64,000 nucleotides of DNA from Candidatus Wildermuthbacteria bacterium (GTDB taxonomy: Bacteria; Patescibacteriota; Minisyncoccia; Minisyncoccales; UBA10102), in assembly GCA_016186115.1 (NCBI GenBank), contig JACPMK010000002.1, forward strand, positions 136,983 to 200,982, given 5' to 3'. The translations under genes were made by a program, and so were the position numbers. This document shows positions 1 through 64,000 of this stretch, in pieces. Numbering within the stretch: position 1 is the stretch's first letter; each line of letters opens with the position of its first letter. The notes beneath the pieces are model-generated. The model did no database searches, was not told the origin of the DNA, and was given only the letters and a program-made list of their open reading frames with translations.

Positions 1-3905
<3,905 letters not shown>

Positions 3906-3913
3906 ATTATTAT

Positions 3914-4933
3914 TTAGAACTGTTGCAGAAGACGCAGATCGCCGCCGTAGAACAGTCGGATATCAGGAATCCCAAATTTCATCATCGCAAGACGGTCCAA
4001 TCCCATGCCGAATGCAAATCCCTGCCACTCGCCGGGGTTGTACCGAACTGCTTTAAATACATTCGGATGCACCATGCCAGCTCCCATCATTTCCATCCAT
4101 CCCGCCTGCCCGCAGCTTGAGCATCCCCCTCCCCTACACAGGATGCATTGCATATCAACTTCAAAAGATGGCTCGGTAAAGGGAAAATAACTTGGCCGCA
4201 AACGAATTTTCGTTGGTGCTTGAAAAATTCTTTGATAAAATGTTTCGAGAATCGCTTTAAAGTTCGCCGCAGAAATATCTTTTCCAACCATCAATCCTTC
4301 GAGCTGATAAAAGTTAATTTCATGACGCGCATCAGTTGCTTCGTAGCGGAAAATCCGTCCGGGCGCAACAATCCGAAACGGAGGATTATGCTTCTCCATA
4401 TACCGGATTTGCACCGGACTTGTATGAGTCCGCAGAAGAAATTTTGGATTGAGCCAGAACGTGTCCCACATGTCTCTGGCTGGATGATTTTTGGGAATAT
4501 TAAGAGCATCAAAGTTATACCATTCGCTTTCAATCTCTGGCCCCTCAACCACGGCAAAACCCATATCCTGAAAAATTTCGACTGCCTTGCGCTGGATTAA
4601 AGTCAAAGGATGGAGATGGCCGCGGGTAAGTTTTTTGCCTGGCGCTGTCACGTCAATCCATTCCTTTTCTTCAGATCTGCGATTCTCTTCTCTTAATAAA
4701 TCATTCTTTCGCTGCTCAAAAATTTTGGCCAGCATTTCCTTGGTTTCATTTGCTTCTTTTCCTATTTGTGTCCGTTCTTCTTTTGTTAAAGTTCCCAAGG
4801 AACGCAAAACTGCGGTCAGTTTGCCTTTTCTGCCCAGATACGCATGAAAAATGTTATCGAGTTCCTTTAAATTTTGGGCTGATTCCAAAGCCGTTTTTGC
4901 TTCCCTTCCAAGGGTCTCCAAATCAATTGGCAT
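3914..4933 (-). CDS. pheS: phenylalanine--tRNA ligase alpha subunit
   Basis: 339-aa ORF with class II aaRS motifs (FRYEATDARHEINFYQLEG, GAGMVHPNV, GFAFGMGLDRLAM). Confidence 0.95.
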   Translation of the reverse strand: MPIDLETLGREAKTALESAQNLKELDNIFHAYLGRKGKLTAVLRSLGTLTKEERTQIGKEANETKEMLAKIFEQRKNDLLREENRRSEEKEWIDVTAPGKKLTRGHLHPLTLIQRKAVEIFQDMGFAVVEGPEIESEWYNFDALNIPKNHPARDMWDTFWLNPKFLLRTHTSPVQIRYMEKHNPPFRIVAPGRIFRYEATDARHEINFYQLEGLMVGKDISAANFKAILETFYQRIFQAPTKIRLRPSYFPFTEPSFEVDMQCILCRGGGCSSCGQAGWMEMMGAGMVHPNVFKAVRYNPGEWQGFAFGMGLDRLAMMKFGIPDIRLFYGGDLRLLQQF

Positions 4934-4939
4934 ATTATT

Positions 4940-4968
4940 ATTTTACCTTAAAATCAAGCACAAATCAA
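4940..4968 (-). promoter_or_regulatory. sigma70-type promoter of pheST
   Basis: Minus strand reads TTGATT, 17 nt, TAAAAT. Only 6 nt separate the -10 box from the pheS ATG at 4933. Confidence 0.5.
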
Positions 4969-5027
4969 TGGGGATAACTCTTTAAAAATAAGCCAAATTA
5001 AAGAGGGGAAGAAGATGAAAAAACATA

Positions 5028-5402
5028 CTATTTCTTTTTCCCCTCATGGTTCGCTCCATAGAGCTTTTGGTCGGGCTTCACTATCGAATGCCATCCACAC
5101 ACCAGACACATCCAACGACGCCAGCGCCTAACCCATTGAACAGTCGCTCTCTCATCGGACTGTTCCTTGTGTTTCTTGGGATCGATGCGATTTGGGCAGT
5201 ACGCTTTTACGGTGTGAGATAAATCTACTAGCTGGTGACCATCCATTGCTCCATTCGGAAATGCCCTCCAGCATTCCGTACATCGCAACTCTTGCGTGAA
5301 CTCCAAAAATACAACCGTTCTGCGAACCTCTTGCCCTTGAGATATTATGGCTTCCATCTCATTGTTCCCTCCTTTAAGGTGATGCAATGATTCTATCATC
5401 AT
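5028..5402 (-). CDS. hypothetical Cys-rich protein (CxxC...C...CxxC, W/R-rich C-terminus)
   Basis: 124-aa ORF containing CTEC, DGHQLVDLSH, CPNRIDPKKH and CLVC. It may be a degenerate HNH-like or zinc-ribbon fold, but I recognise no family with confidence. Confidence 0.5.
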   Translation of the reverse strand: MMIESLHHLKGGNNEMEAIISQGQEVRRTVVFLEFTQELRCTECWRAFPNGAMDGHQLVDLSHTVKAYCPNRIDPKKHKEQSDERATVQWVRRWRRWMCLVCGWHSIVKPDQKLYGANHEGKKK

Positions 5403-5466
5403 ATCTCTATCTTAAAACTTTGTCGAGATATAAAAAGCCGCTGGCACTTCTCCTCCATTTGCCGGA

Positions 5467-5724
5467 TCAGTTCCAGCGGAGCGAATCTTTGAGCATTTTT
5501 CTCATCGTTCTCAATCCCAAGCCAGATTTTAGATACTCTTCTCTATGTTTCGCATCGGGTCTACTGAAAAATGCTTCGTAGAAAATCAATTTATAGGGAC
5601 GAAATGGTTTTGTAGATAAACTTTTTCCGTTATTATGTTCTTCAAATCTTTGTTTCAGGTTACTCGTATAACCAATATATAAACTCTTGTTTTTCTGGCT
5701 CTGCAGAATATAAACGTAAAACAT
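5467..5724 (-). CDS. GIY-YIG nuclease family protein (UPF0213-like)
   Basis: 85-aa ORF. MFYVYILQSQKNKSLYIGYTSNLKQRFEEHN matches the GIY-(x10)-YIG signature. Confidence 0.8.
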   Translation of the reverse strand: MFYVYILQSQKNKSLYIGYTSNLKQRFEEHNNGKSLSTKPFRPYKLIFYEAFFSRPDAKHREEYLKSGLGLRTMRKMLKDSLRWN

Positions 5725-5751
5725 TAAAAATAATTCTTAAATTATACGTTG

Positions 5752-5827
5752 CGCGGGCGATGGGATTTGAACCCACGATCTTCTGCGTGACAGGCAGACG
5801 CTTTAAACCGGACTAAGCTACGCCCGC
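5752..5827 (-). tRNA. tRNA-Asp (GTC)
   Basis: 76-nt cloverleaf. Acceptor GCGGGCG/CGCCCGC, D stem GCTT/AAGC, anticodon loop CTGTCAC, T arm GTGGG-TTCAAAT-CCCAT. No encoded CCA. Confidence 0.9.
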
Positions 5828-5839
5828 AATCTTGCACTG

Positions 5840-5911
5840 TGCCGACGGGAGGGATCGAACCTCCGACCTTGGCCTTATGAAGACCCTGCTCTACCACTGA
5901 GCTACGCCGGC
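5840..5911 (-). tRNA. tRNA-Met (CAT), elongator-like (Ile2/lysidine type not excluded)
   Basis: 72-nt cloverleaf. Acceptor GCCGGCG/CGTCGGC, D arm GCTC-AGTGGTA-GAGC, anticodon loop TTCATAA, T arm GGAGG-TTCGATC-CCTCC. No encoded CCA. Confidence 0.85.
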
Positions 5912-5929
5912 ATGATACTCTCTCTATCC

Positions 5930-5958
5930 TTGCGAACAACAAAAAATTGTGATAGCAT
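5930..5958 (+). promoter_or_regulatory. sigma70-type promoter of the plus-strand CAT tRNA
   Basis: TTGCGA, 17 nt, TAGCAT. The -10 box ends 9 nt before tRNA position 1 at 5968, so the 5' leader would be about 2-3 nt. Confidence 0.45.
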
Positions 5959-5967
5959 AGAAACACG

Positions 5968-6038
5968 TGCGGGGTAGTGGAGGAGTCCCATGCGAGGCTC
6001 ATAACCTTGAGACGCCGGTGCAATTCCGGCCTCCGCAA
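5968..6038 (+). tRNA. tRNA with CAT anticodon, initiator-like, non-canonical T-loop
   Basis: 71 nt. Acceptor TGCGGGG/CTCCGCA (U1:A72), D stem GTGG/CCAT, anticodon arm CGAGG-CTCATAA-CCTTG, 4-nt variable region, T arm GCCGG-TGCAATT-CCGGC. It resembles bacterial tRNA-fMet (GCGGGG...GGCTCATAACC...CCGCAA) but has only two G:C pairs at the base of the anticodon stem. Confidence 0.7.
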
Positions 6039-6069
6039 CAAATTTATCGTATCTACTTTACCATCGAAT

Positions 6070-6633
6070 TTAAATCAAATCAAGGCCGGTGAGAACCTCT
6101 TCGTACAGGCGCAATACCCGCATTGCTTCATCTTTCCGTAGACGATAGTCGGGATCGTGAACAATATTATTGCGAACCGTATGCGCTTCTTTTAAAGAAG
6201 CAAGGTCCGGAACTAATGGTTCGGTTGCATTCACAAGACGCTCATCCGGACTAGCTCCCCGCACTTGCAAACGCTGCAGCACTTCATCGAGCATTTGATC
6301 TGCCTCGAGAATCGAGAGTTTCCACTCTCCCTCATTTGCCATTTCCAAACGCCTCATAATTCTCTGCCACTGTCGCTCACGCCGATGAAGCCCATAGGCC
6401 TTGTAGCGGGTAAATTCGGTGATGTCTTCAAGCATTTTTTCTCTTAGCCATGAAGTATGAAGAAGCGCATACACGATGAATACAAAAAAGAAAATGCCGA
6501 ACGCGCCAAGAAGAATTTGTCCGACAAAGATCAGGGTACGAAACCAAAAATTTTGCAGAAACGGAATGCCCTGAAAAATAGACGAGATATCTAAATTTTG
6601 AAAAATTCCTAAGAAACCATCCGGGGATTGCAT
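6070..6633 (-). CDS. membrane-anchored protein with HEPN/DUF4145-like C-terminal helical domain
   Basis: 187-aa ORF. It has hydrophobic N-terminal helices (LIFVGQILLGAFGIFFFVFIVYALL). The C-terminal motif AHTVRNNIVHDPDY fits the R-N-x3-H (Rx4H) HEPN signature. Confidence 0.45.
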   Translation of the reverse strand: MQSPDGFLGIFQNLDISSIFQGIPFLQNFWFRTLIFVGQILLGAFGIFFFVFIVYALLHTSWLREKMLEDITEFTRYKAYGLHRRERQWQRIMRRLEMANEGEWKLSILEADQMLDEVLQRLQVRGASPDERLVNATEPLVPDLASLKEAHTVRNNIVHDPDYRLRKDEAMRVLRLYEEVLTGLDLI

Positions 6634-8051
6634 ATTCGTTCAATAACTTTTGCTGTTCGGAATAAAACGGACTCTTTAAAGTGCTGGGCGATAAGCTGCA
6701 TTCCTATAGGAAGATTCTGTGCTTTTCCAACCGGCACAGAAATGGCAGGCAGGGCGACAAGATTTACCGGCACGGTGTACACGTCAACGAGATACATCGA
6801 AAGAGGATCTGCTGTTTTTTCGCCGATCCGAAACGGCAGAAATGGACTCACAGGGCCGGCAATAAGATCCACCTCTTTGAACGCTTGTTCAAAGTCGTGT
6901 TTGAGCAAGGTGCGAATTTTCTGTGCCTTAAGATAGAATGCGTCATAATATCCTGCTGACAATGCATATGTTCCCAGCATAATCCGGCGTTTCACCTCGG
7001 AACCAAATCCCCTTCCGCGCGTTTGCAGGTATTGACCCATAAGATCGAGCTCTCCATTTTGCTTCTCTTTATTTGGGGAATAACCGTAGCGTATACCGTC
7101 GTAGCGAGCGAGATTTGCAGAGGCCTCCGAGGTATTAATTATATAATACACCGCAAGGGCATATTGTACACTCGGCAAAGAAATTTCTTTGAGCTGCGCC
7201 CCTTCATGCTTGAGCTCATCCAAGGTTTTGACAATACGATCTTTGATTTGAGAATCTAATCCTTGCGCAAAATATTCTTTGGGGATGCCGATGCGAAGGT
7301 TATGGCAATCGATTCCCCCTTCGGCCATGTATTCAAAATCAACGGTTGTGGCATCAAAAGGATCACGTCCGGCAATAGTCGCAAAAATAATTTCCGCATC
7401 CTCCACCGTATTTGCAAAAGGCCCAACCTGATCCAATGAAGAGGCAAGGGCAATCACGCCATATCTCGAAACAGCTCCATAGGTGGGCTTCAGCCCCACT
7501 ACTCCGCAAAATGCTGCTGGCAAACGAATAGAACCTCCCGTATCTTCTCCCAAAGAAAAAACGCATTCTCCAGCCGCAACGCTTGCGGCGGAGCCCCCAG
7601 AGCTTCCTCCGGGCACGCGCGACAAATCAAACGGATTTTTGGTGGGGCCGAAAGCAGAATTCTCCGTGGAAGCGCCCATTCCAAATTCATCCATATTGGT
7701 TTTTCCCATCAAGAGAGCACCTGCTTGGCGAAGGCGCTGGGTGACAGTGGCGTCGAAAGCGGCGGTATACTGCTCGAGCATCCGAGAACCCGCAGTACAT
7801 CGCACTCCCTTGGCGCAAATTGCGTCCTTTAGGGAATAAGGGACGCCTGCGAGCGGAGGGAGTTGTTCTTTCTGAAAAATCTTTCTGTCAATTTCTTCTG
7901 CTTCTTTCAGAGCAATTTCAGGAGCAGTAGCAAGAAAGGCATGGATATCCTTATCCTGTTCTTCAATCTTTTTGAGATACGTCTGCGCCAACTCCTTTGC
8001 AGAAATCTCCCTTTTTGAAATTTTCTCGCGGATGCTCAAAATTGTTTCCAT
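6609..8051 (-). CDS. gatA: Asp/Glu-tRNA amidotransferase subunit A
   Basis: 480-aa ORF with the amidase signature GGSSGGSAASVAAG. It sits next to gatC. Confidence 0.95.
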   Translation of the reverse strand: METILSIREKISKREISAKELAQTYLKKIEEQDKDIHAFLATAPEIALKEAEEIDRKIFQKEQLPPLAGVPYSLKDAICAKGVRCTAGSRMLEQYTAAFDATVTQRLRQAGALLMGKTNMDEFGMGASTENSAFGPTKNPFDLSRVPGGSSGGSAASVAAGECVFSLGEDTGGSIRLPAAFCGVVGLKPTYGAVSRYGVIALASSLDQVGPFANTVEDAEIIFATIAGRDPFDATTVDFEYMAEGGIDCHNLRIGIPKEYFAQGLDSQIKDRIVKTLDELKHEGAQLKEISLPSVQYALAVYYIINTSEASANLARYDGIRYGYSPNKEKQNGELDLMGQYLQTRGRGFGSEVKRRIMLGTYALSAGYYDAFYLKAQKIRTLLKHDFEQAFKEVDLIAGPVSPFLPFRIGEKTADPLSMYLVDVYTVPVNLVALPAISVPVGKAQNLPIGMQLIAQHFKESVLFRTAKVIERICNPRMVS

Positions 8052-8054
8052 ACG

Positions 8055-8351
8055 CTAAGAGAAAATTGCCTTCACCCGGATAAACCCATCTTTTGTCTCC
8101 GGGGCAGAATCGATCAATTTTTGAATCGTGGCTGCATCGGTCTTGCAAACAAGGTCTTGCCTTGTTGTTTGCTTTGTCACGATGCTATGAGTCATTGGTT
8201 CAATTCCCGAAACATCAATTGCATTGAGTGTTGCAAAGTAATCCAAAATCGAAGAGAGTTCCTCCTGAAATTTTTGTATCTCTTCTTCGGACAACTCGAT
8301 GCGTGCAAGTTTTGCAATATGTTGTACTTCTTCTTTTGAAATCATATTCAT
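8055..8351 (-). CDS. gatC: Asp/Glu-tRNA amidotransferase subunit C
   Basis: 98-aa ORF with a typical GatC N-terminus (ISKEEVQHIAKLARIELSEEE), located upstream of gatA. Confidence 0.85.
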   Translation of the reverse strand: MNMISKEEVQHIAKLARIELSEEEIQKFQEELSSILDYFATLNAIDVSGIEPMTHSIVTKQTTRQDLVCKTDAATIQKLIDSAPETKDGFIRVKAIFS

Positions 8352-9415
8352 TTGGGCGGTTCCAAGTTTTCTGTTTCTACCAGTACCTCCGCTAATTCAT
8401 CGATGTTCTCCAAAACATACCCGGCGCCCCGAACCATTGCCGTCAGAGGATCTTCAATCACTCTCGTGGGAATTTTTGTTTCTTTGGCCAAAAGCAGATC
8501 CAATCCGCGAAGCAAAGCTCCTCCACCCCCCAAATAAATTCCATTGGTCATGACATCCGCAAGCAGTTCGGGCGGGGTCTCCTCTACGGTCTGCTTAATC
8601 TCATTCACAATCTGGCGCACTGATTTCTCCAGCGCCCTGCGTACGTCAATTTCTGAAATGATAATTTCTTCGGGAAGCCCGGTGATCATGTTCCTTCCGC
8701 GGAGAGGCATATCGCGCACTTCTTTGGTTGGATAGGCAGACCCGATCTGAATTTTGATCGCTTCGGCGGTCCTCTCTCCAATGAGAAGCTTATATTCCTC
8801 CTGCGCAAAATGAATAATATCATCATTCAATTTATCTCCTGCGATGCGCGAGGATTTTGCCAATACGATTCCTCCCAACGAAATGACCGCAACTTCTGTT
8901 GTTCCTCCGCCCATATCAACAATGAAATTTCCTCCGGCTTCCTGAACAGGAAGACGAGCCCCGATTGCAGTTGCCATAGGTTCGTCGATAAGATACACAT
9001 CCCGCGCTCCGGCATTGAGCGCTGCGTCCCGCACTGCTTTCTTTTCAACTTCGGTTACGCCAAAAGGAATGCCAATAATAGTACGAGGGCCCGGAGAAAG
9101 AGGAAAATGATTCCGGTATACCCGGTCAATAAAATATCGCAGCATTTGCTCGGTAATTTCAAAGTCAGAGATCACCCCTTTGACCAACGGTCTCGTTGCG
9201 ACAATATACGCGGGGGTTTTCCCCACCATTTTTTTTGCGTCTTCCCCGATTGCCAATACCTGACCTGTCTTCTGATTCACGGCCACCACCGACGGCTCCT
9301 GCAACACAATTCCCCTGCCCCGCACGTACACAAGCGAATTTGCGGTTCCCAAATCAATTGCAATGTCTTTGCCAAAACGGGAAATGAGCTTATTTAATGA
9401 AGGAATTATTCTCAT
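8348..9415 (-). CDS. mreB: rod shape-determining protein MreB (paralogue 1)
   Basis: 355-aa ORF with actin-fold motifs DLGTANSLVYV and VDMGGGTTEVAVISLGG. Confidence 0.9.
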   Translation of the reverse strand: MRIIPSLNKLISRFGKDIAIDLGTANSLVYVRGRGIVLQEPSVVAVNQKTGQVLAIGEDAKKMVGKTPAYIVATRPLVKGVISDFEITEQMLRYFIDRVYRNHFPLSPGPRTIIGIPFGVTEVEKKAVRDAALNAGARDVYLIDEPMATAIGARLPVQEAGGNFIVDMGGGTTEVAVISLGGIVLAKSSRIAGDKLNDDIIHFAQEEYKLLIGERTAEAIKIQIGSAYPTKEVRDMPLRGRNMITGLPEEIIISEIDVRRALEKSVRQIVNEIKQTVEETPPELLADVMTNGIYLGGGGALLRGLDLLLAKETKIPTRVIEDPLTAMVRGAGYVLENIDELAEVLVETENLEPPK

Positions 9416-9424
9416 AACGAAGTA

Positions 9425-10645
9425 TCAATGGATATACTCTTCAATGCGTTGCAAGGGTATGAATTCGGGTTCCTGACTGGCTCGCTTTTTTATTTCCACC
9501 ATATTTTTTTGAAGGGTTTTCTCGCTCGCGAGCAATCGGTATGGAATTCCCAATAGATCGGCATCGGCAAATTTTTCGCCCATCGCAACCTCTTGCCGGT
9601 CGTCATAGAGCACTTCAATACCCTTGCTTTGAAGCTGTACGTATAATGCTTCTGATTCTTTTTCTTTGCCGGGAAACCCCATAAGATGCACACGAAAGGG
9701 AGCAACGGCTTGAGGCCAAAGAATTCCCCTTCCATCGTGGAATACCTCAACCAATGCGCCCATGACGCGAGAAGTTCCAATGCCATAGCAGCCAGCGGCA
9801 ACCAATTGTTCTTTTCCTTCTTTATCCTTGAACGATACATGGAAATCCTGCGCGTATTTTGTTTTGAGAGGAAAGATATTTCCCACTTCAATGGCCTTTG
9901 TCCTGCTCAAGGATCCTCCGCAGCGCGTGCATGTATTTTCTTTTGCAATCTCGATATTTATTGCAATATCGCAATGAGTGCACAAAAGAATGGTATCCTC
10001 GCCAAACTGATTTGGCACCTGAAATTCCAAAGAAATATCAGAAAAAGTGCCTCCGGATGCCTTGGTCTCCACTGCATGGAGACCCACTCTCTGAAATACA
10101 TTCTCATAGGCCTTACGCATCACTTCGTAATATGCATCGCGATCCTGGCTAGTCGCATGAAAACTGTACAGATCTTTCATTCGAAATTCTCTTCCGCGAA
10201 GCAACCCTGATTTCGCGCGCGGCTCATCGCGAAATTTTGTTTGAATCTGATATAATGCCACCGGTAAATCCTTGTACGAGTCAATATAATGAGTAAGCAA
10301 AGGATACAAAATTTCCTCGTGAGTAGGGCCTAACGCGTATTCGCTTTTCGATTGGCTCGAAATTCTAAACAATACATCAAAAGAATCCCATCGTCCTGTT
10401 TTTTGCCAGTTTGCTTTTGGATGCAGCGAGGGCATGAATACTTCTTGGGCATTGGCTTTGTTCATTTCATCCCGCACGATATTTTCAATTTTATTTAAGG
10501 TGCGCAACCCCAAAGGCAGAAACGTATACACGCCCGCCATCTCTTTATGGATGAAACCGCCCCGAATGAGGAATCGCGCGTTAATGCTTTCTTCATCGCG
10601 CGGCACTTCTTTTTTGGTTCGCCCAAACAGCTGGGATTGTCTCAT
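9425..10645 (-). CDS. proS: proline--tRNA ligase, bacterial type without the INS editing domain
   Basis: 406-aa ORF. The N-terminus MRQSQLFGRTKKEVPRDEE...FLIRGGFI parallels E. coli ProRS. Between motifs 2 and 3 there is only a short CTHC...CTRC segment. Confidence 0.85.
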   Translation of the reverse strand: MRQSQLFGRTKKEVPRDEESINARFLIRGGFIHKEMAGVYTFLPLGLRTLNKIENIVRDEMNKANAQEVFMPSLHPKANWQKTGRWDSFDVLFRISSQSKSEYALGPTHEEILYPLLTHYIDSYKDLPVALYQIQTKFRDEPRAKSGLLRGREFRMKDLYSFHATSQDRDAYYEVMRKAYENVFQRVGLHAVETKASGGTFSDISLEFQVPNQFGEDTILLCTHCDIAINIEIAKENTCTRCGGSLSRTKAIEVGNIFPLKTKYAQDFHVSFKDKEGKEQLVAAGCYGIGTSRVMGALVEVFHDGRGILWPQAVAPFRVHLMGFPGKEKESEALYVQLQSKGIEVLYDDRQEVAMGEKFADADLLGIPYRLLASEKTLQKNMVEIKKRASQEPEFIPLQRIEEYIH

Positions 10646-10646
10646 G

Positions 10647-11744
10647 CTAAAAAATACGTCTGATATCGTTTACGGATACCCAAATGATGAAAGGGATCAA
10701 TAAAAGAAAGGACACAAGAATGAGTGTCTGAATTAATTTTGTCGGAAGAGGCCTTTTCACGATTGCCTCAATGCAAAGGAACAATGCTCTTCCGCCATCC
10801 AATGCGGGAATAGGAATGGTATTGAAAATGGCAAGATAAATGGCGATCAGCGAAACAAAATAAAGGAAATGGGCAATGCCTATGTCAAAAGAGCTTTGGA
10901 GCATCGACACAATGCCAATGGGGCCGGCCACTTGATTTTTCAAAGGAGGTCCTTGCCCCTGTATTTTTTCTTTGATAAGTTGTCCGGTTTCCTGAACGAT
11001 AGATAGGCTCACTTTCCCTGTCATGATTGCTCCCTGAACAGGTGCCTCGTACCAAGGAAATTGTATAAAGCCAGTTCGGGCCAATACAATTCCTACCGCT
11101 CCTTCTCCTGAAGGAGGCGTGACTCTTGGAACAACAGGAATCTTCACAATGTCATCTTTTCCTCTTTGAAGCGTCATCACAACCTCCTGTCCTTTATAGT
11201 GTTGGATGAAATCATGGGTATCGGCTACTTTTTGGGGTTCAAGAGCATCCCGCGAAACAGATTCCTGCAATCTTAAAATTACATCTCCCATATGGATGCC
11301 TGCTTTGGCAGCCGGCGAATCTGGCGCAATGCCAATAATTTGAACCTGCAGATGCTGACCTGCCATTGTTTCATCATCTGACACGGATACCGGAATTCCC
11401 CACGTCGTTCCCAAAAATCCCAAAAGCAACGCCGCCACAATCCACGAAGACGCTACTCCCGCAAGAACAATGATCATTCGCTGACTCACGGGCTTGCGGC
11501 TGAAGCTGGCGGGATCAGCAACATCCTTTTCTTCTCCCAGAAGTTTTACGAAAGCCCCGATAATCAAAGGATAAAAAGAATAGAAAGTTCCTTTTATTTT
11601 CTTTTTAAATAAAGCCGGAGTAAAAGGCATGCCGATTCCAAACTCCTCCACCGTAACGCCAAATTTGCGGGCAAGAAGAAAATGCCCCAGTTCATGAAGA
11701 ACAATCAGGAAAAGAATGCTCAAAAGGGAAATCGCAATGGTCAT
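10647..11744 (-). CDS. rseP: RIP (site-2) zinc metalloprotease, M50 family with PDZ-like insert
   Basis: 365-aa ORF with HELGHF near the N-terminus, multiple transmembrane segments and a C-terminal LDGG motif. Confidence 0.85.
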   Translation of the reverse strand: MTIAISLLSILFLIVLHELGHFLLARKFGVTVEEFGIGMPFTPALFKKKIKGTFYSFYPLIIGAFVKLLGEEKDVADPASFSRKPVSQRMIIVLAGVASSWIVAALLLGFLGTTWGIPVSVSDDETMAGQHLQVQIIGIAPDSPAAKAGIHMGDVILRLQESVSRDALEPQKVADTHDFIQHYKGQEVVMTLQRGKDDIVKIPVVPRVTPPSGEGAVGIVLARTGFIQFPWYEAPVQGAIMTGKVSLSIVQETGQLIKEKIQGQGPPLKNQVAGPIGIVSMLQSSFDIGIAHFLYFVSLIAIYLAIFNTIPIPALDGGRALFLCIEAIVKRPLPTKLIQTLILVSFLLLIPFIIWVSVNDIRRIF

Positions 11745-11748
11745 AAAA

Positions 11749-12306
11749 TTATACTTCCGTTATTTCTTTGATCTTGCGATTGACAAGATCTTCGATTTTT
11801 TGAGTGTATTGATCAACAACCTTCTGCAGATCGTCTTTGGCTTTGAATTTATCATCTTCCCGGATTTCGCCCCCACGCGCTTGTTCCTGAATTTGAGACC
11901 AGACCTCTTCACGCAATCTCCGAAGGCCCTGCTTTGCTTCTTCTTTTTTCTCGGAAACAATCCGCAAAAGTTTCTCGCGATATTCCTGGGTAAGCGCGGG
12001 AAGCTGAAGACGGATATATTCTTTTTCGACAATAGGATTTGCGCCCAGCGATTCCCGTGTCAACGCTTTTTCAATGGGCTTTGCATAAGAAGCATCCCAT
12101 GGCTGAATAAGGATCTGCCTGCGCTCCGGGCAAGAAATTGCAGCCAATTGTTTTAACGACATCTTTTGCCCGAACACTTCTACCGCCACATCCTCTACCA
12201 ATGACGGAGTCGCCTGCCCGGTACGCAATTTCAAGAGCTCCCGCGAAAAAAATTCAATTGCCTTCTCAAACTCCGGCTTTGTATGTTCGATAATTTGGAT
12301 CGCCAT
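11749..12306 (-). CDS. frr: ribosome recycling factor
   Basis: 185-aa ORF with length and sequence pattern typical of RRF. Confidence 0.9.
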   Translation of the reverse strand: MAIQIIEHTKPEFEKAIEFFSRELLKLRTGQATPSLVEDVAVEVFGQKMSLKQLAAISCPERRQILIQPWDASYAKPIEKALTRESLGANPIVEKEYIRLQLPALTQEYREKLLRIVSEKKEEAKQGLRRLREEVWSQIQEQARGGEIREDDKFKAKDDLQKVVDQYTQKIEDLVNRKIKEITEV

Positions 12307-12313
12307 ATCCCTT

Positions 12314-13126
12314 TTATAATTCTATCATAACTTGTTCAAGCGCAAGCCGCACGCTGACATTTGTATACTTTATATAACGGATCGCCTCCTGCACAAGGGT
12401 AGCCAAGGAAAACAGACGCCGGATCCGAAGAATTTCTCCCCTGCTTTTTACTTCCTCAAAAAGCACGACACGAAGGTAGCCGAGCATGTCTTGGAGAAAA
12501 GCAAGCGATTGAACCTGCGATTCTGCAATCTCTGCCGCAAAGGAGAACCGGTCTTTTAAAAGGGACTGCTCGAGTTTGGAAAAAACTCTGGGAATCTCGC
12601 TTCCAGTGCGCTGGGAAGCCAAGGCAAGAGGAGAAAATTGATAAAAGGGTATCATCTGAACCCGCGACCGGATTGTTTCCAATAAAAGATTCGGGTAAGC
12701 AGAAAATAAAATGAAAAGCGCGTTGCCCGGAGGTTCCTCAAGAATTTTTAAAAATGCGGATTGAGCGGTCTTGTTCATCTTGTCTGCTTCTTCAATCAGT
12801 ACTCCTTTGAAGGAAGAGGCGTAGGGAGCAAAACTTACGCATGTTGCGATCTTGCGAATGCTGCCAACAGAAATTTCTTTCCCCTCTTCCGGCTGGACAT
12901 GCAACACATCGGGAAACCGATCACCCGCAATTGCTTTGCAGGGAATGCAATCATGGCAAGGTCTTTTTTCTTTATCATGATGAACGCATGCGAGCATTTG
13001 AAAAATCCGAAGAGCAACTTCTTTTTTCTTCTCCGTATCATTTCCTAAAAACAAATACGCATGGGCAAGTGCATTATTCCTGGCAAGGCGATATACATAT
13101 TGCTCCTGAAGTGATGATTTCTCCAT
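12314..13126 (-). CDS. holB: DNA polymerase III delta-prime subunit-like clamp-loader protein
   Basis: 270-aa ORF with HAYLFLG, a Cys cluster (C..HHD...CHDCIPC) and the SRVQ sensor motif. Confidence 0.7.
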   Translation of the reverse strand: MEKSSLQEQYVYRLARNNALAHAYLFLGNDTEKKKEVALRIFQMLACVHHDKEKRPCHDCIPCKAIAGDRFPDVLHVQPEEGKEISVGSIRKIATCVSFAPYASSFKGVLIEEADKMNKTAQSAFLKILEEPPGNALFILFSAYPNLLLETIRSRVQMIPFYQFSPLALASQRTGSEIPRVFSKLEQSLLKDRFSFAAEIAESQVQSLAFLQDMLGYLRVVLFEEVKSRGEILRIRRLFSLATLVQEAIRYIKYTNVSVRLALEQVMIEL

Positions 13127-13129
13127 ACC

Positions 13130-14137
13130 CTATCGCTTGGCCATGATGCTTTGTTTATAAATATCAAGGTTGTCCAAAATCGTTCCGGCTCCCCTTGCGA
13201 CGCAAAGCAACGGGTTTTCTGCAACAAAGCAAGGAACTCCGATAAATTGAGCAATAAGTTGATCAATATTACGAAGCTGGGCGCTCCCTCCCGTAAGCAC
13301 CATCCCTTTATCCATAATATCTGCCGAAAGCTCGGGGGGCGTGTCGCGGAGCACGGTCTTGACCGTCTGGACAATTTCACCAAGGGGTTCTGCGATTGCT
13401 TCTGCAACCTCGTTGGAAACAATGCGCATATTCTTGGGAAGCCCCTGCACAAAATCACGTCCGCGAATCTCAATGGTTGACTCTTTCTTTTCCGGAATTG
13501 CAATGCCGATTTTTATTTTAATGTCCTCTGCGGTTTGTTCACCGATCGCAAGATTATATTTGCGCTTGATGTAATCAGTAATTGCCTGATCGAGTTTGTC
13601 TCCCGCGACCCGCAAAGAAGTGGCGACAACAATACCGCCAAGCGAAATGACGGCGACCTCTGTTGTTCCCCCGCCAATATTCACAACCATATGCCCGGAG
13701 GAAGAATTAATGGGAATGCCAGCTCCTATCGCAGCCAAAATGGGTTCCTTGACCACATAGGCAGCTTTCGCTCCCGCTCTCAAGGTTGCCTCAATCACCG
13801 CTCTCTTCTCTGTGGAAGTGATGCCCGCAGGAACAGAAACCAATACTTCGGGTTTGAAAAATTGGTATTTCGGAAGAATCTTTTTTAAAAAATAACGTAT
13901 CATTGCAAGCGTCACCCGAAAATCCGCAATAACCCCCTCACGCATCGGCCGATACACACGGATGGTGTCCGGAGTGCGTCCGGTCATTTCTTTTGCCTCC
14001 TCCCCTACTGCCATAATTTTGTTCTCTGCCAAGGAAACCGCAACAACAGATGGTTCGTTTAAAACCACGCCTTTCCCCGGAATGAATACCAATGAATTAC
14101 ACGTTCCAAGATCAATTCCAATTTTTGTGATAAACAT
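13130..14137 (-). CDS. mreB: MreB-like actin homologue (paralogue 2)
   Basis: 335-aa ORF with GIDLGTCNSLVF and VNIGGGTTEVAVISLGG. Confidence 0.85.
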   Translation of the reverse strand: MFITKIGIDLGTCNSLVFIPGKGVVLNEPSVVAVSLAENKIMAVGEEAKEMTGRTPDTIRVYRPMREGVIADFRVTLAMIRYFLKKILPKYQFFKPEVLVSVPAGITSTEKRAVIEATLRAGAKAAYVVKEPILAAIGAGIPINSSSGHMVVNIGGGTTEVAVISLGGIVVATSLRVAGDKLDQAITDYIKRKYNLAIGEQTAEDIKIKIGIAIPEKKESTIEIRGRDFVQGLPKNMRIVSNEVAEAIAEPLGEIVQTVKTVLRDTPPELSADIMDKGMVLTGGSAQLRNIDQLIAQFIGVPCFVAENPLLCVARGAGTILDNLDIYKQSIMAKR

Positions 14138-14143
14138 ATCGCT

Positions 14144-15424
14144 TTACTCTTCGACACGTTGGATATCTCCTCCCAATTTCTGGATTCTTTTTTCAATCTC
14201 TTCATAGCCGCGATCAATCTGATATACATTCGAAATCGCGCTCTGGCCTTTTGCAATAAGAGCTGCCGTAATTAACGCCGCTCCTCCGCGCAAATCTGAA
14301 GCAGTGATTTCGGCGCCGTATAATTTCGTAGGCCCATTAATAATAGCACGATGAGGATCTGTAAGATAAATCTCTGCTCCCATTTTGTTTAATTCTTCCA
14401 AGTATTTCAGTCGCCCTTCGTAGAGAGGATCATGCAGAAGAGTGGACCCCTTTGTCTGCGTTGCCAGCACTCCGAATGGGCTTTGCAAATCAGAATGAAT
14501 CCCCGGATAAATAAAATACTGAATTTTTCCGATGTGAACATTCTTGGATGGAGAAACCCGTACAGTCCCCACCCCATTTTTCTGGCTTATAACCTCTACA
14601 TTCACGCCAAAATCCTTCAGGCGTTTTAAAAATAAATCGAGAAACGAAAGCTCCACGTTCGCTATCGTAATCTCTCCGCGAAGGGCCGCAGCCATAAGAA
14701 TAAACGTGCCGGCTTCTGTGGGATCATACAAAAGACGATGCTCAAATCCACGCAATGACTTCCTGCCCGTGATTTTCAACGTGTGAAGGCCGATCATTTC
14801 AACCGATGCCCCCATTTTCGTCAATACTCTTATGAGTTCTTGCACCTGATAGTCAAAGTCCGCAATTTTAAGGATAACAGGAACAGAAATGAGAGCAGCA
14901 AAAAGCAGCACATTTTCGGTTGCGGTAACAGAAAACTCATTAAGAATAACCTCCATTTGCTTTCTGGGCCTTGTCTTCAACTCCACTTCAAAGCCCTCTT
15001 TCTTTGGAACAATTACAGCTCCTATTTGGCGAAAGGCATCAAGATGAGTATCGATGGGTCGTGCTCCAATCACACATCCTCCTGGCTGCGGCAAATAGAT
15101 CTTTCCAAAACGGGCAAGCAAAGGGCCTAAAAATAAAATGGAGCCGCGTAAACGCTTTACGAGCACCTTGTCAATTTTTGCAGGATCCAATGCTTTGGTA
15201 TTGATCCGGATTGTTCTCTCGCCCAGCCAATCAACTCTTGCATTCATGCTTTTCAAAATCTCGATCATGCGGAACACATCTTCAATACGCGGAAGATTAT
15301 CAATAAGCACGTTCTCTTTTGTCAAAATGGATGCGGCCAGCAAAGGAAACGCAGCATTTTTTGCGCCTCTTACATCAATTTCACCATCCAATTTTCTGCC
15401 ACCCACGACAATAAATTTTTCCAT
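14144..15424 (-). CDS. murA: UDP-N-acetylglucosamine 1-carboxyvinyltransferase
   Basis: 426-aa ORF. The N-terminus KLDGEIDVRGAKNAAFPLLAASIL is typical of MurA. Confidence 0.95.
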   Translation of the reverse strand: MEKFIVVGGRKLDGEIDVRGAKNAAFPLLAASILTKENVLIDNLPRIEDVFRMIEILKSMNARVDWLGERTIRINTKALDPAKIDKVLVKRLRGSILFLGPLLARFGKIYLPQPGGCVIGARPIDTHLDAFRQIGAVIVPKKEGFEVELKTRPRKQMEVILNEFSVTATENVLLFAALISVPVILKIADFDYQVQELIRVLTKMGASVEMIGLHTLKITGRKSLRGFEHRLLYDPTEAGTFILMAAALRGEITIANVELSFLDLFLKRLKDFGVNVEVISQKNGVGTVRVSPSKNVHIGKIQYFIYPGIHSDLQSPFGVLATQTKGSTLLHDPLYEGRLKYLEELNKMGAEIYLTDPHRAIINGPTKLYGAEITASDLRGGAALITAALIAKGQSAISNVYQIDRGYEEIEKRIQKLGGDIQRVEE

Positions 15425-15461
15425 GAGAAATGATCGAGATATTCTCCAGCAGTCAAATCAT

Positions 15462-15490
15462 ATTGTACCCTATTACTCTATAATTGACAA
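15462..15490 (-). promoter_or_regulatory. sigma70-type promoter of murA
   Basis: Minus strand reads TTGTCA, 17 nt, TACAAT. It overlaps a plus-strand TATAAT at 15479-15484. Confidence 0.5.
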
Positions 15491-15493
15491 GCC

Positions 15494-16927
15494 GTGAAAT
15501 ACCCTTCGTTGAAGGGCGGGGACAGATACCCTATAATGATTGTGATGACGAAAATGCAGCGCACAATTTTATTTGCTGTTTTTACTATTATTTTTTTGAT
15601 ACTGGCACCCACGATTGTGCTGTATTCGCAAGGATACCGTATGGATTGGGAGAAAAAAAAGATTACCCAAACAGGAGCATTCTCATTTAAAGCGCTGCCG
15701 CCGAGAGCCGATATCTTTGTGAATGGAAAACTTATCAAAAAAACAAATTTTTTTCTCGGCTCTGCTACGACTTCCACATTTCTTCCCGGAGAATATAAAG
15801 TAAGAATAGAAAAAGAGGGGTATTATCCGTGGGAAAAAACATTAGAGATTACTCCGCGCGGAGTAACGGAAGCAAAATTTATTGTTCTATTCCCAAAAGC
15901 AGTAACCTTTTCTTCGACAGCAGAAAACATTGAAGGGTTCTGGCCTTCACCTGATCAAAAATGGGCAATTATCGAAACAAAATCTCTCCAGCAAGTTTCT
16001 CTTTCCATTCAAAACCTTGCCACAAAAGAATTAATCTCCCTGGAAAAAGATACTGCAGATTCTGTCAAAAGTGTATCGTGGGATGCAACCTCCCAGCGAT
16101 TTTTTATTCAATTCCAATCAGGAAATACAAGAATTCAATCAATAAGTTCGAACATGCAAGCATGTCGCCAAATTCCTTGTGATCTCGGATTTTTAGAGGG
16201 CTCCATTGAAAAAGCAGAATTCTTGCCCACACAGGAATCGAGAATCGTTTTATTGCAGAATACAGGAAATTCTCAAATTCTTTCCGCGGTGGACTACGCA
16301 AACCAGCAGATCATCTCTCTCGATACCAACGTACTTGCATTTGTCCTTTTGGGAAATACCGTTGACTGGCTTGACGCTACCGGCACTATCTGGCAAAAAC
16401 AGCTCGACACGAATTCTCCAGCCCAAAAACTAACGCATACCCCCTTCTCCGTCAAGGATGCCCAACCCTATGAACTTTTTCTATGGCGAGGGACTCTCTT
16501 TATCAAAGAAGGAAAGCAGCTCTTTAGATTTATATATCCCGAACGGCTCTTTGAAAAAATCTTCGATCAGATTGAATTTCAACAGCTTGATCCAAGAGAC
16601 GAAAAGATTCTTATCGTACGCAACTCTGAACTATGGCTCTACTATCTTATTGACGAATATGAACAGCCCCAAAAACGAAGAGGAGAAAAAGTATTTCTCA
16701 CCCGATTTGGGCAACCTATCCGCTCTCCTCAATGGATGAACGGATCCTATATCGCTTTTGGGTTAGATAACGCAATCAAAATCATTGAAACAGACGACCG
16801 CGATGGAATCAATATGGTAGACATCGGCATCCTTTCTGCAAAAAAAATTTTCTGGGATGCAAATACAAAGTCGCTCATTGTGTTGAGCGACCGTACGCTT
16901 CTCACTTCAGAAAGAATTATTCGATAA
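15494..16927 (+). CDS. membrane-anchored PEGA-domain protein with beta-rich C-terminal region
   Basis: 477-aa ORF starting at GTG 15494 (alternative ATG at 15536). It has an N-terminal transmembrane helix and a PEGA-like motif (DIFVNGKL...LPGEYKVRIEKEGYYPWE). Confidence 0.7.
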   Translation: MKYPSLKGGDRYPIMIVMTKMQRTILFAVFTIIFLILAPTIVLYSQGYRMDWEKKKITQTGAFSFKALPPRADIFVNGKLIKKTNFFLGSATTSTFLPGEYKVRIEKEGYYPWEKTLEITPRGVTEAKFIVLFPKAVTFSSTAENIEGFWPSPDQKWAIIETKSLQQVSLSIQNLATKELISLEKDTADSVKSVSWDATSQRFFIQFQSGNTRIQSISSNMQACRQIPCDLGFLEGSIEKAEFLPTQESRIVLLQNTGNSQILSAVDYANQQIISLDTNVLAFVLLGNTVDWLDATGTIWQKQLDTNSPAQKLTHTPFSVKDAQPYELFLWRGTLFIKEGKQLFRFIYPERLFEKIFDQIEFQQLDPRDEKILIVRNSELWLYYLIDEYEQPQKRRGEKVFLTRFGQPIRSPQWMNGSYIAFGLDNAIKIIETDDRDGINMVDIGILSAKKIFWDANTKSLIVLSDRTLLTSERIIR

Positions 16928-16933
16928 GAGGTT

Positions 16934-17407
16934 CTATCTCTTCCGCCATTGGCGCGCCCGGCGTGCGCCGCGAAGACCAAACTTTTTGCGTTCTTTTGCG
17001 CGAGGGTCACGCGTAAGAAAACCAAGCCCTTTTAATTGAGTTCTCAAGTCACTATTATATTGTACCAATGCTCTGGCAAGGCCATGGCGGATTGCCTCTG
17101 CCTGCGCTTCTTTTCCCCCTCCCTGCACCAACACCGACACTCCAAATTGGGAAAGAAGCCCGGTTTTCTCCAAAGAATCAAGGGCTGTTTTTGTATAATC
17201 ATTTTCCTGAAAATAATCCGAAGGAGATTTTTGATTAATCAAAAATGTTTTTTCAGCAGCAGCATCAGAAATGCGCACCCGCGCAATCGCGGTTTTCCTT
17301 CGCCCAATACCTTCGTAATAATGCGAAGGGGCATGGATTTTTTCTTGTGTCGATCCTTCAGTTTGTGATTTTGCTTTTGTTCTTGGCATAGAGATTTTAT
17401 TCTTCAA
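16934..17407 (-). CDS. rpsI: 30S ribosomal protein S9 (N-terminally extended)
   Basis: 157-aa ORF with YYEGIGRRKTAIARVRI and a C-terminal ...RARQWRKR. An alternative start lies at 17389. Confidence 0.9.
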   Translation of the reverse strand: MKNKISMPRTKAKSQTEGSTQEKIHAPSHYYEGIGRRKTAIARVRISDAAAEKTFLINQKSPSDYFQENDYTKTALDSLEKTGLLSQFGVSVLVQGGGKEAQAEAIRHGLARALVQYNSDLRTQLKGLGFLTRDPRAKERKKFGLRGARRARQWRKR

Positions 17408-17747
17408 TCTTTAAGCGCTTGATTTGCAATCCGCGAAGCCGATTATTGGGAAGCATACGAAGCACTGCAAGACGAAGAACTTGCTTTGGATCTTTTTCAA
17501 AAAATTCACGCAGGCGCTTGGCATGAATCCCGCCGGGGTATCCGGAATGACGATAATAAAATTTCTGCGTTTCCTTCCTTCCTGTAATACGAATCTGTGT
17601 AATATTTTTAACCACAACAAAGTCGCCCTCATCTTTATAAGGAACGAACTGGGCTCTTTGTTTCCCGCGTAAAAATGTTGCTACCTCAACCGCAACCCTT
17701 CCCAAGCTCCTGTTTCGCGCATCAATTGTATGGGTCTGACGCTCCAT
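17397..17747 (-). CDS. rplM: 50S ribosomal protein L13
   Basis: 116-aa ORF with an L13-like sequence, located upstream of rpsI. Confidence 0.9.
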   Translation of the reverse strand: MERQTHTIDARNRSLGRVAVEVATFLRGKQRAQFVPYKDEGDFVVVKNITQIRITGRKETQKFYYRHSGYPGGIHAKRLREFFEKDPKQVLRLAVLRMLPNNRLRGLQIKRLKIEE

Positions 17748-17752
17748 AATAG

Positions 17753-18103
17753 TTATTTTACAAATTCTACGATAACCATTTTTGCACCATCAGAACTGCG
17801 AGGCGTGAGTTTTATAACCCTTGTATAGCCGCCGGGTCGTTCTTTGTAGCGCGGTGCAATATCATTCATAAGCTTTTTTACTGTCGGGGGATCAAAAGAA
17901 CGTGCAAGCTCGCGGTGAACCAGCACTCCTCCTTTTCTTGCCTTTGTAACTAACCGCTCCACAAGCCGAGCAAGCTCTTTTCCTCTCGTCTCGGTAGTAG
18001 TAATGCGTTCTGACACAAGCAAAGCCCGCGCCAAAGAACGAAGGAATGCTCTGCGCGGTTCGGCTTTTCTCGAAAACTTTTTTCCTTCAACTCGTTTTCG
18101 CAT
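17753..18103 (-). CDS. rplQ: 50S ribosomal protein L17
   Basis: 116-aa ORF with the L17 pattern, located downstream of rpoA. Confidence 0.9.
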   Translation of the reverse strand: MRKRVEGKKFSRKAEPRRAFLRSLARALLVSERITTTETRGKELARLVERLVTKARKGGVLVHRELARSFDPPTVKKLMNDIAPRYKERPGGYTRVIKLTPRSSDGAKMVIVEFVK

Positions 18104-18108
18104 AACAA

Positions 18109-18900
18109 TTACTTCTTAGTATTCTTTGCCGCCTTTTTGGGTTTAGCTATTTTTTGCTTTTTCTCTTTGGCAGATTTTTCTTTTTTTTCTTCCGCATTCG
18201 GCAATTTCGTTTCTTCCTCTTGCAAAGAAGAAATCGCGATTTGAAATTCTTTCAATAAAATATCAACAGCCCGATACAATGCGGTCTCCGGGCTCATAGT
18301 TCCATCGGTAGTAATCTCAATGGTAAGACGATCAAAATCTGTCCGCTCGCCCACCCGCATATTGTCCACACGATAGTTTACTCTTCGAGCAGGAGTAAAG
18401 ATCGCATCCAGCAAAATGATCCCGATATCTGTTTTCTTTGCTTTCTGCGCCTGAACAGGAAGATATCCCGTGCCTTTTTCAACCTGAATCTCCATTTCGA
18501 GCTCTGCATTTTTATCAGAAAGAGAGGCAATGGGAATATCCTTATTAACGAGTTCGAGCTGGGGAGGAAAAACAAAATCAGAACCCTTCACTTCTTTTTC
18601 TCCCTTCACTTTGAGAATAGCGGTTTGGGGATCTTGGCCATGCAAAATAAAACGCATCTGTTTCAAATTCAAAATAACGTGCAGCACATCCTCAATAACC
18701 CCGGGAATTGTCGAAAATTCATGAGGCACTCCCTTGATACGTACTTGAGTGATCGCAGCGCCCTCCAGCGAAGAAAGAAGCACTCTCCGCAAGCTATTGC
18801 CAATGGTAACTCCATAGCCCGGATACAATGCCTCAATCTCAAACACGCCCTTTGTAGCTGTTTTTTCTAAAACTTTTGTTGGTTGTGATAAAGGAATCAT
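18109..18900 (-). CDS. rpoA: DNA-directed RNA polymerase alpha subunit, N-terminal domain only plus Lys-rich tail
   Basis: I placed the start at ATG 18900 (MIPLSQPTKV...) because the longer ORF to 19017 overlaps rpsD. The protein is 263 aa: the alpha-NTD is followed by EEKKEKSAKEKKQKIAKPKKAAKNTKK. rplQ starts 5 nt after the stop. Confidence 0.85.
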   Translation of the reverse strand: MIPLSQPTKVLEKTATKGVFEIEALYPGYGVTIGNSLRRVLLSSLEGAAITQVRIKGVPHEFSTIPGVIEDVLHVILNLKQMRFILHGQDPQTAILKVKGEKEVKGSDFVFPPQLELVNKDIPIASLSDKNAELEMEIQVEKGTGYLPVQAQKAKKTDIGIILLDAIFTPARRVNYRVDNMRVGERTDFDRLTIEITTDGTMSPETALYRAVDILLKEFQIAISSLQEEETKLPNAEEKKEKSAKEKKQKIAKPKKAAKNTKK

Positions 18901-18907
18901 ATTTTTA

Positions 18908-19438
18908 TTATCTTGAGTAGAATTCGAAAATAAGTGGTAATTCGACCGTTGCAGATGCTTCCTCCAGCGTTGGCTCGCGAAGCATTTTTGCTTCCATTTT
19001 TTCACTATTGAGCTCAAGCCACGCAGGGGGCTGATACTTTTTCAGCCCAAGCTGAATATTTTTAAAAAGTTCTTTTTTTAAAGAAGAGGGACGAACGGAA
19101 ACCACATCTTCAAGCTCCACCTGATACGAAGGGACATCAATCGGCTTCCCGTTGACCACAAAATGGCCATGCGTTACCAATTGCCTTGCCTGCGCTCTCG
19201 TTTGTGCCATCCCCATACGAAATACGACACTATCAAGCCGTCTCTCAAGCGTACGCATTAATAACTCCAAAGCATTGCCGCTCCCCTTGCGACCCAACAA
19301 AAGGGCTTTCTTCACATAATTCCGAAACTGACGCTCACGAAGCGCGTATTGCATTTTGAGCGTTTGTTTTTCTTTCAATTGCCGTCCATATTCAGAAAGC
19401 GGAGCCGGGGCTCGTTTTCTTACAACTCCTTTTTGCAT
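18908..19438 (-). CDS. rpsD: 30S ribosomal protein S4
   Basis: 176-aa ORF with the S4 pattern in the expected alpha-operon position. Confidence 0.9.
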   Translation of the reverse strand: MQKGVVRKRAPAPLSEYGRQLKEKQTLKMQYALRERQFRNYVKKALLLGRKGSGNALELLMRTLERRLDSVVFRMGMAQTRAQARQLVTHGHFVVNGKPIDVPSYQVELEDVVSVRPSSLKKELFKNIQLGLKKYQPPAWLELNSEKMEAKMLREPTLEEASATVELPLIFEFYSR

Positions 19439-19444
19439 ATAAAT

Positions 19445-19900
19445 TTATACTCTTCGTAATCGTGGGGCTTTGGGACCATTATGAGGCACTGGCGTAATAT
19501 CGGCTATACTTATGATTTCGAAATTTCTTGCTCCCAATGCTCGCAATGCAGAATCGCGTCCCGGCCCTATGCCCTTGATAAATACATGAACCCTTTCAAT
19601 TCCTTTATTTGCAATCATTTGTGCGATTGTCTCGGCAACTTTTGAAGCAGCGAACGGCGTTGATTTTTTTGTTCCTTTGAATCCAATCTTTCCTGCGCTT
19701 ACTTGAGAAAGCACCCTGCCTTGGGTGTCCGTAAGCGAAATTAAGGTATTGTTGTAAGAGGAATAAACATAAACACGGCCTTCTTTTATTGCCACCCTAG
19801 AGGGAACTGCTCCTGTTTGAGCTGACACCTTTTCGTCAACACCCTTTCTCTCTTCAACCAGCTCTTCTCCACTTTTTCTTATGATACGTTTTTTACCCAT
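19445..19900 (-). CDS. rpsK: 30S ribosomal protein S11
   Basis: 151-aa ORF with the S11 pattern (...DITPVPHNGPKAPRLRRV). Confidence 0.9.
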   Translation of the reverse strand: MGKKRIIRKSGEELVEERKGVDEKVSAQTGAVPSRVAIKEGRVYVYSSYNNTLISLTDTQGRVLSQVSAGKIGFKGTKKSTPFAASKVAETIAQMIANKGIERVHVFIKGIGPGRDSALRALGARNFEIISIADITPVPHNGPKAPRLRRV

Positions 19901-19901
19901 A

Positions 19902-20291
19902 TTAGGTTGGACTTGGCGGCGGTTTTCTGCCGGAGGTTACTGTCTTTCTTACATTGCCCCGCACCGTACGAGTATTTGTCTTTGTACGCTGTCCGCGAAC
20001 CGGAAGCCGCTTCATGTGGCGCAGACCTCTCCATGTGCCTACATCCTTTAACCGTTTGATATTCATCAATAATTCTCTGCGAAGCTCTCCTTCGATTTTA
20101 TAATGCCCCTCAATTTTTTCCTTTAATTTATTCAATTCATCGGGTTGCAGTTCACTGGTACGTCTATCCGCATCAATTCCGGCGTCACGCAAGATTCTGC
20201 GACTTAAAGAAGGGCCTATCCCGTAAATATAGGTTAACGCAATTTCAATTTTCTTATTATCGGGGATATGCACCCCTGCAAGTCGCGCCAT
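19902..20291 (-). CDS. rpsM: 30S ribosomal protein S13
   Basis: 129-aa ORF starting MARLAGVHIPDNKKIEIALTYIYGIG. Confidence 0.95.
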   Translation of the reverse strand: MARLAGVHIPDNKKIEIALTYIYGIGPSLSRRILRDAGIDADRRTSELQPDELNKLKEKIEGHYKIEGELRRELLMNIKRLKDVGTWRGLRHMKRLPVRGQRTKTNTRTVRGNVRKTVTSGRKPPPSPT

Positions 20292-20293
20292 AA

Positions 20294-20407
20294 TTATCCC
20301 TGTCTTTGTTTATGCTTAGGATTTTTACAAACAATATAGATTCTTCCCCTTCTCTTCACAACCTTGCAATCTTTGCACATTTTTTTTACGGATGATCGTA
20401 TCTTCAT
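20294..20407 (-). CDS. rpmJ: 50S ribosomal protein L36
   Basis: Manual translation gives [37 protein letters not shown] (37 aa). It is too short for the ORF track. Confidence 0.9.
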
Positions 20408-20409
20408 AT

Positions 20410-20634
20410 CTATTTTTCGCGATATACAATTCTTCCCTTTGTTTTATCGTAAGGGCTCACTTCCACCGTAACCCTGTCGCCGGGGAGAACCCGAATTCTG
20501 TGCACTACAAGTTTACCCGATAAATACGCGAGGATTTCTGTGCCGTCATCAAGTGTAACGCGAAATTGTAAATTTGGCAAGGTCTCTACTACCTGTCCTG
20601 ACAGACGGCTTACTTTTTTGTTCGGGTCCATCAT
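20410..20634 (-). CDS. infA: translation initiation factor IF-1
   Basis: 74-aa ORF with an S1-like IF-1 sequence. Confidence 0.9.
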
Positions 20635-20678
20635 TCAAAAATCACAATGATTCATAGTACCAGAAAAGAGAGCGCTCG

Positions 20679-21962
20679 TCAATCTTTCTTCTGCAGGGGC
20701 TCGATATTGAGCTTAATTTCGATTGTAAGGAGGTCTTTTGAGGCACGCCGCTCCCAAAAAGGCCAAAACGAAAGATCGCTCTGGGCAATATGAGGGTATT
20801 GTTCAAGAAGGGTGCTCATCTGAAGGGCATTAAGCCCCTGCACCTGCGATCGAATTTCTTCGGTGTCAAGCTCCCAATATCCTTGAACCGAACCATTAAC
20901 CCGAACCGTAAGTAGTTTTTGCAGCACATCAAAATTCTCCACGCTTGCAGAATATTGCATCGTATCTTTTTTCAGATACTCCCCTTTTTCAAGCTGATCA
21001 TTCAATGCTTTTTCTACCAAACTCTCCAACTCTCTTTTTGGAAAGAACATTGTCGTAACCTGGACTTTTGCGTTGGACGTAAAATGTTCGAACTCCTCCC
21101 CTTCTTTTGCAACAGAGGAAAAAGAAACAAATTCTGCCGAGAGTGCTTCGGGAACCAGCATAAATCCATCAGTAAGAGCACCTCGGAATTTCGCAAGGGC
21201 TTTTTCTTTTAGATCCAAAAGAAGAGTTTGCTTTGCGCGTTCTATATCGTCAGCCGAAACAATGCTTATACTCTCGACAGCTCCTCCTTTCATTGATTCT
21301 GCTGATTTTCCATAGATTGAAGTATACATTGCAGTGCCCACGAGACCGGGAAGAGAAAAATTGGAGGGGCCAATATTGTATGCCTCACCCGGCTCTTGCG
21401 CCTCCACAGGAACATCAACTGCCCCCGCGATCAATTTTCCTCCTTCCCGACGGGCACCCGGAATTTTTATTTTTTCAATAGCACGGAACAGTTTTCCATT
21501 CTCCGAAACAAATCTGGTTTGGGCAATAAACGTCTGCGAAGAGGTGGAGTAGCCATTATATACCCGTATGACTCCTCGTGCCTCTTGTTCTTTTTTCTTT
21601 GTTCCGGTGCTGGAAAACACCCCATCGCCTTCTATGGTTTCCGAACGCATAACACCAGAAGTAAGCATAGGAAGCGCAGTATCCTTGAGGTTCGACCCCT
21701 CTGCAATTTGAATAAGCTCATCTGAATGAAGCTCTCGCATTTGTGGCCAAAGCACAATCGATGTTCTCGCAAAAAAGAAATGCAATACAACAAATGCCAT
21801 CCCCCCCATAAGGAGTATCCCGCAGAAAATGAATACAACAAATACTCGTGATTTTTTCTCTTGTCGTTTTGGTTTCGAGTTCTCACGAGAAGAAGTGCTT
21901 TGGGAATGACGTTTGAGCCGTGGAGGTTGGATATCGCGAATCTTCCGTTTTGCTTGAGGCAT
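20679..21962 (-). CDS. hypothetical bitopic membrane protein
   Basis: 427-aa ORF. It has a basic N-terminus (RKIRDIQPPRLKR), one transmembrane helix (VFVVFIFCGILLMGGMAFVVL) and a large extracytoplasmic region. I recognise no family. Confidence 0.55.
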   Translation of the reverse strand: MPQAKRKIRDIQPPRLKRHSQSTSSRENSKPKRQEKKSRVFVVFIFCGILLMGGMAFVVLHFFFARTSIVLWPQMRELHSDELIQIAEGSNLKDTALPMLTSGVMRSETIEGDGVFSSTGTKKKEQEARGVIRVYNGYSTSSQTFIAQTRFVSENGKLFRAIEKIKIPGARREGGKLIAGAVDVPVEAQEPGEAYNIGPSNFSLPGLVGTAMYTSIYGKSAESMKGGAVESISIVSADDIERAKQTLLLDLKEKALAKFRGALTDGFMLVPEALSAEFVSFSSVAKEGEEFEHFTSNAKVQVTTMFFPKRELESLVEKALNDQLEKGEYLKKDTMQYSASVENFDVLQKLLTVRVNGSVQGYWELDTEEIRSQVQGLNALQMSTLLEQYPHIAQSDLSFWPFWERRASKDLLTIEIKLNIEPLQKKD

Positions 21963-21964
21963 AA

Positions 21965-23080
21965 TTACATCAAAAACGCTACTGGGGTATATGCTGGATC
22001 CTTTGCCTGATGAAATTGCATACGAGCCATTAGAGATGCGGGAGAAAGAAGAGAAACCTGAAGATTGCCGTCGAGCGGAAGATCGCGAAACCCATCTTCC
22101 TCTGCCACCTCTTCTATTTCACGAAGATTACTGGTACCGCCCATCACATACAAATGCGATGGAAGTACTTGATCAAGCAACAAGAGTTTTTCTTTGCACG
22201 CGGCAAGCCATGCCCGCGCCTCTCTCTCAAGTACTTCATGAGTTCTCTTTCGCATTTCTTCTGAAAATTCCATCCGGCTATAGCGTTCCTTAAAATCCTG
22301 CGCCATTGTTTTTTGCAATCCCAGGTGATGCTCAAGAGCATAGGTAAAATTATCTCCCCCAAAAGGAATTACTTTGACCGATTGTAAAAGATTGTCTTTG
22401 ATAATCGCAACTTGAGTTGCTTTCTCTCCGATATCAATATACACTCCCTCCTTATTGCTATCCGCTGCGAACAATTCCAATCCCTCTGCCCAGTGGATAA
22501 TTCTTACTTCTTTGATGCCATGTTTCTTTTGCAGATTCTCGCGTATCATACGATACCCAACCGGAAGACAAACTCCCAGCAGACGCATTGTGACCGAGTT
22601 TCCTCGTAATCCCCGCAGCGAGGCAGCGCGATACCCATCAACTGATATCTTTAAAAGCTTAAGCTTCACGATAGCGAGATCCTTAGCAGGAATCTGATAT
22701 GCTTGAGAAAAATAATACTCTATTTCCTTGCGGGAGAAACGAATAATCTGCTCTTCTAGTTCTTTTTCTTCTTTTACGCCAATGGTGAGTTTCGGATTCT
22801 TGCGCGAAACGGTATATTCAAAAACCTCGGCGCGAAAAAGCAAAGGCGGGAGAGCAAAATGCAGGGAACGAATGTAAGAAAACTCTTTCCTGACGCTCTG
22901 GATAATCCCATGCATTTCTCTTTCCCAAGAAATTTCATCGACTTGTTTTTCTGCTGCGATCAGAACATCGCGTTCCCCTTTTTGGTTCGGACGCATCACA
23001 AGATACTTGATCGAATGATCACCAATATCAAGCAAAAGAATGTTTGCGGGCTTGGCTTTAAAAAATGAAAAAAAACTCAT
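21965..23080 (-). CDS. FtsA/PilM-like actin-fold ATPase
   Basis: 371-aa ORF with LLLDIGDHSIKYLV, VYIDIGEKATQVAII, FGGDNFTYAL and YVMGGTSNL, which resemble phosphate/adenosine motifs. Confidence 0.6.
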   Translation of the reverse strand: MSFFSFFKAKPANILLLDIGDHSIKYLVMRPNQKGERDVLIAAEKQVDEISWEREMHGIIQSVRKEFSYIRSLHFALPPLLFRAEVFEYTVSRKNPKLTIGVKEEKELEEQIIRFSRKEIEYYFSQAYQIPAKDLAIVKLKLLKISVDGYRAASLRGLRGNSVTMRLLGVCLPVGYRMIRENLQKKHGIKEVRIIHWAEGLELFAADSNKEGVYIDIGEKATQVAIIKDNLLQSVKVIPFGGDNFTYALEHHLGLQKTMAQDFKERYSRMEFSEEMRKRTHEVLEREARAWLAACKEKLLLLDQVLPSHLYVMGGTSNLREIEEVAEEDGFRDLPLDGNLQVSLLSPASLMARMQFHQAKDPAYTPVAFLM

Positions 23081-23086
23081 GTGATG

Positions 23087-24826
23087 TTATTCAATAATTG
23101 CCCGGATTCTCCGGATGCCTCGCGCTATCGCCTCTTCCTTAACAATTTTCAGTTTGCCAACTTCAGAAGTTCGCTGTACATGCGGCCCTCCGCAAAGCTC
23201 CTGCGAAAATACTCTCCCTGTCTCGGAATCGAATGCGGTATATACCTTTACTATAGACGGATATTTCTCTTTCGCAAAATGGAGAGCATTTGTTTTCAGC
23301 GCTTCTTCATAGGGCATCTCTTTGTATTCTACTTTCAGATCATCCTGAATTGCCCTGTTCGCGACCTGCTCTACCGCTGCGATTTCTTCCGAAGTAAGCT
23401 TGCGGTCAAAAGTAAAATCAAATCGCGTGCGCTCTGCGGTGATATCAGAACCCGCCTGACGAACCGACTCTCCGAGCACCTTGCGCAATGCTGCCTGCAA
23501 AAGGTGTGTTGCGGTATGCAACCTGGTGACGATTTGAATTTCTCTTTCGTCAGCAGCTTTGAGTTCTCCCGTATCCAACAATAAACCATGCCCTCCAAAT
23601 TTTTTCTCTTGCCCGGCCCGCGAAATTTCCTGATGTTTTGTAAATTCTTTATCGAAGTCGTCTCGCGCTAAACTCTTGGCCTTTTCTCCTCCCAAATCTT
23701 TAATCACTTCATAGGGCAGGCCGTAGCTTTCATATAACCTAAAAGCTGATGCCGCATCTATACTCTGTAATTTTTCGAGCTCATGTTGGCCAGCAACTAA
23801 AGTTTTTTCAAATTGAGAAAGTTCATCTTTGAAAATAAGAAAAGTTTTCTCGCTATTCAATTCATGATATACAGAGCCATACCGATCAATTACTTTGCCC
23901 AATATGGTGAAATATTCTTGCGAATAATTTCTTGCCCGGATAATAAAACGGCGCATGAGGCGGCGCAAAATATATCCTGCATCTTTATTGGAGGGCAAGA
24001 CCCCATCGCAAATTAAAAAAACAATAGCCCGCGCATGGTCAACGATAATTCTTTTTTCGCGATTGCCAAGATGAGTTGGCAGCAAAGCGATAAGAGGGTC
24101 GAATAAATCCGTTTGAAAAATATTTTCTTTTTCTTGCGATACCGTTGCCAATCGTTCCAAGCCCATGCCTGTATCCACGCCCGGCGTTTTCAATGGCTCA
24201 AGGGTTTTATCTGGATGGCAATAATACTGATTGAACACAATATTCCATATCTCAATGCCACCAGCATAAATTTCTGTTGTGGGGCCGCACGGCCCCTCGT
24301 TACCCGTCGGACCCCAAAAATTATCTTCTCGTCCCATCAACTTGAGATTCTGCTTTTCCATTGAAAACCCGTATGAATTCCAAATAGCAATAGATTCTTC
24401 GTCACGCGGGACTTCTGCGTCTCCCCCAAATACTGTGACATACTCAATGGGTACGTTGATTTCTCTAAGAAAATCATAAGCATATTGAATTGCCTTTTCC
24501 TTGAAATATCCTCCAAAAGAGAAATTGCCAAGCATTTCAAAAAAGGTAAGATGCCGTTCATCCCCTACTTCGTCGATATCTGAAGTGCGGAAACTTTTTT
24601 GAATCGATGCTGCGTTCCTGCTCCCCAACGGCCTTCCGCCAAGAGTTGGATGCGGAGAATGAAACGGGTCAGCCGCTCCCGTGTAGTAAGGTTTAAACTG
24701 TTGCATTCCGGCCGTGGTAAGCAATACCGATGGATCATCCGGAATCAAAGAAGACGAGGGCACAATCGTATGCTCTCGTTTTTTGAAAAACTCCAAAAAT
24801 CGTTCGCGCAATTCCCGTGACTCCAT
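23087..24826 (-). CDS. alaS: alanine--tRNA ligase lacking the C-Ala domain
   Basis: I placed the start at ATG 24826 (MESRELRERFLEFFKKREH). The catalytic core is followed by editing-domain motifs (HTATHLL, CGGPHV). The protein ends right after the editing domain at 579 aa. Confidence 0.85.
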   Translation of the reverse strand: MESRELRERFLEFFKKREHTIVPSSSLIPDDPSVLLTTAGMQQFKPYYTGAADPFHSPHPTLGGRPLGSRNAASIQKSFRTSDIDEVGDERHLTFFEMLGNFSFGGYFKEKAIQYAYDFLREINVPIEYVTVFGGDAEVPRDEESIAIWNSYGFSMEKQNLKLMGREDNFWGPTGNEGPCGPTTEIYAGGIEIWNIVFNQYYCHPDKTLEPLKTPGVDTGMGLERLATVSQEKENIFQTDLFDPLIALLPTHLGNREKRIIVDHARAIVFLICDGVLPSNKDAGYILRRLMRRFIIRARNYSQEYFTILGKVIDRYGSVYHELNSEKTFLIFKDELSQFEKTLVAGQHELEKLQSIDAASAFRLYESYGLPYEVIKDLGGEKAKSLARDDFDKEFTKHQEISRAGQEKKFGGHGLLLDTGELKAADEREIQIVTRLHTATHLLQAALRKVLGESVRQAGSDITAERTRFDFTFDRKLTSEEIAAVEQVANRAIQDDLKVEYKEMPYEEALKTNALHFAKEKYPSIVKVYTAFDSETGRVFSQELCGGPHVQRTSEVGKLKIVKEEAIARGIRRIRAIIE

Positions 24827-24858
24827 AGTGCTTTCTATTATATCTAATCTTTTCTTAA

Positions 24859-24906
24859 AAGAAAACAAAAGAGCTTAAAATCCACGATCGTAGCTTTTAA
24901 GCTCTT
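24859..24906 (-). terminator. rho-independent terminator after mnmA
   Basis: On the minus strand, the stem AAGAGCTTAAAA/TTTTAAGCTCTT (12 bp) has an ACGATCGT-containing loop and is followed by TTGTTTTCTTTT. Confidence 0.7.
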
Positions 24907-24990
24907 GTCGCCTCCCTCATCTGAAAACCTCCTCCTTTAGATAAATTCTAGCAATAACTCTACAAAACTTATCTGCTATGTCAAATTAAG

Positions 24991-26118
24991 TTAAACAGTG
25001 GCAAGAATCGAAGGCACAGAAGCAATAGCGGGCTCGGCAGATTTTTCTTGGATGATGCCGGCGGCGACAAGAGCACCGTCTTGATAGAACGCGGCAATTT
25101 GGCCAGGGGTTACCGCTCTCTGGGCGACGTCAAAAATTATTTTCCACGTTGCACCATCAACTTTTTCCAGAGTTGCTTTTGTCAATGGCTGGCGATAACG
25201 GACGCGCGCCTCCCCTTCGATTGCATGTGCATTTAGAGCAACCAGCCAATTCATATTGTTTATAAAAATTTCTTTTGTATCCAAATCCCGCTCATCTTTT
25301 GTGACAATAAGAGTATTGGTAACAATATCTTTGCCCAATACATAGTAAGGCCCTCCTGATAAACCGATGCCCTCGCGCTGGCCAATTGTGTAATACATTA
25401 TTCCGTCGTGTTCGCCGAGTATTTTTCCAGAACTATCAATAATATTGCCTTTTCGCGGCTTGATATATTGTTTCAAAAACTCGCTGAAGTCGATTTTGCC
25501 AACAAAACAAAGCCCTTGGCTTGATTTTCTCTGGGCATTTGGCAAACCAAATTTTCTGGCAAATTCACGGACTTCACGCTTGGTGTAGTCACCAATCGGA
25601 AATCGAACCCGCGACAATACCTCTCGCTTCATAAGAGAAAGAAAATATGTCTGATCCTTTTCTATATCTTCTGCAGCCAAGAGTTGTGCTTCATGCTTCA
25701 TGTTGCGCGTTTCATGGAGTAATCGGGCGTAATGGCCGGTTGCGACAAAATCAGCCCCCAGCTTCATTGCTTTCTCAAAAAATAACCCAAATTTGATTTC
25801 GCGGTTGCACACCGCATCTGGATTTGGAGTAATCCCCTTTTGGTATCCGTCGATCATATAGCCCATGACCCGCTGTCGATATTCATTGATCATATTCCAA
25901 GAGTAAAACGGAATTCCCAAATGATTCGCAGCCAAACGCGCGGATCTTTCATCGTCCACCGTGGTACATGCTTTTCCTTCTGCCCAACACTTCATATACA
26001 CCCCAACAACGTTAAATCCATCCCTCTTCAAAAGGGCTGCCGCAACCGAAGAATCCACTCCTCCGGACATGGCAACAAATACCTTTTGTCTTTTTTTATT
26101 TGTATTTTCTGTATTCAT
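24991..26118 (-). CDS. mnmA: tRNA 2-thiouridine(34) synthase
   Basis: I placed the start at ATG 26118 (MNTENTNKKRQKVFVAMSGGVDSSV, PP-loop). The longer ORF to 26268 overlaps the upstream gene. Confidence 0.9.
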   Translation of the reverse strand: MNTENTNKKRQKVFVAMSGGVDSSVAAALLKRDGFNVVGVYMKCWAEGKACTTVDDERSARLAANHLGIPFYSWNMINEYRQRVMGYMIDGYQKGITPNPDAVCNREIKFGLFFEKAMKLGADFVATGHYARLLHETRNMKHEAQLLAAEDIEKDQTYFLSLMKREVLSRVRFPIGDYTKREVREFARKFGLPNAQRKSSQGLCFVGKIDFSEFLKQYIKPRKGNIIDSSGKILGEHDGIMYYTIGQREGIGLSGGPYYVLGKDIVTNTLIVTKDERDLDTKEIFINNMNWLVALNAHAIEGEARVRYRQPLTKATLEKVDGATWKIIFDVAQRAVTPGQIAAFYQDGALVAAGIIQEKSAEPAIASVPSILATV

Positions 26119-26144
26119 AACATTCCAAATATACCACAAATTAC

Positions 26145-26180
26145 TCTCAAAATAAAGGCCGCATGCGAGCAAGCGGCCTT
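26145..26180 (-). terminator. rho-independent terminator after the YkuK-like gene
   Basis: On the minus strand, the stem AAGGCCGC/GCGGCCTT has a 10-nt loop and is followed by TATTTTGAG. Confidence 0.6.
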
Positions 26181-26206
26181 GAATGGGAATAGTTGCTTGG
26201 TAAATC

Positions 26207-26719
26207 TTAGGAATACCGGTCGGCGACGGAGGAAGCAACAAAGGACTCGGGCTTGATTTTCGCCTCAAAACCGTTTCCCCGAATAAGCCCCACCACCTCG
26301 CGGATCATATCTTTTGTAGCTCCGTTCTCCCCCACGTCAGCATGAATATATTTTAATTCGTAGGGCAAGGGTTGTTCTTCCTGTGCCATGCGTGTGGCAA
26401 AATTTTCCCGCAGCCACAATGCCAGCTCGCAGGAAAGAAGAACCTCTTCTAAAATTCTTTCGTGCCGATTATAGAATTTTCGGGGAGCTGGATAATGCAC
26501 TCTCCGCAAAAAAAATCTGCCTCCCTCGCCTTTGCGCAGAATAACAATCGCGACCGGAAAGGTGGGGTCTTCGGTTGCCGACGAATCGCACCCAACAATA
26601 ATTTCATAGGTACGTTCTGGCCTTGCCTTCATGTAGCGAATCATCTCTTCGAGCACTTCGGCCAAGGATAATGCGCCCGCAGTAATATTGTAGAATTTTC
26701 CCTGAATCAAGGGTTCCAT
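26207..26719 (-). CDS. RNase H-like YkuK/DUF458-family protein
   Basis: 170-aa ORF. The pattern IIVGCDS...FPVAIVILRKGEGGRF...IHADVG recalls DUF458. This assignment is from memory only. Confidence 0.45.
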   Translation of the reverse strand: MEPLIQGKFYNITAGALSLAEVLEEMIRYMKARPERTYEIIVGCDSSATEDPTFPVAIVILRKGEGGRFFLRRVHYPAPRKFYNRHERILEEVLLSCELALWLRENFATRMAQEEQPLPYELKYIHADVGENGATKDMIREVVGLIRGNGFEAKIKPESFVASSVADRYS

Positions 26720-26730
26720 ACCTCCTTACT

Positions 26731-27504
26731 CTATCCCAAAATCGATTCTTTGACAAGGCTCACAAACTCTTGCGCATTAAGCGATGCTGCTCCAACTAAC
26801 GCCCCATCCGCGCCTCCCTTTTCGATAAATTCCCGAATATTTTCTTTACGCACGCTGCCTCCGTAGAGAATATGAATACCTTTGGCCGATGCTTCGCCCC
26901 ATTTTCGAGCAAGAACTTCTTTCATAAAACTAATTGCCGCCTCACAGTCCTGGGGAGTTGCCGCTTGAACTCCTTTGACAGAGCTGATAGCCCATTCGGG
27001 CTCATACACAAGCACGATCTTTGAAGATTGCGTTCGCGAAATATCCGCAAGAAGAATTTGCATCTGCAGCTCAAGTTCTCTTTTCGCATTGGGCGAACCC
27101 TGCGCTTTCTCTCCAATACATACCACTGGAATAAGCCCAACATCCAATGACGCTTTGACTTTTTGGCGGATTACTTCGTATGTTTCGGATAAATAATTCT
27201 TACGTTCTGAATGCCCAATAATAACATGGGAACACCCCAGATTCTTGAGCATTGCCGGAGAAATTTCCCCGGTGAATGCTCCCTGCTTTTGCCAAAAACA
27301 ATTCTGTGCGCCAAGGAGAAAATTAAATTTTTCGGCGTGAAATATGGGTATATACACAAAAGGCGGACAAAGCACTACCTGAACATCAGAAATATTTTTG
27401 ATTCCTTGATCTACTTTCTTTGCAAGAGCAAGCGCTTCTTTGGCGCTTGGCGGATTCATTTTCCAGTTCGCGATAAGGAGCGGTTTTTTATTTTGAGTTT
27501 TCAT
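26731..27504 (-). CDS. tpiA: triose-phosphate isomerase
   Basis: 257-aa ORF with IANWKMN, IGHSERK and YEPEWAI motifs. Confidence 0.95.
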   Translation of the reverse strand: MKTQNKKPLLIANWKMNPPSAKEALALAKKVDQGIKNISDVQVVLCPPFVYIPIFHAEKFNFLLGAQNCFWQKQGAFTGEISPAMLKNLGCSHVIIGHSERKNYLSETYEVIRQKVKASLDVGLIPVVCIGEKAQGSPNAKRELELQMQILLADISRTQSSKIVLVYEPEWAISSVKGVQAATPQDCEAAISFMKEVLARKWGEASAKGIHILYGGSVRKENIREFIEKGGADGALVGAASLNAQEFVSLVKESILG

Positions 27505-28105
27505 TGTGAATTATTTTTACGTGCCTCCATATCCACCATACTCCAAGAAGCAAAAGAATGCCAATAATAAGCCAATCAAATCTGCGAAAATATATCTCTA
27601 CATTTGTCCAATTCTCCCCTGCTTTCAGGCCCAAAAAAGCAAGTAAAGCACTCCAAAAGAAAGAGCCGAGAGAGGTATAAATCAAAAATTTTCCGAGATT
27701 CATTTTTGCCATGCCTGCTGGAAACGAAATAAAAGTCCTGACAACTGGCAACAAGCGCGCGACGAAAACGGTTACAGCGCCGTATTTCCGGAACAGTCGT
27801 TCTGACAATTCAAGATCATGTCTCGTGATAAAAAGATACCTGCCATATTTTTCAAAAAAACGTCTTCCACCCCAGAAACCAAGGTAGTAAGAAAAAAGAG
27901 ATCCCAACACATTTCCCAACGCGCCAAAAAATACTACGATCCAAAAAACAAATGTACCCTTCCATGCCAAAAATCCTGAAAATGGCATGATGATTTCAGA
28001 GGGAACGGGGATATTTGCGCTTTCAAGTGCCATCAAAACTGCCACCCCAGCGTAGCCGGATACTTCTATTGTATGAATAATGAAACTGACGATCTGCTCC
28101 AACAC
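27488..28105 (-). CDS. DedA family membrane protein
   Basis: 205-aa polytopic ORF with the DedA/SNARE-associated pattern (PSEIIMPFSGFLA...FVARLLPVVRTFISFPAG). Confidence 0.8.
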   Translation of the reverse strand: MLEQIVSFIIHTIEVSGYAGVAVLMALESANIPVPSEIIMPFSGFLAWKGTFVFWIVVFFGALGNVLGSLFSYYLGFWGGRRFFEKYGRYLFITRHDLELSERLFRKYGAVTVFVARLLPVVRTFISFPAGMAKMNLGKFLIYTSLGSFFWSALLAFLGLKAGENWTNVEIYFRRFDWLIIGILLLLGVWWIWRHVKIIHNENSK

Positions 28106-28117
28106 TGTTTCGAGTGA

Positions 28118-29170
28118 TTATTGCAATCTCAAAAATTCGGCAGCTTTTTCTGGCTCTATGGTAGAAATTTCAATCCCCGTCCCAAGCTCAAATCCGGCCC
28201 ATGTTGCGGTCTTGGGCAATATCTCGAAATGCCAATGGTAGTGGTCGTACGTCCAAACATTCGTGGGTGCGGTATGAATAAAATAATTGTAGTCAGGATC
28301 TTTCAATCCCTTGGCAAGCTTTTGCATAGTTATCAGCAAAATATCTGCCAAGCATTCTTTTTGATGTTCATCGCTTTTTTCAAAATATGCCAAATGCTGA
28401 ACAGGATAGATACGAATTTCGAAGGCAACCCTTGAAGCAAAGGGGCAGAGAGAAACAAAACAGTCATTCTCGTAGATGATACGGGACTTTTCTTTCCGAT
28501 CCCACTCGAGCATAACACAATGAACACACTGTTTCTTCTTTTCAAAAAATTCATACGAATTATCCAAGCTCCGCTGAATATCGGGATCCGTAATTGCAGT
28601 TGCAATAATTTGAGAATGAGGATGAGCAATGGTGGCTCCGGCTCCTGCTCCTTTATTTTTAAAGATCGAAATATAGTGAACAAATTTTCCCTCCATCAAT
28701 TCAAGATAACATTCCTGATACATATCGACCAGCTCTTTTGTCTCTTGCTGGGAAAATTGAGGAATATCTCTTGTATGATCCTTCGTAATAATGACTTCAT
28801 GAAACCCCACACCATCCATGACCTGATACGGCCCAACTTTTCTTTCGCGAAGAGAATTACTTAGGGTAAATGCGGGATATTTGTTGGGAATCGCAACTGT
28901 AGTCCATTCCAAGGTGCTTTGATCCTCAGGAATTTTCTCCACTTTTTTCGATTTATAAAATGCTTTATTGGCCCGCTCTTGGCCAATAAGTGTTTCGAAA
29001 GGACAATTCGTAATAGAATCCTCAAGTTCGGGCCGGGTCTCTTTCCTAAAATGCTCTGGCCTTTTTGCCCGCCCAGTTGCAATAACGACCCAATCCCTCG
29101 AAACAGGGTCCAAACGAAGCTCTGAAGGAACCGGTGCGTTTGATATGGATTTCTTTCGAAAAATATTCAT
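28118..29170 (-). CDS. galT: galactose-1-phosphate uridylyltransferase family (HIT branch) protein
   Basis: 350-aa ORF with LRLDPVSRDWVVIA, NKYPAF and the active-site HPHSQI motif. Confidence 0.75.
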   Translation of the reverse strand: MNIFRKKSISNAPVPSELRLDPVSRDWVVIATGRAKRPEHFRKETRPELEDSITNCPFETLIGQERANKAFYKSKKVEKIPEDQSTLEWTTVAIPNKYPAFTLSNSLRERKVGPYQVMDGVGFHEVIITKDHTRDIPQFSQQETKELVDMYQECYLELMEGKFVHYISIFKNKGAGAGATIAHPHSQIIATAITDPDIQRSLDNSYEFFEKKKQCVHCVMLEWDRKEKSRIIYENDCFVSLCPFASRVAFEIRIYPVQHLAYFEKSDEHQKECLADILLITMQKLAKGLKDPDYNYFIHTAPTNVWTYDHYHWHFEILPKTATWAGFELGTGIEISTIEPEKAAEFLRLQ

Positions 29171-29928
29171 TCTGCTTTCAAGCGATTTTTACTATACATT
29201 CCCTTGAGTGAATTGATTCTAATCTGAAAAACCTCAAACAGCATTCGGATCATTCCCTTGAGCTTCACTTTGCTATTGGGATCATTCACCCACGTAACAG
29301 GAAACTGACCAATGCGATAGTTCAATTTTTTTGCAATCACAAGCAGTTCTACGTCAAATGCCCAACGATCAATAGTCGCCAGAGAAAAAATATCAAGCGC
29401 TGATTTTTTTGTAAATCCCTTAAAACCGCACTGGGTGTCCCATATTCCCCACATGCCGGAAAATATCTGAACAATAATATTGAAAATATCTCCGAGCCGT
29501 CTGCGCACCCATGACTGGGAAACCGCAATAAACGCACCCTCCATATCCCGCGAGCCGATTACAACGTCGTATCCCTTGGAAAATTCGGGCCACATTCTTT
29601 CAACATGATCCACTGTGGTTGCGTTATCCGCGTCCATAAAAACCCTAAACTCCCCCTGTGCCTCGAGCATCCCCTGTCTCACCACGTACCCCTTTCCCTT
29701 ATTGTCTTTATTGTTAATCACGCGAAGATTTTTAATGGTCTGCGCCATTTCACTTGCAACTGCAGCGGTTCCATCTCTGGAGCCATCGCTTACGACCAGA
29801 ATTTCATAGGCATAATCCTGCTTTTGCAAATACGCATCAACGGCTTTCAATGTCTGCGGAAGCCGTTGTTCTTCGTTATATGCCGGAATAATTACCGATA
29901 CATGCACTGCCATAATAGTTTCAACCAT
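29167..29928 (-). CDS. family 2 glycosyltransferase (polyprenyl-phosphate glycosyltransferase-like)
   Basis: 253-aa ORF with VSVIIPAYNEE, VVSDGSRDGT and FMDADN (DxD) motifs. Confidence 0.8.
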   Translation of the reverse strand: MVETIMAVHVSVIIPAYNEEQRLPQTLKAVDAYLQKQDYAYEILVVSDGSRDGTAAVASEMAQTIKNLRVINNKDNKGKGYVVRQGMLEAQGEFRVFMDADNATTVDHVERMWPEFSKGYDVVIGSRDMEGAFIAVSQSWVRRRLGDIFNIIVQIFSGMWGIWDTQCGFKGFTKKSALDIFSLATIDRWAFDVELLVIAKKLNYRIGQFPVTWVNDPNSKVKLKGMIRMLFEVFQIRINSLKGMYSKNRLKAE

Positions 29929-30004
29929 TATACCAACACTACGGTAAAATGAAAAGAGATCATACTTACGCTCTAATGTGATAGCGTCTTGGTATAAATC
30001 TATT

Positions 30005-30040
30005 ATCTTCTCATTTCGGCGGTCGCAGTTATAAGAAGAT
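30005..30040. repeat. 36-bp imperfect palindrome, copy C (degenerate)
   Basis: ATCTTCTCATTTCGGCGGTCGCAGTTATAAGAAGAT. By hand alignment it matches the reverse complement of copy A at about 28 of 36 positions. Confidence 0.6.
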
Positions 30041-30048
30041 AGATACGG

Positions 30049-30618
30049 CTAAAGCAAGTTGAAATAAGCTCTTAGCTTTACATCATCTTTAATCACCTTT
30101 GCCTTAATGACGTTGACGAAGGGATAAATTTGAAATAACTCTACGATAAATTCTATTTCTTTTTCGCAGGGCCAAGGACATACCCACACGCTTTTTTGTA
30201 ATTGATAAAAATTCCAACGCTTCATTCTTTCACGGAGAGCTTCTCTTGCAATTTTCTTTTTATCTGGAATATCAAAAATAACTACCCTCCAAATTCCATC
30301 CCATCGACTGGGCTTGGCAACAAAAAGCGTCTGAAGTTGAATTTCCCTGACCTTCCGTTTCCCCTTCTCACTAAGCTCTACAGTAAATTTTCCATCATCC
30401 TGTTCCTTCAAAATAATCAGACGCGATTTCTTGAGACGATAAAATGCACTTGCTAATTTCTTGCGGCCCTCCTTTTTTCTGTAAAAATTCTCCCCCTTCA
30501 CAAAATGCCTAAGAACACTTGCGGAGAAATTGGGCACCATGAAAGCAACAGTAAGAACTCCTGCTGCAGCAAGCGAAAGAAGAACTGTACGAGTTATGCC
30601 GCTAGGTATTTTGGGCAT
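30049..30618 (-). CDS. PaaX-family / Cas2-fold regulator-like protein with N-terminal hydrophobic segment
   Basis: 189-aa ORF. A winged-helix-like middle region (FYRLKKSRLIILKEQDDGKFTVELSEKGK) is followed by WDGIWRVVIFDIPDKKKIAREALRERMKRWNFYQLQKSVWVCP, which resembles the PaaX C-terminal / Cas2-like ferredoxin-fold pattern. Confidence 0.5.
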   Translation of the reverse strand: MPKIPSGITRTVLLSLAAAGVLTVAFMVPNFSASVLRHFVKGENFYRKKEGRKKLASAFYRLKKSRLIILKEQDDGKFTVELSEKGKRKVREIQLQTLFVAKPSRWDGIWRVVIFDIPDKKKIAREALRERMKRWNFYQLQKSVWVCPWPCEKEIEFIVELFQIYPFVNVIKAKVIKDDVKLRAYFNLL

Positions 30619-30647
30619 TTCACTCTAAATCTTAGTTTATCCATCCT

Positions 30648-30683
30648 ATCTCCTTATAACTGCGATCGCAAGAATAAAGAGAT
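30648..30683. repeat. 36-bp imperfect palindrome, copy A
   Basis: ATCTCCTTATAACTGCGATCGCAAGAATAAAGAGAT. The core TGCGATCGCA is a perfect 10-bp palindrome, and the outer arms ATCTCCTTAT/ATAAAGAGAT are near-complementary. Confidence 0.75.
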
Positions 30684-30747
30684 AGCTAACGGAGGCATGA
30701 ACGAATAGAAGCATGAATATAAGATACAAAATCATGACATGCAAAAT

Positions 30748-31497
30748 CTAGGTACGAGTCAATACTTCGGGCCCTTTGTTTGTAATGGCAATAGTGTCTT
30801 CAAAATGGCAGGAAAGAGAATGGTCCCGGGTAACATAGCCAAAGCCATCAGATGATTGTTTGATGCGCCAATCCCCCGCCGTGATCATGGGCTCAATGCA
30901 AATCACCATGCCTTTTTTGAGTTTTGCGCCTGAATTTTCTTTACCGTAATTCAAAACCATCGGATCCTCATGAAGCGCTCTGCCAATACCATGTCCGCAA
31001 AGTTCCCGAACCACATTGTATCCTTGTTTTTCCACAAATTTCTGGATGGTATTCCCAATATTCCCAACCGTATTTCCCGGCTGCGCCTGCTGGATGCCGA
31101 GGTCAAGCGCTTTTTTTGTAGTATTTATAAAACGAACATGCGCCGGAGAAATCTTTCCTGCAGCTACGGTACGAGCCATATCGAGATAAAATCCCTTCCA
31201 GATTAATCCAATATCGAGAGTAACCATATCGCCTTCTTGAATAATTCGTTTTTCCGATGGCACGGCATGAACAATTTCATCGTTGAGACATACGCAAAGA
31301 GACGCAGGAAACCCGTCATACCCTTTGAATGCTGGTTTTGCGCCCGAATGTAAAATCAGAGCTTCTGCAGCTCTGTCGAGGGATTTGGTGCTCATGCCGG
31401 GTTGCACCATGGTAAGCAACGCATCAAGAATTTTACTCAAAATCTCGCCACCTGTACGCATTACTTCTATTTCTTGAGAACTCTTTAACGAAATCAT
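30748..31497 (-). CDS. map: type I methionine aminopeptidase
   Basis: 249-aa ORF with the MetAP pita-bread pattern (...HGIGRALHEDP...EPM...). Confidence 0.95.
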   Translation of the reverse strand: MISLKSSQEIEVMRTGGEILSKILDALLTMVQPGMSTKSLDRAAEALILHSGAKPAFKGYDGFPASLCVCLNDEIVHAVPSEKRIIQEGDMVTLDIGLIWKGFYLDMARTVAAGKISPAHVRFINTTKKALDLGIQQAQPGNTVGNIGNTIQKFVEKQGYNVVRELCGHGIGRALHEDPMVLNYGKENSGAKLKKGMVICIEPMITAGDWRIKQSSDGFGYVTRDHSLSCHFEDTIAITNKGPEVLTRT

Positions 31498-32072
31498 GGT
31501 AAAAATCTCTTCAAATGCCGGCTCATTTCTTTATGAACTTCTGCTACTGATTGTTCCCCATTTACTTCGAATAATACATTCTTTTTCCGATAGTAATCGA
31601 GCACTGGTTCTACTTCCGTACGAAACCATTGCAAACGTGTTGCAATATCGCCATTCGTATCATCAAAACGCGCCCGGCGAAGAAGCCGTTTTCTTGATTC
31701 TTCTTCTGAAATATGAATATAGCAGACGCGAAATCTGTCGGCCCATCCCAAAAGATCAAATAATTCTTCAAGCATATACGCCTCATAGAGTTTTCTGGGA
31801 TTGCCATCGAAAATCATGCCGACGGAATTTTTCTTATCACATAATTTGAGTAAGCGCGGCATCCAAAGAGAAAATACGAGAGGCGTAGGCGCCAACATAC
31901 CATGCTCCAAAGCGTTGCGAAGTTTTTTCCCTATCATATCGGGCTTTTTTGCTCTCTTTCGCAACAGTTGGCCGGTGCGGATAACCTCGAAACCTGTTTG
32001 GCGCTGTAAAATTTTCACTTGGGTCCCTTTGCCAGCGCCGGGCCTGCCGAGAATAGAAAGAAGAAAAACCAT
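31494..32072 (-). CDS. adenylate kinase-like NMP kinase (short-LID paralogue)
   Basis: 192-aa ORF with P-loop GRPGAGKGTQ, NMP-binding RTGQLLR and no zinc-LID. Confidence 0.7.
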   Translation of the reverse strand: MVFLLSILGRPGAGKGTQVKILQRQTGFEVIRTGQLLRKRAKKPDMIGKKLRNALEHGMLAPTPLVFSLWMPRLLKLCDKKNSVGMIFDGNPRKLYEAYMLEELFDLLGWADRFRVCYIHISEEESRKRLLRRARFDDTNGDIATRLQWFRTEVEPVLDYYRKKNVLFEVNGEQSVAEVHKEMSRHLKRFLP

Positions 32073-32077
32073 ATTCT

Positions 32078-32788
32078 TTACGCAATAAAATCATTAAGAA
32101 TTTTCGAGATATCCAAAAACACCTCTGCAACCGACTGCTCGGCTCTGACGGTATGAACTGGAATACCATTTTTCTTGAGGTAAGGGATTAAAGGAAGGGT
32201 CTGATTGCGAAATTCCTGAAAACGGACTTTCATTGCCTCAACATTGTCGTCAACCCGCTTGATAAGACGGGAACCGTCGAGTGGACATATGGTAAGACCT
32301 TCTGTCTCTGGATGGGAAAGAATGGGATGACGCATTAGTTCACACATTTTTCTCTGCGTATTTCTTCGGATTGATTCCTGTTCCTCAAGATCAAGATACA
32401 AAACAACAATGTGTTCTTTTCCAAATTTCTCAAGCAGGAATGGAAATACAAATTCAATCTGTTCAACGCTTCGCGGAAAGCCATCGAGTACAATACTTTC
32501 TCCCATCTGGTATACCTCCTGAATTTTTTTCTGCACAAGAAAAGAAACAAAAGGCGCCTCGCATAAAAATCCTTTGCGCTGGCGCTCGTCTTGCTCTGCA
32601 ATGACATATCGCTTGCCTTCGATCTCGATATATTCCCCTTCTTTGGCATTGCGAAATTTCTGCCCCAAAAGTTTGCTCATCTCAATGCGCACCAGCTGAT
32701 GCTGCTCTGCGATAAGCAATGTTTGCGTTCCTTTCCCTGCGCCGGGAGCTCCAAAAAAAATAAAAAGATATGGGCTAGAAAGTTTCAT
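32078..32788 (-). CDS. adk: adenylate kinase-like NMP kinase (long paralogue)
   Basis: 236-aa ORF with P-loop GAPGAGKGTQ, DGFPRSVEQ and a LID-like segment (RKMCELMRHP...CPLDGSRLIKRVDDN). It occupies the canonical position after secY. Confidence 0.7.
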   Translation of the reverse strand: MKLSSPYLFIFFGAPGAGKGTQTLLIAEQHQLVRIEMSKLLGQKFRNAKEGEYIEIEGKRYVIAEQDERQRKGFLCEAPFVSFLVQKKIQEVYQMGESIVLDGFPRSVEQIEFVFPFLLEKFGKEHIVVLYLDLEEQESIRRNTQRKMCELMRHPILSHPETEGLTICPLDGSRLIKRVDDNVEAMKVRFQEFRNQTLPLIPYLKKNGIPVHTVRAEQSVAEVFLDISKILNDFIA

Positions 32789-34061
32789 ATTCCCTCATTT
32801 TCAATTGAGCCCGCAATTGTCGTATCGTTTCAAGAACCACATTAACAACAATCAGCAGCGAAGTTCCGCCAATCAAAAATTGAAGTGTTTTGATATTGGT
32901 GAGCCCCTGTACCACAAAAGGCATCACTGCAATAATTCCCAAGAATAAAGCTCCAATCAAAAGGATGCGATTTAAAATATACGAAAGCTGGTGAGCAGTA
33001 GAAGTTCCCGGTCTCACTCCCGGGATAAATCCTCCCATTTTCTGCAGATTTGAAGATACTGACTTTGGATCGAAAGTAACTGCCGTATAGAAGAATGTGA
33101 AAATTGCAACAAGCACAAAATATAAACCTCCGTAAATCCAAGTATTCGACAAGACATGTTGAAATGAGTTTGCAAGATTGCCTGCAAATCCTGAGGAATT
33201 CTGAAGAAAACTCGCGATCATACCGGGGAAAGAAAGAAGAGACAATGCAAAAATAATAGGGATAACGCCTGCAGGATTGATACTCAAAGGCAGATAGGTT
33301 GACACACCCCCGTACATTTTATTTCCTCGTACTCTTTTGGCATAAGACACAGGAATATTCCTTCTTGCCTGACTTATAAAGATGACTCCCGCAATAATAA
33401 CCAGCGACATGACGAAGAAAAGGATCACGTTTCGTATTTGAGCGGGATCATCTTGAATATTGACAAATATCTGTTGCATATTCGAAGGGAAACTCGCAAC
33501 GATACCCGCAAAAATAAGTAATGAGACCCCATTCCCTATGCCCTTTTCTGAAATAAGTTCTCCCAACCACATGAGAAGGACGGTGCCTGCTGTTATCACG
33601 GCCAAGGTAATGCCATAATCAAAAGCGCCAAGCCCTCCCATAACTCCGCTCTGACGGGAAAGAAACGTGAGAAATCCGTATCCCTGAAGCAAGGCGAATG
33701 GAACGGTTAATATTCTTCCATATTGATTAAACTTTTGTCTTCCCTGCTCCCCTTCTTCTTTATACATTCGTTCCAGGGCGGGAAATATCATTGTGAGCAA
33801 CTGCAGTATAATCACCGCGGTAATATAGGGACCTAGTCCAAGCATCACGATAGAAAAATTATCCATTGCCCCGCCGGTCAGCAAATTCAAAAGTCCAAGC
33901 AACTGATTTTGGGCAAAGATATTCTTCAACGCTTCAGCGTCGATTCCGGGAATTGGTATATTCGCCAATAGACGAAACAAAATAAAAACTCCCAATATAA
34001 AAAGGATTTTATTGCGCAATTCTGTTATCTTAAAAATTTGAATAAGCCACTGATACCACAT
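32775..34061 (-). CDS. secY: preprotein translocase subunit SecY
   Basis: 428-aa polytopic ORF at the end of the spc cluster. Confidence 0.95.
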   Translation of the reverse strand: MWYQWLIQIFKITELRNKILFILGVFILFRLLANIPIPGIDAEALKNIFAQNQLLGLLNLLTGGAMDNFSIVMLGLGPYITAVIILQLLTMIFPALERMYKEEGEQGRQKFNQYGRILTVPFALLQGYGFLTFLSRQSGVMGGLGAFDYGITLAVITAGTVLLMWLGELISEKGIGNGVSLLIFAGIVASFPSNMQQIFVNIQDDPAQIRNVILFFVMSLVIIAGVIFISQARRNIPVSYAKRVRGNKMYGGVSTYLPLSINPAGVIPIIFALSLLSFPGMIASFLQNSSGFAGNLANSFQHVLSNTWIYGGLYFVLVAIFTFFYTAVTFDPKSVSSNLQKMGGFIPGVRPGTSTAHQLSYILNRILLIGALFLGIIAVMPFVVQGLTNIKTLQFLIGGTSLLIVVNVVLETIRQLRAQLKMREYETF

Positions 34062-34066
34062 ACTGT

Positions 34067-34498
34067 TTACTCAATGGTGCCGCCGGCTTTCTCAATTTTC
34101 TCTTTGGCGCTTGCCGAAACGCTGCAACCCTTAATAGATAATGCTTTTTTTATGCCGCCTTTGCCCAGAATCTTTATTGCTGGCGTTCCCTTTCCAGAAA
34201 CCCGTACAACACTTTTTTCAATCAAAAGCTGGGGGGTAACGGTCGTGCCCGCGTCAAAATGCTTTTGCAAAGCGTCGAGGTTGATAACCGTCTTTTTCTC
34301 TCCTTGCTTATGGGATCGGGAGCCGCGTATTTTGGGATAGCGCTTGATCAATTCCCTAATAACGGGCTTAAATTCTGTTCCCGTTCTTGCATTCTGCCCC
34401 TTAAGGCCGCGGCCGGAATACGTTCCCTTCTTTCCTCCTCTGCCTATACGCTTTCGTTTTTTTTGCTGATGAATGGGATGAATTTCGTGAAACTGCAT
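34067..34498 (-). CDS. rplO: 50S ribosomal protein L15
   Basis: 143-aa ORF containing KRIGRGGKKGTYSGRGLKGQ. Confidence 0.9.
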   Translation of the reverse strand: MQFHEIHPIHQQKKRKRIGRGGKKGTYSGRGLKGQNARTGTEFKPVIRELIKRYPKIRGSRSHKQGEKKTVINLDALQKHFDAGTTVTPQLLIEKSVVRVSGKGTPAIKILGKGGIKKALSIKGCSVSASAKEKIEKAGGTIE

Positions 34499-34507
34499 AT
34501 AAAAGAA

Positions 34508-34981
34508 TTACGATTGCTGTTCTTTTTTCACATGAAGCTTTTTGAGCGCCTGTATGGTTGCGATCGCGTTATTCAATTTATTGTGAGACCGGGTAAGAAA
34601 TTTTCCAGAGATATTCCGAATCCCGGCTTTTTCACAAATAATTCGTGCTGCTCCTCCTGCCACAATTCCTCTTCCTGTACGCTGGGGGCGCAATAATATA
34701 TGGGATGCGCCAAACTTTGCCTCAACTTCATGAGGAATGGTCTCGCCTGCGATGGGAACCTGAATAAGATTTTTCTTGCCTTGATTCGTTGCTTTTTGAA
34801 TTGCCTGAGCTACGTCTTTTCCTTTCGCTACGCCAACTCCGACCCGTCCCTTTTTATCTCCAAGGACTACAACTACACGGAAGCTTAAATGCTTTCCTCC
34901 TGCAGCCACACGCGTTACCCGCGCGATATCAAGAAGTTTTGAATCGAATTCTGATGGTTGTCTTGTTCTAAAATCTCTCAT
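34508..34981 (-). CDS. rpsE: 30S ribosomal protein S5
   Basis: 157-aa ORF with the S5 pattern. It is directly adjacent to rplO, with no L30 gene between them. Confidence 0.9.
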   Translation of the reverse strand: MRDFRTRQPSEFDSKLLDIARVTRVAAGGKHLSFRVVVVLGDKKGRVGVGVAKGKDVAQAIQKATNQGKKNLIQVPIAGETIPHEVEAKFGASHILLRPQRTGRGIVAGGAARIICEKAGIRNISGKFLTRSHNKLNNAIATIQALKKLHVKKEQQS

Positions 34982-35004
34982 ATCGATAGAACATTATATC
35001 CAGA

Positions 35005-35352
35005 TTATACCTGAAGACCGCCCTCTCGTATTCCCTCGGCAATCGCCTTTACTCTGCCATGATAGGCATATCCGCTTCGATCAAACACGGCTTGAGCGAT
35101 ATGTTTCTCCTGCGCTTTTTTCGCAGCAATAAGTCCTAGCTGACGCGCTTTCTCAATTGGGGTGCCGTTCTCAAGCTCCTTATCGGAAGCGCTCACCAAC
35201 GTCTGTCCCTTCGTATCATCGATAAACTGCACGTATAAATGCTGATGAGACCGGAACACAGCAATGCGCGGGCGAATTTCGCTACCCGATATCTTTGCCC
35301 TTATTCTCTGCTGTCTCCTTTTTCGTAATGCTTGTTTGGTACGTTGTTTCAT
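35005..35352 (-). CDS. rplR: 50S ribosomal protein L18
   Basis: I placed the start at ATG 35352 ([13 protein letters not shown]...) to avoid overlapping rplF. The alternative start is 35385. Confidence 0.85.
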
Positions 35353-35356
35353 ATCT

Positions 35357-35932
35357 TTATGCTCCCGTTGCTCCTGCTGCCGCAACTTTCTTTCCTGCCT
35401 TTTTCTTTACGATCTCTCCCTGATAACGAATGCCTTTGCCCTTGTAGGGCTCTACCTTACGAGCTGCCCGTATTCGGGCAGCATACTCTCCTACCTGTTC
35501 CTTATTAATCCCGGAAACAGTAATAATATTCTCATTGACTGAAAATTGGATTCCATCCGGAGCTTTAATCTTTACCAGATGACTATACCCAACATGCAAA
35601 ACCAGAACATCTCCTTCTACCTGTGCACGGAATCCCACGCCCTGAATCTCAAGCTTCTTTTCGTATCCCACCGTTACGCCCTTCACCATATTTGCCACCA
35701 CTGCCCGGGTTGTTCCCCATAAGGCGCGCACTTCCTTGGGTAATGTCTCTTGGTTTTGTTCTTTCCGACGAGGCACAACAACAATTTCAGAATCATGCTT
35801 TGTAACCTCTACCAATGGATGGATGCGAAAATCGATCGCTCCCTTGGGGCCTTTTACCTTAAGAATGTCGCCCTCGACAGCAATATCTACCCCTGCTGGA
35901 ATTTCAATTGGTTTTTTGCCTATTCGTGACAT
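35357..35932 (-). CDS. rplF: 50S ribosomal protein L6
   Basis: I placed the start at ATG 35932 ([15 protein letters not shown]). The longer ORF overlaps rpsH. Confidence 0.9.
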
Positions 35933-35948
35933 AGTGAGCGTAGCCGAA

Positions 35949-36338
35949 CTACCAAACTTCGCAAAGTATTTCTCCTCCCACATGCTGTTTTCTTGCCTCC
36001 CGATTGGTCATCAATCCTTTGGAGGTAGAAATGACCGCGATTCCAAATCCGCTTCGTACCATTCTTTGAGACCTTGCGGACGCATATCTTCTTTGGGCGG
36101 GCTTGGAAACTCTGCGTACCCCGGAAATAGAAGGAGCATTGTCTTGATATTTCAACTCGATTTCAATAATTTTTTTTGTTTTTCTTCCTTTAAAATCTAC
36201 TTTTTTTACAAAGCCGTTTTGCTCTAAGATTTTTGCGATTCCATAATTCAGCTGCGAAAAAGGAACCTCAACCACATCCTTTTTTTGGATTTGGGCATTA
36301 TATATTCGGTTAAGCATGTCTGCAATAGGGTCAACCAT
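35949..36338 (-). CDS. rpsH: 30S ribosomal protein S8
   Basis: 129-aa ORF starting MVDPIADMLNRIYNAQ. Confidence 0.95.
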   Translation of the reverse strand: MVDPIADMLNRIYNAQIQKKDVVEVPFSQLNYGIAKILEQNGFVKKVDFKGRKTKKIIEIELKYQDNAPSISGVRRVSKPAQRRYASARSQRMVRSGFGIAVISTSKGLMTNREARKQHVGGEILCEVW

Positions 36339-36354
36339 AGTGATCGTAAGCGAA

Positions 36355-36540
36355 CTACCAAGATGATTTCCTGACGCCGGGGATCAAACCTTTGTTTGCC
36401 ATTTCCCTAAAACAAATTCTGCACAATGCAAAGTCCCTCATGAAACCGCGCTTTCTTCCGCAGCGGAAACAGCGTCGAACAAGACGCGAACGGAATTTCG
36501 GTTTTTTCTTTGATTTTTCTATTTTTGCGACTGTTGCCAT
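36355..36540 (-). CDS. rpsN: 30S ribosomal protein S14, zinc-binding type Z
   Basis: 61-aa ORF with CFRCGR...CRIC. Confidence 0.9.
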
Positions 36541-36573
36541 ATATTTAAAATTCGAAATCCGAAATACGAAATA

Positions 36574-37101
36574 TCACTTCATAGGAAAACCGAGTGATTT
36601 AAATAACTCGACTCCCTCTTCTTTTGTCTGTGCCGTGGTGGCAATGGTCACTTCCAATCCCATGATATTTTTTATTTTCTCGGGAGTTATCTCGGGAAAG
36701 AAAATCTGCTCTCGTATTCCTATCGTGAGATTCCCTTGCTGATCGACAGCGGAAACAGGAATACCCTGAAAATCACGCGAACGGGGCAATACGATATGAA
36801 CGAGCCGATCGAGAAAATCATACATCCGCTTTCCGCGCAGCGTTACCTTGACTCCAATGGGCATGCCCTTTCGAATCTTAAATCCTGCGATCGATTTTTT
36901 TGCGGATGTTGTTACGGCTTTTTGACCGGAAAGCATGCTCAATGTATCCACTGCCTCACTGGTAATCTTTCGCTGCTCATCGGAAGTTTTCCCGGACAGT
37001 AATCTCCCAAAACTTGTATTCACCACCACCTTCGTAATTTTCGGCACTGCCATTAAGGTTTTAGATTTTTCAGATAATTTTATCATACGATATTTAAACA
37101 A
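36574..37101 (-). CDS. rplE: 50S ribosomal protein L5
   Basis: 175-aa ORF with the L5 pattern. An alternative start lies at 37086. Confidence 0.9.
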   Translation of the reverse strand: MFKYRMIKLSEKSKTLMAVPKITKVVVNTSFGRLLSGKTSDEQRKITSEAVDTLSMLSGQKAVTTSAKKSIAGFKIRKGMPIGVKVTLRGKRMYDFLDRLVHIVLPRSRDFQGIPVSAVDQQGNLTIGIREQIFFPEITPEKIKNIMGLEVTIATTAQTKEEGVELFKSLGFPMK

Positions 37102-37402
37102 TCTCTCCGCTGCATTCTTTGCAGATACGATACTTCTTTTCGCCCTCCAGTTTATATCCTACCCGAACCGGTTTTCCGCATTTAGGACAAATCAGCTTGA
37201 CATTGGAAACATGGAGAGGAGCAGGCAATGCCACAATCTGCCCCTTTTCCCCTGCTCTCTTGGGACGCACATGCTTTTTTCTGGCATTGATTCCCTCTAC
37301 AATAACCCCTTCCCTGCCGGGCAGGATTTTGATCACTTTTCCTTTCTTCCCCCTCTCTTTTCCCGCAAGAATCAATACGGTATCGCCTTTCTTTATTTTC
37401 AT
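37094..37402 (-). CDS. rplX: 50S ribosomal protein L24 with C-terminal zinc ribbon
   Basis: 102-aa ORF. A KOW motif ([23 protein letters not shown]) is followed by CPKCGK...CKEC. Confidence 0.9.
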
Positions 37403-37767
37403 AAAACCTCCGGTGCTAATGTTGCAATTCTCGTAAATCCTTTTTCCCGTATTTCCCGCGGAATCGGACCAAAAATACGTCCGCCCTTTGGCTCCTTTTC
37501 TTTTTCTAAAATCACGGCAGCATTATCATCGAATCGAATGTAAGAACCATCTGCCCTTCGGAATGGCTTTGCCTGACGCACCACTACTGCTTTTACAACT
37601 TCGTGCTTTTTTACAAGACGACGGGGTTCTGCTTCCTTGACCGCGGCCACGACCACATCTCCAATTTGGGCATACCGCTTGCGGCTTCCGCCCAACACAT
37701 GAAAACACTGGATAATTTTTGCTCCGGTGTTGTCTGCCACTATAAGATTGGTGCGTAGTTGAATCAT
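37399..37767 (-). CDS. rplN: 50S ribosomal protein L14
   Basis: Start at ATG 37767 ([17 protein letters not shown]). It has an ATGA overlap with the rpsQ stop. Confidence 0.95.
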
Positions 37768-37997
37768 ATTTTCTTTATCACCCTCCAACGCTTCTCTTTG
37801 CTTTGCGGCCTTGTCTCTTCAATCATTACGGTATCCCCTACCTTATACTCTTTTTTCTCATCGTGCGCCTTATAATTTTTGTGGGTTTTGACGCGCCGAA
37901 GATACTTGGGATGCGTAACCCATCGTTCCACCCGTACCGCAATGGTCTTATCCATTTTATCAGATATCACTTGTCCAACCATGACTCGTTTTGGCAT
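37764..37997 (-). CDS. rpsQ: 30S ribosomal protein S17
   Basis: Start at ATG 37997 ([21 protein letters not shown]). Confidence 0.9.
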
Positions 37998-38001
37998 ACA
38001 T

Positions 38002-38199
38002 TTATGCTGATTTGGTTTCCTGCATTTTTGCAAGGGTATAAATCCTTGCAATTGTTTTCCGTATTGCGCGGATTTCCTTAATATTCTTTACTTTTCCCGC
38101 TGCTAAATCAAAACGGAGCTGCTGAAGCTTTGCCCGCTGTTCTTTCAGGAGTTGCGACAATTCTTGCTTTGATTTCTTTTGTAATTCAGCTGTCTCCAT
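38002..38199 (-). CDS. rpmC: 50S ribosomal protein L29
   Basis: The start is probably ATG 38199 (METAELQKKSKQEL). The ORF extends to 38211. Confidence 0.85.
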   Translation of the reverse strand: METAELQKKSKQELSQLLKEQRAKLQQLRFDLAAGKVKNIKEIRAIRKTIARIYTLAKMQETKSA

Positions 38200-38214
38200 A
38201 CAATACATCAAATA

Positions 38215-38619
38215 TTACACTTTGACAAATTTAGTAGCAACGGGAAGCTTTGATGCTGCTTGACGCAATGCTTCTTTCGCCACGTCTTCGCGCAACCCCT
38301 CCACTTCGAAAATCATTCTTCCGGGCCTGACGGGAAAGGCATAATGATCAGGACTGCCCTTGCCGCCTCCCATTGGCATTTCTGATCCCTTGGTCGTAAT
38401 CGGTTTGTCTGGAAACAAACGAATCCAAACTTTCCCCCCTTTTCTCAAATAGCGGATAATCACCCTCCGCGCTGCCTCAAGTTGACGGGCAGAAAGCCAA
38501 TGCGTGCCCATCGCTTTTAAACCATAACTGCCGAATGCCAAATCAGTCGCTCGTATCTCAATACCCTTGGAGCGCCCCTTCTGCCATTTTCTATGTTTTA
38601 CCTTTCGAGGAGCAAGCAT
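38215..38619 (-). CDS. rplP: 50S ribosomal protein L16
   Basis: 134-aa ORF starting MLAPRKVKHRKWQKGR. Confidence 0.95.
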   Translation of the reverse strand: MLAPRKVKHRKWQKGRSKGIEIRATDLAFGSYGLKAMGTHWLSARQLEAARRVIIRYLRKGGKVWIRLFPDKPITTKGSEMPMGGGKGSPDHYAFPVRPGRMIFEVEGLREDVAKEALRQAASKLPVATKFVKV

Positions 38620-38622
38620 ACA

Positions 38623-39282
38623 TTATTCAAAGGTTTCACCCTTATAAAGCCAGACCTTGATTCCAATCGTCCCGTAGGTTGTTTGAGCTTCATGAATCAC
38701 GAAATCAATTTGCGAACGCAACGTTTGCAGCGGAAGTCGTCCCTCGCGCATAGTTTCGCGGCGCGCAATTTCAGCTCCTCCAAGCCGGCCAGCAATTTCA
38801 ACCTTAACTCCTTTGATGGCTTTATTCGACATTACTTTTGCAATCGCCTGTTTCAAAACGCGTCGGAAAGGCACACGCTTCTCGAGCTGCTGAGCAATCC
38901 ACTGCGCAGTAAGCGCTGCTGATTCCCACGGATTTTTTATTTCTCTGATTTCCAGATGCACCTCACGCGTCAGTGATCCTTTGGGCAAAGCCCCGAGCAG
39001 TATTCTTAAAATGCCCTTGCGGAGTTCCTCTACGCCGGAGCCCCCACGCCCGATAATAAGTCCCGGACGGGCAGTATGAATAATGACCATGACTTTACCA
39101 GAAAATCGCTCAATCTCAATAGCTTCGATGGCGCTGTCTTTAAGCTTTCGTTCCAAATACTCGCGGATCAAAAAATCCTCACGCAACGTTTGAACATACG
39201 CATGCTTTTTTCGTATCCAGCGCGAACTCCAATCCTGTGTATAGCGCAATCGAAATCCTTTTGGATGAACTTTGTGAGCCAT
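38623..39282 (-). CDS. rpsC: 30S ribosomal protein S3
   Basis: 219-aa ORF starting MAHKVHPKGFRL, with a KH domain. Confidence 0.95.
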   Translation of the reverse strand: MAHKVHPKGFRLRYTQDWSSRWIRKKHAYVQTLREDFLIREYLERKLKDSAIEAIEIERFSGKVMVIIHTARPGLIIGRGGSGVEELRKGILRILLGALPKGSLTREVHLEIREIKNPWESAALTAQWIAQQLEKRVPFRRVLKQAIAKVMSNKAIKGVKVEIAGRLGGAEIARRETMREGRLPLQTLRSQIDFVIHEAQTTYGTIGIKVWLYKGETFE

Positions 39283-39295
39283 ATCTTTGAAAATT

Positions 39296-39811
39296 CTAAA
39301 TCGCTTTTCTTTGGAATATTTTGGTTATTCCTTTACGGCCAACCGGTTTCTGCGCCGTTTCTCTCTCACGAAAGCGCTTTGCTTGGTTTTTCGGAACGCT
39401 TTCATTTTTCTGTGACACCTCTTCTTTTTCCTTCTCGCGCTTCTCCGTATCAATACTCTTTATTTCTTTCTTTCCAGATTCAATCTCATCTAACTCAATA
39501 GTAATATGGGATACTTTCTTTTGAATGGGATAGGCCGCTCCCCGTGCTCGCGGCCGAAAACGTTTCAATTTTGGCCCATCATCTACGACAATTTTCGAAA
39601 TATAGAGATTATCTTCTTCGATTCCCTGATTATTCTTTGCAGAAACGACTGCAGAGTGCAAGGTTTTTAATACCGGCTCTGCTCCTCGTTTAATCAAGAA
39701 ACGCAAAAGCATCCGGGCTTCCGGAACCCGTTTTCCACGGATCACATCTGCTACCATGCGAACCTTCCTGGCAGAAATTCTTAGATATTGAAGTCGTGCG
39801 ATTGCTTTCAT
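39296..39811 (-). CDS. rplV: 50S ribosomal protein L22 with long K/E-rich C-terminal extension
   Basis: 171-aa ORF. The L22 core is followed by about 60 extra residues. Confidence 0.9.
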   Translation of the reverse strand: MKAIARLQYLRISARKVRMVADVIRGKRVPEARMLLRFLIKRGAEPVLKTLHSAVVSAKNNQGIEEDNLYISKIVVDDGPKLKRFRPRARGAAYPIQKKVSHITIELDEIESGKKEIKSIDTEKREKEKEEVSQKNESVPKNQAKRFRERETAQKPVGRKGITKIFQRKAI

Positions 39812-39826
39812 AGATATTTCTTATCG

Positions 39827-40192
39827 TTACTTTGCTTGAGGAGTTTTTGTCTGGGGAGAAGGCACGGCTGCTCCTGCCACGTTTGACGTGGCTCCTGCCG
39901 CTTTTTGCGCTGCTGCCTGCTCCAATTCCCGCTGCATTTTTCCTCCGTGCCGTACGAACTTTGTCGTTGGGGCAAATTCTCCTAATTTATGCCCGACCAT
40001 ATCTTCCTCAACGCTCACAGAAATAAATTGCTTTCCATTGTACACTCCAAAGGTAAATCCAACCATTTCCGGGCTAATCGCTGCTCTTCTTGACCAGGTC
40101 TTGATAACGGTCTTATCGCCTGCTTTCAAGTCCTTGATTTTTTTGAGCAGGTTTTCATCAATATAGGGGCCTTTTTTCAGTGATCGTGCCAT
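39827..40192 (-). CDS. rpsS: 30S ribosomal protein S19 with Ala-rich C-terminal extension
   Basis: 121-aa ORF starting [12 protein letters not shown]. Confidence 0.9.
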
Positions 40193-40195
40193 AGA

Positions 40196-40972
40196 TTATT
40201 TTTTCTTTTTTCTTCTCTGTAGAATAAATGTATTGGTCCATATTCGTCTTCTCGTTTTTACCCCCAATGCGGGCTTGCCCCACGGGGTCTTAGGATACTT
40301 TAATCCGGTAGAAGTTCTTCCTTCTCCTCCTCCATGAGGATGATCCACCGGGTTCATGGCTTTCCCTCGCACATTGGGCCTCCATCCCATCTTGCGCATT
40401 CTTCCTGCGTTAGGAATTCGGTGATAGCGATGTTCGGGATTAGAAACAATTCCGACAGAAGCAAAGCAGAGATCAAGGATTTTTCGAATCTCGGAAGAAG
40501 GAAGCTGAATTTGGGCATACTTGCCTTCGTGAGCCAATACCTTTGCCGCGGTTCCCGCGCCCCGTACGATTTTTCCGCCTCTATCCGGTTCCAATTCAAT
40601 ATTATATACCATTGTTCCCACTGGAATATTTTTCAATTGCATACGATTTCCCGGTCCGAGCTCTGCCGCATCGTTGCAGATAATGGTATCGCCAACATGT
40701 AAACCGTCAGGCAACACAATATACCCTTCCGAACCATCCTGATAGCGAATCAACGCAATCGAAGATGTACGATTCGGGTCGTACTCGATGCGCTCTACGG
40801 TGCCGGCGATCCCTTTGTGTTCCTGTCCAAAATCAATCTTACGATAGAGCTTTCGATATCCTCCTCCTCTTTGCCAAGCCGTAATACGGCCCGAGCGGGC
40901 TCGCCCTCCGGTTTTCTTCATCCATTGCAAAAATTTCTTTTTTGGTTTTTCTTTACTTAGATTTGTCGGCAT
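40196..40972 (-). CDS. rplB: 50S ribosomal protein L2
   Basis: 258-aa ORF with GRITAWQRGGGYRKLYRKIDF and HPHGGGEGR. Confidence 0.95.
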   Translation of the reverse strand: MPTNLSKEKPKKKFLQWMKKTGGRARSGRITAWQRGGGYRKLYRKIDFGQEHKGIAGTVERIEYDPNRTSSIALIRYQDGSEGYIVLPDGLHVGDTIICNDAAELGPGNRMQLKNIPVGTMVYNIELEPDRGGKIVRGAGTAAKVLAHEGKYAQIQLPSSEIRKILDLCFASVGIVSNPEHRYHRIPNAGRMRKMGWRPNVRGKAMNPVDHPHGGGEGRTSTGLKYPKTPWGKPALGVKTRRRIWTNTFILQRRKKKK

Positions 40973-40975
40973 ATA

Positions 40976-41362
40976 TTAGGTAGGCAAAATCTCAATTTTT
41001 TGTCCTTTCTCAAGGGTTACGATTGCTTTTTTGTAGCCAGATTTCGTACCCCTTTTTCTCTGCCAGCGGGTTGGCTTTGGAGGCGCGGCAACAATACGAA
41101 TACCGGCAACCTCAACATCATACAAATCCTCAACCGCCCTTTTCACCTGATGCTTTGTTGCAGTAGGAGCGACTTGAAATACGTAATGATTCTGTTCGGC
41201 CATCTGTACTGCCTTTTCTGTAATATGAGGATTTCTCAACACGTTAACCGCAAAAGCACTCGCTTTTGGCTTTTTGCCCTGCGGAACTGCCTCCTGCTGC
41301 TTTTTTTCTTTCTCCGCTTGGAACTTTTGCTCTTTTTTTGTAAAAATTTTTCCGAATGGCAT
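40976..41362 (-). CDS. rplW: 50S ribosomal protein L23 with K/E-rich N-terminal extension
   Basis: 128-aa ORF with the L23 core in its C-terminal two-thirds. Confidence 0.85.
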   Translation of the reverse strand: MPFGKIFTKKEQKFQAEKEKKQQEAVPQGKKPKASAFAVNVLRNPHITEKAVQMAEQNHYVFQVAPTATKHQVKRAVEDLYDVEVAGIRIVAAPPKPTRWQRKRGTKSGYKKAIVTLEKGQKIEILPT

Positions 41363-41370
41363 ATAAAAAA

Positions 41371-41997
41371 TTAATGGAATACCTGTTCAATAACTTTCAC
41401 GGAATCTCTCGGCATAACAAGATAGCGAGCAGAAAGCACATCAAATACATTTAAATCCCGGGCCTGAATGGTCTTGGTGTAAGGAATATTTCGCGAGGCC
41501 TGAATAATATTTTTATCCAATGAAGGAAGAGCAATCAAGCTGCTTTTTTCGTCGCAAGGCAATTTCCGAAGAATACCGACCATTGTCTTTGTTTTTGAGT
41601 TTTCCAGTGAAAGAGTATCAAGAATTAAGAGAAGATTCCTCTTTACTTTTTCAGAAAGAACGCCGAACAATGCTTTTCTTCGCATGCTCTGATTCAAACG
41701 CGTTGCAAAGACGCGTTCTTTTTTCGGCCCAAAGGTCACTCCCCCGCCAATCCAGATAGGAGAACGAATAGAACCGTGCCGTGCTCTTCCGGTATGTTTT
41801 TGTGCCCATGGTTTTTTTCCTCCTCCTGCAACTTCTCCACGTCCCTTTGTATGCGCCAAAACCTGACGTCTGTTACGCAAATAATATACAAGGGCCTGAT
41901 GCGCAAGGTCCCTATTCAAGGGAACGTTAAAAAGAGCGTCTGACAATTCAATCTCGCCTGTTTCCTTCCCTTCTGTATTGTATACGGGGACTTTCAT
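41371..41997 (-). CDS. rplD: 50S ribosomal protein L4
   Basis: 208-aa ORF with the L4 pattern (KGRGEVAGGGKKPWAQKHTGRARHGS). Confidence 0.95.
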   Translation of the reverse strand: MKVPVYNTEGKETGEIELSDALFNVPLNRDLAHQALVYYLRNRRQVLAHTKGRGEVAGGGKKPWAQKHTGRARHGSIRSPIWIGGGVTFGPKKERVFATRLNQSMRRKALFGVLSEKVKRNLLLILDTLSLENSKTKTMVGILRKLPCDEKSSLIALPSLDKNIIQASRNIPYTKTIQARDLNVFDVLSARYLVMPRDSVKVIEQVFH

Positions 41998-42001
41998 AGA
42001 T

Positions 42002-42610
42002 TTATTTTTTCTGAATTGCCAAAAGTGTTCCTTTGCTTCCGGGAACAGAACCCTTAATCGCCAAAACCTGATGGTCAGGATCTACCTTGATAATTTTTAA
42101 GTTTCGGACGGTAACCTGCGCCACGCCCATATGCCCCGGCATGGGGCGCCCCTTAACCACGTGCTGGGGAAAACGTTGCCCCGTAGAGCCGATGGTGCGA
42201 TGCTCGTGCTTTACTCCGTGAGTTGCATTTCTTCCGGAAAATCCCCAACGCTTTACCCCTCCCTGAAATCCCTTCCCTTTGGAAACCGCAACAATCTGAA
42301 CCCTTTCGCCCTCCTGAAATTTCGATGCATCAATGACGTCGCCAACTTGATAGATCTCCCCTTCTGTATCTGTTATTGGAAATTCCCGAATAAAAGAAAA
42401 CTGTTTGCCTTTGGCAGATTTTTTTTGTTTTTTTGCATTGGTTATTTCTTCAAATCCTATCTGAAGGGCATGGGAGCCGTCTTTCTCTTTGGTCTTCACT
42501 TGCAATACCTTGCAAGGCCCTGCCTGAATCAGGGTTACAGGAATCACTTTCCGTTCTTCTTCACTGAAGATCTGGGTCATTCCAATTTTTTTTCCTAGTG
42601 CTGCTTTCAT
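42002..42610 (-). CDS. rplC: 50S ribosomal protein L3
   Basis: The start is probably ATG 42610 (MKAALGKKIGMTQIF). The ORF extends to 42622. Confidence 0.9.
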   Translation of the reverse strand: MKAALGKKIGMTQIFSEEERKVIPVTLIQAGPCKVLQVKTKEKDGSHALQIGFEEITNAKKQKKSAKGKQFSFIREFPITDTEGEIYQVGDVIDASKFQEGERVQIVAVSKGKGFQGGVKRWGFSGRNATHGVKHEHRTIGSTGQRFPQHVVKGRPMPGHMGVAQVTVRNLKIIKVDPDHQVLAIKGSVPGSKGTLLAIQKK

Positions 42611-42620
42611 ATAAACGTCC

Positions 42621-42650
42621 AAGCAAGAGAAAACCGGGCGCGCCCGGTTT
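42621..42650 (-). terminator. terminator/attenuator-like GC hairpin between rpsJ and rplC
   Basis: Perfect 20-bp palindrome AAACCGGGCGCGCCCGGTTT at 42631-42650. On the minus strand it is followed by TCTCTTGCTT, about 20 nt before the rplC start. Confidence 0.5.
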
Positions 42651-42727
42651 CCCTCATTTACCTATTGTACTGGTACTGGAATCCTTCACGCCTAGTCGAT
42701 AGAAAAAAGAAGCATATCTATACCTTA

Positions 42728-43048
42728 CTACATCTTAATTTCAATATCAACCCCTGCAGGTAAGTTCAAACTCGACAGCGCCTCAATTACTTTCTGATTA
42801 GGATTCGGAATATCGATCACTCTGCGATGAATTCTCATTTCAAACTGTTCTCTTGCGTCTTTGTGCACAAAGGAAGAACGCTGCACCGTGTATTTGCGGA
42901 TAATGGTAGGAAGAGGAATAGGCCCCAAGACCTGACACCCCTGCCGGATAATCGCATCAACAATCTGGCGCGCGCTCGCATCAATCACTTTGTGATCGTA
43001 GGCGCTGATCTTAATTCTTAATTTTTGCTGGGTTGGTACTGCTTCCAT
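42728..43048 (-). CDS. rpsJ: 30S ribosomal protein S10
   Basis: Start at ATG 43048 ([23 protein letters not shown]). The longer ORF to 43111 would read through the tuf terminator hairpin. Confidence 0.9.
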
Positions 43049-43065
43049 CGCAACATTGAAAAATT

Positions 43066-43104
43066 GCTTACAAAAGGGAGACGAGGAAAACTTCCTCGTC
43101 TCCC
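43066..43104 (-). terminator. rho-independent terminator/attenuator after tuf, 27 nt before rpsJ
   Basis: On the minus strand, the perfect 13-bp stem GGGAGACGAGGAA/TTCCTCGTCTCCC has a 3-nt loop and is followed by TTTTGTAAGCAATTTTTC. Confidence 0.75.
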
Positions 43105-43122
43105 GGTCCAATTTCTCTGATA

Positions 43123-44316
43123 TTACTGAATAATCTTGGTAATGACTCCCGCTCCAACGGTCTTGCCGCCTTCACGGATAGCAAATCTTTGCTGCTCTTC
43201 CATAGCAATCGGTACCAATAGTTTTACTTTAAATCGAATCGTATCGCCCGGCATCACCATTTCTGTACCCTCGGGCAATGTCACCTCTCCGGTTACATCG
43301 GTAGTGCGGAAATAGAACTGGGGTTTGTACCCCGCAAAGAATGGGGTATGACGGCCGCCTTCTTCTTTTGCCAAAACGTATACCTCTGATTCGAATTCGG
43401 TATGAGGAGTAATACTGCCGGGCTTTGCCAATACCTGACCGCGCTCTACGTCCTCCTTTTTTAATCCGCGCAATAATACGCCCACGTTATCCCCTGCGCG
43501 TCCTTCGTCAAGGGATTTATTAAACATTTCAACACTAATAACCACCGTCTTTGAAGTTTGGCGAATCCCTACGATCTCAACCTCTTCATTGGCTTTCACT
43601 ATTCCTCTCTCGATTCTCCCTGTCACCACTACTCCTCTTCCTGCAATAGAGAATACGTCTTCGATTGCCATCAGAAATGGCTTTTCAATCTCTCGCACGG
43701 GTTCTGCGATATAGGTGTCTATAGCATTCATTAATTCCACAATGGGTTTTGCTGCCTCGTCATCCGGTGTTTTTGCATCGAGTGCTTTTAACGCTGAACC
43801 CCGAATCACTGGAGTTTGATCTCCGGGAAATCCGTATTTTTTCAGCAATTCTCTCACTTCGGACTCTACAAGCTCGATCATTTCAGGATCATCTACCATA
43901 TCGCATTTATTCAAGAATACCACCAAAGAAGGCAATCCTACTTGTCTGGCAAGAAGAATATGCTCTCTGGTCTGGGGCATGGGGCCATCGGGAGCGGATA
44001 CCACAAGAATTGCTCCATCCATCTGGGCGGCTCCGGTAATCATATTTTTGATATAGTCGGCATGGCCGGGAGCATCAATGTGAGCATAGTGACGCTTCTC
44101 GGTCTCATATTCCAAGTGGGTAATATTGATTGTAATTCCTCTTGCTTTTTCTTCTGGCGCTGAATCAATCTGATCAACGCTTTTCTCGGTCACTCCGAAA
44201 CCCTTCAATTTAAGTATATGAAGAATCGCGGCAGACAAAGTGGTCTTGCCATGGTCAACGTGACCTATGGTACCAACGTTCACGTGCGGCTTTGTTCGTT
44301 CAAATTTTCCTGCCAT
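43123..44316 (-). CDS. tuf: elongation factor Tu
   Basis: 397-aa ORF with GHVDHGKTT and DAPGH motifs. Confidence 0.98.
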
Positions 44317-44387
44317 ATAAAATGTTACGTATTATTGTTTGATTAAAATGGTATAGAGCAACCCGACAACTACACTCTAGTATACGA

Positions 44388-44615
44388 CTAAAGAGGAAGG
44401 TCGTCAATTGTAAGGCCCTCTTCTCTTGCACGCTCGACCGGCTCGCTTGGCTGGAGAGGGACCTGCACTTGAGAAATTTTGGGAGCAGTTGCTCCTCCGA
44501 CTTTCTTTCGATACTCCTCAAACGACAAAATAACCATGGTTGGCTTGCCTCCCTCGACAATGATAAACTTTCCTCCGTCTTTTTCTATTAAATCTTTAAT
44601 TTCGTTCAAATCCAT
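44388..44615 (-). CDS. small Phd/YefM-antitoxin-like protein with acidic C-terminal tail
   Basis: 75-aa ORF. KFIIVEGGKPTMVILSFEEYRKK resembles the Phd/YefM N-terminal strand-helix region. The C-terminus is EEGLTIDDLPL. Confidence 0.5.
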   Translation of the reverse strand: MDLNEIKDLIEKDGGKFIIVEGGKPTMVILSFEEYRKKVGGATAPKISQVQVPLQPSEPVERAREEGLTIDDLPL

Positions 44616-44621
44616 ATATTT

Positions 44622-46730
44622 CTATCTTCTGGTGCCGGCAACGACCTCCTTGGCAATGTTCGCAGGCACTTCCTCATAAGTATCGAATTCCATTGTAAAT
44701 GTTCCGCGGCCTTCTGTCAACGAACGCAAAGCCGTGGCATAACCAAACATATTTGCCAATGGAACTCTTGCGTCAATAACCTTCATATTCAGCCGATCCT
44801 CGGTTTCTAAAATCCTGCCCTGTTTCGAAGACAAATCAGCAATTACATCGCCAAAAAAGTCGGTAGGCACAATAACCTCAAGCCGCATAACGGGTTCAAG
44901 AAGTACCGGATTTGCTCTTTTCGCCGCCTCTTGAAGGGCGATAGATCCTGCAACCTTAAAAGCAAATTCCGAAGAGTCCACCTCATGGAAAGAACCGTCA
45001 AAGAGGATTACTTGCGTATCAACTATGGGGTATCCTGCGACCACTCCTTTGTCCATTGCTTCCCGAACTCCCTTTTCAATTGCCGGAATAAATTCACGGG
45101 GGATTACTCCTCCTTTGATCTGATCCACAAATTCAAAGCCCTCTCCTCTCGCCTTCGGCTTTACTCGCAGGAACACATGACCGTATTGACCGTGGCCACC
45201 TGATTGACGCACATATTTTCCTTCTGCTTCTGCTTCTGACCGGATTGCTTCTTTATACGCCACCTGCGGCCTGCCCACATTTCCTTCTACTCCGAATTCT
45301 CTCTTCATGCGGTCTACGATAATCTCCAAGTGCAACTCCCCCATTCCGGAAATAATGGTCTCGCCCGTTTCCAAATCAGAAGAAACCCGAAACGTAGGGT
45401 CCTCCTCGGCAAGACGATGTAGCGCTAAACTCAATTTTTCCTGATCGGCTTGGGTTTTCGGTTCAATGCGCACAGAAATAACGGGTTCGGGAAATGTGAT
45501 CTGCTCCAAGATAATGGGAGAATCTTCATCACAAAGAGTATTTCCTGTCGTGGTGTTTTTCAAACCAACGGTCGCGGCAATATCGCCGGCATAAAGCTCG
45601 TCCACCTCTTCTCTCGCGTTGGCATGCATAAGGAGAAGACGGCTGATGCGCTCTTTTTCTCCAGTGGTGGTGTTGGCAACATAGGAACCTTTTTTGAGCG
45701 TTCCTGAATACACCCTAAAATACGTCAGCGAGCCAACGTAAGGGTCCGACGCAATCTTAAAGGCGAGCGCGGCAAAAGGTTCTGTATCTGATGCTTTGCG
45801 TTCAATGGTCTCACCGCTCCGAGGATCAATTCCCTTCACCGAAGGAAGATCAGCCGGACTTGGAAGATAATCGACAACCCCATCCAGCAAAAGTTGGATA
45901 CCTTTATTTTTTAGTGCCGATCCCGTAAATACCGGAATGAGTTTATACTCGATGCATGCCTTGCGCAAAATTGCTTTCAAGGTATCAACCGGGATTTCTT
46001 CTCCGCCAAGATACCGGCTAAGCGTCTCCTCATCTTCCGCAACAATTTTCTCAATAAGCTTTTCCCGCCATTGTTTTGCTTGGGTCTTCAGCTCTTCAGG
46101 AATTTCCTCTTCTTTGATGATTTGGCCAAAATCGCCCTCAAAGGCATACAGTTTCATCCGCAAGAGATCAATGATGCCGCGAAACTGATCCTCTGTACCA
46201 ACAGGGAGCTGCATTGCAACCGCGTTCGGGCTCAATTTCTGCCAAATCGATTGCAAACTTTTCTCGAATGATGCGCCCATGCGGTCAATTTTATTAATGA
46301 AACAAACACGCGGCACATTGAATTTATCTGCCTGCCGCCACACGGTTTCCGACTGGGGCTCCACTCCTGCCACACCATCAAATACCACCACTGCTCCATC
46401 AAGTACCCGCAGCGAACGCTGCACTTCTACGGTAAAATCAATATGCCCTGGGGTATCAATAATATTAATGCGATGCTCAAAGTCCTTTGGTTTACCGGCT
46501 AGATACGTAGGCATCCAAAAACAAGTTGTCGCGGCAGAGGTAATGGTGATTCCGCGCTCTCTCTCCTGTTCCATCCAGTCCATAATGGTTGTACCCTCAT
46601 GAACCTCTCCTATTTTGTGGGAAACGCCGGTGTAAAACAAAATTCGCTCGGTTGTCGTGGTTTTGCCGGCGTCGATATGGGCAATAATTCCAATATCTCG
46701 TACTTTTTCAATCGGATACTGTCGAGCCAT
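44622..46730 (-). CDS. fusA: elongation factor G
   Basis: 702-aa ORF with [12 protein letters not shown] and DTPGHIDF motifs. Confidence 0.98.
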
Positions 46731-46811
46731 GGAAAGCTAGTAGTTTATAGTTAGTAGAAATGAGTAAAAAAGCGTGGGTAAAGCGCAAAGAAAAATCACT
46801 TGCTCGAGCGA

Positions 46812-47282
46812 TTACGAACGGGCGAAATGGGCAAAGGCACGGTTTGCTTCGGCCATGCGATGCACGTCATCTCTTTTCTTCACCGCGCTTCCCTCTTTCT
46901 TCGCAGCCAGCATCAATTCTTCTGCTAATTTCTGCGACATGGGCTTCCCCTTTTTGGTCTTTGCCGCGCCAATAAGCCATCGAAAGGCAATGCTTATTCT
47001 CCGATCGCCTTGCACCTCTACCGGAACCTGATACGTAGCTCCCCCTACTCTCCGGGAACGAACCTCCAACAAAGGGGCCACGTTTTCGATTGCCTGTTCA
47101 AATACAGCAACAGGGTCTTGTTTTGTCTGGTTCTTAATTACATCAAAAGCCCCGTATACAATTTTACGGGCAGTCGCTTTCTTGCCCTTACGCATCACAT
47201 GATTAATGAGCTTTCCCACATCAACACGGCCGTAGATTGAATCGGGGTGTATCTCATGTTTTTGTACCTTGAATCGTGCCAT
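46812..47282 (-). CDS. rpsG: 30S ribosomal protein S7
   Basis: 156-aa ORF with the S7 pattern. Confidence 0.95.
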
Positions 47283-47285
47283 ACG

Positions 47286-47696
47286 TTATTTCGGTTTTTT
47301 TACTCCATACTTGGAACGCTCTTGCTTTCTTCCCTCAACCCCGGCAGCATCCAGAATCCCGCGCACAATATGATATCGTACGCCCGGCAAATCCTTTACT
47401 CTTCCTCCGCGGATAAGCACAACCGAATGCTCCTGCAAACTGTGACCCTCTCCCGGAATATACGCGGTAACCTCCATGCCATTGCTCAATCGTACTCTTG
47501 CCACCTTACGCAAGGCAGAGTTTGGCTTTTTAGGAGTCATTGTTTTTACCGCTACGCATACTCCCCTTTTCAATGGCGAGAAATATTCCACGGGCTGATT
47601 CCTCTTTGAGTTAAAACCAAACGTGAGGGCAGGCGTTCTGCTCTTTTTCTGAATTCTTTTTCTTCCCTTTTTTACTAACTGATGCAATGTAGGCAT
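47286..47696 (-). CDS. rpsL: 30S ribosomal protein S12
   Basis: 136-aa ORF with [12 protein letters not shown] and [10 protein letters not shown]. Confidence 0.97.
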
Positions 47697-47714
47697 AAAA
47701 AAATACCAAAAATA

Positions 47715-47743
47715 AGTTTATCAAATAACTCTTAAAGTGTCAA
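47715..47743 (-). promoter_or_regulatory. sigma70-type promoter of the str operon
   Basis: Minus strand reads TTGACA, 17 nt, TAAACT. The -10 box ends 18 nt upstream of the rpsL ATG. Confidence 0.55.
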
Positions 47744-47750
47744 CGGAGTT

Positions 47751-48407
47751 TTATTGCTGGAGGAGAAAAGAAATAATCGATTCTCCCACAATCATTTCAA
47801 ATATAAAGTTTACTATTGCAAGGATTGCCGGGAAAAAGAAAAAAATCAAAAAGAGCAAAAGAATAAACCCATATTGAGCTAAGAACATTTTTAGTTGTTC
47901 AAATCCCTTGGGCAGCAGCGTGAGCAGAATATGGGAGCCATCAAGCGGAGGAATGGGAATCAAGTTGAACACCGCGAGAAGAATATTCAAAAAGACGATA
48001 TAGGCGAATACCAATACCAACGTAGGATGGATACTCGCCACTGGAAGGAATCGCAACGCAAGTCCAAATATCAAAGCAAGCAGGATATTCGAAGCAGGTC
48101 CGGCCATGCTTACCTTTAGCTCATCATAGCGGCCGCGAAGGTTTGCCGGATTGATAGGGACTGGCTTTGCCCATCCAAGGATAATCCCCCGGGTGGGCGA
48201 TATTGCAGAAAGAAATGCAAGAAACAAAGGCAGGATAACAGAACCAAAGGGATCGATATGAGGAATGGGATTCATCGTAAGCCGCCCGGCATTTTTTGCA
48301 GTGGGATCGCCCAAGGCATTGGCAACAAAACCATGAGAAACCTCGTGCAGAATAACCGAGGGAACAAGAATCGCAAGCTGAAAAAAAAGAAGCTGTGAAT
48401 TTTCCAT
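47751..48407 (-). CDS. site-2 protease family (M50) membrane metalloprotease
   Basis: I placed the start at ATG 48407 (MENSQLLFFQLAILVPSVILHEVSHGF) with an HExxH motif. The longer ORF to 48572 would run through the divergent rpmB gene. Confidence 0.8.
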   Translation of the reverse strand: MENSQLLFFQLAILVPSVILHEVSHGFVANALGDPTAKNAGRLTMNPIPHIDPFGSVILPLFLAFLSAISPTRGIILGWAKPVPINPANLRGRYDELKVSMAGPASNILLALIFGLALRFLPVASIHPTLVLVFAYIVFLNILLAVFNLIPIPPLDGSHILLTLLPKGFEQLKMFLAQYGFILLLFLIFFFFPAILAIVNFIFEMIVGESIISFLLQQ

Positions 48408-48428
48408 TATCCCCCAGTATACCAAGTA

Positions 48429-48457
48429 TTGAAAAATAAGAAAAGGTCTGATAGAAT
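48429..48457 (+). promoter_or_regulatory. sigma70-type promoter of rpmB
   Basis: TTGAAA, 17 nt, TAGAAT. The -10 box ends 8 nt before the rpmB ATG at 48466. Confidence 0.5.
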
Positions 48458-48465
48458 GGTTTCGT

Positions 48466-48654
48466 ATGGCACAGCAATGCAGCATCTGCAAAAAAATTCC
48501 TGCACGGGTTTGGCGACTAGTCAAACTGCGCGGGAAATATAACCCAACTATCAAACGAAAGCAAAAGCCCAATCTTCAGTGGGTCACTTTGGAATCTCGA
48601 GGCCGCGTGAAGGCCTGCGCCAAATGCATCAAAACCCTTGCCAAAACCCGGTAA
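48466..48654 (+). CDS. rpmB: 50S ribosomal protein L28
   Basis: 62-aa ORF MAQQCSICKKIP...KRKQKPNLQWV...CAKCIKTL, matching the L28 pattern. Confidence 0.85.
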   Translation: MAQQCSICKKIPARVWRLVKLRGKYNPTIKRKQKPNLQWVTLESRGRVKACAKCIKTLAKTR

Positions 48655-48674
48655 TCCTTGAAGTAAGAGTAGTT

Positions 48675-48745
48675 CGGGGCATAGCGTAATGGTAGCGCAC
48701 GTCCTTGGGGTGGATGAGGATGGGGTCCAATTCCCCATGCCCCGA
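48675..48745 (+). tRNA. tRNA-Pro (GGG), non-canonical T-loop
   Basis: 71 nt. Acceptor CGGGGCA/TGCCCCG with C1:G72 and A73 (the bacterial tRNA-Pro pattern), D stem GCGT/GCGC, anticodon loop TTGGGGT, T arm TGGGG-TCCAATT-CCCCA. No encoded CCA. Confidence 0.8.
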
Positions 48746-48773
48746 CAAAACAAAAAACGACGGAGATGTCGTT
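48746..48773 (-). terminator. rho-independent terminator after the 48818-49621 gene
   Basis: On the minus strand, the stem AACGAC/GTCGTT has a 6-nt loop and is followed by TTTTTGTTTTG. A second hairpin, GACAGG-CTAAG-CCTGTC, lies just upstream. Confidence 0.6.
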
Positions 48774-48817
48774 GCGTAGATTCTCGGCAGAAATGGACAG
48801 GCTAAGCCTGTCTAGCA

Positions 48818-49621
48818 TTAACTTACTGGATTTTGAGCTAATTGATTGTGGAGATCAGACCACAAAAAGAGACGGCCTTGGTCGGCAGAACGATGCGCTT
48901 TTTGCAGCAGCACAAATGCCTTGCCGTATGACTGCCCACGAAGATTCACCGCCGCGGCTCCAAGAAGCTGCTCTGCCTCTTTAAGAAGATTTTGAGAAAA
49001 TGTAAGGCTACCATGAGAATTTGAAGAAGAGCGCGCTTGCTGGAAATCATCTCGAAGAGCAACAATCTCATTTTTAGCAATCCGGAATCTCCCCGGAATG
49101 ACGAATTTCAATTGCTCGCGGTTATTTTTAGCAATTGCCTTTCGCTCGTTCTCTATTCTCAATTGCTGTTCATGATTCGCTCCCTTCTCAAGAATTGAAC
49201 ATATTGCCTGATCTGGAAAACGATTCTCAAGAATTTTTCCGTATGCCTTGAGTAATGCTTCTAAATGGGAATGGATTCCGGCGCGCAAACAGATGCATTC
49301 TTTTTCCTCCAGTTTCAATGCAAGAGTATCAATAGATTCTATTCCGAGTTGGATTTTAGCTCCTATGATTTTTGCATGCGCCACCACACTCTGTACGGTC
49401 GCATCCCGCAGTTCCCGAAGAACTGTAAGTAATTGAGATATTTCTTGGAAAGCCCGCACTTCAACAGGAAATGCAGAAAGAAATTTGACGCTTGGACGAA
49501 AATTTTGCGGATATGTTCTGGTATAACATAAAAAAAACTCTCGTAGCCGAGCTTTATCATTCCCATTCATTTGTACGCTTTTGGCGCCTTCAAAAAAATT
49601 ATAGAGCTTTACTGAGACCAT
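48818..49621 (-). CDS. hypothetical soluble helical protein co-transcribed with the ECF sigma factor
   Basis: The ORF is open to 49696 (GTG). Possible starts are 49690, 49621 and 49570; I chose 49621. I see no transmembrane segment and no HxxxCxxC anti-sigma motif. Confidence 0.55.
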   Translation of the reverse strand: MVSVKLYNFFEGAKSVQMNGNDKARLREFFLCYTRTYPQNFRPSVKFLSAFPVEVRAFQEISQLLTVLRELRDATVQSVVAHAKIIGAKIQLGIESIDTLALKLEEKECICLRAGIHSHLEALLKAYGKILENRFPDQAICSILEKGANHEQQLRIENERKAIAKNNREQLKFVIPGRFRIAKNEIVALRDDFQQARSSSNSHGSLTFSQNLLKEAEQLLGAAAVNLRGQSYGKAFVLLQKAHRSADQGRLFLWSDLHNQLAQNPVS

Positions 49622-50114
49622 ATTCTTGATGCTGCCCAATAACTTCTTTAAGCTTCTGGACACCACGGTGAATGCGTACCGATATTGCATTTTCACTTTC
49701 CTGAAGAATCTCTGCGATCTCTTTGGGAGATAATTCGTCGATGTACCGCATAAGGATCACATCGCGATATTTCTCCTCAAGCTGAACCAAGTTTTGAACA
49801 ATACTTTTTGCGTCTATCACCCATCCGATTTTATCCCTGACATCCAGAGATGGATCATATCCTTTTTCCTGAAGCCTGTCAAGAGAGACGGTCTTTTTCT
49901 TGCGCGAATAGTCGATCACGAGGTTATTTGCCACGCGATATAAAAATGCACGGATATTTTTTATTTCTTTTCCGGCAATAATATAGCGCCAGGTGTGAAT
50001 GAATGTTTCTTGAACAAGATCATTGGCGAGCTCGCGATCAAACAAACGGAAATAACAATGCCGAAAGATTGCATTCGCATAGGTATCGTAAGCTTTGATA
50101 AATTCATCCCTCAT
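49599..50114 (-). CDS. ECF-type RNA polymerase sigma-70 family factor
   Basis: 171-aa ORF with region 2 (LVQETFIHTWRY) and region 4 (LSPKEIAEILQESENAISVRIHRG). Confidence 0.85.
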   Translation of the reverse strand: MRDEFIKAYDTYANAIFRHCYFRLFDRELANDLVQETFIHTWRYIIAGKEIKNIRAFLYRVANNLVIDYSRKKKTVSLDRLQEKGYDPSLDVRDKIGWVIDAKSIVQNLVQLEEKYRDVILMRYIDELSPKEIAEILQESENAISVRIHRGVQKLKEVIGQHQEYGLSKAL

Positions 50115-50161
50115 GGAAGATATAAGATGAGGTATATCTAAAAAAATAAGGAATATAAGTA

Positions 50162-50190
50162 AGAATACAAAGAATATAAATGCCTGTCAA
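50162..50190 (-). promoter_or_regulatory. sigma70-type promoter of the ECF sigma gene
   Basis: Minus strand reads TTGACA, 17 nt, TATTCT. It lies in an AT-rich region carrying AAGAATA-type repeats. Confidence 0.5.
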
Positions 50191-50232
50191 GAGATAAAAT
50201 TAAAAAAGTATTAATATATAAGATGAGCTATG

Positions 50233-50371
50233 TAAAAAATAAATCCCCCACCCTCCATCGAGAAAAATTCCATTAACTCACGTGAGCGCCGTAGCGCAAT
50301 GCCCGCAGGCATCACGCGCATCCAGCTCTCTTGAAATGCTAATAGGAATTCCTTCAGGAGAAGTAGGGGCT
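50233..50371 (-). ncRNA. candidate structured small RNA (unknown family) or structured ndk 3' UTR
   Basis: On the minus strand, the 5' segment CCCCUACUUCUCC can pair with the 3' segment GGAGGGUGGGGG, and UUUAUUUUUU follows directly. Inside is the hairpin GCGC-GUG-AUGCC(UGCG)GGCAU-U-GCGC, whose loop is UNCG-type. A promoter-like element sits just upstream. Confidence 0.3.
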
Positions 50372-50377
50372 ATTTTT

Positions 50378-50406
50378 ATCGTAGCGACGACAGAAGATTT
50401 TGTCAA
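50378..50406 (-). promoter_or_regulatory. promoter-like element upstream of the candidate sRNA
   Basis: Minus strand reads TTGACA, 17 nt, TACGAT. It begins 20 nt after the ndk stop. Confidence 0.4.
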
Positions 50407-50425
50407 ACTCTTCCGTATTCAGGGA

Positions 50426-51031
50426 TTACTCCAAAATGCCGTCGAGGTTCACATCGTAGAGAATTCTCTCTTGAATAAGCTTGTAATCCATAAGTTCGTT
50501 TTGGGAAAACCAATGCGCGATCTCCTTTCCGGCTTCTTCAACTGTTCCTGACGCGTGGATCAAATTTCGTACCGCGCGCTTATCCATGTCCGCCATCTGA
50601 TAAGAATCCAGCACAAAGTCGCCACGAATAGTTCCGACGTCCGAAGTTAAAGGTTCCGTTCCCCCGGTAAGTTTACGCACAATACTGACAACATGAGCTC
50701 CCTGCCAGACCATTGCAATGACCGGACCTGCTGTTAAGTATCTTTTCAAGCCGTCCAGCACTCTCTCCCCTACTTCCATGGGATTTTCTGAAGGCGGCAG
50801 TATTCCCTTTTTGCGATAGCTCTCAATTGCTTTTTCTCCTGCTTTCCTCGTCCAGTCCGGATCCAGAAGATAATGCTGCTCCACATGCTCTGCCGTGGGC
50901 ACAACTATCTTAATACCAGCCAATTTCAGCCCGATCCTCTCGTAGCGCTGAATAATTTCTCCGATAAGGCCCCGCTGAACCCCATCCGGCTTTATCAATA
51001 CGAGCGTTCTCTCTTCTTTGATATGTGGCAT
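50426..51031 (-). CDS. ndk: nucleoside diphosphate kinase (long form with insertion)
   Basis: 201-aa ORF with ERTLVLIKPDGVQRGLIGEII and the catalytic-His context NLIHASG. An insertion of about 50 aa follows HVEQHY. Confidence 0.85.
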   Translation of the reverse strand: MPHIKEERTLVLIKPDGVQRGLIGEIIQRYERIGLKLAGIKIVVPTAEHVEQHYLLDPDWTRKAGEKAIESYRKKGILPPSENPMEVGERVLDGLKRYLTAGPVIAMVWQGAHVVSIVRKLTGGTEPLTSDVGTIRGDFVLDSYQMADMDKRAVRNLIHASGTVEEAGKEIAHWFSQNELMDYKLIQERILYDVNLDGILE

Positions 51032-51040
51032 ACAATAAAA

Positions 51041-51952
51041 TTAATACTGGGTTTCTACAGCAAATGACGTTTTAGTACTTGTCACTACTATATCGCCATT
51101 TACATCTGTTCGCAAGACGGACACACCCCATGCGGCAAACCGGTCGAGCACTTCCTGATGAGGATGCCCGTATCGATTCTCTTTCCCCACTTGAATAATG
51201 GCGACCTTTGGGCTTACTTTCGCAATAAATGCTTCAGTGTTCGATGTCTTTGCGCCGTGATGCCCAACCTTAAGAATACTGGCAGAGATGACTTCTGATT
51301 TTTTTTCGACAAGTTCGTACTCCACCAATTGAGGAATATCAGCAGTAAAAAGAGTAGAGACCTCCCCATAAGTAAACTTCAGCACAAGAGAAAGCTCATT
51401 TGATGACCCATATGTATTTTTTGCCTCTTTCGATGGCCAGATAATCTCGCCATATGCATCGGGATCGCTGGACCATCGGATCGTTTGAGAATCCTTGGCT
51501 ATAAAAATAGCCGTGCCTTGTTCTTGCTCTTTTTCTATTGCGTGCCTCAACATCACAGCAAATCCAGAATTTTCTTTACTGTCGCTCCAAAGAATATTGT
51601 TTATTTGATACCGCGGGAAAAGCTCAATGATTCCCTCCGCATGATCTTTATCTGAATGAGTTGCAATCACCAAATCAATTGTTTTATTCCAAAAAGGAAT
51701 TTGCGAAGAGAGCTTGCTGAAGATTGAAGTATCAGGCCCACCGTCGATCAGAATCTGATGGCCTTGAGGGCTCTTAATCAAAATTGCATCTCCCTGGCCT
51801 ACGTCCAAAAAGGCCATCGAGAATCGATTCCCCCATAGAATTTCCTGCCACGTGCTAAAAACAAAGAAAAGCAACGCGCCCAAAATTCCCCAAACAATGA
51901 TCCGAAAAGCACTCATAAAAATCCAAAACCCCCGCTCCATGAACCCGTTCAT
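51041..51952 (-). CDS. ComEC/Rec2-related metallo-beta-lactamase domain protein (no channel domain)
   Basis: 303-aa ORF with an N-terminal transmembrane segment and the motifs DVGQGDAILI, HSDKDHAEG and VGHHGAKTS. Confidence 0.75.
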   Translation of the reverse strand: MNGFMERGFWIFMSAFRIIVWGILGALLFFVFSTWQEILWGNRFSMAFLDVGQGDAILIKSPQGHQILIDGGPDTSIFSKLSSQIPFWNKTIDLVIATHSDKDHAEGIIELFPRYQINNILWSDSKENSGFAVMLRHAIEKEQEQGTAIFIAKDSQTIRWSSDPDAYGEIIWPSKEAKNTYGSSNELSLVLKFTYGEVSTLFTADIPQLVEYELVEKKSEVISASILKVGHHGAKTSNTEAFIAKVSPKVAIIQVGKENRYGHPHQEVLDRFAAWGVSVLRTDVNGDIVVTSTKTSFAVETQY

Positions 51953-52001
51953 ATAAACGAGCTCAAAAGTGGGGGTTCTTAGATAAAATATTCCACCTCA
52001 C

Positions 52002-52163
52002 CTACTTTCCTTTAGGTAAAATCCTCATCATCTTTGTTCCGCACACCGGGCAGCTTCCTTTCAACGCCGGCCTTTTCTTTCCTCCTCTGGCATTGATTTC
52101 CGTACGCTGCTCATTCTTCATTTCTCTCTTTGCCTTGCACTTGACACAATAAGCTTCGGCCAT
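52002..52163 (-). CDS. small zinc-ribbon protein
   Basis: Manual translation gives MAEAYCVKCKAKREMKNEQRTEINARGGKKRPALKGSCPVCGTKMMRILPKGK (53 aa) with two CxxC pairs. It is below the ORF-track size cut-off. Confidence 0.65.
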   Translation of the reverse strand: MAEAYCVKCKAKREMKNEQRTEINARGGKKRPALKGSCPVCGTKMMRILPKGK

Positions 52164-52237
52164 GATGGATTGGTGTAATTAAATGGATAAAACGACCGTT
52201 AGCAAAGTATACTGCTTTTAAGCTGAAAAGTACAGTA

Positions 52238-52678
52238 TTACCCGAGTGTACTCTGTATCTTCCCATCCAACCCTAGCACCCTTCCTGCTCTTTTCATTCC
52301 AAGATACAGGAGGACGAAGAAATAAATCACATGTTCATCAATCAGCAAGGAATGATCTCCCACATAAGGCAACCGCAAAATAGGCAAATAGTACAGCATC
52401 ATCAACGCGGCGCCGGCTACTGCACTTGCCCTTACAAATAATCCCAAAATCAGCGATACTCCGATTACTGTTAATCCCCATTCATTGAGGAAATTCACAA
52501 TCGGAAGGATGTCAGCGCTTGCCAGCCAATGAAAAAACCCGGGAAATGTTTTTGCTCCGTTCAGATATCCCGCTGCGGTCCAGTTCGGATTTAAAATCTT
52601 GGTAATGCCAGCGTAAAAAAACAGCCAGCCCAAGGAAATGCGCAGGAGAAAAAGAATGGTGTTCTCTGAAAATTTCAT
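52238..52678 (-). CDS. DoxX family membrane protein
   Basis: 146-aa ORF with four hydrophobic helices and the LRISLGWLFFYAGITKI pattern. Confidence 0.75.
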   Translation of the reverse strand: MKFSENTILFLLRISLGWLFFYAGITKILNPNWTAAGYLNGAKTFPGFFHWLASADILPIVNFLNEWGLTVIGVSLILGLFVRASAVAGAALMMLYYLPILRLPYVGDHSLLIDEHVIYFFVLLYLGMKRAGRVLGLDGKIQSTLG

Positions 52679-52710
52679 ATAATTTTCTTTTAGTTTATTC
52701 GACCTTGAAA

Positions 52711-53472
52711 TTATGCTGCGAGCCAGCCGCCATCAACATAGATAGTGGCGCCAGTGACATAGCTTGCCTCTTCAGAAGCAAGAAACACAACCGCTGCGGA
52801 AACTTCCTCTGCCTTCCCTACTCTGCCCAACGGGATCTGTCTAAGCATTGCCTCCATTGCCGCTTGGGGTATTTGAGCCGCTTGCACCATGGGCGTGTCA
52901 ATAGCGCCGGGGCCGATCGCGTTGACGTGAATGCCAAAGGGAGCCCATTCGATGGCCAACGTCTCGGTCATGCCAATTATTCCTCCTTTCGAGGCCGTGT
53001 AATGCGCTCCTCCTGCAATACCTACGCCTACTTGTCCTGAAGCAACCGAAGCAATGTTAATGATACGTCCCCAGCCGTGCTTTTTCATCTCTTGCGCTGC
53101 TCTTTGGGCGCAAAAAAACTGGCCTTTTAAGTTAATTGCTAGCATTTTTTGCCATTCTTCTTCCGTAAGCTCGAGGGCTGGCTTTGGGAAATAAATCCCC
53201 GCATTATTTACCAAAATATCCAGCCGCCCCCACTGTTGCACGACCTCTCCAAATACCTGATCAATTTCCTGAACATGAGAAACATCCAAACGAAACGCAA
53301 GAGCATCGCCGCCCCGCTGTTTAATTTCTTTTACCACTTCCTCGCATTCCTCTTTTGAAATATCGGTTACTGCGACTTTTGCTCCTTGCTGCGCCAAGAT
53401 CAAAGCATGGGACTTTCCCATTCCTCTTCTCGCGCCAGTTACCAATGCAATTTTATTTTGCAGATCAAACAT
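52711..53472 (-). CDS. SDR family NAD(P)-dependent oxidoreductase (FabG/glucose dehydrogenase-like)
   Basis: 253-aa ORF with TGARRGMG, NNAG and YTASKGG (YxxxK). Confidence 0.85.
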   Translation of the reverse strand: MFDLQNKIALVTGARRGMGKSHALILAQQGAKVAVTDISKEECEEVVKEIKQRGGDALAFRLDVSHVQEIDQVFGEVVQQWGRLDILVNNAGIYFPKPALELTEEEWQKMLAINLKGQFFCAQRAAQEMKKHGWGRIINIASVASGQVGVGIAGGAHYTASKGGIIGMTETLAIEWAPFGIHVNAIGPGAIDTPMVQAAQIPQAAMEAMLRQIPLGRVGKAEEVSAAVVFLASEEASYVTGATIYVDGGWLAA

Positions 53473-53477
53473 AGATT

Positions 53478-53969
53478 TTACGCTTGGTCATTAGTGCTTC
53501 GACTTTTGAGACGAATATACCTCATATATAGTATAGCAGAGAATAAGAACAGTATGGTAGAGATCAGGGCCGAGCCAAGACAATAGATGCAATAGGCGTG
53601 CAAGACAAACTGCTGCAGAGATACGAATACAATCGAAAAAAGGAATCCAAAAGAGGTAAGGATTCCCATTGCGCGCATAAAAAAAATTGCTTTTGTATCG
53701 AGAAAGGCAAAACTTAAAAGGATCACTGCCGTATAGTAGCCCACTCCGACAAGAGAAAGGGGGATGCCAAAAATAATTGCATACTTACTCTGCAAAACCT
53801 CGTTGCATCCCTCAACAATGGTACATACGACTTCTGCGCCAAGGTAATGCTCGATCGTGAGATATAAAGAGTCGAGAAATCCCAAAAATCCCAATCCTAT
53901 AAAGATAAGGACGATTCTCCTAGGAATTTCTCTCGAGCTCCTGATTGAGGAGTTGTTTGAATTCATCAT
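53478..53969 (-). CDS. vitamin K epoxide reductase (VKOR) family protein
   Basis: 163-aa polytopic ORF with a loop Cys pair (VCTIVEGC) and an active-site CIYC in the last helix. Confidence 0.75.
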   Translation of the reverse strand: MMNSNNSSIRSSREIPRRIVLIFIGLGFLGFLDSLYLTIEHYLGAEVVCTIVEGCNEVLQSKYAIIFGIPLSLVGVGYYTAVILLSFAFLDTKAIFFMRAMGILTSFGFLFSIVFVSLQQFVLHAYCIYCLGSALISTILFLFSAILYMRYIRLKSRSTNDQA

Positions 53970-54579
53970 AGCTGCCGGGATTTTCGATCTTTTTGCCGTT
54001 CAAATAGAAGTTTGGCGTACCATTGACTCCTGATTTTACTCCCCCTTGAAAATCATTCTCAACTTTCGTTTTTACCGCGTCTGAATTCATATCCTGTGAG
54101 AAGCGCTCCTTATCGAGCCCAAGCGAAACCGCATACCCTACGAATATCTCCTCTGCCTTGTCATTCTTTGCCCATTCATTTTGATTTTGATAGAGCAAAT
54201 CGTGCATTTCCCAGAATCTTCCCTGCAGCGCCGCTGCTTCCGAGGCCTGCGCGGCAAGATCTGCTTGGGCATGAACGTTCCTCAAAGGAAAATGCCGGTA
54301 TATAAATGTCATACGATCTCCGTAGTCCTCCTCAAGCTGTTCCACGACAGGTTCGTAGAGCGCGCACGCTGGACACTGAAAATCGCCGTACTCGACGAGA
54401 ACAATCTTCGCATCTCTATTCCCCTTCGCGTGATCAGCCGAAGAAACCGCAGCGGCAAGATACGCTGACGAATTGCTATTTTTTGAAGGCGGAGCAAGAA
54501 GCAGTAATCCAACAACCCCTCCCGCAAGCAACACTCCTGCCACGCCCCAAATAAGTATATGTTTCATAACGAATGACAA
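53920..54579 (-). CDS. DsbA-like thioredoxin-fold thiol:disulfide oxidoreductase (membrane-anchored)
   Basis: 219-aa ORF with an N-terminal transmembrane or signal segment and GDFQCPAC. It overlaps the VKOR start by 50 nt. Confidence 0.8.
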   Translation of the reverse strand: MSFVMKHILIWGVAGVLLAGGVVGLLLLAPPSKNSNSSAYLAAAVSSADHAKGNRDAKIVLVEYGDFQCPACALYEPVVEQLEEDYGDRMTFIYRHFPLRNVHAQADLAAQASEAAALQGRFWEMHDLLYQNQNEWAKNDKAEEIFVGYAVSLGLDKERFSQDMNSDAVKTKVENDFQGGVKSGVNGTPNFYLNGKKIENPGSYDEFKQLLNQELERNS

Positions 54580-54616
54580 TTATATATCCTAGCCGATCTC
54601 GAAGGCATGCATTTAA

Positions 54617-54704
54617 GGAGACCCTTAGCAGCGCGACGGCGCGACCTGCCTGCCGGCAGGCAGGGAAAAGAGCAAATTTTCAGCAGAAAATTATGCGTGT
54701 CTCC
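54617..54704. other. 88-nt multi-hairpin structured element (orientation unresolved)
   Basis: The closing stem is GGAGAC (54617-22) paired with GTCTCC (54699-704). It encloses GCGC-GACG-GCGC, the perfect 20-bp palindrome CCTGCCTGCCGGCAGGCAGG (54645-64) and AATTTTC-AGCA-GAAAATT. Confidence 0.35.
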
Positions 54705-54733
54705 GAAAATGTATGCCAAGAGAGCGGATATTT

Positions 54734-55684
54734 TTATGGTACCTTTTTATGAAGATCACAGGCCTTGCCATTTGCTTTGTAATGCTCGTAGGCAGCCGTT
54801 GCAGCAACCGTACCCAATGCCGCGGCAGTAATATCCTGTTTGAAATTATTGAAATGATTAGTGGCGTCTCCCGCAGCGAAAATTCCCGGCACATTCGTTC
54901 TCATCATAGAATCTGTCTTCGTGTATCCTTTGCTGTCGATTTCCAAACCAAGTTGCTTTGCGAACGTTTGGTCTGGATCAAAGCCAATCTCGATGAATAA
55001 TCCATCGATGGCAAGTTCACGGGATTCTTTATAAGGACGGGAAAGTATAAGTGTTTCAAGTTTTTCCTTCCCCCTGATTTCTTTCACTTCTGTCTCCAAC
55101 AAAATCTCGACATGATCCCCAAGTTTTCTCATCTGTTCCAAGTTGAGGGGTTCGGCTCCAATCTCTTTCTCTTTCACGATAAAATAAATTTTCTTGGCGT
55201 ATGCGCTCAAAAAATTGATCCCCTTGACCGAAGAATCCCCTCCTCCCACCATTGCGACTATTTTATCTTTGTACAACGGCCCATCGCATGTCCAGCAATA
55301 ATGCACGCCCTTTCCGGTAAGCTCTTTTTCATTGGGAAGATTCAAATGGCGGCGCCGGGATCCTGTGGCAATAATAACCGTATTGGTATGAAAACTTCGC
55401 TCTTCGATCAGCACGCGGAAACACTCTCCTTCTTTTCGAATTTCTTTTACCCAGCCATCCCGGAATTCAACACCAACGCTTTGCGCCTGCTCCTTCATTT
55501 TTCTCATCAACTCATAGCCATCAATTCCGTTGAATCCCGGATAGTTCCAAATAGTTCCTGCTGTGGCTGTTTCTCCTCCAAATTCGCCTTCGATGAGGAA
55601 GGTACGAAGTTTATACCGCCCAGCATAAATTGCCGCAGACAATCCTGCGGCTCCCGATCCCACCACAATGAGGTCGTACTCCAT
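54734..55684 (-). CDS. trxB: thioredoxin-disulfide reductase
   Basis: 316-aa ORF with VVGSGAAGLSAAIYA, redox-active CWTCDG and GGGDSS. Confidence 0.9.
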   Translation of the reverse strand: MEYDLIVVGSGAAGLSAAIYAGRYKLRTFLIEGEFGGETATAGTIWNYPGFNGIDGYELMRKMKEQAQSVGVEFRDGWVKEIRKEGECFRVLIEERSFHTNTVIIATGSRRRHLNLPNEKELTGKGVHYCWTCDGPLYKDKIVAMVGGGDSSVKGINFLSAYAKKIYFIVKEKEIGAEPLNLEQMRKLGDHVEILLETEVKEIRGKEKLETLILSRPYKESRELAIDGLFIEIGFDPDQTFAKQLGLEIDSKGYTKTDSMMRTNVPGIFAAGDATNHFNNFKQDITAAALGTVAATAAYEHYKANGKACDLHKKVP

Positions 55685-55693
55685 ATCATTCTT

Positions 55694-55722
55694 ACTATAT
55701 CAGAGGAACTTTTTGCCTACAA
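55694..55722 (-). promoter_or_regulatory. possible promoter of trxB
   Basis: Minus strand reads TTGTAG, 17 nt, TATAGT. The -10 box ends 9 nt before the trxB ATG at 55684. Confidence 0.35.
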
Positions 55723-56064
55723 GGACACATGCACATCGGCAACCTCTTGAATGGTAATTTTGGAAGAAGGGGCTTGCCGGCTTGTAAAAATACCTTTCAA
55801 AAAGAACTGAAGCGTAGCTCCGAGGAAAAGCGAAAAAAGAAATATGAAAATGAAAAAAATCGGCCGATTCGAAAGCAATAGATCAAACGCGGCCTGAACG
55901 CTTGCCAAAAGCAAGAATGCCGGAAGATATAAAATCCATAAAAAATTGCCGAGAGAGCCGCTCTGCAAACCATCTGAAAAATAAAAGAAAAAAAAGGATA
56001 AGACGTACAGTCCCCCAAAAAGAGCGCCCCTGTGATATTTTTGCAAAAACTGAAGAAAAACCAT
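55717..56064 (-). CDS. hypothetical small membrane protein
   Basis: 115-aa ORF with three hydrophobic segments. I recognise no family. Confidence 0.5.
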   Translation of the reverse strand: MVFLQFLQKYHRGALFGGLYVLSFFFFYFSDGLQSGSLGNFLWILYLPAFLLLASVQAAFDLLLSNRPIFFIFIFLFSLFLGATLQFFLKGIFTSRQAPSSKITIQEVADVHVSL

Positions 56065-56072
56065 ACGTTGTT

Positions 56073-56792
56073 TTAAAAAATAACATCGGTGTAGAGTATC
56101 AAATGCTTCATTTCATGAATAATGCGACCGGGGACTTGCCATATCTTTCCTTCATCTGCTAAGACGAGACCAAGGGCATGTTTCTTACTTTCCCCAACGA
56201 CATAGAGAATCGATGCATCAACTCGATTGCAAAGAAATGGAATGGTTACCGTAATGCGGAGCGGATAATCATTTTTTTCCTTGGTTGCGTTGTAGCCAAC
56301 AACCCATCGGTCTTGACGACCAAATAAATTTTCAAACTTTTTTCGATCTTCTGGATAAGGCATGATCCCTGCAGTATGGCCATCTGGCCCCATTCCTTGG
56401 GTAATGAGAACTTTTCCAAAAGGATGCGCTCTCTTCCATGTTTTTAAAAACAGCTCAAAGCGATGCGCGAGTTCTTCAAGGGTCTCCTTATGTTCTACTC
56501 TCGTATCGATAAAATGAGCTCCCTTGTCTTGAGCTTTTTGACAAAAGGAGGTGGAGGCCAATTGCGCGAAATTATTTTCTTTTGGATCTATGCTATATCT
56601 TTCGTCTAATACTCCAACCGTAATTTTCTCGCTTAAAACATGAGCGCTTATCCCATTAACTAACTCCAGCGCCGATCCTCCAGAAAGGAGTAAGAGAATC
56701 GATTGATCTCCAAATCCCCCAAGCAACTCATTGAACTTTCCGACTGCGCTTTGGCGCGCCTCTTCTTTTGAATTGCATTGAACAATTTGCAT
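56073..56792 (-). CDS. pgl: 6-phosphogluconolactonase-like (NagB/RpiA/CoA-transferase-like fold)
   Basis: 239-aa ORF with LLLSGGSALEL, located downstream of zwf and gnd. Confidence 0.7.
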   Translation of the reverse strand: MQIVQCNSKEEARQSAVGKFNELLGGFGDQSILLLLSGGSALELVNGISAHVLSEKITVGVLDERYSIDPKENNFAQLASTSFCQKAQDKGAHFIDTRVEHKETLEELAHRFELFLKTWKRAHPFGKVLITQGMGPDGHTAGIMPYPEDRKKFENLFGRQDRWVVGYNATKEKNDYPLRITVTIPFLCNRVDASILYVVGESKKHALGLVLADEGKIWQVPGRIIHEMKHLILYTDVIF

Positions 56793-56794
56793 CT

Positions 56795-57694
56795 TTATTT
56801 TATTGCATGACCTCCAAATTGATTCCGCAACGCAGACAATACTCTGCCGGTATAGCTTGGCTTTTTCTTTGACTCAAGGCGAAATTCAAACGATTTCTTA
56901 ATAACGGGGACCGACACTCCCATTCTTTTCGCCGTTTTTACAGTCCACTCCCCTTCTCCTGTATGACTCACAGAACCAGAAACATTCGTCATTTCTTCTC
57001 CGAATACCCTCAAAGCATCCACAAGCCATTGCATGAGCCGGGATTCAATAATACTGCCATGATTGTATACATCCGCGATCTTTTCCAAATCTAACTGAAG
57101 GGATGATTTTTTAAGCACCGTGAAGCCCTCTGCGATTGCCTGCATCATGCCATACTCAATGCCATTGTGCACCATTTTCACAAAGTGTCCGGCGCCGGAT
57201 TTTCCTGCATATACATATCCATGAGGAACCGCAAGATCAGAAAAAAGCCCCTCGTATCGTTTGAAAATTTCTTTTTCTCCTCCGATCATAATGCAAGCTC
57301 CCCTCCTTGCACCTTCCATACCTCCGGAGGTCCCCACATCAAGAAAATGGATTCCCTTTCTCGCCAACATCTTCGCTCGTTTTATGGAATCCTCGTAAAA
57401 CGAATTCCCTCCATCGATCAGAACATCGCCCTTTTGCAAGTTTGACAAAAGATCTTGTAACGTATCGTCGATTGGCTTTCCCGCAGGGATCATGAGCCAA
57501 ATTAAACGAGGAGGCTGCAACGTTTGAACAAGCTCTTTGATGCTCGAAACTCCTCGCACTGACCCCGACCGTATCGCAGTAATTGCTTTCTGATCTTTAT
57601 CAAAAACAACTGCACTCCAACCCTTTTCTTTTAAATGCAGGACAATATTTTTGCCCATTTTCCCTAGCCCTACGAATCCAATAATTTTATTCAT
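56795..57694 (-). CDS. gnd: decarboxylating 6-phosphogluconate dehydrogenase (short, YqeC/GndA-like)
   Basis: 299-aa ORF with the Rossmann motif IGFVGLGKMGKNI and GAGHFVKMVHNGIEYG. Confidence 0.85.
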   Translation of the reverse strand: MNKIIGFVGLGKMGKNIVLHLKEKGWSAVVFDKDQKAITAIRSGSVRGVSSIKELVQTLQPPRLIWLMIPAGKPIDDTLQDLLSNLQKGDVLIDGGNSFYEDSIKRAKMLARKGIHFLDVGTSGGMEGARRGACIMIGGEKEIFKRYEGLFSDLAVPHGYVYAGKSGAGHFVKMVHNGIEYGMMQAIAEGFTVLKKSSLQLDLEKIADVYNHGSIIESRLMQWLVDALRVFGEEMTNVSGSVSHTGEGEWTVKTAKRMGVSVPVIKKSFEFRLESKKKPSYTGRVLSALRNQFGGHAIK

Positions 57695-57704
57695 AGCGGA
57701 CTGT

Positions 57705-59159
57705 TTATTGTGGTTGATTATTATTTGGGAATTGCGTTACGCCAAAATCGATTTGGCGGACTGCCGGAGAATTTTGCGGATAGGTCAAAAGGGCCACCCT
57801 ATTTTTCTGCCATGCCCGTACAACAGGATCAATAAATTTCCAACTTGCCACAATTTCATCGGTACTCACGAATAGGGTTTGATCGCCATTGATAACGCTC
57901 CAGAGAAGCCGCTCGTACGCATCGGAAAACTCTTCTGTCTCAAAGGCCTTGCGGTAATCAAAGGTAAAGCTTTTTTCCTGAATAATCATCTCTGCGCCCG
58001 GCTTTTTTACCCAGAAAGAAATATCGACCCGCTCTTGGGGCTGAATGATATAGCGCAACATATTCTGCGAATGAGCTCCCGGAGGACAAAGACAGGGCGT
58101 CAAATGCTTAAACGTCACCACAACCTCTACTTTCTCCTCATCGAGTTTTTTGCCGCTCTCTAAAATAAAAGGCACCCCCCTCCAACGAGGAACATGAAGA
58201 AATGTTTTAATCCGAAAGTAGGTTTCTGTTTGCGATTGAGAGCTTATTCCCTTTTCTTTGCGATACCCTTCATACTGGCCTCGGATCGTTCTTTGGGCGA
58301 GCATTTTTGGAGTTACTTTTTCCAAGGATTGCAAAACTTCAGCGCGTTTCTTGCGGATTGATACGGCATCAAAACTGCCGGGATTTTCCATGGTGAATAA
58401 TGCAAGCAATTGCAATATATGATTTTGTCCCACATCCCGCAGCGCCCCAACCCCTTCGTAAAATCCCCTTTCCTCCACTCCCTCTTGCTCCAACAAGTGA
58501 ATAGAAATTTGCTCGATTGCATCTTTATGCCATGAATCCTGCAAGAACGAGTTTGAGAATCGAAACGCCAAAACATTTTGCACGGTTTCCTTGCCCAAAT
58601 AATGATCAATACGATAAATTTGCTCTTCTTTAAAAAGTTTTCCCAGCAAATGGTCAAGCTCTTGCGCAGTACGCAGATTCTTTCCAAAGGGCTTTTCTAC
58701 AATCACTCTTGTCCACCCCTCTTCGGGGCCGCAAGGGACGGTAAGGCCGGAAGCAGCCAAATTGCGGAAAATTGTTTTGTAATATTGCGGAGGAACTGCG
58801 AGATAAAAAAGTTTGTTCGAACACACCCTCCATTCCCTATCTCGCATTCCAAGGAGCTGCGCGAGATCCTTATATCCCTTTCTCCTTTCAAAAAGACCCT
58901 GCTGATAAAGAAGAGAGCGCACAAATTCCCGAATCTGCTCTTTGGCTGTTGGCGCATACTGTTCGAGAATTGTTTGCACTTCTTTGCGGAATTCTTCGTT
59001 TGTGAGCTCGCGCCGCGAGAACCCAACAATTTGAAACAATGGCGGTAGCATTTTTTTCTGATACAAACGAAACAACGCCGGCGCAAGTTTTCGCCGCATT
59101 AAATCGCCAGTTGCTCCAAAAATCACAAATACGCTTGGCAAAAGATTATGCGATACCAA
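57705..59159 (-). CDS. zwf: glucose-6-phosphate 1-dehydrogenase
   Basis: 484-aa ORF with FGATGDL, EKPFG and RIDHYLGKE. Confidence 0.95.
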   Translation of the reverse strand: MVSHNLLPSVFVIFGATGDLMRRKLAPALFRLYQKKMLPPLFQIVGFSRRELTNEEFRKEVQTILEQYAPTAKEQIREFVRSLLYQQGLFERRKGYKDLAQLLGMRDREWRVCSNKLFYLAVPPQYYKTIFRNLAASGLTVPCGPEEGWTRVIVEKPFGKNLRTAQELDHLLGKLFKEEQIYRIDHYLGKETVQNVLAFRFSNSFLQDSWHKDAIEQISIHLLEQEGVEERGFYEGVGALRDVGQNHILQLLALFTMENPGSFDAVSIRKKRAEVLQSLEKVTPKMLAQRTIRGQYEGYRKEKGISSQSQTETYFRIKTFLHVPRWRGVPFILESGKKLDEEKVEVVVTFKHLTPCLCPPGAHSQNMLRYIIQPQERVDISFWVKKPGAEMIIQEKSFTFDYRKAFETEEFSDAYERLLWSVINGDQTLFVSTDEIVASWKFIDPVVRAWQKNRVALLTYPQNSPAVRQIDFGVTQFPNNNQPQ

Positions 59160-59382
59160 GTAGTTCCGCTAACTTCTTTTTATCAAATCCAACAATAACC
59201 TGCCCATCCACATCAATAACTGGCACCGCTAGTACTCCTGCCTTCTCTACCATTTCATGCTGCGCATTGACATCTTGAGAAACATCTTTTTCTTCGTAAG
59301 CAATGCTGTGCTCCCGGAAAAATTCTTTGGCTGCTTTGCAATATACGCACGTTGGAGTTGTGTAAAGGGTAACTTTTGCCAT
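59146..59382 (-). CDS. glutaredoxin-like (NrdH/YruB-type) small redoxin
   Basis: I placed the start at ATG 59382 (MAKVTLYTTPTCVYCKAAKEFF) with a CxxC motif; the protein is 78 aa. It overlaps the zwf start by 14 nt. Confidence 0.8.
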   Translation of the reverse strand: MAKVTLYTTPTCVYCKAAKEFFREHSIAYEEKDVSQDVNAQHEMVEKAGVLAVPVIDVDGQVIVGFDKKKLAELLGIA

Positions 59383-59395
59383 ATGTGGAAATGTA

Positions 59396-59485
59396 TTATA
59401 ACGCCCGGAGAAAGAAAACTGCAACGCTCACAAACAGTGCGATGAAGAAAAGAAGAAGTATCATCAACCATTCTTTCTGCGACAT
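59396..59485 (-). CDS. possible 29-aa single-helix membrane micro-protein
   Basis: Manual translation gives MSQKEWLMILLLFFIALFVSVAVFFLRAL. It fills an otherwise unexplained 112-nt gap in a tightly packed operon, and AGGA lies 4 nt upstream of the ATG. Confidence 0.3.
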   Translation of the reverse strand: MSQKEWLMILLLFFIALFVSVAVFFLRAL

Positions 59486-59494
59486 ATTCCTATA

Positions 59495-59899
59495 CTATAA
59501 CTCTTCCATTGTAAAAAAGTAGGTTTCAATCTGTTGCGAAAATTGCTGCTTGAGCAGCTCCTCTGCTTTTTCAAGCTCGCTCTTTTGCAACTGCTGCTCG
59601 GCAGCGAAATCCCCGAAAGCGCTGCTGCCTCCATATGCTCCGCAATCCTCGTGCTGAATGCAGACGATGCTCTTGGGGCCGTGCAGATTCGAAGAAATCT
59701 CCAGATTTTTCCATATCGCGCTTTCTTTCCCGTTTGCCACCAAGTCCTTCACCCCGCCGGCGATTGCAATACGATCGTATCCTTCCGGAAACTTCTCTGC
59801 CAAAAACTCGTTAAGTCGCTTCTGAAACCTGAAATCAATGCAATGCACGACCACTGCTTCACAATGATGCTGTATTTCCATGCGAATATATCCTATCAT
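59495..59899 (-). CDS. minimal beta-carbonic-anhydrase-like protein
   Basis: 134-aa ORF (alternative start 59881). HCIDFR fits CxDxR and HEDCGAYG fits HxxCG, the beta-CA zinc-ligand motifs. The protein is shorter than typical beta-CAs. Confidence 0.4.
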   Translation of the reverse strand: MIGYIRMEIQHHCEAVVVHCIDFRFQKRLNEFLAEKFPEGYDRIAIAGGVKDLVANGKESAIWKNLEISSNLHGPKSIVCIQHEDCGAYGGSSAFGDFAAEQQLQKSELEKAEELLKQQFSQQIETYFFTMEEL

Positions 59900-59914
59900 A
59901 ATTCAAAAATCGCT

Positions 59915-59956
59915 TCAAATAAATCGGCCCCGAGGGTTAGAAAACCACTCGGGGCC
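59915..59956 (-). terminator. rho-independent terminator after the lipoprotein gene
   Basis: On the minus strand, the 9-bp stem GGCCCCGAG/CTCGGGGCC has a 13-nt loop and is followed by GATTTATTTGAAGCGATTTTTG. Confidence 0.65.
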
Positions 59957-59969
59957 TTGGAAAGACACT

Positions 59970-61040
59970 CTACTGGATCGTCTGATCGTTTGCTCCTTGG
60001 CCACTATCCGGCCCGCTCCACGATCCTAAAACAGGAGTAAGAGGAAAGCCGTACGTAGTTCCTTGAACAAACAACAAAACATGCGTACCGTCAACGAGAT
60101 CGGCATTGATGGTTCGACCGGATCCTCCGACGATATCGAGTTGGACGCGAAAGCGTCTCGTTTCCCCCTTTTGGAGGAAAATATTCCCCCATGAGGCAAA
60201 CCCATTGGAATCCCACTGCGTCACGCCAAGTGATTGCCCTCTGCTAACGTCAATCAGCTCGATGTTTTTTGCATCAGAGAGAATGGCACTTCCGGTTTTC
60301 ATAACCGAAATTTGTCCTGCGATGCCCTCCACCGATCCTACCACTAGCTTAAACGAATTGACGACCACAGCTTTATCGCCTACACGAGGTTGGGAATCCA
60401 CGACCATTCCATCTTCTGTGATCATGACCGTACCAATAGTCACTGGTGCAATAGTCATTGCCTGGCCAGCTCCTGTAAATATGGGGATAATATCCTTGCC
60501 GCTTTCAGCGTCAATGGCAGCGATAGCGCTGAATCTGACGACATAAATTCCTCGTGCGTAAGGAGCAACTGCGCCTACTGCTGCAACAGAAATAAATTTG
60601 CCTGCTGGCACTCGAATGGTCTTGATAGAAAAGATGAGTTGATCTGCTGTGTTGGTAAGCGTTTCCTGGAAATACACAGGGCTGCCTAGAGAAGTTTCGT
60701 ACGCATCTCCACGAGAACTTTCTGCCGCATTGAGATCAGCCCAAAGCCCGATAGCAAGGTCATTTGCCCGAGCACCAGCAGCTGGGGTATTGGTTACGCC
60801 CAGCATCTGAACCAAAATATCCTTGTCAGAACCGGTTGCATCAAGAACAGCAACGGCTACAAGCACATCACGCGTACCCGCTATGATATTCGAAGCAATT
60901 GGCGTACTAAGCGTTCTCACAACAAGGACTTCTCTAAGGGCAGGTATGGGATTTTTTTCGGGCGTCAATACGCCAGATTCCACTTTCTGACATCCAGCAA
61001 GTAAAATTGACATTATCAGAAAAACAAAAACCTTTCCCAC
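59970..61040 (-). CDS. secreted lipoprotein, beta-rich, unknown function
   Basis: 356-aa ORF with a GTG start, GGAGGG 3 nt upstream, and signal peptide plus lipobox (FLIMSILLAGCQ). Confidence 0.7.
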   Translation of the reverse strand: MGKVFVFLIMSILLAGCQKVESGVLTPEKNPIPALREVLVVRTLSTPIASNIIAGTRDVLVAVAVLDATGSDKDILVQMLGVTNTPAAGARANDLAIGLWADLNAAESSRGDAYETSLGSPVYFQETLTNTADQLIFSIKTIRVPAGKFISVAAVGAVAPYARGIYVVRFSAIAAIDAESGKDIIPIFTGAGQAMTIAPVTIGTVMITEDGMVVDSQPRVGDKAVVVNSFKLVVGSVEGIAGQISVMKTGSAILSDAKNIELIDVSRGQSLGVTQWDSNGFASWGNIFLQKGETRRFRVQLDIVGGSGRTINADLVDGTHVLLFVQGTTYGFPLTPVLGSWSGPDSGQGANDQTIQ

Positions 61041-61070
61041 GACTCCCTCCTTCTACTTAATAGCATCTAA

Positions 61071-61099
61071 ATTATAGAACAGCTTAGCATCAATGTCAA
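61071..61099 (-). promoter_or_regulatory. consensus sigma70 promoter of the lipoprotein gene
   Basis: Minus strand reads TTGACA, exactly 17 nt, TATAAT. Both hexamers are perfect consensus. Confidence 0.7.
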
Positions 61100-61124
61100 A
61101 TTATCCGCAATGGTTTGATCCCCG

Positions 61125-61160
61125 ATCTCCTTAAAACTGCGATCGCAAGAATAAGAAGAT
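61125..61160. repeat. 36-bp imperfect palindrome, copy B
   Basis: ATCTCCTTAAAACTGCGATCGCAAGAATAAGAAGAT. It is identical to copy A at 33 of 36 positions and lies about 45 bp upstream of the -35 box of the lipoprotein promoter. Confidence 0.75.
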
Positions 61161-61199
61161 CGATAAGAGGTTGCTTCCGCGGGTTTATTTTTGGGACTA

Positions 61200-62144
61200 C
61201 TACGGCTGCAAGATATCTTCCGTTCGGCCGTTAATAGAGATAACTACATTCTGTACCGTAGAAAATTGTTTCAGTGTTTGAGTGATTTGCGCGCGGATCG
61301 CTGCCACGCGGCAGGATCCCCCAACCTGAAATTGCAACTGTTCGTCAAAATCAACTCTCGCCACACCATTCGCAATATTCAATTGCTGGATCTTGATATT
61401 GGAATTAAGAGAACTAAAAAATCCCTGCTCTTGTTCTTTATTGGTAGTTCCCTTGAGCAATTCTTCCAGCGCTGCTCTTGCCGTTGCTTGCGTTTTTGGA
61501 ATCTGCCGATTCACGGAAAAAACCTTGTTGCATGAAAACTCCGGATCCATCTGGCTGTTATTAAAGTACGCCTGTACTGTTATCATTTCTTGCGAAGACA
61601 CCTCTCCAAATACAACCGGCACTCGCAATTCATCTGCCTGCTCGGGCAGACCCGAAGGATTATCTTTTTCCAGAATCAGCGTCCCCTTTTTGCCGGCTGG
61701 CTTGTCAAACTCAATATGCGCCTGAAATGGCACGAATTCTGTTGTCATCCACTCGCCTTGTGCCTGTGCTATTCCTGTAACAAGCGTATTTCCCCGCTCA
61801 TCAAGGAGTTTTACCGGAAAAGATGCTTCAAAAAACCAGTTTCCTCGTGCTTGGCCCGTAATCAAAAGCGGACTGCGGATTTCTTGATTAGGCCGGGGAT
61901 TGGTAATGCGGATAAGGTCTTGCTTCTCTAACTCATTGCCAATATCCTGTGTGAATGTCTTTCCATCTGGGATCGTACATTTCGCAGGATAACTTTCTTG
62001 CACCGGGTAACCCGCAGCCACACACTCGTCAAAATTTGTGATATGTACTTCCTGCGGGCCCTGCCCCTGATTCGCAAACCAAAACATCCCTCCTGCCGCA
62101 GCGAGTACAACCACGAGAATTATAATAAGATATATGGGTTTCAT
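61200..62144 (-). CDS. membrane-anchored GerMN-domain protein with Ig-like middle domain
   Basis: 314-aa ORF with an N-terminal transmembrane helix. The C-terminal region (...TARAALEELLKG...FSSLNSNIKIQQLNIANGVARVDF...ITQTLKQFSTVQNV) fits the GerMN pattern. Confidence 0.6.
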   Translation of the reverse strand: MKPIYLIIILVVVLAAAGGMFWFANQGQGPQEVHITNFDECVAAGYPVQESYPAKCTIPDGKTFTQDIGNELEKQDLIRITNPRPNQEIRSPLLITGQARGNWFFEASFPVKLLDERGNTLVTGIAQAQGEWMTTEFVPFQAHIEFDKPAGKKGTLILEKDNPSGLPEQADELRVPVVFGEVSSQEMITVQAYFNNSQMDPEFSCNKVFSVNRQIPKTQATARAALEELLKGTTNKEQEQGFFSSLNSNIKIQQLNIANGVARVDFDEQLQFQVGGSCRVAAIRAQITQTLKQFSTVQNVVISINGRTEDILQP

Positions 62145-62151
62145 AATAAAA

Positions 62152-62180
62152 ATTATACCTCAAACCCACCATTCTATAAA
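62152..62180 (-). promoter_or_regulatory. promoter of the GerMN-domain gene
   Basis: Minus strand reads TTTATA, 17 nt, TATAAT. The -10 box ends 7 nt before the ATG at 62144. Confidence 0.5.
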
Positions 62181-62246
62181 ACACGTCTATATATTAGGAA
62201 GGAAGTTTAACTTCCCTCTTTTCCATTATGAAAATTGGGGAAGAAA

Positions 62247-62492
62247 TTAAAAATTCACCAAGGCAGTAACTTCTTGCGGGGTGACTTCGACTACGCCGGA
62301 GGCAATGGGAATTTTTTGCTGTTTGCCGGATTCGTCTTCAATCACCATATCCCCTTCTTTTAAAAGAGAAATCAATGGGGCGTGATCCGCAAGAACCTGA
62401 ATCTGGCCGGTAACCGAAGGCAAGGCCAATGATTTGGCATGACCGACGAAAATCTCTCTGTCTATTGAAAAAATCAATAATGGAAAATCCAT
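62247..62492 (-). CDS. atpC: F-type ATP synthase epsilon subunit, N-terminal beta-sandwich only
   Basis: 81-aa ORF downstream of atpD with GQIQVLADHAPLISLL. No C-terminal helical hairpin is present. Confidence 0.8.
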   Translation of the reverse strand: MDFPLLIFSIDREIFVGHAKSLALPSVTGQIQVLADHAPLISLLKEGDMVIEDESGKQQKIPIASGVVEVTPQEVTALVNF

Positions 62493-62501
62493 ATACTAAA
62501 T

Positions 62502-64000
<1,499 letters not shown>

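Follow-up and report, generated by a model that had tools for sequence, protein, structure and literature searches.

Repressors of the PaaX type, known from E. coli and Pseudomonas, are the closest described relatives of the system analyzed here. In E. coli, PaaX is a winged helix-turn-helix (wHTH) repressor with a dimerization motif, which occludes its own promoter, binds TGATTC-N27-GAATCA, and acts at Px on a 39-bp split palindrome (PMC9493321). A second group of relatives comprises Cas2 and VapD proteins, some of which are RNases (PMC3351183). Small genes flanked by imperfect palindromes are also found in REP/RAYT systems. In these systems, the palindromes (REPs) are specific for the gene copy, number tens to hundreds per genome and have non-palindromic loops, and the RAYT transposases, which belong to the HUH/Y1 enzymes, act on single-strand hairpins. 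Finally, in Hin/hix systems and insertion sequences (IS), a segment encoding a site-specific DNA-binding protein lies between two imperfect palindromes, and in some transposase systems a promoter is located within the terminal repeat.

The window under study is a 64-kb stretch of DNA from Candidatus Wildermuthbacteria, an ultra-small groundwater bacterium. It contains three copies (A, B, and C) of an intergenic palindrome (Table 1). As proposed in the initial annotation, and confirmed by the coordinates, A and C flank a gene for a PaaX-like protein. An identical protein is deposited at NCBI (HYW95_01150, Candidatus Wildermuthbacteria genome). The neighboring genes are map, adk, secY, GT2, galT, dedA, and tpiA, with no paa genes among them, and no second PaaX-like gene was found in the 64-kb window.

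Table 1. Palindrome copies, bracketed gene, and predicted promoters in the window.
Feature	Position	Strand	Remarks
Copy A, upstream-type site	30646-30685		40-nt imperfect palindrome
Copy C, downstream-type palindrome	30004-30042		Repeat search; inverted arms of 39 nt, 79% complementary with A
Copy B, solo, upstream type	61123-61162		33/36 match to A
PaaX-like gene, 189 aa	30049-30618	-	Bracketed by A and C
Putative promoter of the PaaX-like gene, in copy A	30643-30671	-	Inferred from sequence; 8/12
Promoter of the lipoprotein gene, sigma70-type TTGACA-17-TATAAT	61071-61099	-	12/12 consensus; context for B

Copy A lies between map and the PaaX-like gene, 61 nt past the stop codon of the former and 28 nt ahead of the start codon of the latter, copy C 7 nt past the PaaX-like stop codon and approximately 90-110 nt 5′ of the GT2 start codon, and copy B 38 nt past the stop codon of a GerMN/Gmad2 gene (61200-62144). 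The palindromes had been described as 36 bp long, each with a perfect 10-bp core. Their positions and match counts held on re-examination: A (30648-30683) and B (61125-61160) are identical at 33/36 positions, and the comparison of A with C (30005-30040) gives 28/36 for the reverse complement versus 25/36 in direct orientation. The palindromic character was likewise reproduced, but the length was underestimated, since the dyad reaches 40 nt (CTATCT...AGATAG in A and CGATCT...AGATCG in B), and the perfect core applies to A and B only, that of C being degenerate (reverse complement TGCGACCGCC). On the sense (minus) strand, copy A reads CTATCTCTTTATTCTTGCGA followed by TCGCAGTTATAAGGAGATAG.

The three copies far exceed chance. 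The sequence TGCGATCGCA occurs twice in the window compared to 0.07 expected occurrences, a count reached in 0/100 shuffles, and the 22-nt left-half pattern ATCTYCTTAWAACTGCGAYCGC matches A, B, and C exactly (0.00 expected in the window). Direct and inverted repeat searches ranked A, B, and C as the top repeat family of the window. Exact searches gave 0 matches for TCTYCTTAWAACTGCGAYCGC in 185,579 species genomes and 0 matches for CTTAWAACTGCGAYCGCMRRAAT in 241 million metagenome records, both being collections that do not include the source genome. Copy B was identical, without polymorphism, in all four other contigs of the same strain; 3′ of GerMN homologues, in contexts that are non-syntenic, no B-like site was found. 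An Rfam scan of the window reported only four tRNAs above the gathering threshold. Several known element types were rejected: the cyanobacterial HIP1 (with no more than three occurrences of GCGATCGC in 64 kb), a CRISPR mini-array (no regularly spaced array among the window repeats), and classical Rho-independent terminators, as the window terminator scan lists none of A, B, and C and no T/U run follows any of them, in line with the initial annotation.

The suggested PaaX/Cas2-like ferredoxin fold of the protein was borne out by domain searches and structure comparison. Pfam assigned residues 104-176 to PaaX_M (PF20803; 77.5 bits versus a cut-off of 24, E = 8.7e-22), and the best Foldseek matches were PaaX (8a39), Cas2 proteins, and VapD, with 146 aligned columns and a TM-score of just 0.37 for 8a39. 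Matches to Cas2 models, spanning residues 110-150, remained below threshold (Pfam Cas2, 20.8 versus 23.8 bits; TIGR01573, 20.4 versus 24.5 bits; PADLOC, weak matches only, with E of at least 1e-4). The PaaX model TIGR02277 aligned to residues 57-183 with 40.8 bits versus a cut-off of 264.55; this alignment reaches residue 57, i.e. the recognition helix and wing, and PaaX_N gave no Pfam match at E ≤ 1. Apart from PaaX_M and the weak Cas2 match, Pfam returned no other domain at E ≤ 1, including HUH/Y1, serine/tyrosine recombinase, and DDE domains, and no recombinase genes occur among the neighbors. When solved structures were searched, the C-terminal domain retrieved no Cas2 chains by phmmer, and the family profile matched only the PaaX-like Rv0674.

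The protein consists of a hydrophobic N-terminal helix (approximately residues 11-29), a basic linker, a helix plus β-hairpin (approximately 49-94), and PaaX_M; it ends about 13 residues past the Cas2-fold domain, and the C-terminal effector domain of PaaX is absent. Structure prediction, which had been recommended as a check, gave a Cas2-fold C-terminal domain (AF2 pLDDT approximately 90) preceded by a helix (49-65) and a β-hairpin (68-84) at pLDDT 63-79, with a low-confidence N-terminus (below 50 for the first 46 residues). Together, these results support a PaaX-family, Cas2-fold protein with a wing-like helix and β-hairpin segment. By Kyte-Doolittle hydropathy, residues 11-29 resemble a membrane helix (mean of 2.09 for the 19-residue segment at residue 11); N-terminal hydropathy exceeds 1.6 in 81% of 110 family members, and a strongly basic stretch follows. 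Invariant in the family are FD(116)IP, R125, R129, and QxSxW, all of which are missing from Rv0674. We take the invariant F-D-I and Q-x-S-V-W to sit where Cas2 has Y-D-I and Q-x-S-V-F. These residues recall the Cas2 catalytic signature, which hints at an enzymatic role. The family is large (731 clusters at 50% identity with E ≤ 1e-30). Several paralogues often occur in one genome, the closest same-genome pair being 74% identical, and no near-identical copies were found within any genome.

Copy A appears to carry the promoter of the PaaX-like gene. A putative -35 element (TTGCGA, 30671-30666) stops at the dyad center and, after a spacer of 17 nt, a -10-like TAGGAT (30648-30643) begins in the last bases of the arm. 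This promoter is missing from the scanner list because its score (8/12) is below the required 9/12. The same register, with TTGCnn at the center and TAnnnT 17 nt further on, is present in the upstream copies of loci L008, L009, L016, L017, L019, L028, L065, and L084. TTG at center-6 was found in 15/62 upstream versus 4/47 downstream copies, and TAnnnT at center+17 in 12/62 versus 2/47; many -10 boxes of upstream copies lie 6 nt ahead of the ATG. This pattern suggests that upstream copies embed a sigma70-like promoter whose -35 element ends at the dyad center.

Copies B and C both lie outside the promoters of the genes next downstream. The predicted GT2 promoter (29955-29927) is located beyond copy C. 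Copy B has kept TTGCGA at its center but has no -10 element (TCGGGG is found there instead). The downstream gene (59970-61040), whose translation shows the lipobox LLAGC, had been credited with a strong promoter, and the full consensus match agrees. The distance of about 45 bp given between B and the -35 element of this promoter applies to the center of B; its edge is only approximately 24-25 nt away. Copy B spans approximately positions -59 to -98 from the predicted lipoprotein start.

The initial annotation had recommended following the motif in related genomes. There, the palindromes track the gene family: at 65 of 79 Patescibacteria homologue loci (82%), the same private palindrome is present on both flanks, sharing being defined by an element score above the 99th percentile of cross-locus controls. 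Loop-less palindromes amount to 2.5 per kb in family flanks versus 0.07 per kb elsewhere. Paralogues of one genome have different arms and cores, and the arm type follows the putative recognition helix (RLKKS with ATCTC arms; RLQKN or RLKRN with TGTCGTT arms). The core (GATC, ATAT, TCGA, or TGCA) switches jointly in the upstream and downstream copies of one genome. In 55 of 70 flank hairpins, compared to 13 of 87 controls, the dyad runs through a GC-NNNN-GC center, i.e. with an even center and a palindromic inner 4-mer. For the ATCTC clade, changes occurred on both sides in 18/20 pairs, and 81.9% of cells pair versus 65% after shuffling (0/500 as high) and 33-48% with partners slid. The two ends at sharing loci are in direct (30), inverted (16), or symmetric (19) orientation. 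These data support a specific tie between the palindrome and the PaaX/Cas2-like gene family. A full-text literature search found no prior description of the palindrome-gene-palindrome arrangement.

Solo copies are rare, with two in approximately 360 kb (3-kb flanks of 60 loci) and one (B) in the window, which fits a small regulon and not a dispersed repeat. The arrangement resembles REP/RAYT systems in that imperfect palindromes specific for the gene copy flank a small gene and are also present at other places in the genome. It differs from these systems in the rarity of solo copies, in the dyad that continues through the center, and in a protein without an HUH/Y1 domain.

In our preferred reading, to which we assign a probability of roughly 0.5, the palindromes are cognate sites of the truncated PaaX-like protein, this protein acts, like PaaX of E. 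coli, as a repressor at its own promoter, and the downstream copy is a second site or a 3′ hairpin. This reading builds on the repeats, the fold, the family-wide linkage, the dyad through the center, and the promoter overlap described above. The protein would combine a helix-wing DNA-binding segment with a Cas2-fold dimerization domain, without the C-terminal effector domain of PaaX, and a dimer or dimer of dimers would read the outer arms (TATCTC...GAGATA) together with the dyad-symmetric GC-NNNN-GC core. Because the putative -35 element ends at the dyad center and the -10 element lies at the arm edge, protein bound to copy A would occlude RNA polymerase and thereby repress its own gene. For copy C, the model foresees a second site, at the gene's 3′ end. 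This copy probably also insulates the cassette by forming a hairpin or roadblock at the transcript end, and looping between C and A may occur. An additional putative site of the protein, ahead of the lipoprotein promoter, would be represented by copy B. Of the operator and autoregulation hypothesis put forward initially, the family linkage (65/79) and the promoter overlap of upstream copies speak for the core idea, whereas copy C is a downstream element and not a promoter operator. Copy B, through which the regulator had been suggested to control the surface lipoprotein as well, likewise lies outside the promoter of that gene.

The window protein and PaaX both have a PaaX_M (Cas2-fold) domain, 8a39 being the best structural match. 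Ahead of this domain, the window protein has a predicted helix-plus-wing segment comparable to that of PaaX, and its putative site, like the PaaX operator, is a dyad of approximately 39-40 bp with widely spaced outer half-sites. PaaX represses its own promoter through occlusion of RNA polymerase (PMC9493321), and the placement of the putative copy-A promoter is compatible with this autorepression geometry. In contrast to PaaX (approximately 300 aa), the window protein comprises only 189 aa, lacks the C-terminal effector (phenylacetyl-CoA) domain and a detectable PaaX_N, scores far below the TIGR02277 cut-off, carries a hydrophobic N-terminal helix, and has no paa (phenylacetate catabolism) genes nearby. 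Its putative site, found on either side of the gene, combines the arms with a conserved symmetric core. Unlike the PaaX-like Rv0674, the window protein has kept the FDIP aspartate of the Cas2 type. The sub-threshold HMM matches at residues 110-150 connect the protein to Cas2, and it is set apart from Cas2 and VapD by scores under the Cas2 gathering thresholds and by the fused DNA-binding-type N-terminal part. Unlike for Cas2, there is no cas1 among the called neighbors and no CRISPR-type array in the window repeats.

Some features do not sit easily with an operator model. Its simple version leaves unexplained the second copy 3′ of the gene, which is mostly situated between convergent genes and in most cases folds better as sense RNA. 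Near-perfect palindromes of 40-54 bp are also longer than the stretch readable by two winged helices. Model confidence is low for the N-terminal 46 residues, with no PaaX_N and a membrane-like helix at 11-29. Moreover, B and C are outside the promoters of the genes that follow, the unit is cassette-like, and the Cas2-type residues are invariant.

In the comparison of loci, the gene-palindrome unit emerged as a conserved cassette, which may occur in inverted orientation, at another location, or not at all, a feature that the initial annotation had not foreseen. L009 shares the neighbors with the window, in identical order and strand (tpiA-dedA-galT-GT2 ... map-adk-secY), yet has its PaaX-like gene on the opposite strand. 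As the map-side palindrome has kept its orientation to map, the inversion breakpoints are placed at or within the palindromes, which is also the finest placement available, the spacers beside the cassette being unalignable between the window and L009. In L008 and L085, the PaaX-like gene is likewise flipped relative to map. GT2 follows map directly, without a cassette, at seven loci, as does tpiA at many others; none of the empty sites has a solo palindrome. The modules of L036 and L037, which belong to different genomes, share 94% protein and 83% DNA identity; the similarity stops at the palindromes, and the flanks are unrelated even by tblastx. The position of the module also differs between L023 and L038.

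Such rearrangements would be expected if the unit were an invertible or mobile DNA cassette whose protein binds both ends and cuts or exchanges strands at the core, so that the unit flips, is excised, or moves. Autoregulation would then be a by-product of binding the promoter-bearing end, comparable to Hin/hix or to transposases with a promoter in the terminal repeat. We regard this explanation as a serious rival, though not a probable one. As in Hin/hix and IS, a segment of approximately 0.7 kb encodes a putative site-specific DNA-binding protein between two imperfect palindromes. Both orientations of the gene were observed between species at a syntenic site (window versus L009 and L008), which recalls Hin/hix. 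The outer half of the end site holds the putative -35 element, similar to IS with a promoter in the terminal repeat; inversion or end-binding would therefore change expression. The invariant Cas2-like catalytic-type residues, the several paralogues per genome, and the palindromic central 4-mers (55/70 hairpins), as for a symmetric cleavage site, also point in this direction.

However, the protein lacks the recombinase and DDE domains of these systems, and we know of no Cas2-fold recombinase or transposase that could serve as a precedent. The contigs obtained for this strain in four other sequencing runs have one orientation and identical sequence. Unlike in IS, pairs within a genome reach at most 74% identity, the ends lack a consistent inverted arrangement (30/16/19), and there is no consistent signal of target-site duplication, a slight 6-7-mer excess being ascribed to fuzzy palindrome ends. 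The empty sites without a solo palindrome also speak against mobility, and no relatives of the protein were found on viral contigs. Since the map-tpiA interval is variable for other genes as well, gain and loss of the cassette may be passive. A more specific proposal, an autonomous Patescibacteria cassette in which the winged-helix/Cas2-fold protein is an unrecognized site-specific DNA-processing enzyme that recognizes private arms and cuts at GC-NNNN-GC without Cas1, appears rather unlikely.

Alternatively, the main function of the palindromes might be to form RNA or single-strand hairpins at the ends of transcripts, without any link to DNA binding by the protein. Such hairpins could be factor-dependent or U-tract-less terminators, stabilizers, or insulators that set the limits of the transcripts of the cassette and of neighboring genes, or they could serve as substrates if the Cas2-like domain were an RNase, an activity described for some Cas2 and VapD proteins (PMC3351183). 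All window copies follow a stop codon (A that of map, B of the GerMN gene, and C of the PaaX-like gene), and the sense strand folds better by 2.4-7 kcal/mol through G-U pairs (A, -19.3 versus -12.2 kcal/mol for the plus strand; B, -19.0 versus -12.7; C, -12.9 versus -10.5). Across loci, the sense strand is favored in 36/45 downstream copies (p = 5e-5), with 36 G-T versus 18 A-C mismatches, although a transcription-coupled C-to-T bias could, as we infer, mimic this G-T excess. Downstream copies are located between convergent genes at 28/44 loci. A similar CGATCG-centered hairpin with a T-run occurs at 24869-24906, between mnmA and alaS.

We consider the hairpin function as the main role of the palindromes distinctly improbable, as 79% of the loop 4-mers are palindromes, a property not needed for RNA folding, and a generic terminator needs no private arms matched to the paralogue. 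Upstream copies show no strand bias (28 versus 31) and hold the putative -35 and -10 elements, and would therefore largely precede the gene's own transcript. A T-run (≥5 T in the next 8 nt) follows just 2/47 downstream copies, whereas ordinary hairpin-plus-T terminators with non-palindromic loops are present in the same set of loci (L006 and L010).

The hydrophobic 19-residue N-terminal segment with the strongly basic stretch behind it raises the idea that the protein is anchored in the membrane and tethers DNA at specific sites. In this case, the palindromes would act as centromere-like anchors next to the protein's own gene and at a few other loci, serving a partition-like function or chromosome-membrane attachment, with autoregulation as in par operons. 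Few, highly symmetric sites flanking the gene would suit such a role. Nevertheless, it is very improbable, given that no partner ATPase or partition genes occur among the called neighbors and that several paralogues with private sites per genome are ill-suited to segregation. Moreover, the hydrophobic helix may be helix 1 of the winged-helix bundle, as AF2 confidence is low in this region. Finally, a REP/MITE-like selfish dispersed repeat with incidental gene association, an option raised initially in view of the imperfect intergenic palindromes and the location of B away from the gene, is hardly credible, because solo copies are rare (three copies of any kind in 64 kb, two solo copies in the 3-kb flanks around 60 loci), 82% of loci have the elements on the flanks of a single gene family, the exact motif has no match in the species-genome and metagenome collections, and Pfam finds no HUH/Y1 transposase domain.

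Patescibacteria (Candidate Phyla Radiation) have tiny genomes with few recognizable regulators, and to our knowledge almost nothing is known about their gene control. The family described here is large, and its paralogues each have a readable site on both sides, so that predicted protein-site pairs are directly testable. It thus provides a natural system for a recognition code, comprising arms and core, that co-evolves with the protein. As the family stands between PaaX repressors and Cas2 nucleases and has kept the Cas2-type residues, it is relevant to the question of how DNA recognition came to employ the Cas2 fold. If the unit were indeed a mobile or invertible cassette, it would represent a new class of element and enzyme.

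The three palindromic elements that the initial annotation had located in the window (copies A, B, and C) were recovered at the positions it gave, and they constituted the top-ranking family in a repeat search of the window. Copies A and B are identical at 33 of 36 positions, while A matched C at 28 of 36 positions as reverse complement and at 25 of 36 in direct orientation. The three copies exceed chance: the 10-mer TGCGATCGCA occurred twice in the window (0.07 expected), and a degenerate 22-nt left-half pattern matched exactly in A, B, and C (0.00 expected). Two details required correction: the dyad spans about 40 nt rather than 36 bp, and the perfect core ascribed to all copies does not hold for C, whose core is degenerate. 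As had been reported, no T-run follows A, B, or C in the window. All genes around the copies lie on the minus strand, and each copy comes after a stop codon. Predicted RNA folding energies (sense versus other strand, in kcal/mol) were -19.3 versus -12.2 for A, -19.0 versus -12.7 for B, and -12.9 versus -10.5 for C.

A second palindrome in the window, unrelated in sequence, displays a similar architecture, its private arms enclosing a CGATCG centre. Past it on the sense strand come a T-rich run, TATAAT and the alaS ATG, in that order. It may act as a terminator, or it may belong as a solo site to a PaaX-like paralogue encoded elsewhere in the genome.

Coordinates of the features discussed (window positions unless a fetched homologue locus, L-number, is named)
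Feature	Position	Context
Copy A	30648-30683 (dyad 30646-30685)	between map stop codon and start of 189-aa gene
Copy B	61125-61160 (dyad 61123-61162)	between stop codon of GerMN/Gmad2 gene and 12/12 consensus promoter of lipoprotein gene
Copy C	30005-30040	between stop codon of 189-aa gene and GT2 gene
PaaX-like gene (189 aa)	30049-30618	minus strand
Hydrophobic segment, residues about 11-29	30532-30588	189-aa product
Putative promoter	TTGCGA 30671-30666; TAGGAT 30648-30643	17-nt spacing
TG-extended TATAAT	29927-29955	GT2 gene
Second palindrome, AAGAGCTTAAAATCCACGATCGTAGCTTTTAAGCTCTT	24869-24906	between mnmA-like and alaS-like genes
Tandem adenylate kinase genes	31494-32788	between secY and map
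Interval of unrelated genes	about 20400-31500 (L001 9122-20209)	between secY-adk-map operon and infA-rpsM
Shared 830-bp module	L036 2784-3614; L037 2804-3597	two Patescibacteria genomes
Tandem upstream palindromes	L016 2811-2842, 2927-2958; L007 2829-2864, 2939-2978	downstream copy also present

The product of the gene bracketed by A and C matched Pfam PaaX_M, the Cas2-like central domain of PaaX (8.7e-22), and weakly the PaaX equivalog model (residues 57-183). The match to Cas2 fell just under threshold, and a CRISPR context is absent. In AlphaFold models, examined for sets of 30 and 110 sequences, the C-terminal domain was confidently ferredoxin-like and was preceded, with moderate confidence, by a helix (49-65) and a beta-hairpin; residues 1-46 were unreliable. 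The best structural matches were E. coli PaaX (8a39), many Cas2 proteins, and VapD. Unlike PaaX, the protein has no C-terminal effector domain. Residues invariant in the family are D107, R111, D116 (F-D-I-P), R125, R129, Q141, S143, C151, and E154; the aspartate at the FDIP position is absent in the PaaX-like Rv0674. The N-terminal segment is strongly hydrophobic (19-residue mean hydropathy 2.09) and leads into a basic stretch; it is conserved family-wide in a low-confidence part of the model, with hydropathy above 1.6 in 81% of 110 relatives. It may anchor this DNA-binding-type protein to the membrane or form helix 1 of the winged-helix bundle. The family is large, with 731 cluster representatives (50% identity, E <= 1e-30), and an identical protein is annotated as 'hypothetical' in a Candidatus Wildermuthbacteria genome. 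The protein may work like PaaX but is not its orthologue.

Relatives were compared at 80 loci of species-representative genomes, all Patescibacteria, several with two or three paralogues. Most of these genes are bracketed by near-perfect palindromes of 30-54 bp, typically 10-60 bp before the start codon and 0-40 bp past the stop codon. Loop-less palindromes reached 2.5 per kb in the gene flanks versus 0.07 per kb in the remainder of these loci, and at 65 of 79 loci both flanks shared an element above the 99th percentile of cross-locus controls. The arms vary among genomes and among paralogues of one genome, and at the centre nearly every element has GC-NNNN-GC, its inner 4-mer being palindromic. 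When stems were scored ignoring the inner 4-5 nt, an even centre with palindromic inner 4-mer was found in 55 of 70 flank hairpins (GATC 30, CATG 7, TATA 6, ATAT 5, and others) versus 13 of 87 hairpins elsewhere. As self-complementarity is needless in an RNA loop, this symmetry argues that the element is read as duplex DNA by a protein with twofold symmetry.

In the clade sharing the window's arms (TATCTC...GAGATA; 21 centre-aligned sites), 81.9% of cells were paired versus 65% in shuffles (0/500 as high) and 33-48% with partners slid. Eighteen of 20 pairs, including the two central ones, had changed on both sides, and a stretch of three positions per side was consistently unpaired. The core 4-mer differs by genome (GATC in the window, ATAT in L008 and L009, TCGA in L088, TGCA in L005), switching in both copies of a genome together while the arms stay constant. 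Arm type tracks the sequence of the putative recognition helix, which is suggestive of direct read-out, although shared ancestry may also account for it. Some loci, L016 and L007 among them, carry two tandem upstream palindromes about 110 bp apart.

Upstream copies contain a putative promoter in fixed register, with TTGCnn ending exactly at the dyad centre. TTG at centre-6 was present in 15 of 62 upstream versus 4 of 47 downstream copies, and TAnnnT, starting 17 nt later on the last two arm bases, in 12 of 62 versus 2 of 47. At many PaaX-like loci the -10 element lies 6 nt ahead of the ATG, implying leaderless mRNAs. At the GT2 gene, the distance from the end of the extended -10 element to the start codon, as called in Logan contigs, is only about 14 nt. 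Such placements suggest that these genomes commonly produce mRNAs with a very short leader or none. The Px promoter of E. coli paaX is repressed by PaaX itself, which occludes RNA polymerase at a 39-bp split palindrome (TGATTC-N27-GAATCA) (PMC9493321), and this is the mode we propose here. The palindromes would be cognate sites of the truncated PaaX-like protein encoded between them: (i) the upstream site would serve as promoter-operator, where bound protein excludes RNA polymerase and causes autorepression; (ii) the downstream site would be a second binding site, at which the transcript is also terminated and insulated; and (iii) B would be an additional site. This whole account is the most economical (probability roughly 0.5), and it appears likely, more broadly, that the protein recognises the palindromes on its own flanks.

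The main rival, an invertible or mobile cassette with a catalytic Cas2-fold domain, is rather unlikely. Among the fetched loci, the gene neighbourhood of the window recurs only in L008 and L009. In L009, tpiA-dedA-galT-GT2 and map-adk-secY keep gene order and strand, but the PaaX-like gene has changed strand; the palindrome next to map retains its orientation relative to map, so the gene was flipped between or within the palindromes. The 830-bp modules of L036 and L037 (94% protein and 83% DNA identity) also favour a cassette: similarity ends at the palindromes, and the 3-kb flanks on either side show no relationship, even in a tblastx comparison. Against active mobility, neither near-identical copies within one genome nor a consistent target duplication were found, the relative orientation of the two ends varies, no relatives occur on viral contigs, and this strain's contigs from four other sequencing runs are identical, with a single orientation. 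Moreover, the whole map-tpiA interval varies for other genes too. The map protein was used to fetch a further 80 loci, from metagenomes. In seven of these GT2 comes directly after map, and no solo palindrome lies in any of the seven gaps; in others the gene after map is PaaX-like (same strand in four loci, opposite strand in one), and in many tpiA is the direct neighbour.

The partly syntenic L023 and L038 (86% protein identity) carry the module and a neighbouring 300-bp segment in swapped order (A-M-B-C versus A-B-M-C), a local rearrangement beside palindromes. In the window, about 10 kb of unrelated genes (PaaX-like, GT2, galT, dedA, tpiA, RNaseH-like, mnmA, alaS, ftsA, and others) split the ribosomal-protein/secY-adk-map operon from infA-rpsM. 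What comes after map differs widely among relatives (infA, tpiA, GT2-galT-dedA-tpiA, or a PaaX-like gene). The window also has tandem adenylate kinase paralogues (192 and 236 aa), of which mainly one copy is apparently kept in L008 and L009.

Downstream copies, on average more perfect than upstream ones, lie between convergent genes at 28 of 44 loci, and a T-run follows 2 of 47. Of 45 imperfect downstream copies, 36 have their more stable RNA fold on the sense strand (Wilcoxon 4.7e-5), with 36 G-T versus 18 A-C mismatches; upstream copies displayed no sense-strand folding bias. Downstream copies probably serve also as transcript-end hairpins, although transcription-linked mutation bias could, we infer, contribute to the folding signal. 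That the palindromes act purely at the RNA level is improbable, given their symmetric centres.

Copy B is of the upstream type, with ATTCTTGCGA at its centre and TCGGGG in place of a -10 element. Situated about 59-98 bp ahead of the predicted lipoprotein transcript start, it is a plausible extra binding site of the PaaX-like protein. In the family at large, solo copies seldom occur (two within 3-kb flanks at 60 homologue loci), which effectively excludes a REP/MITE-like dispersed repeat; this rarity fits a small regulon and would equally fit occasional relics.

Full-text literature searches found no earlier description of the palindrome-gene-palindrome arrangement. Winged-helix repressors that regulate themselves through a palindromic operator are a known kind of system; what is unusual is the bilateral, cassette-like architecture.
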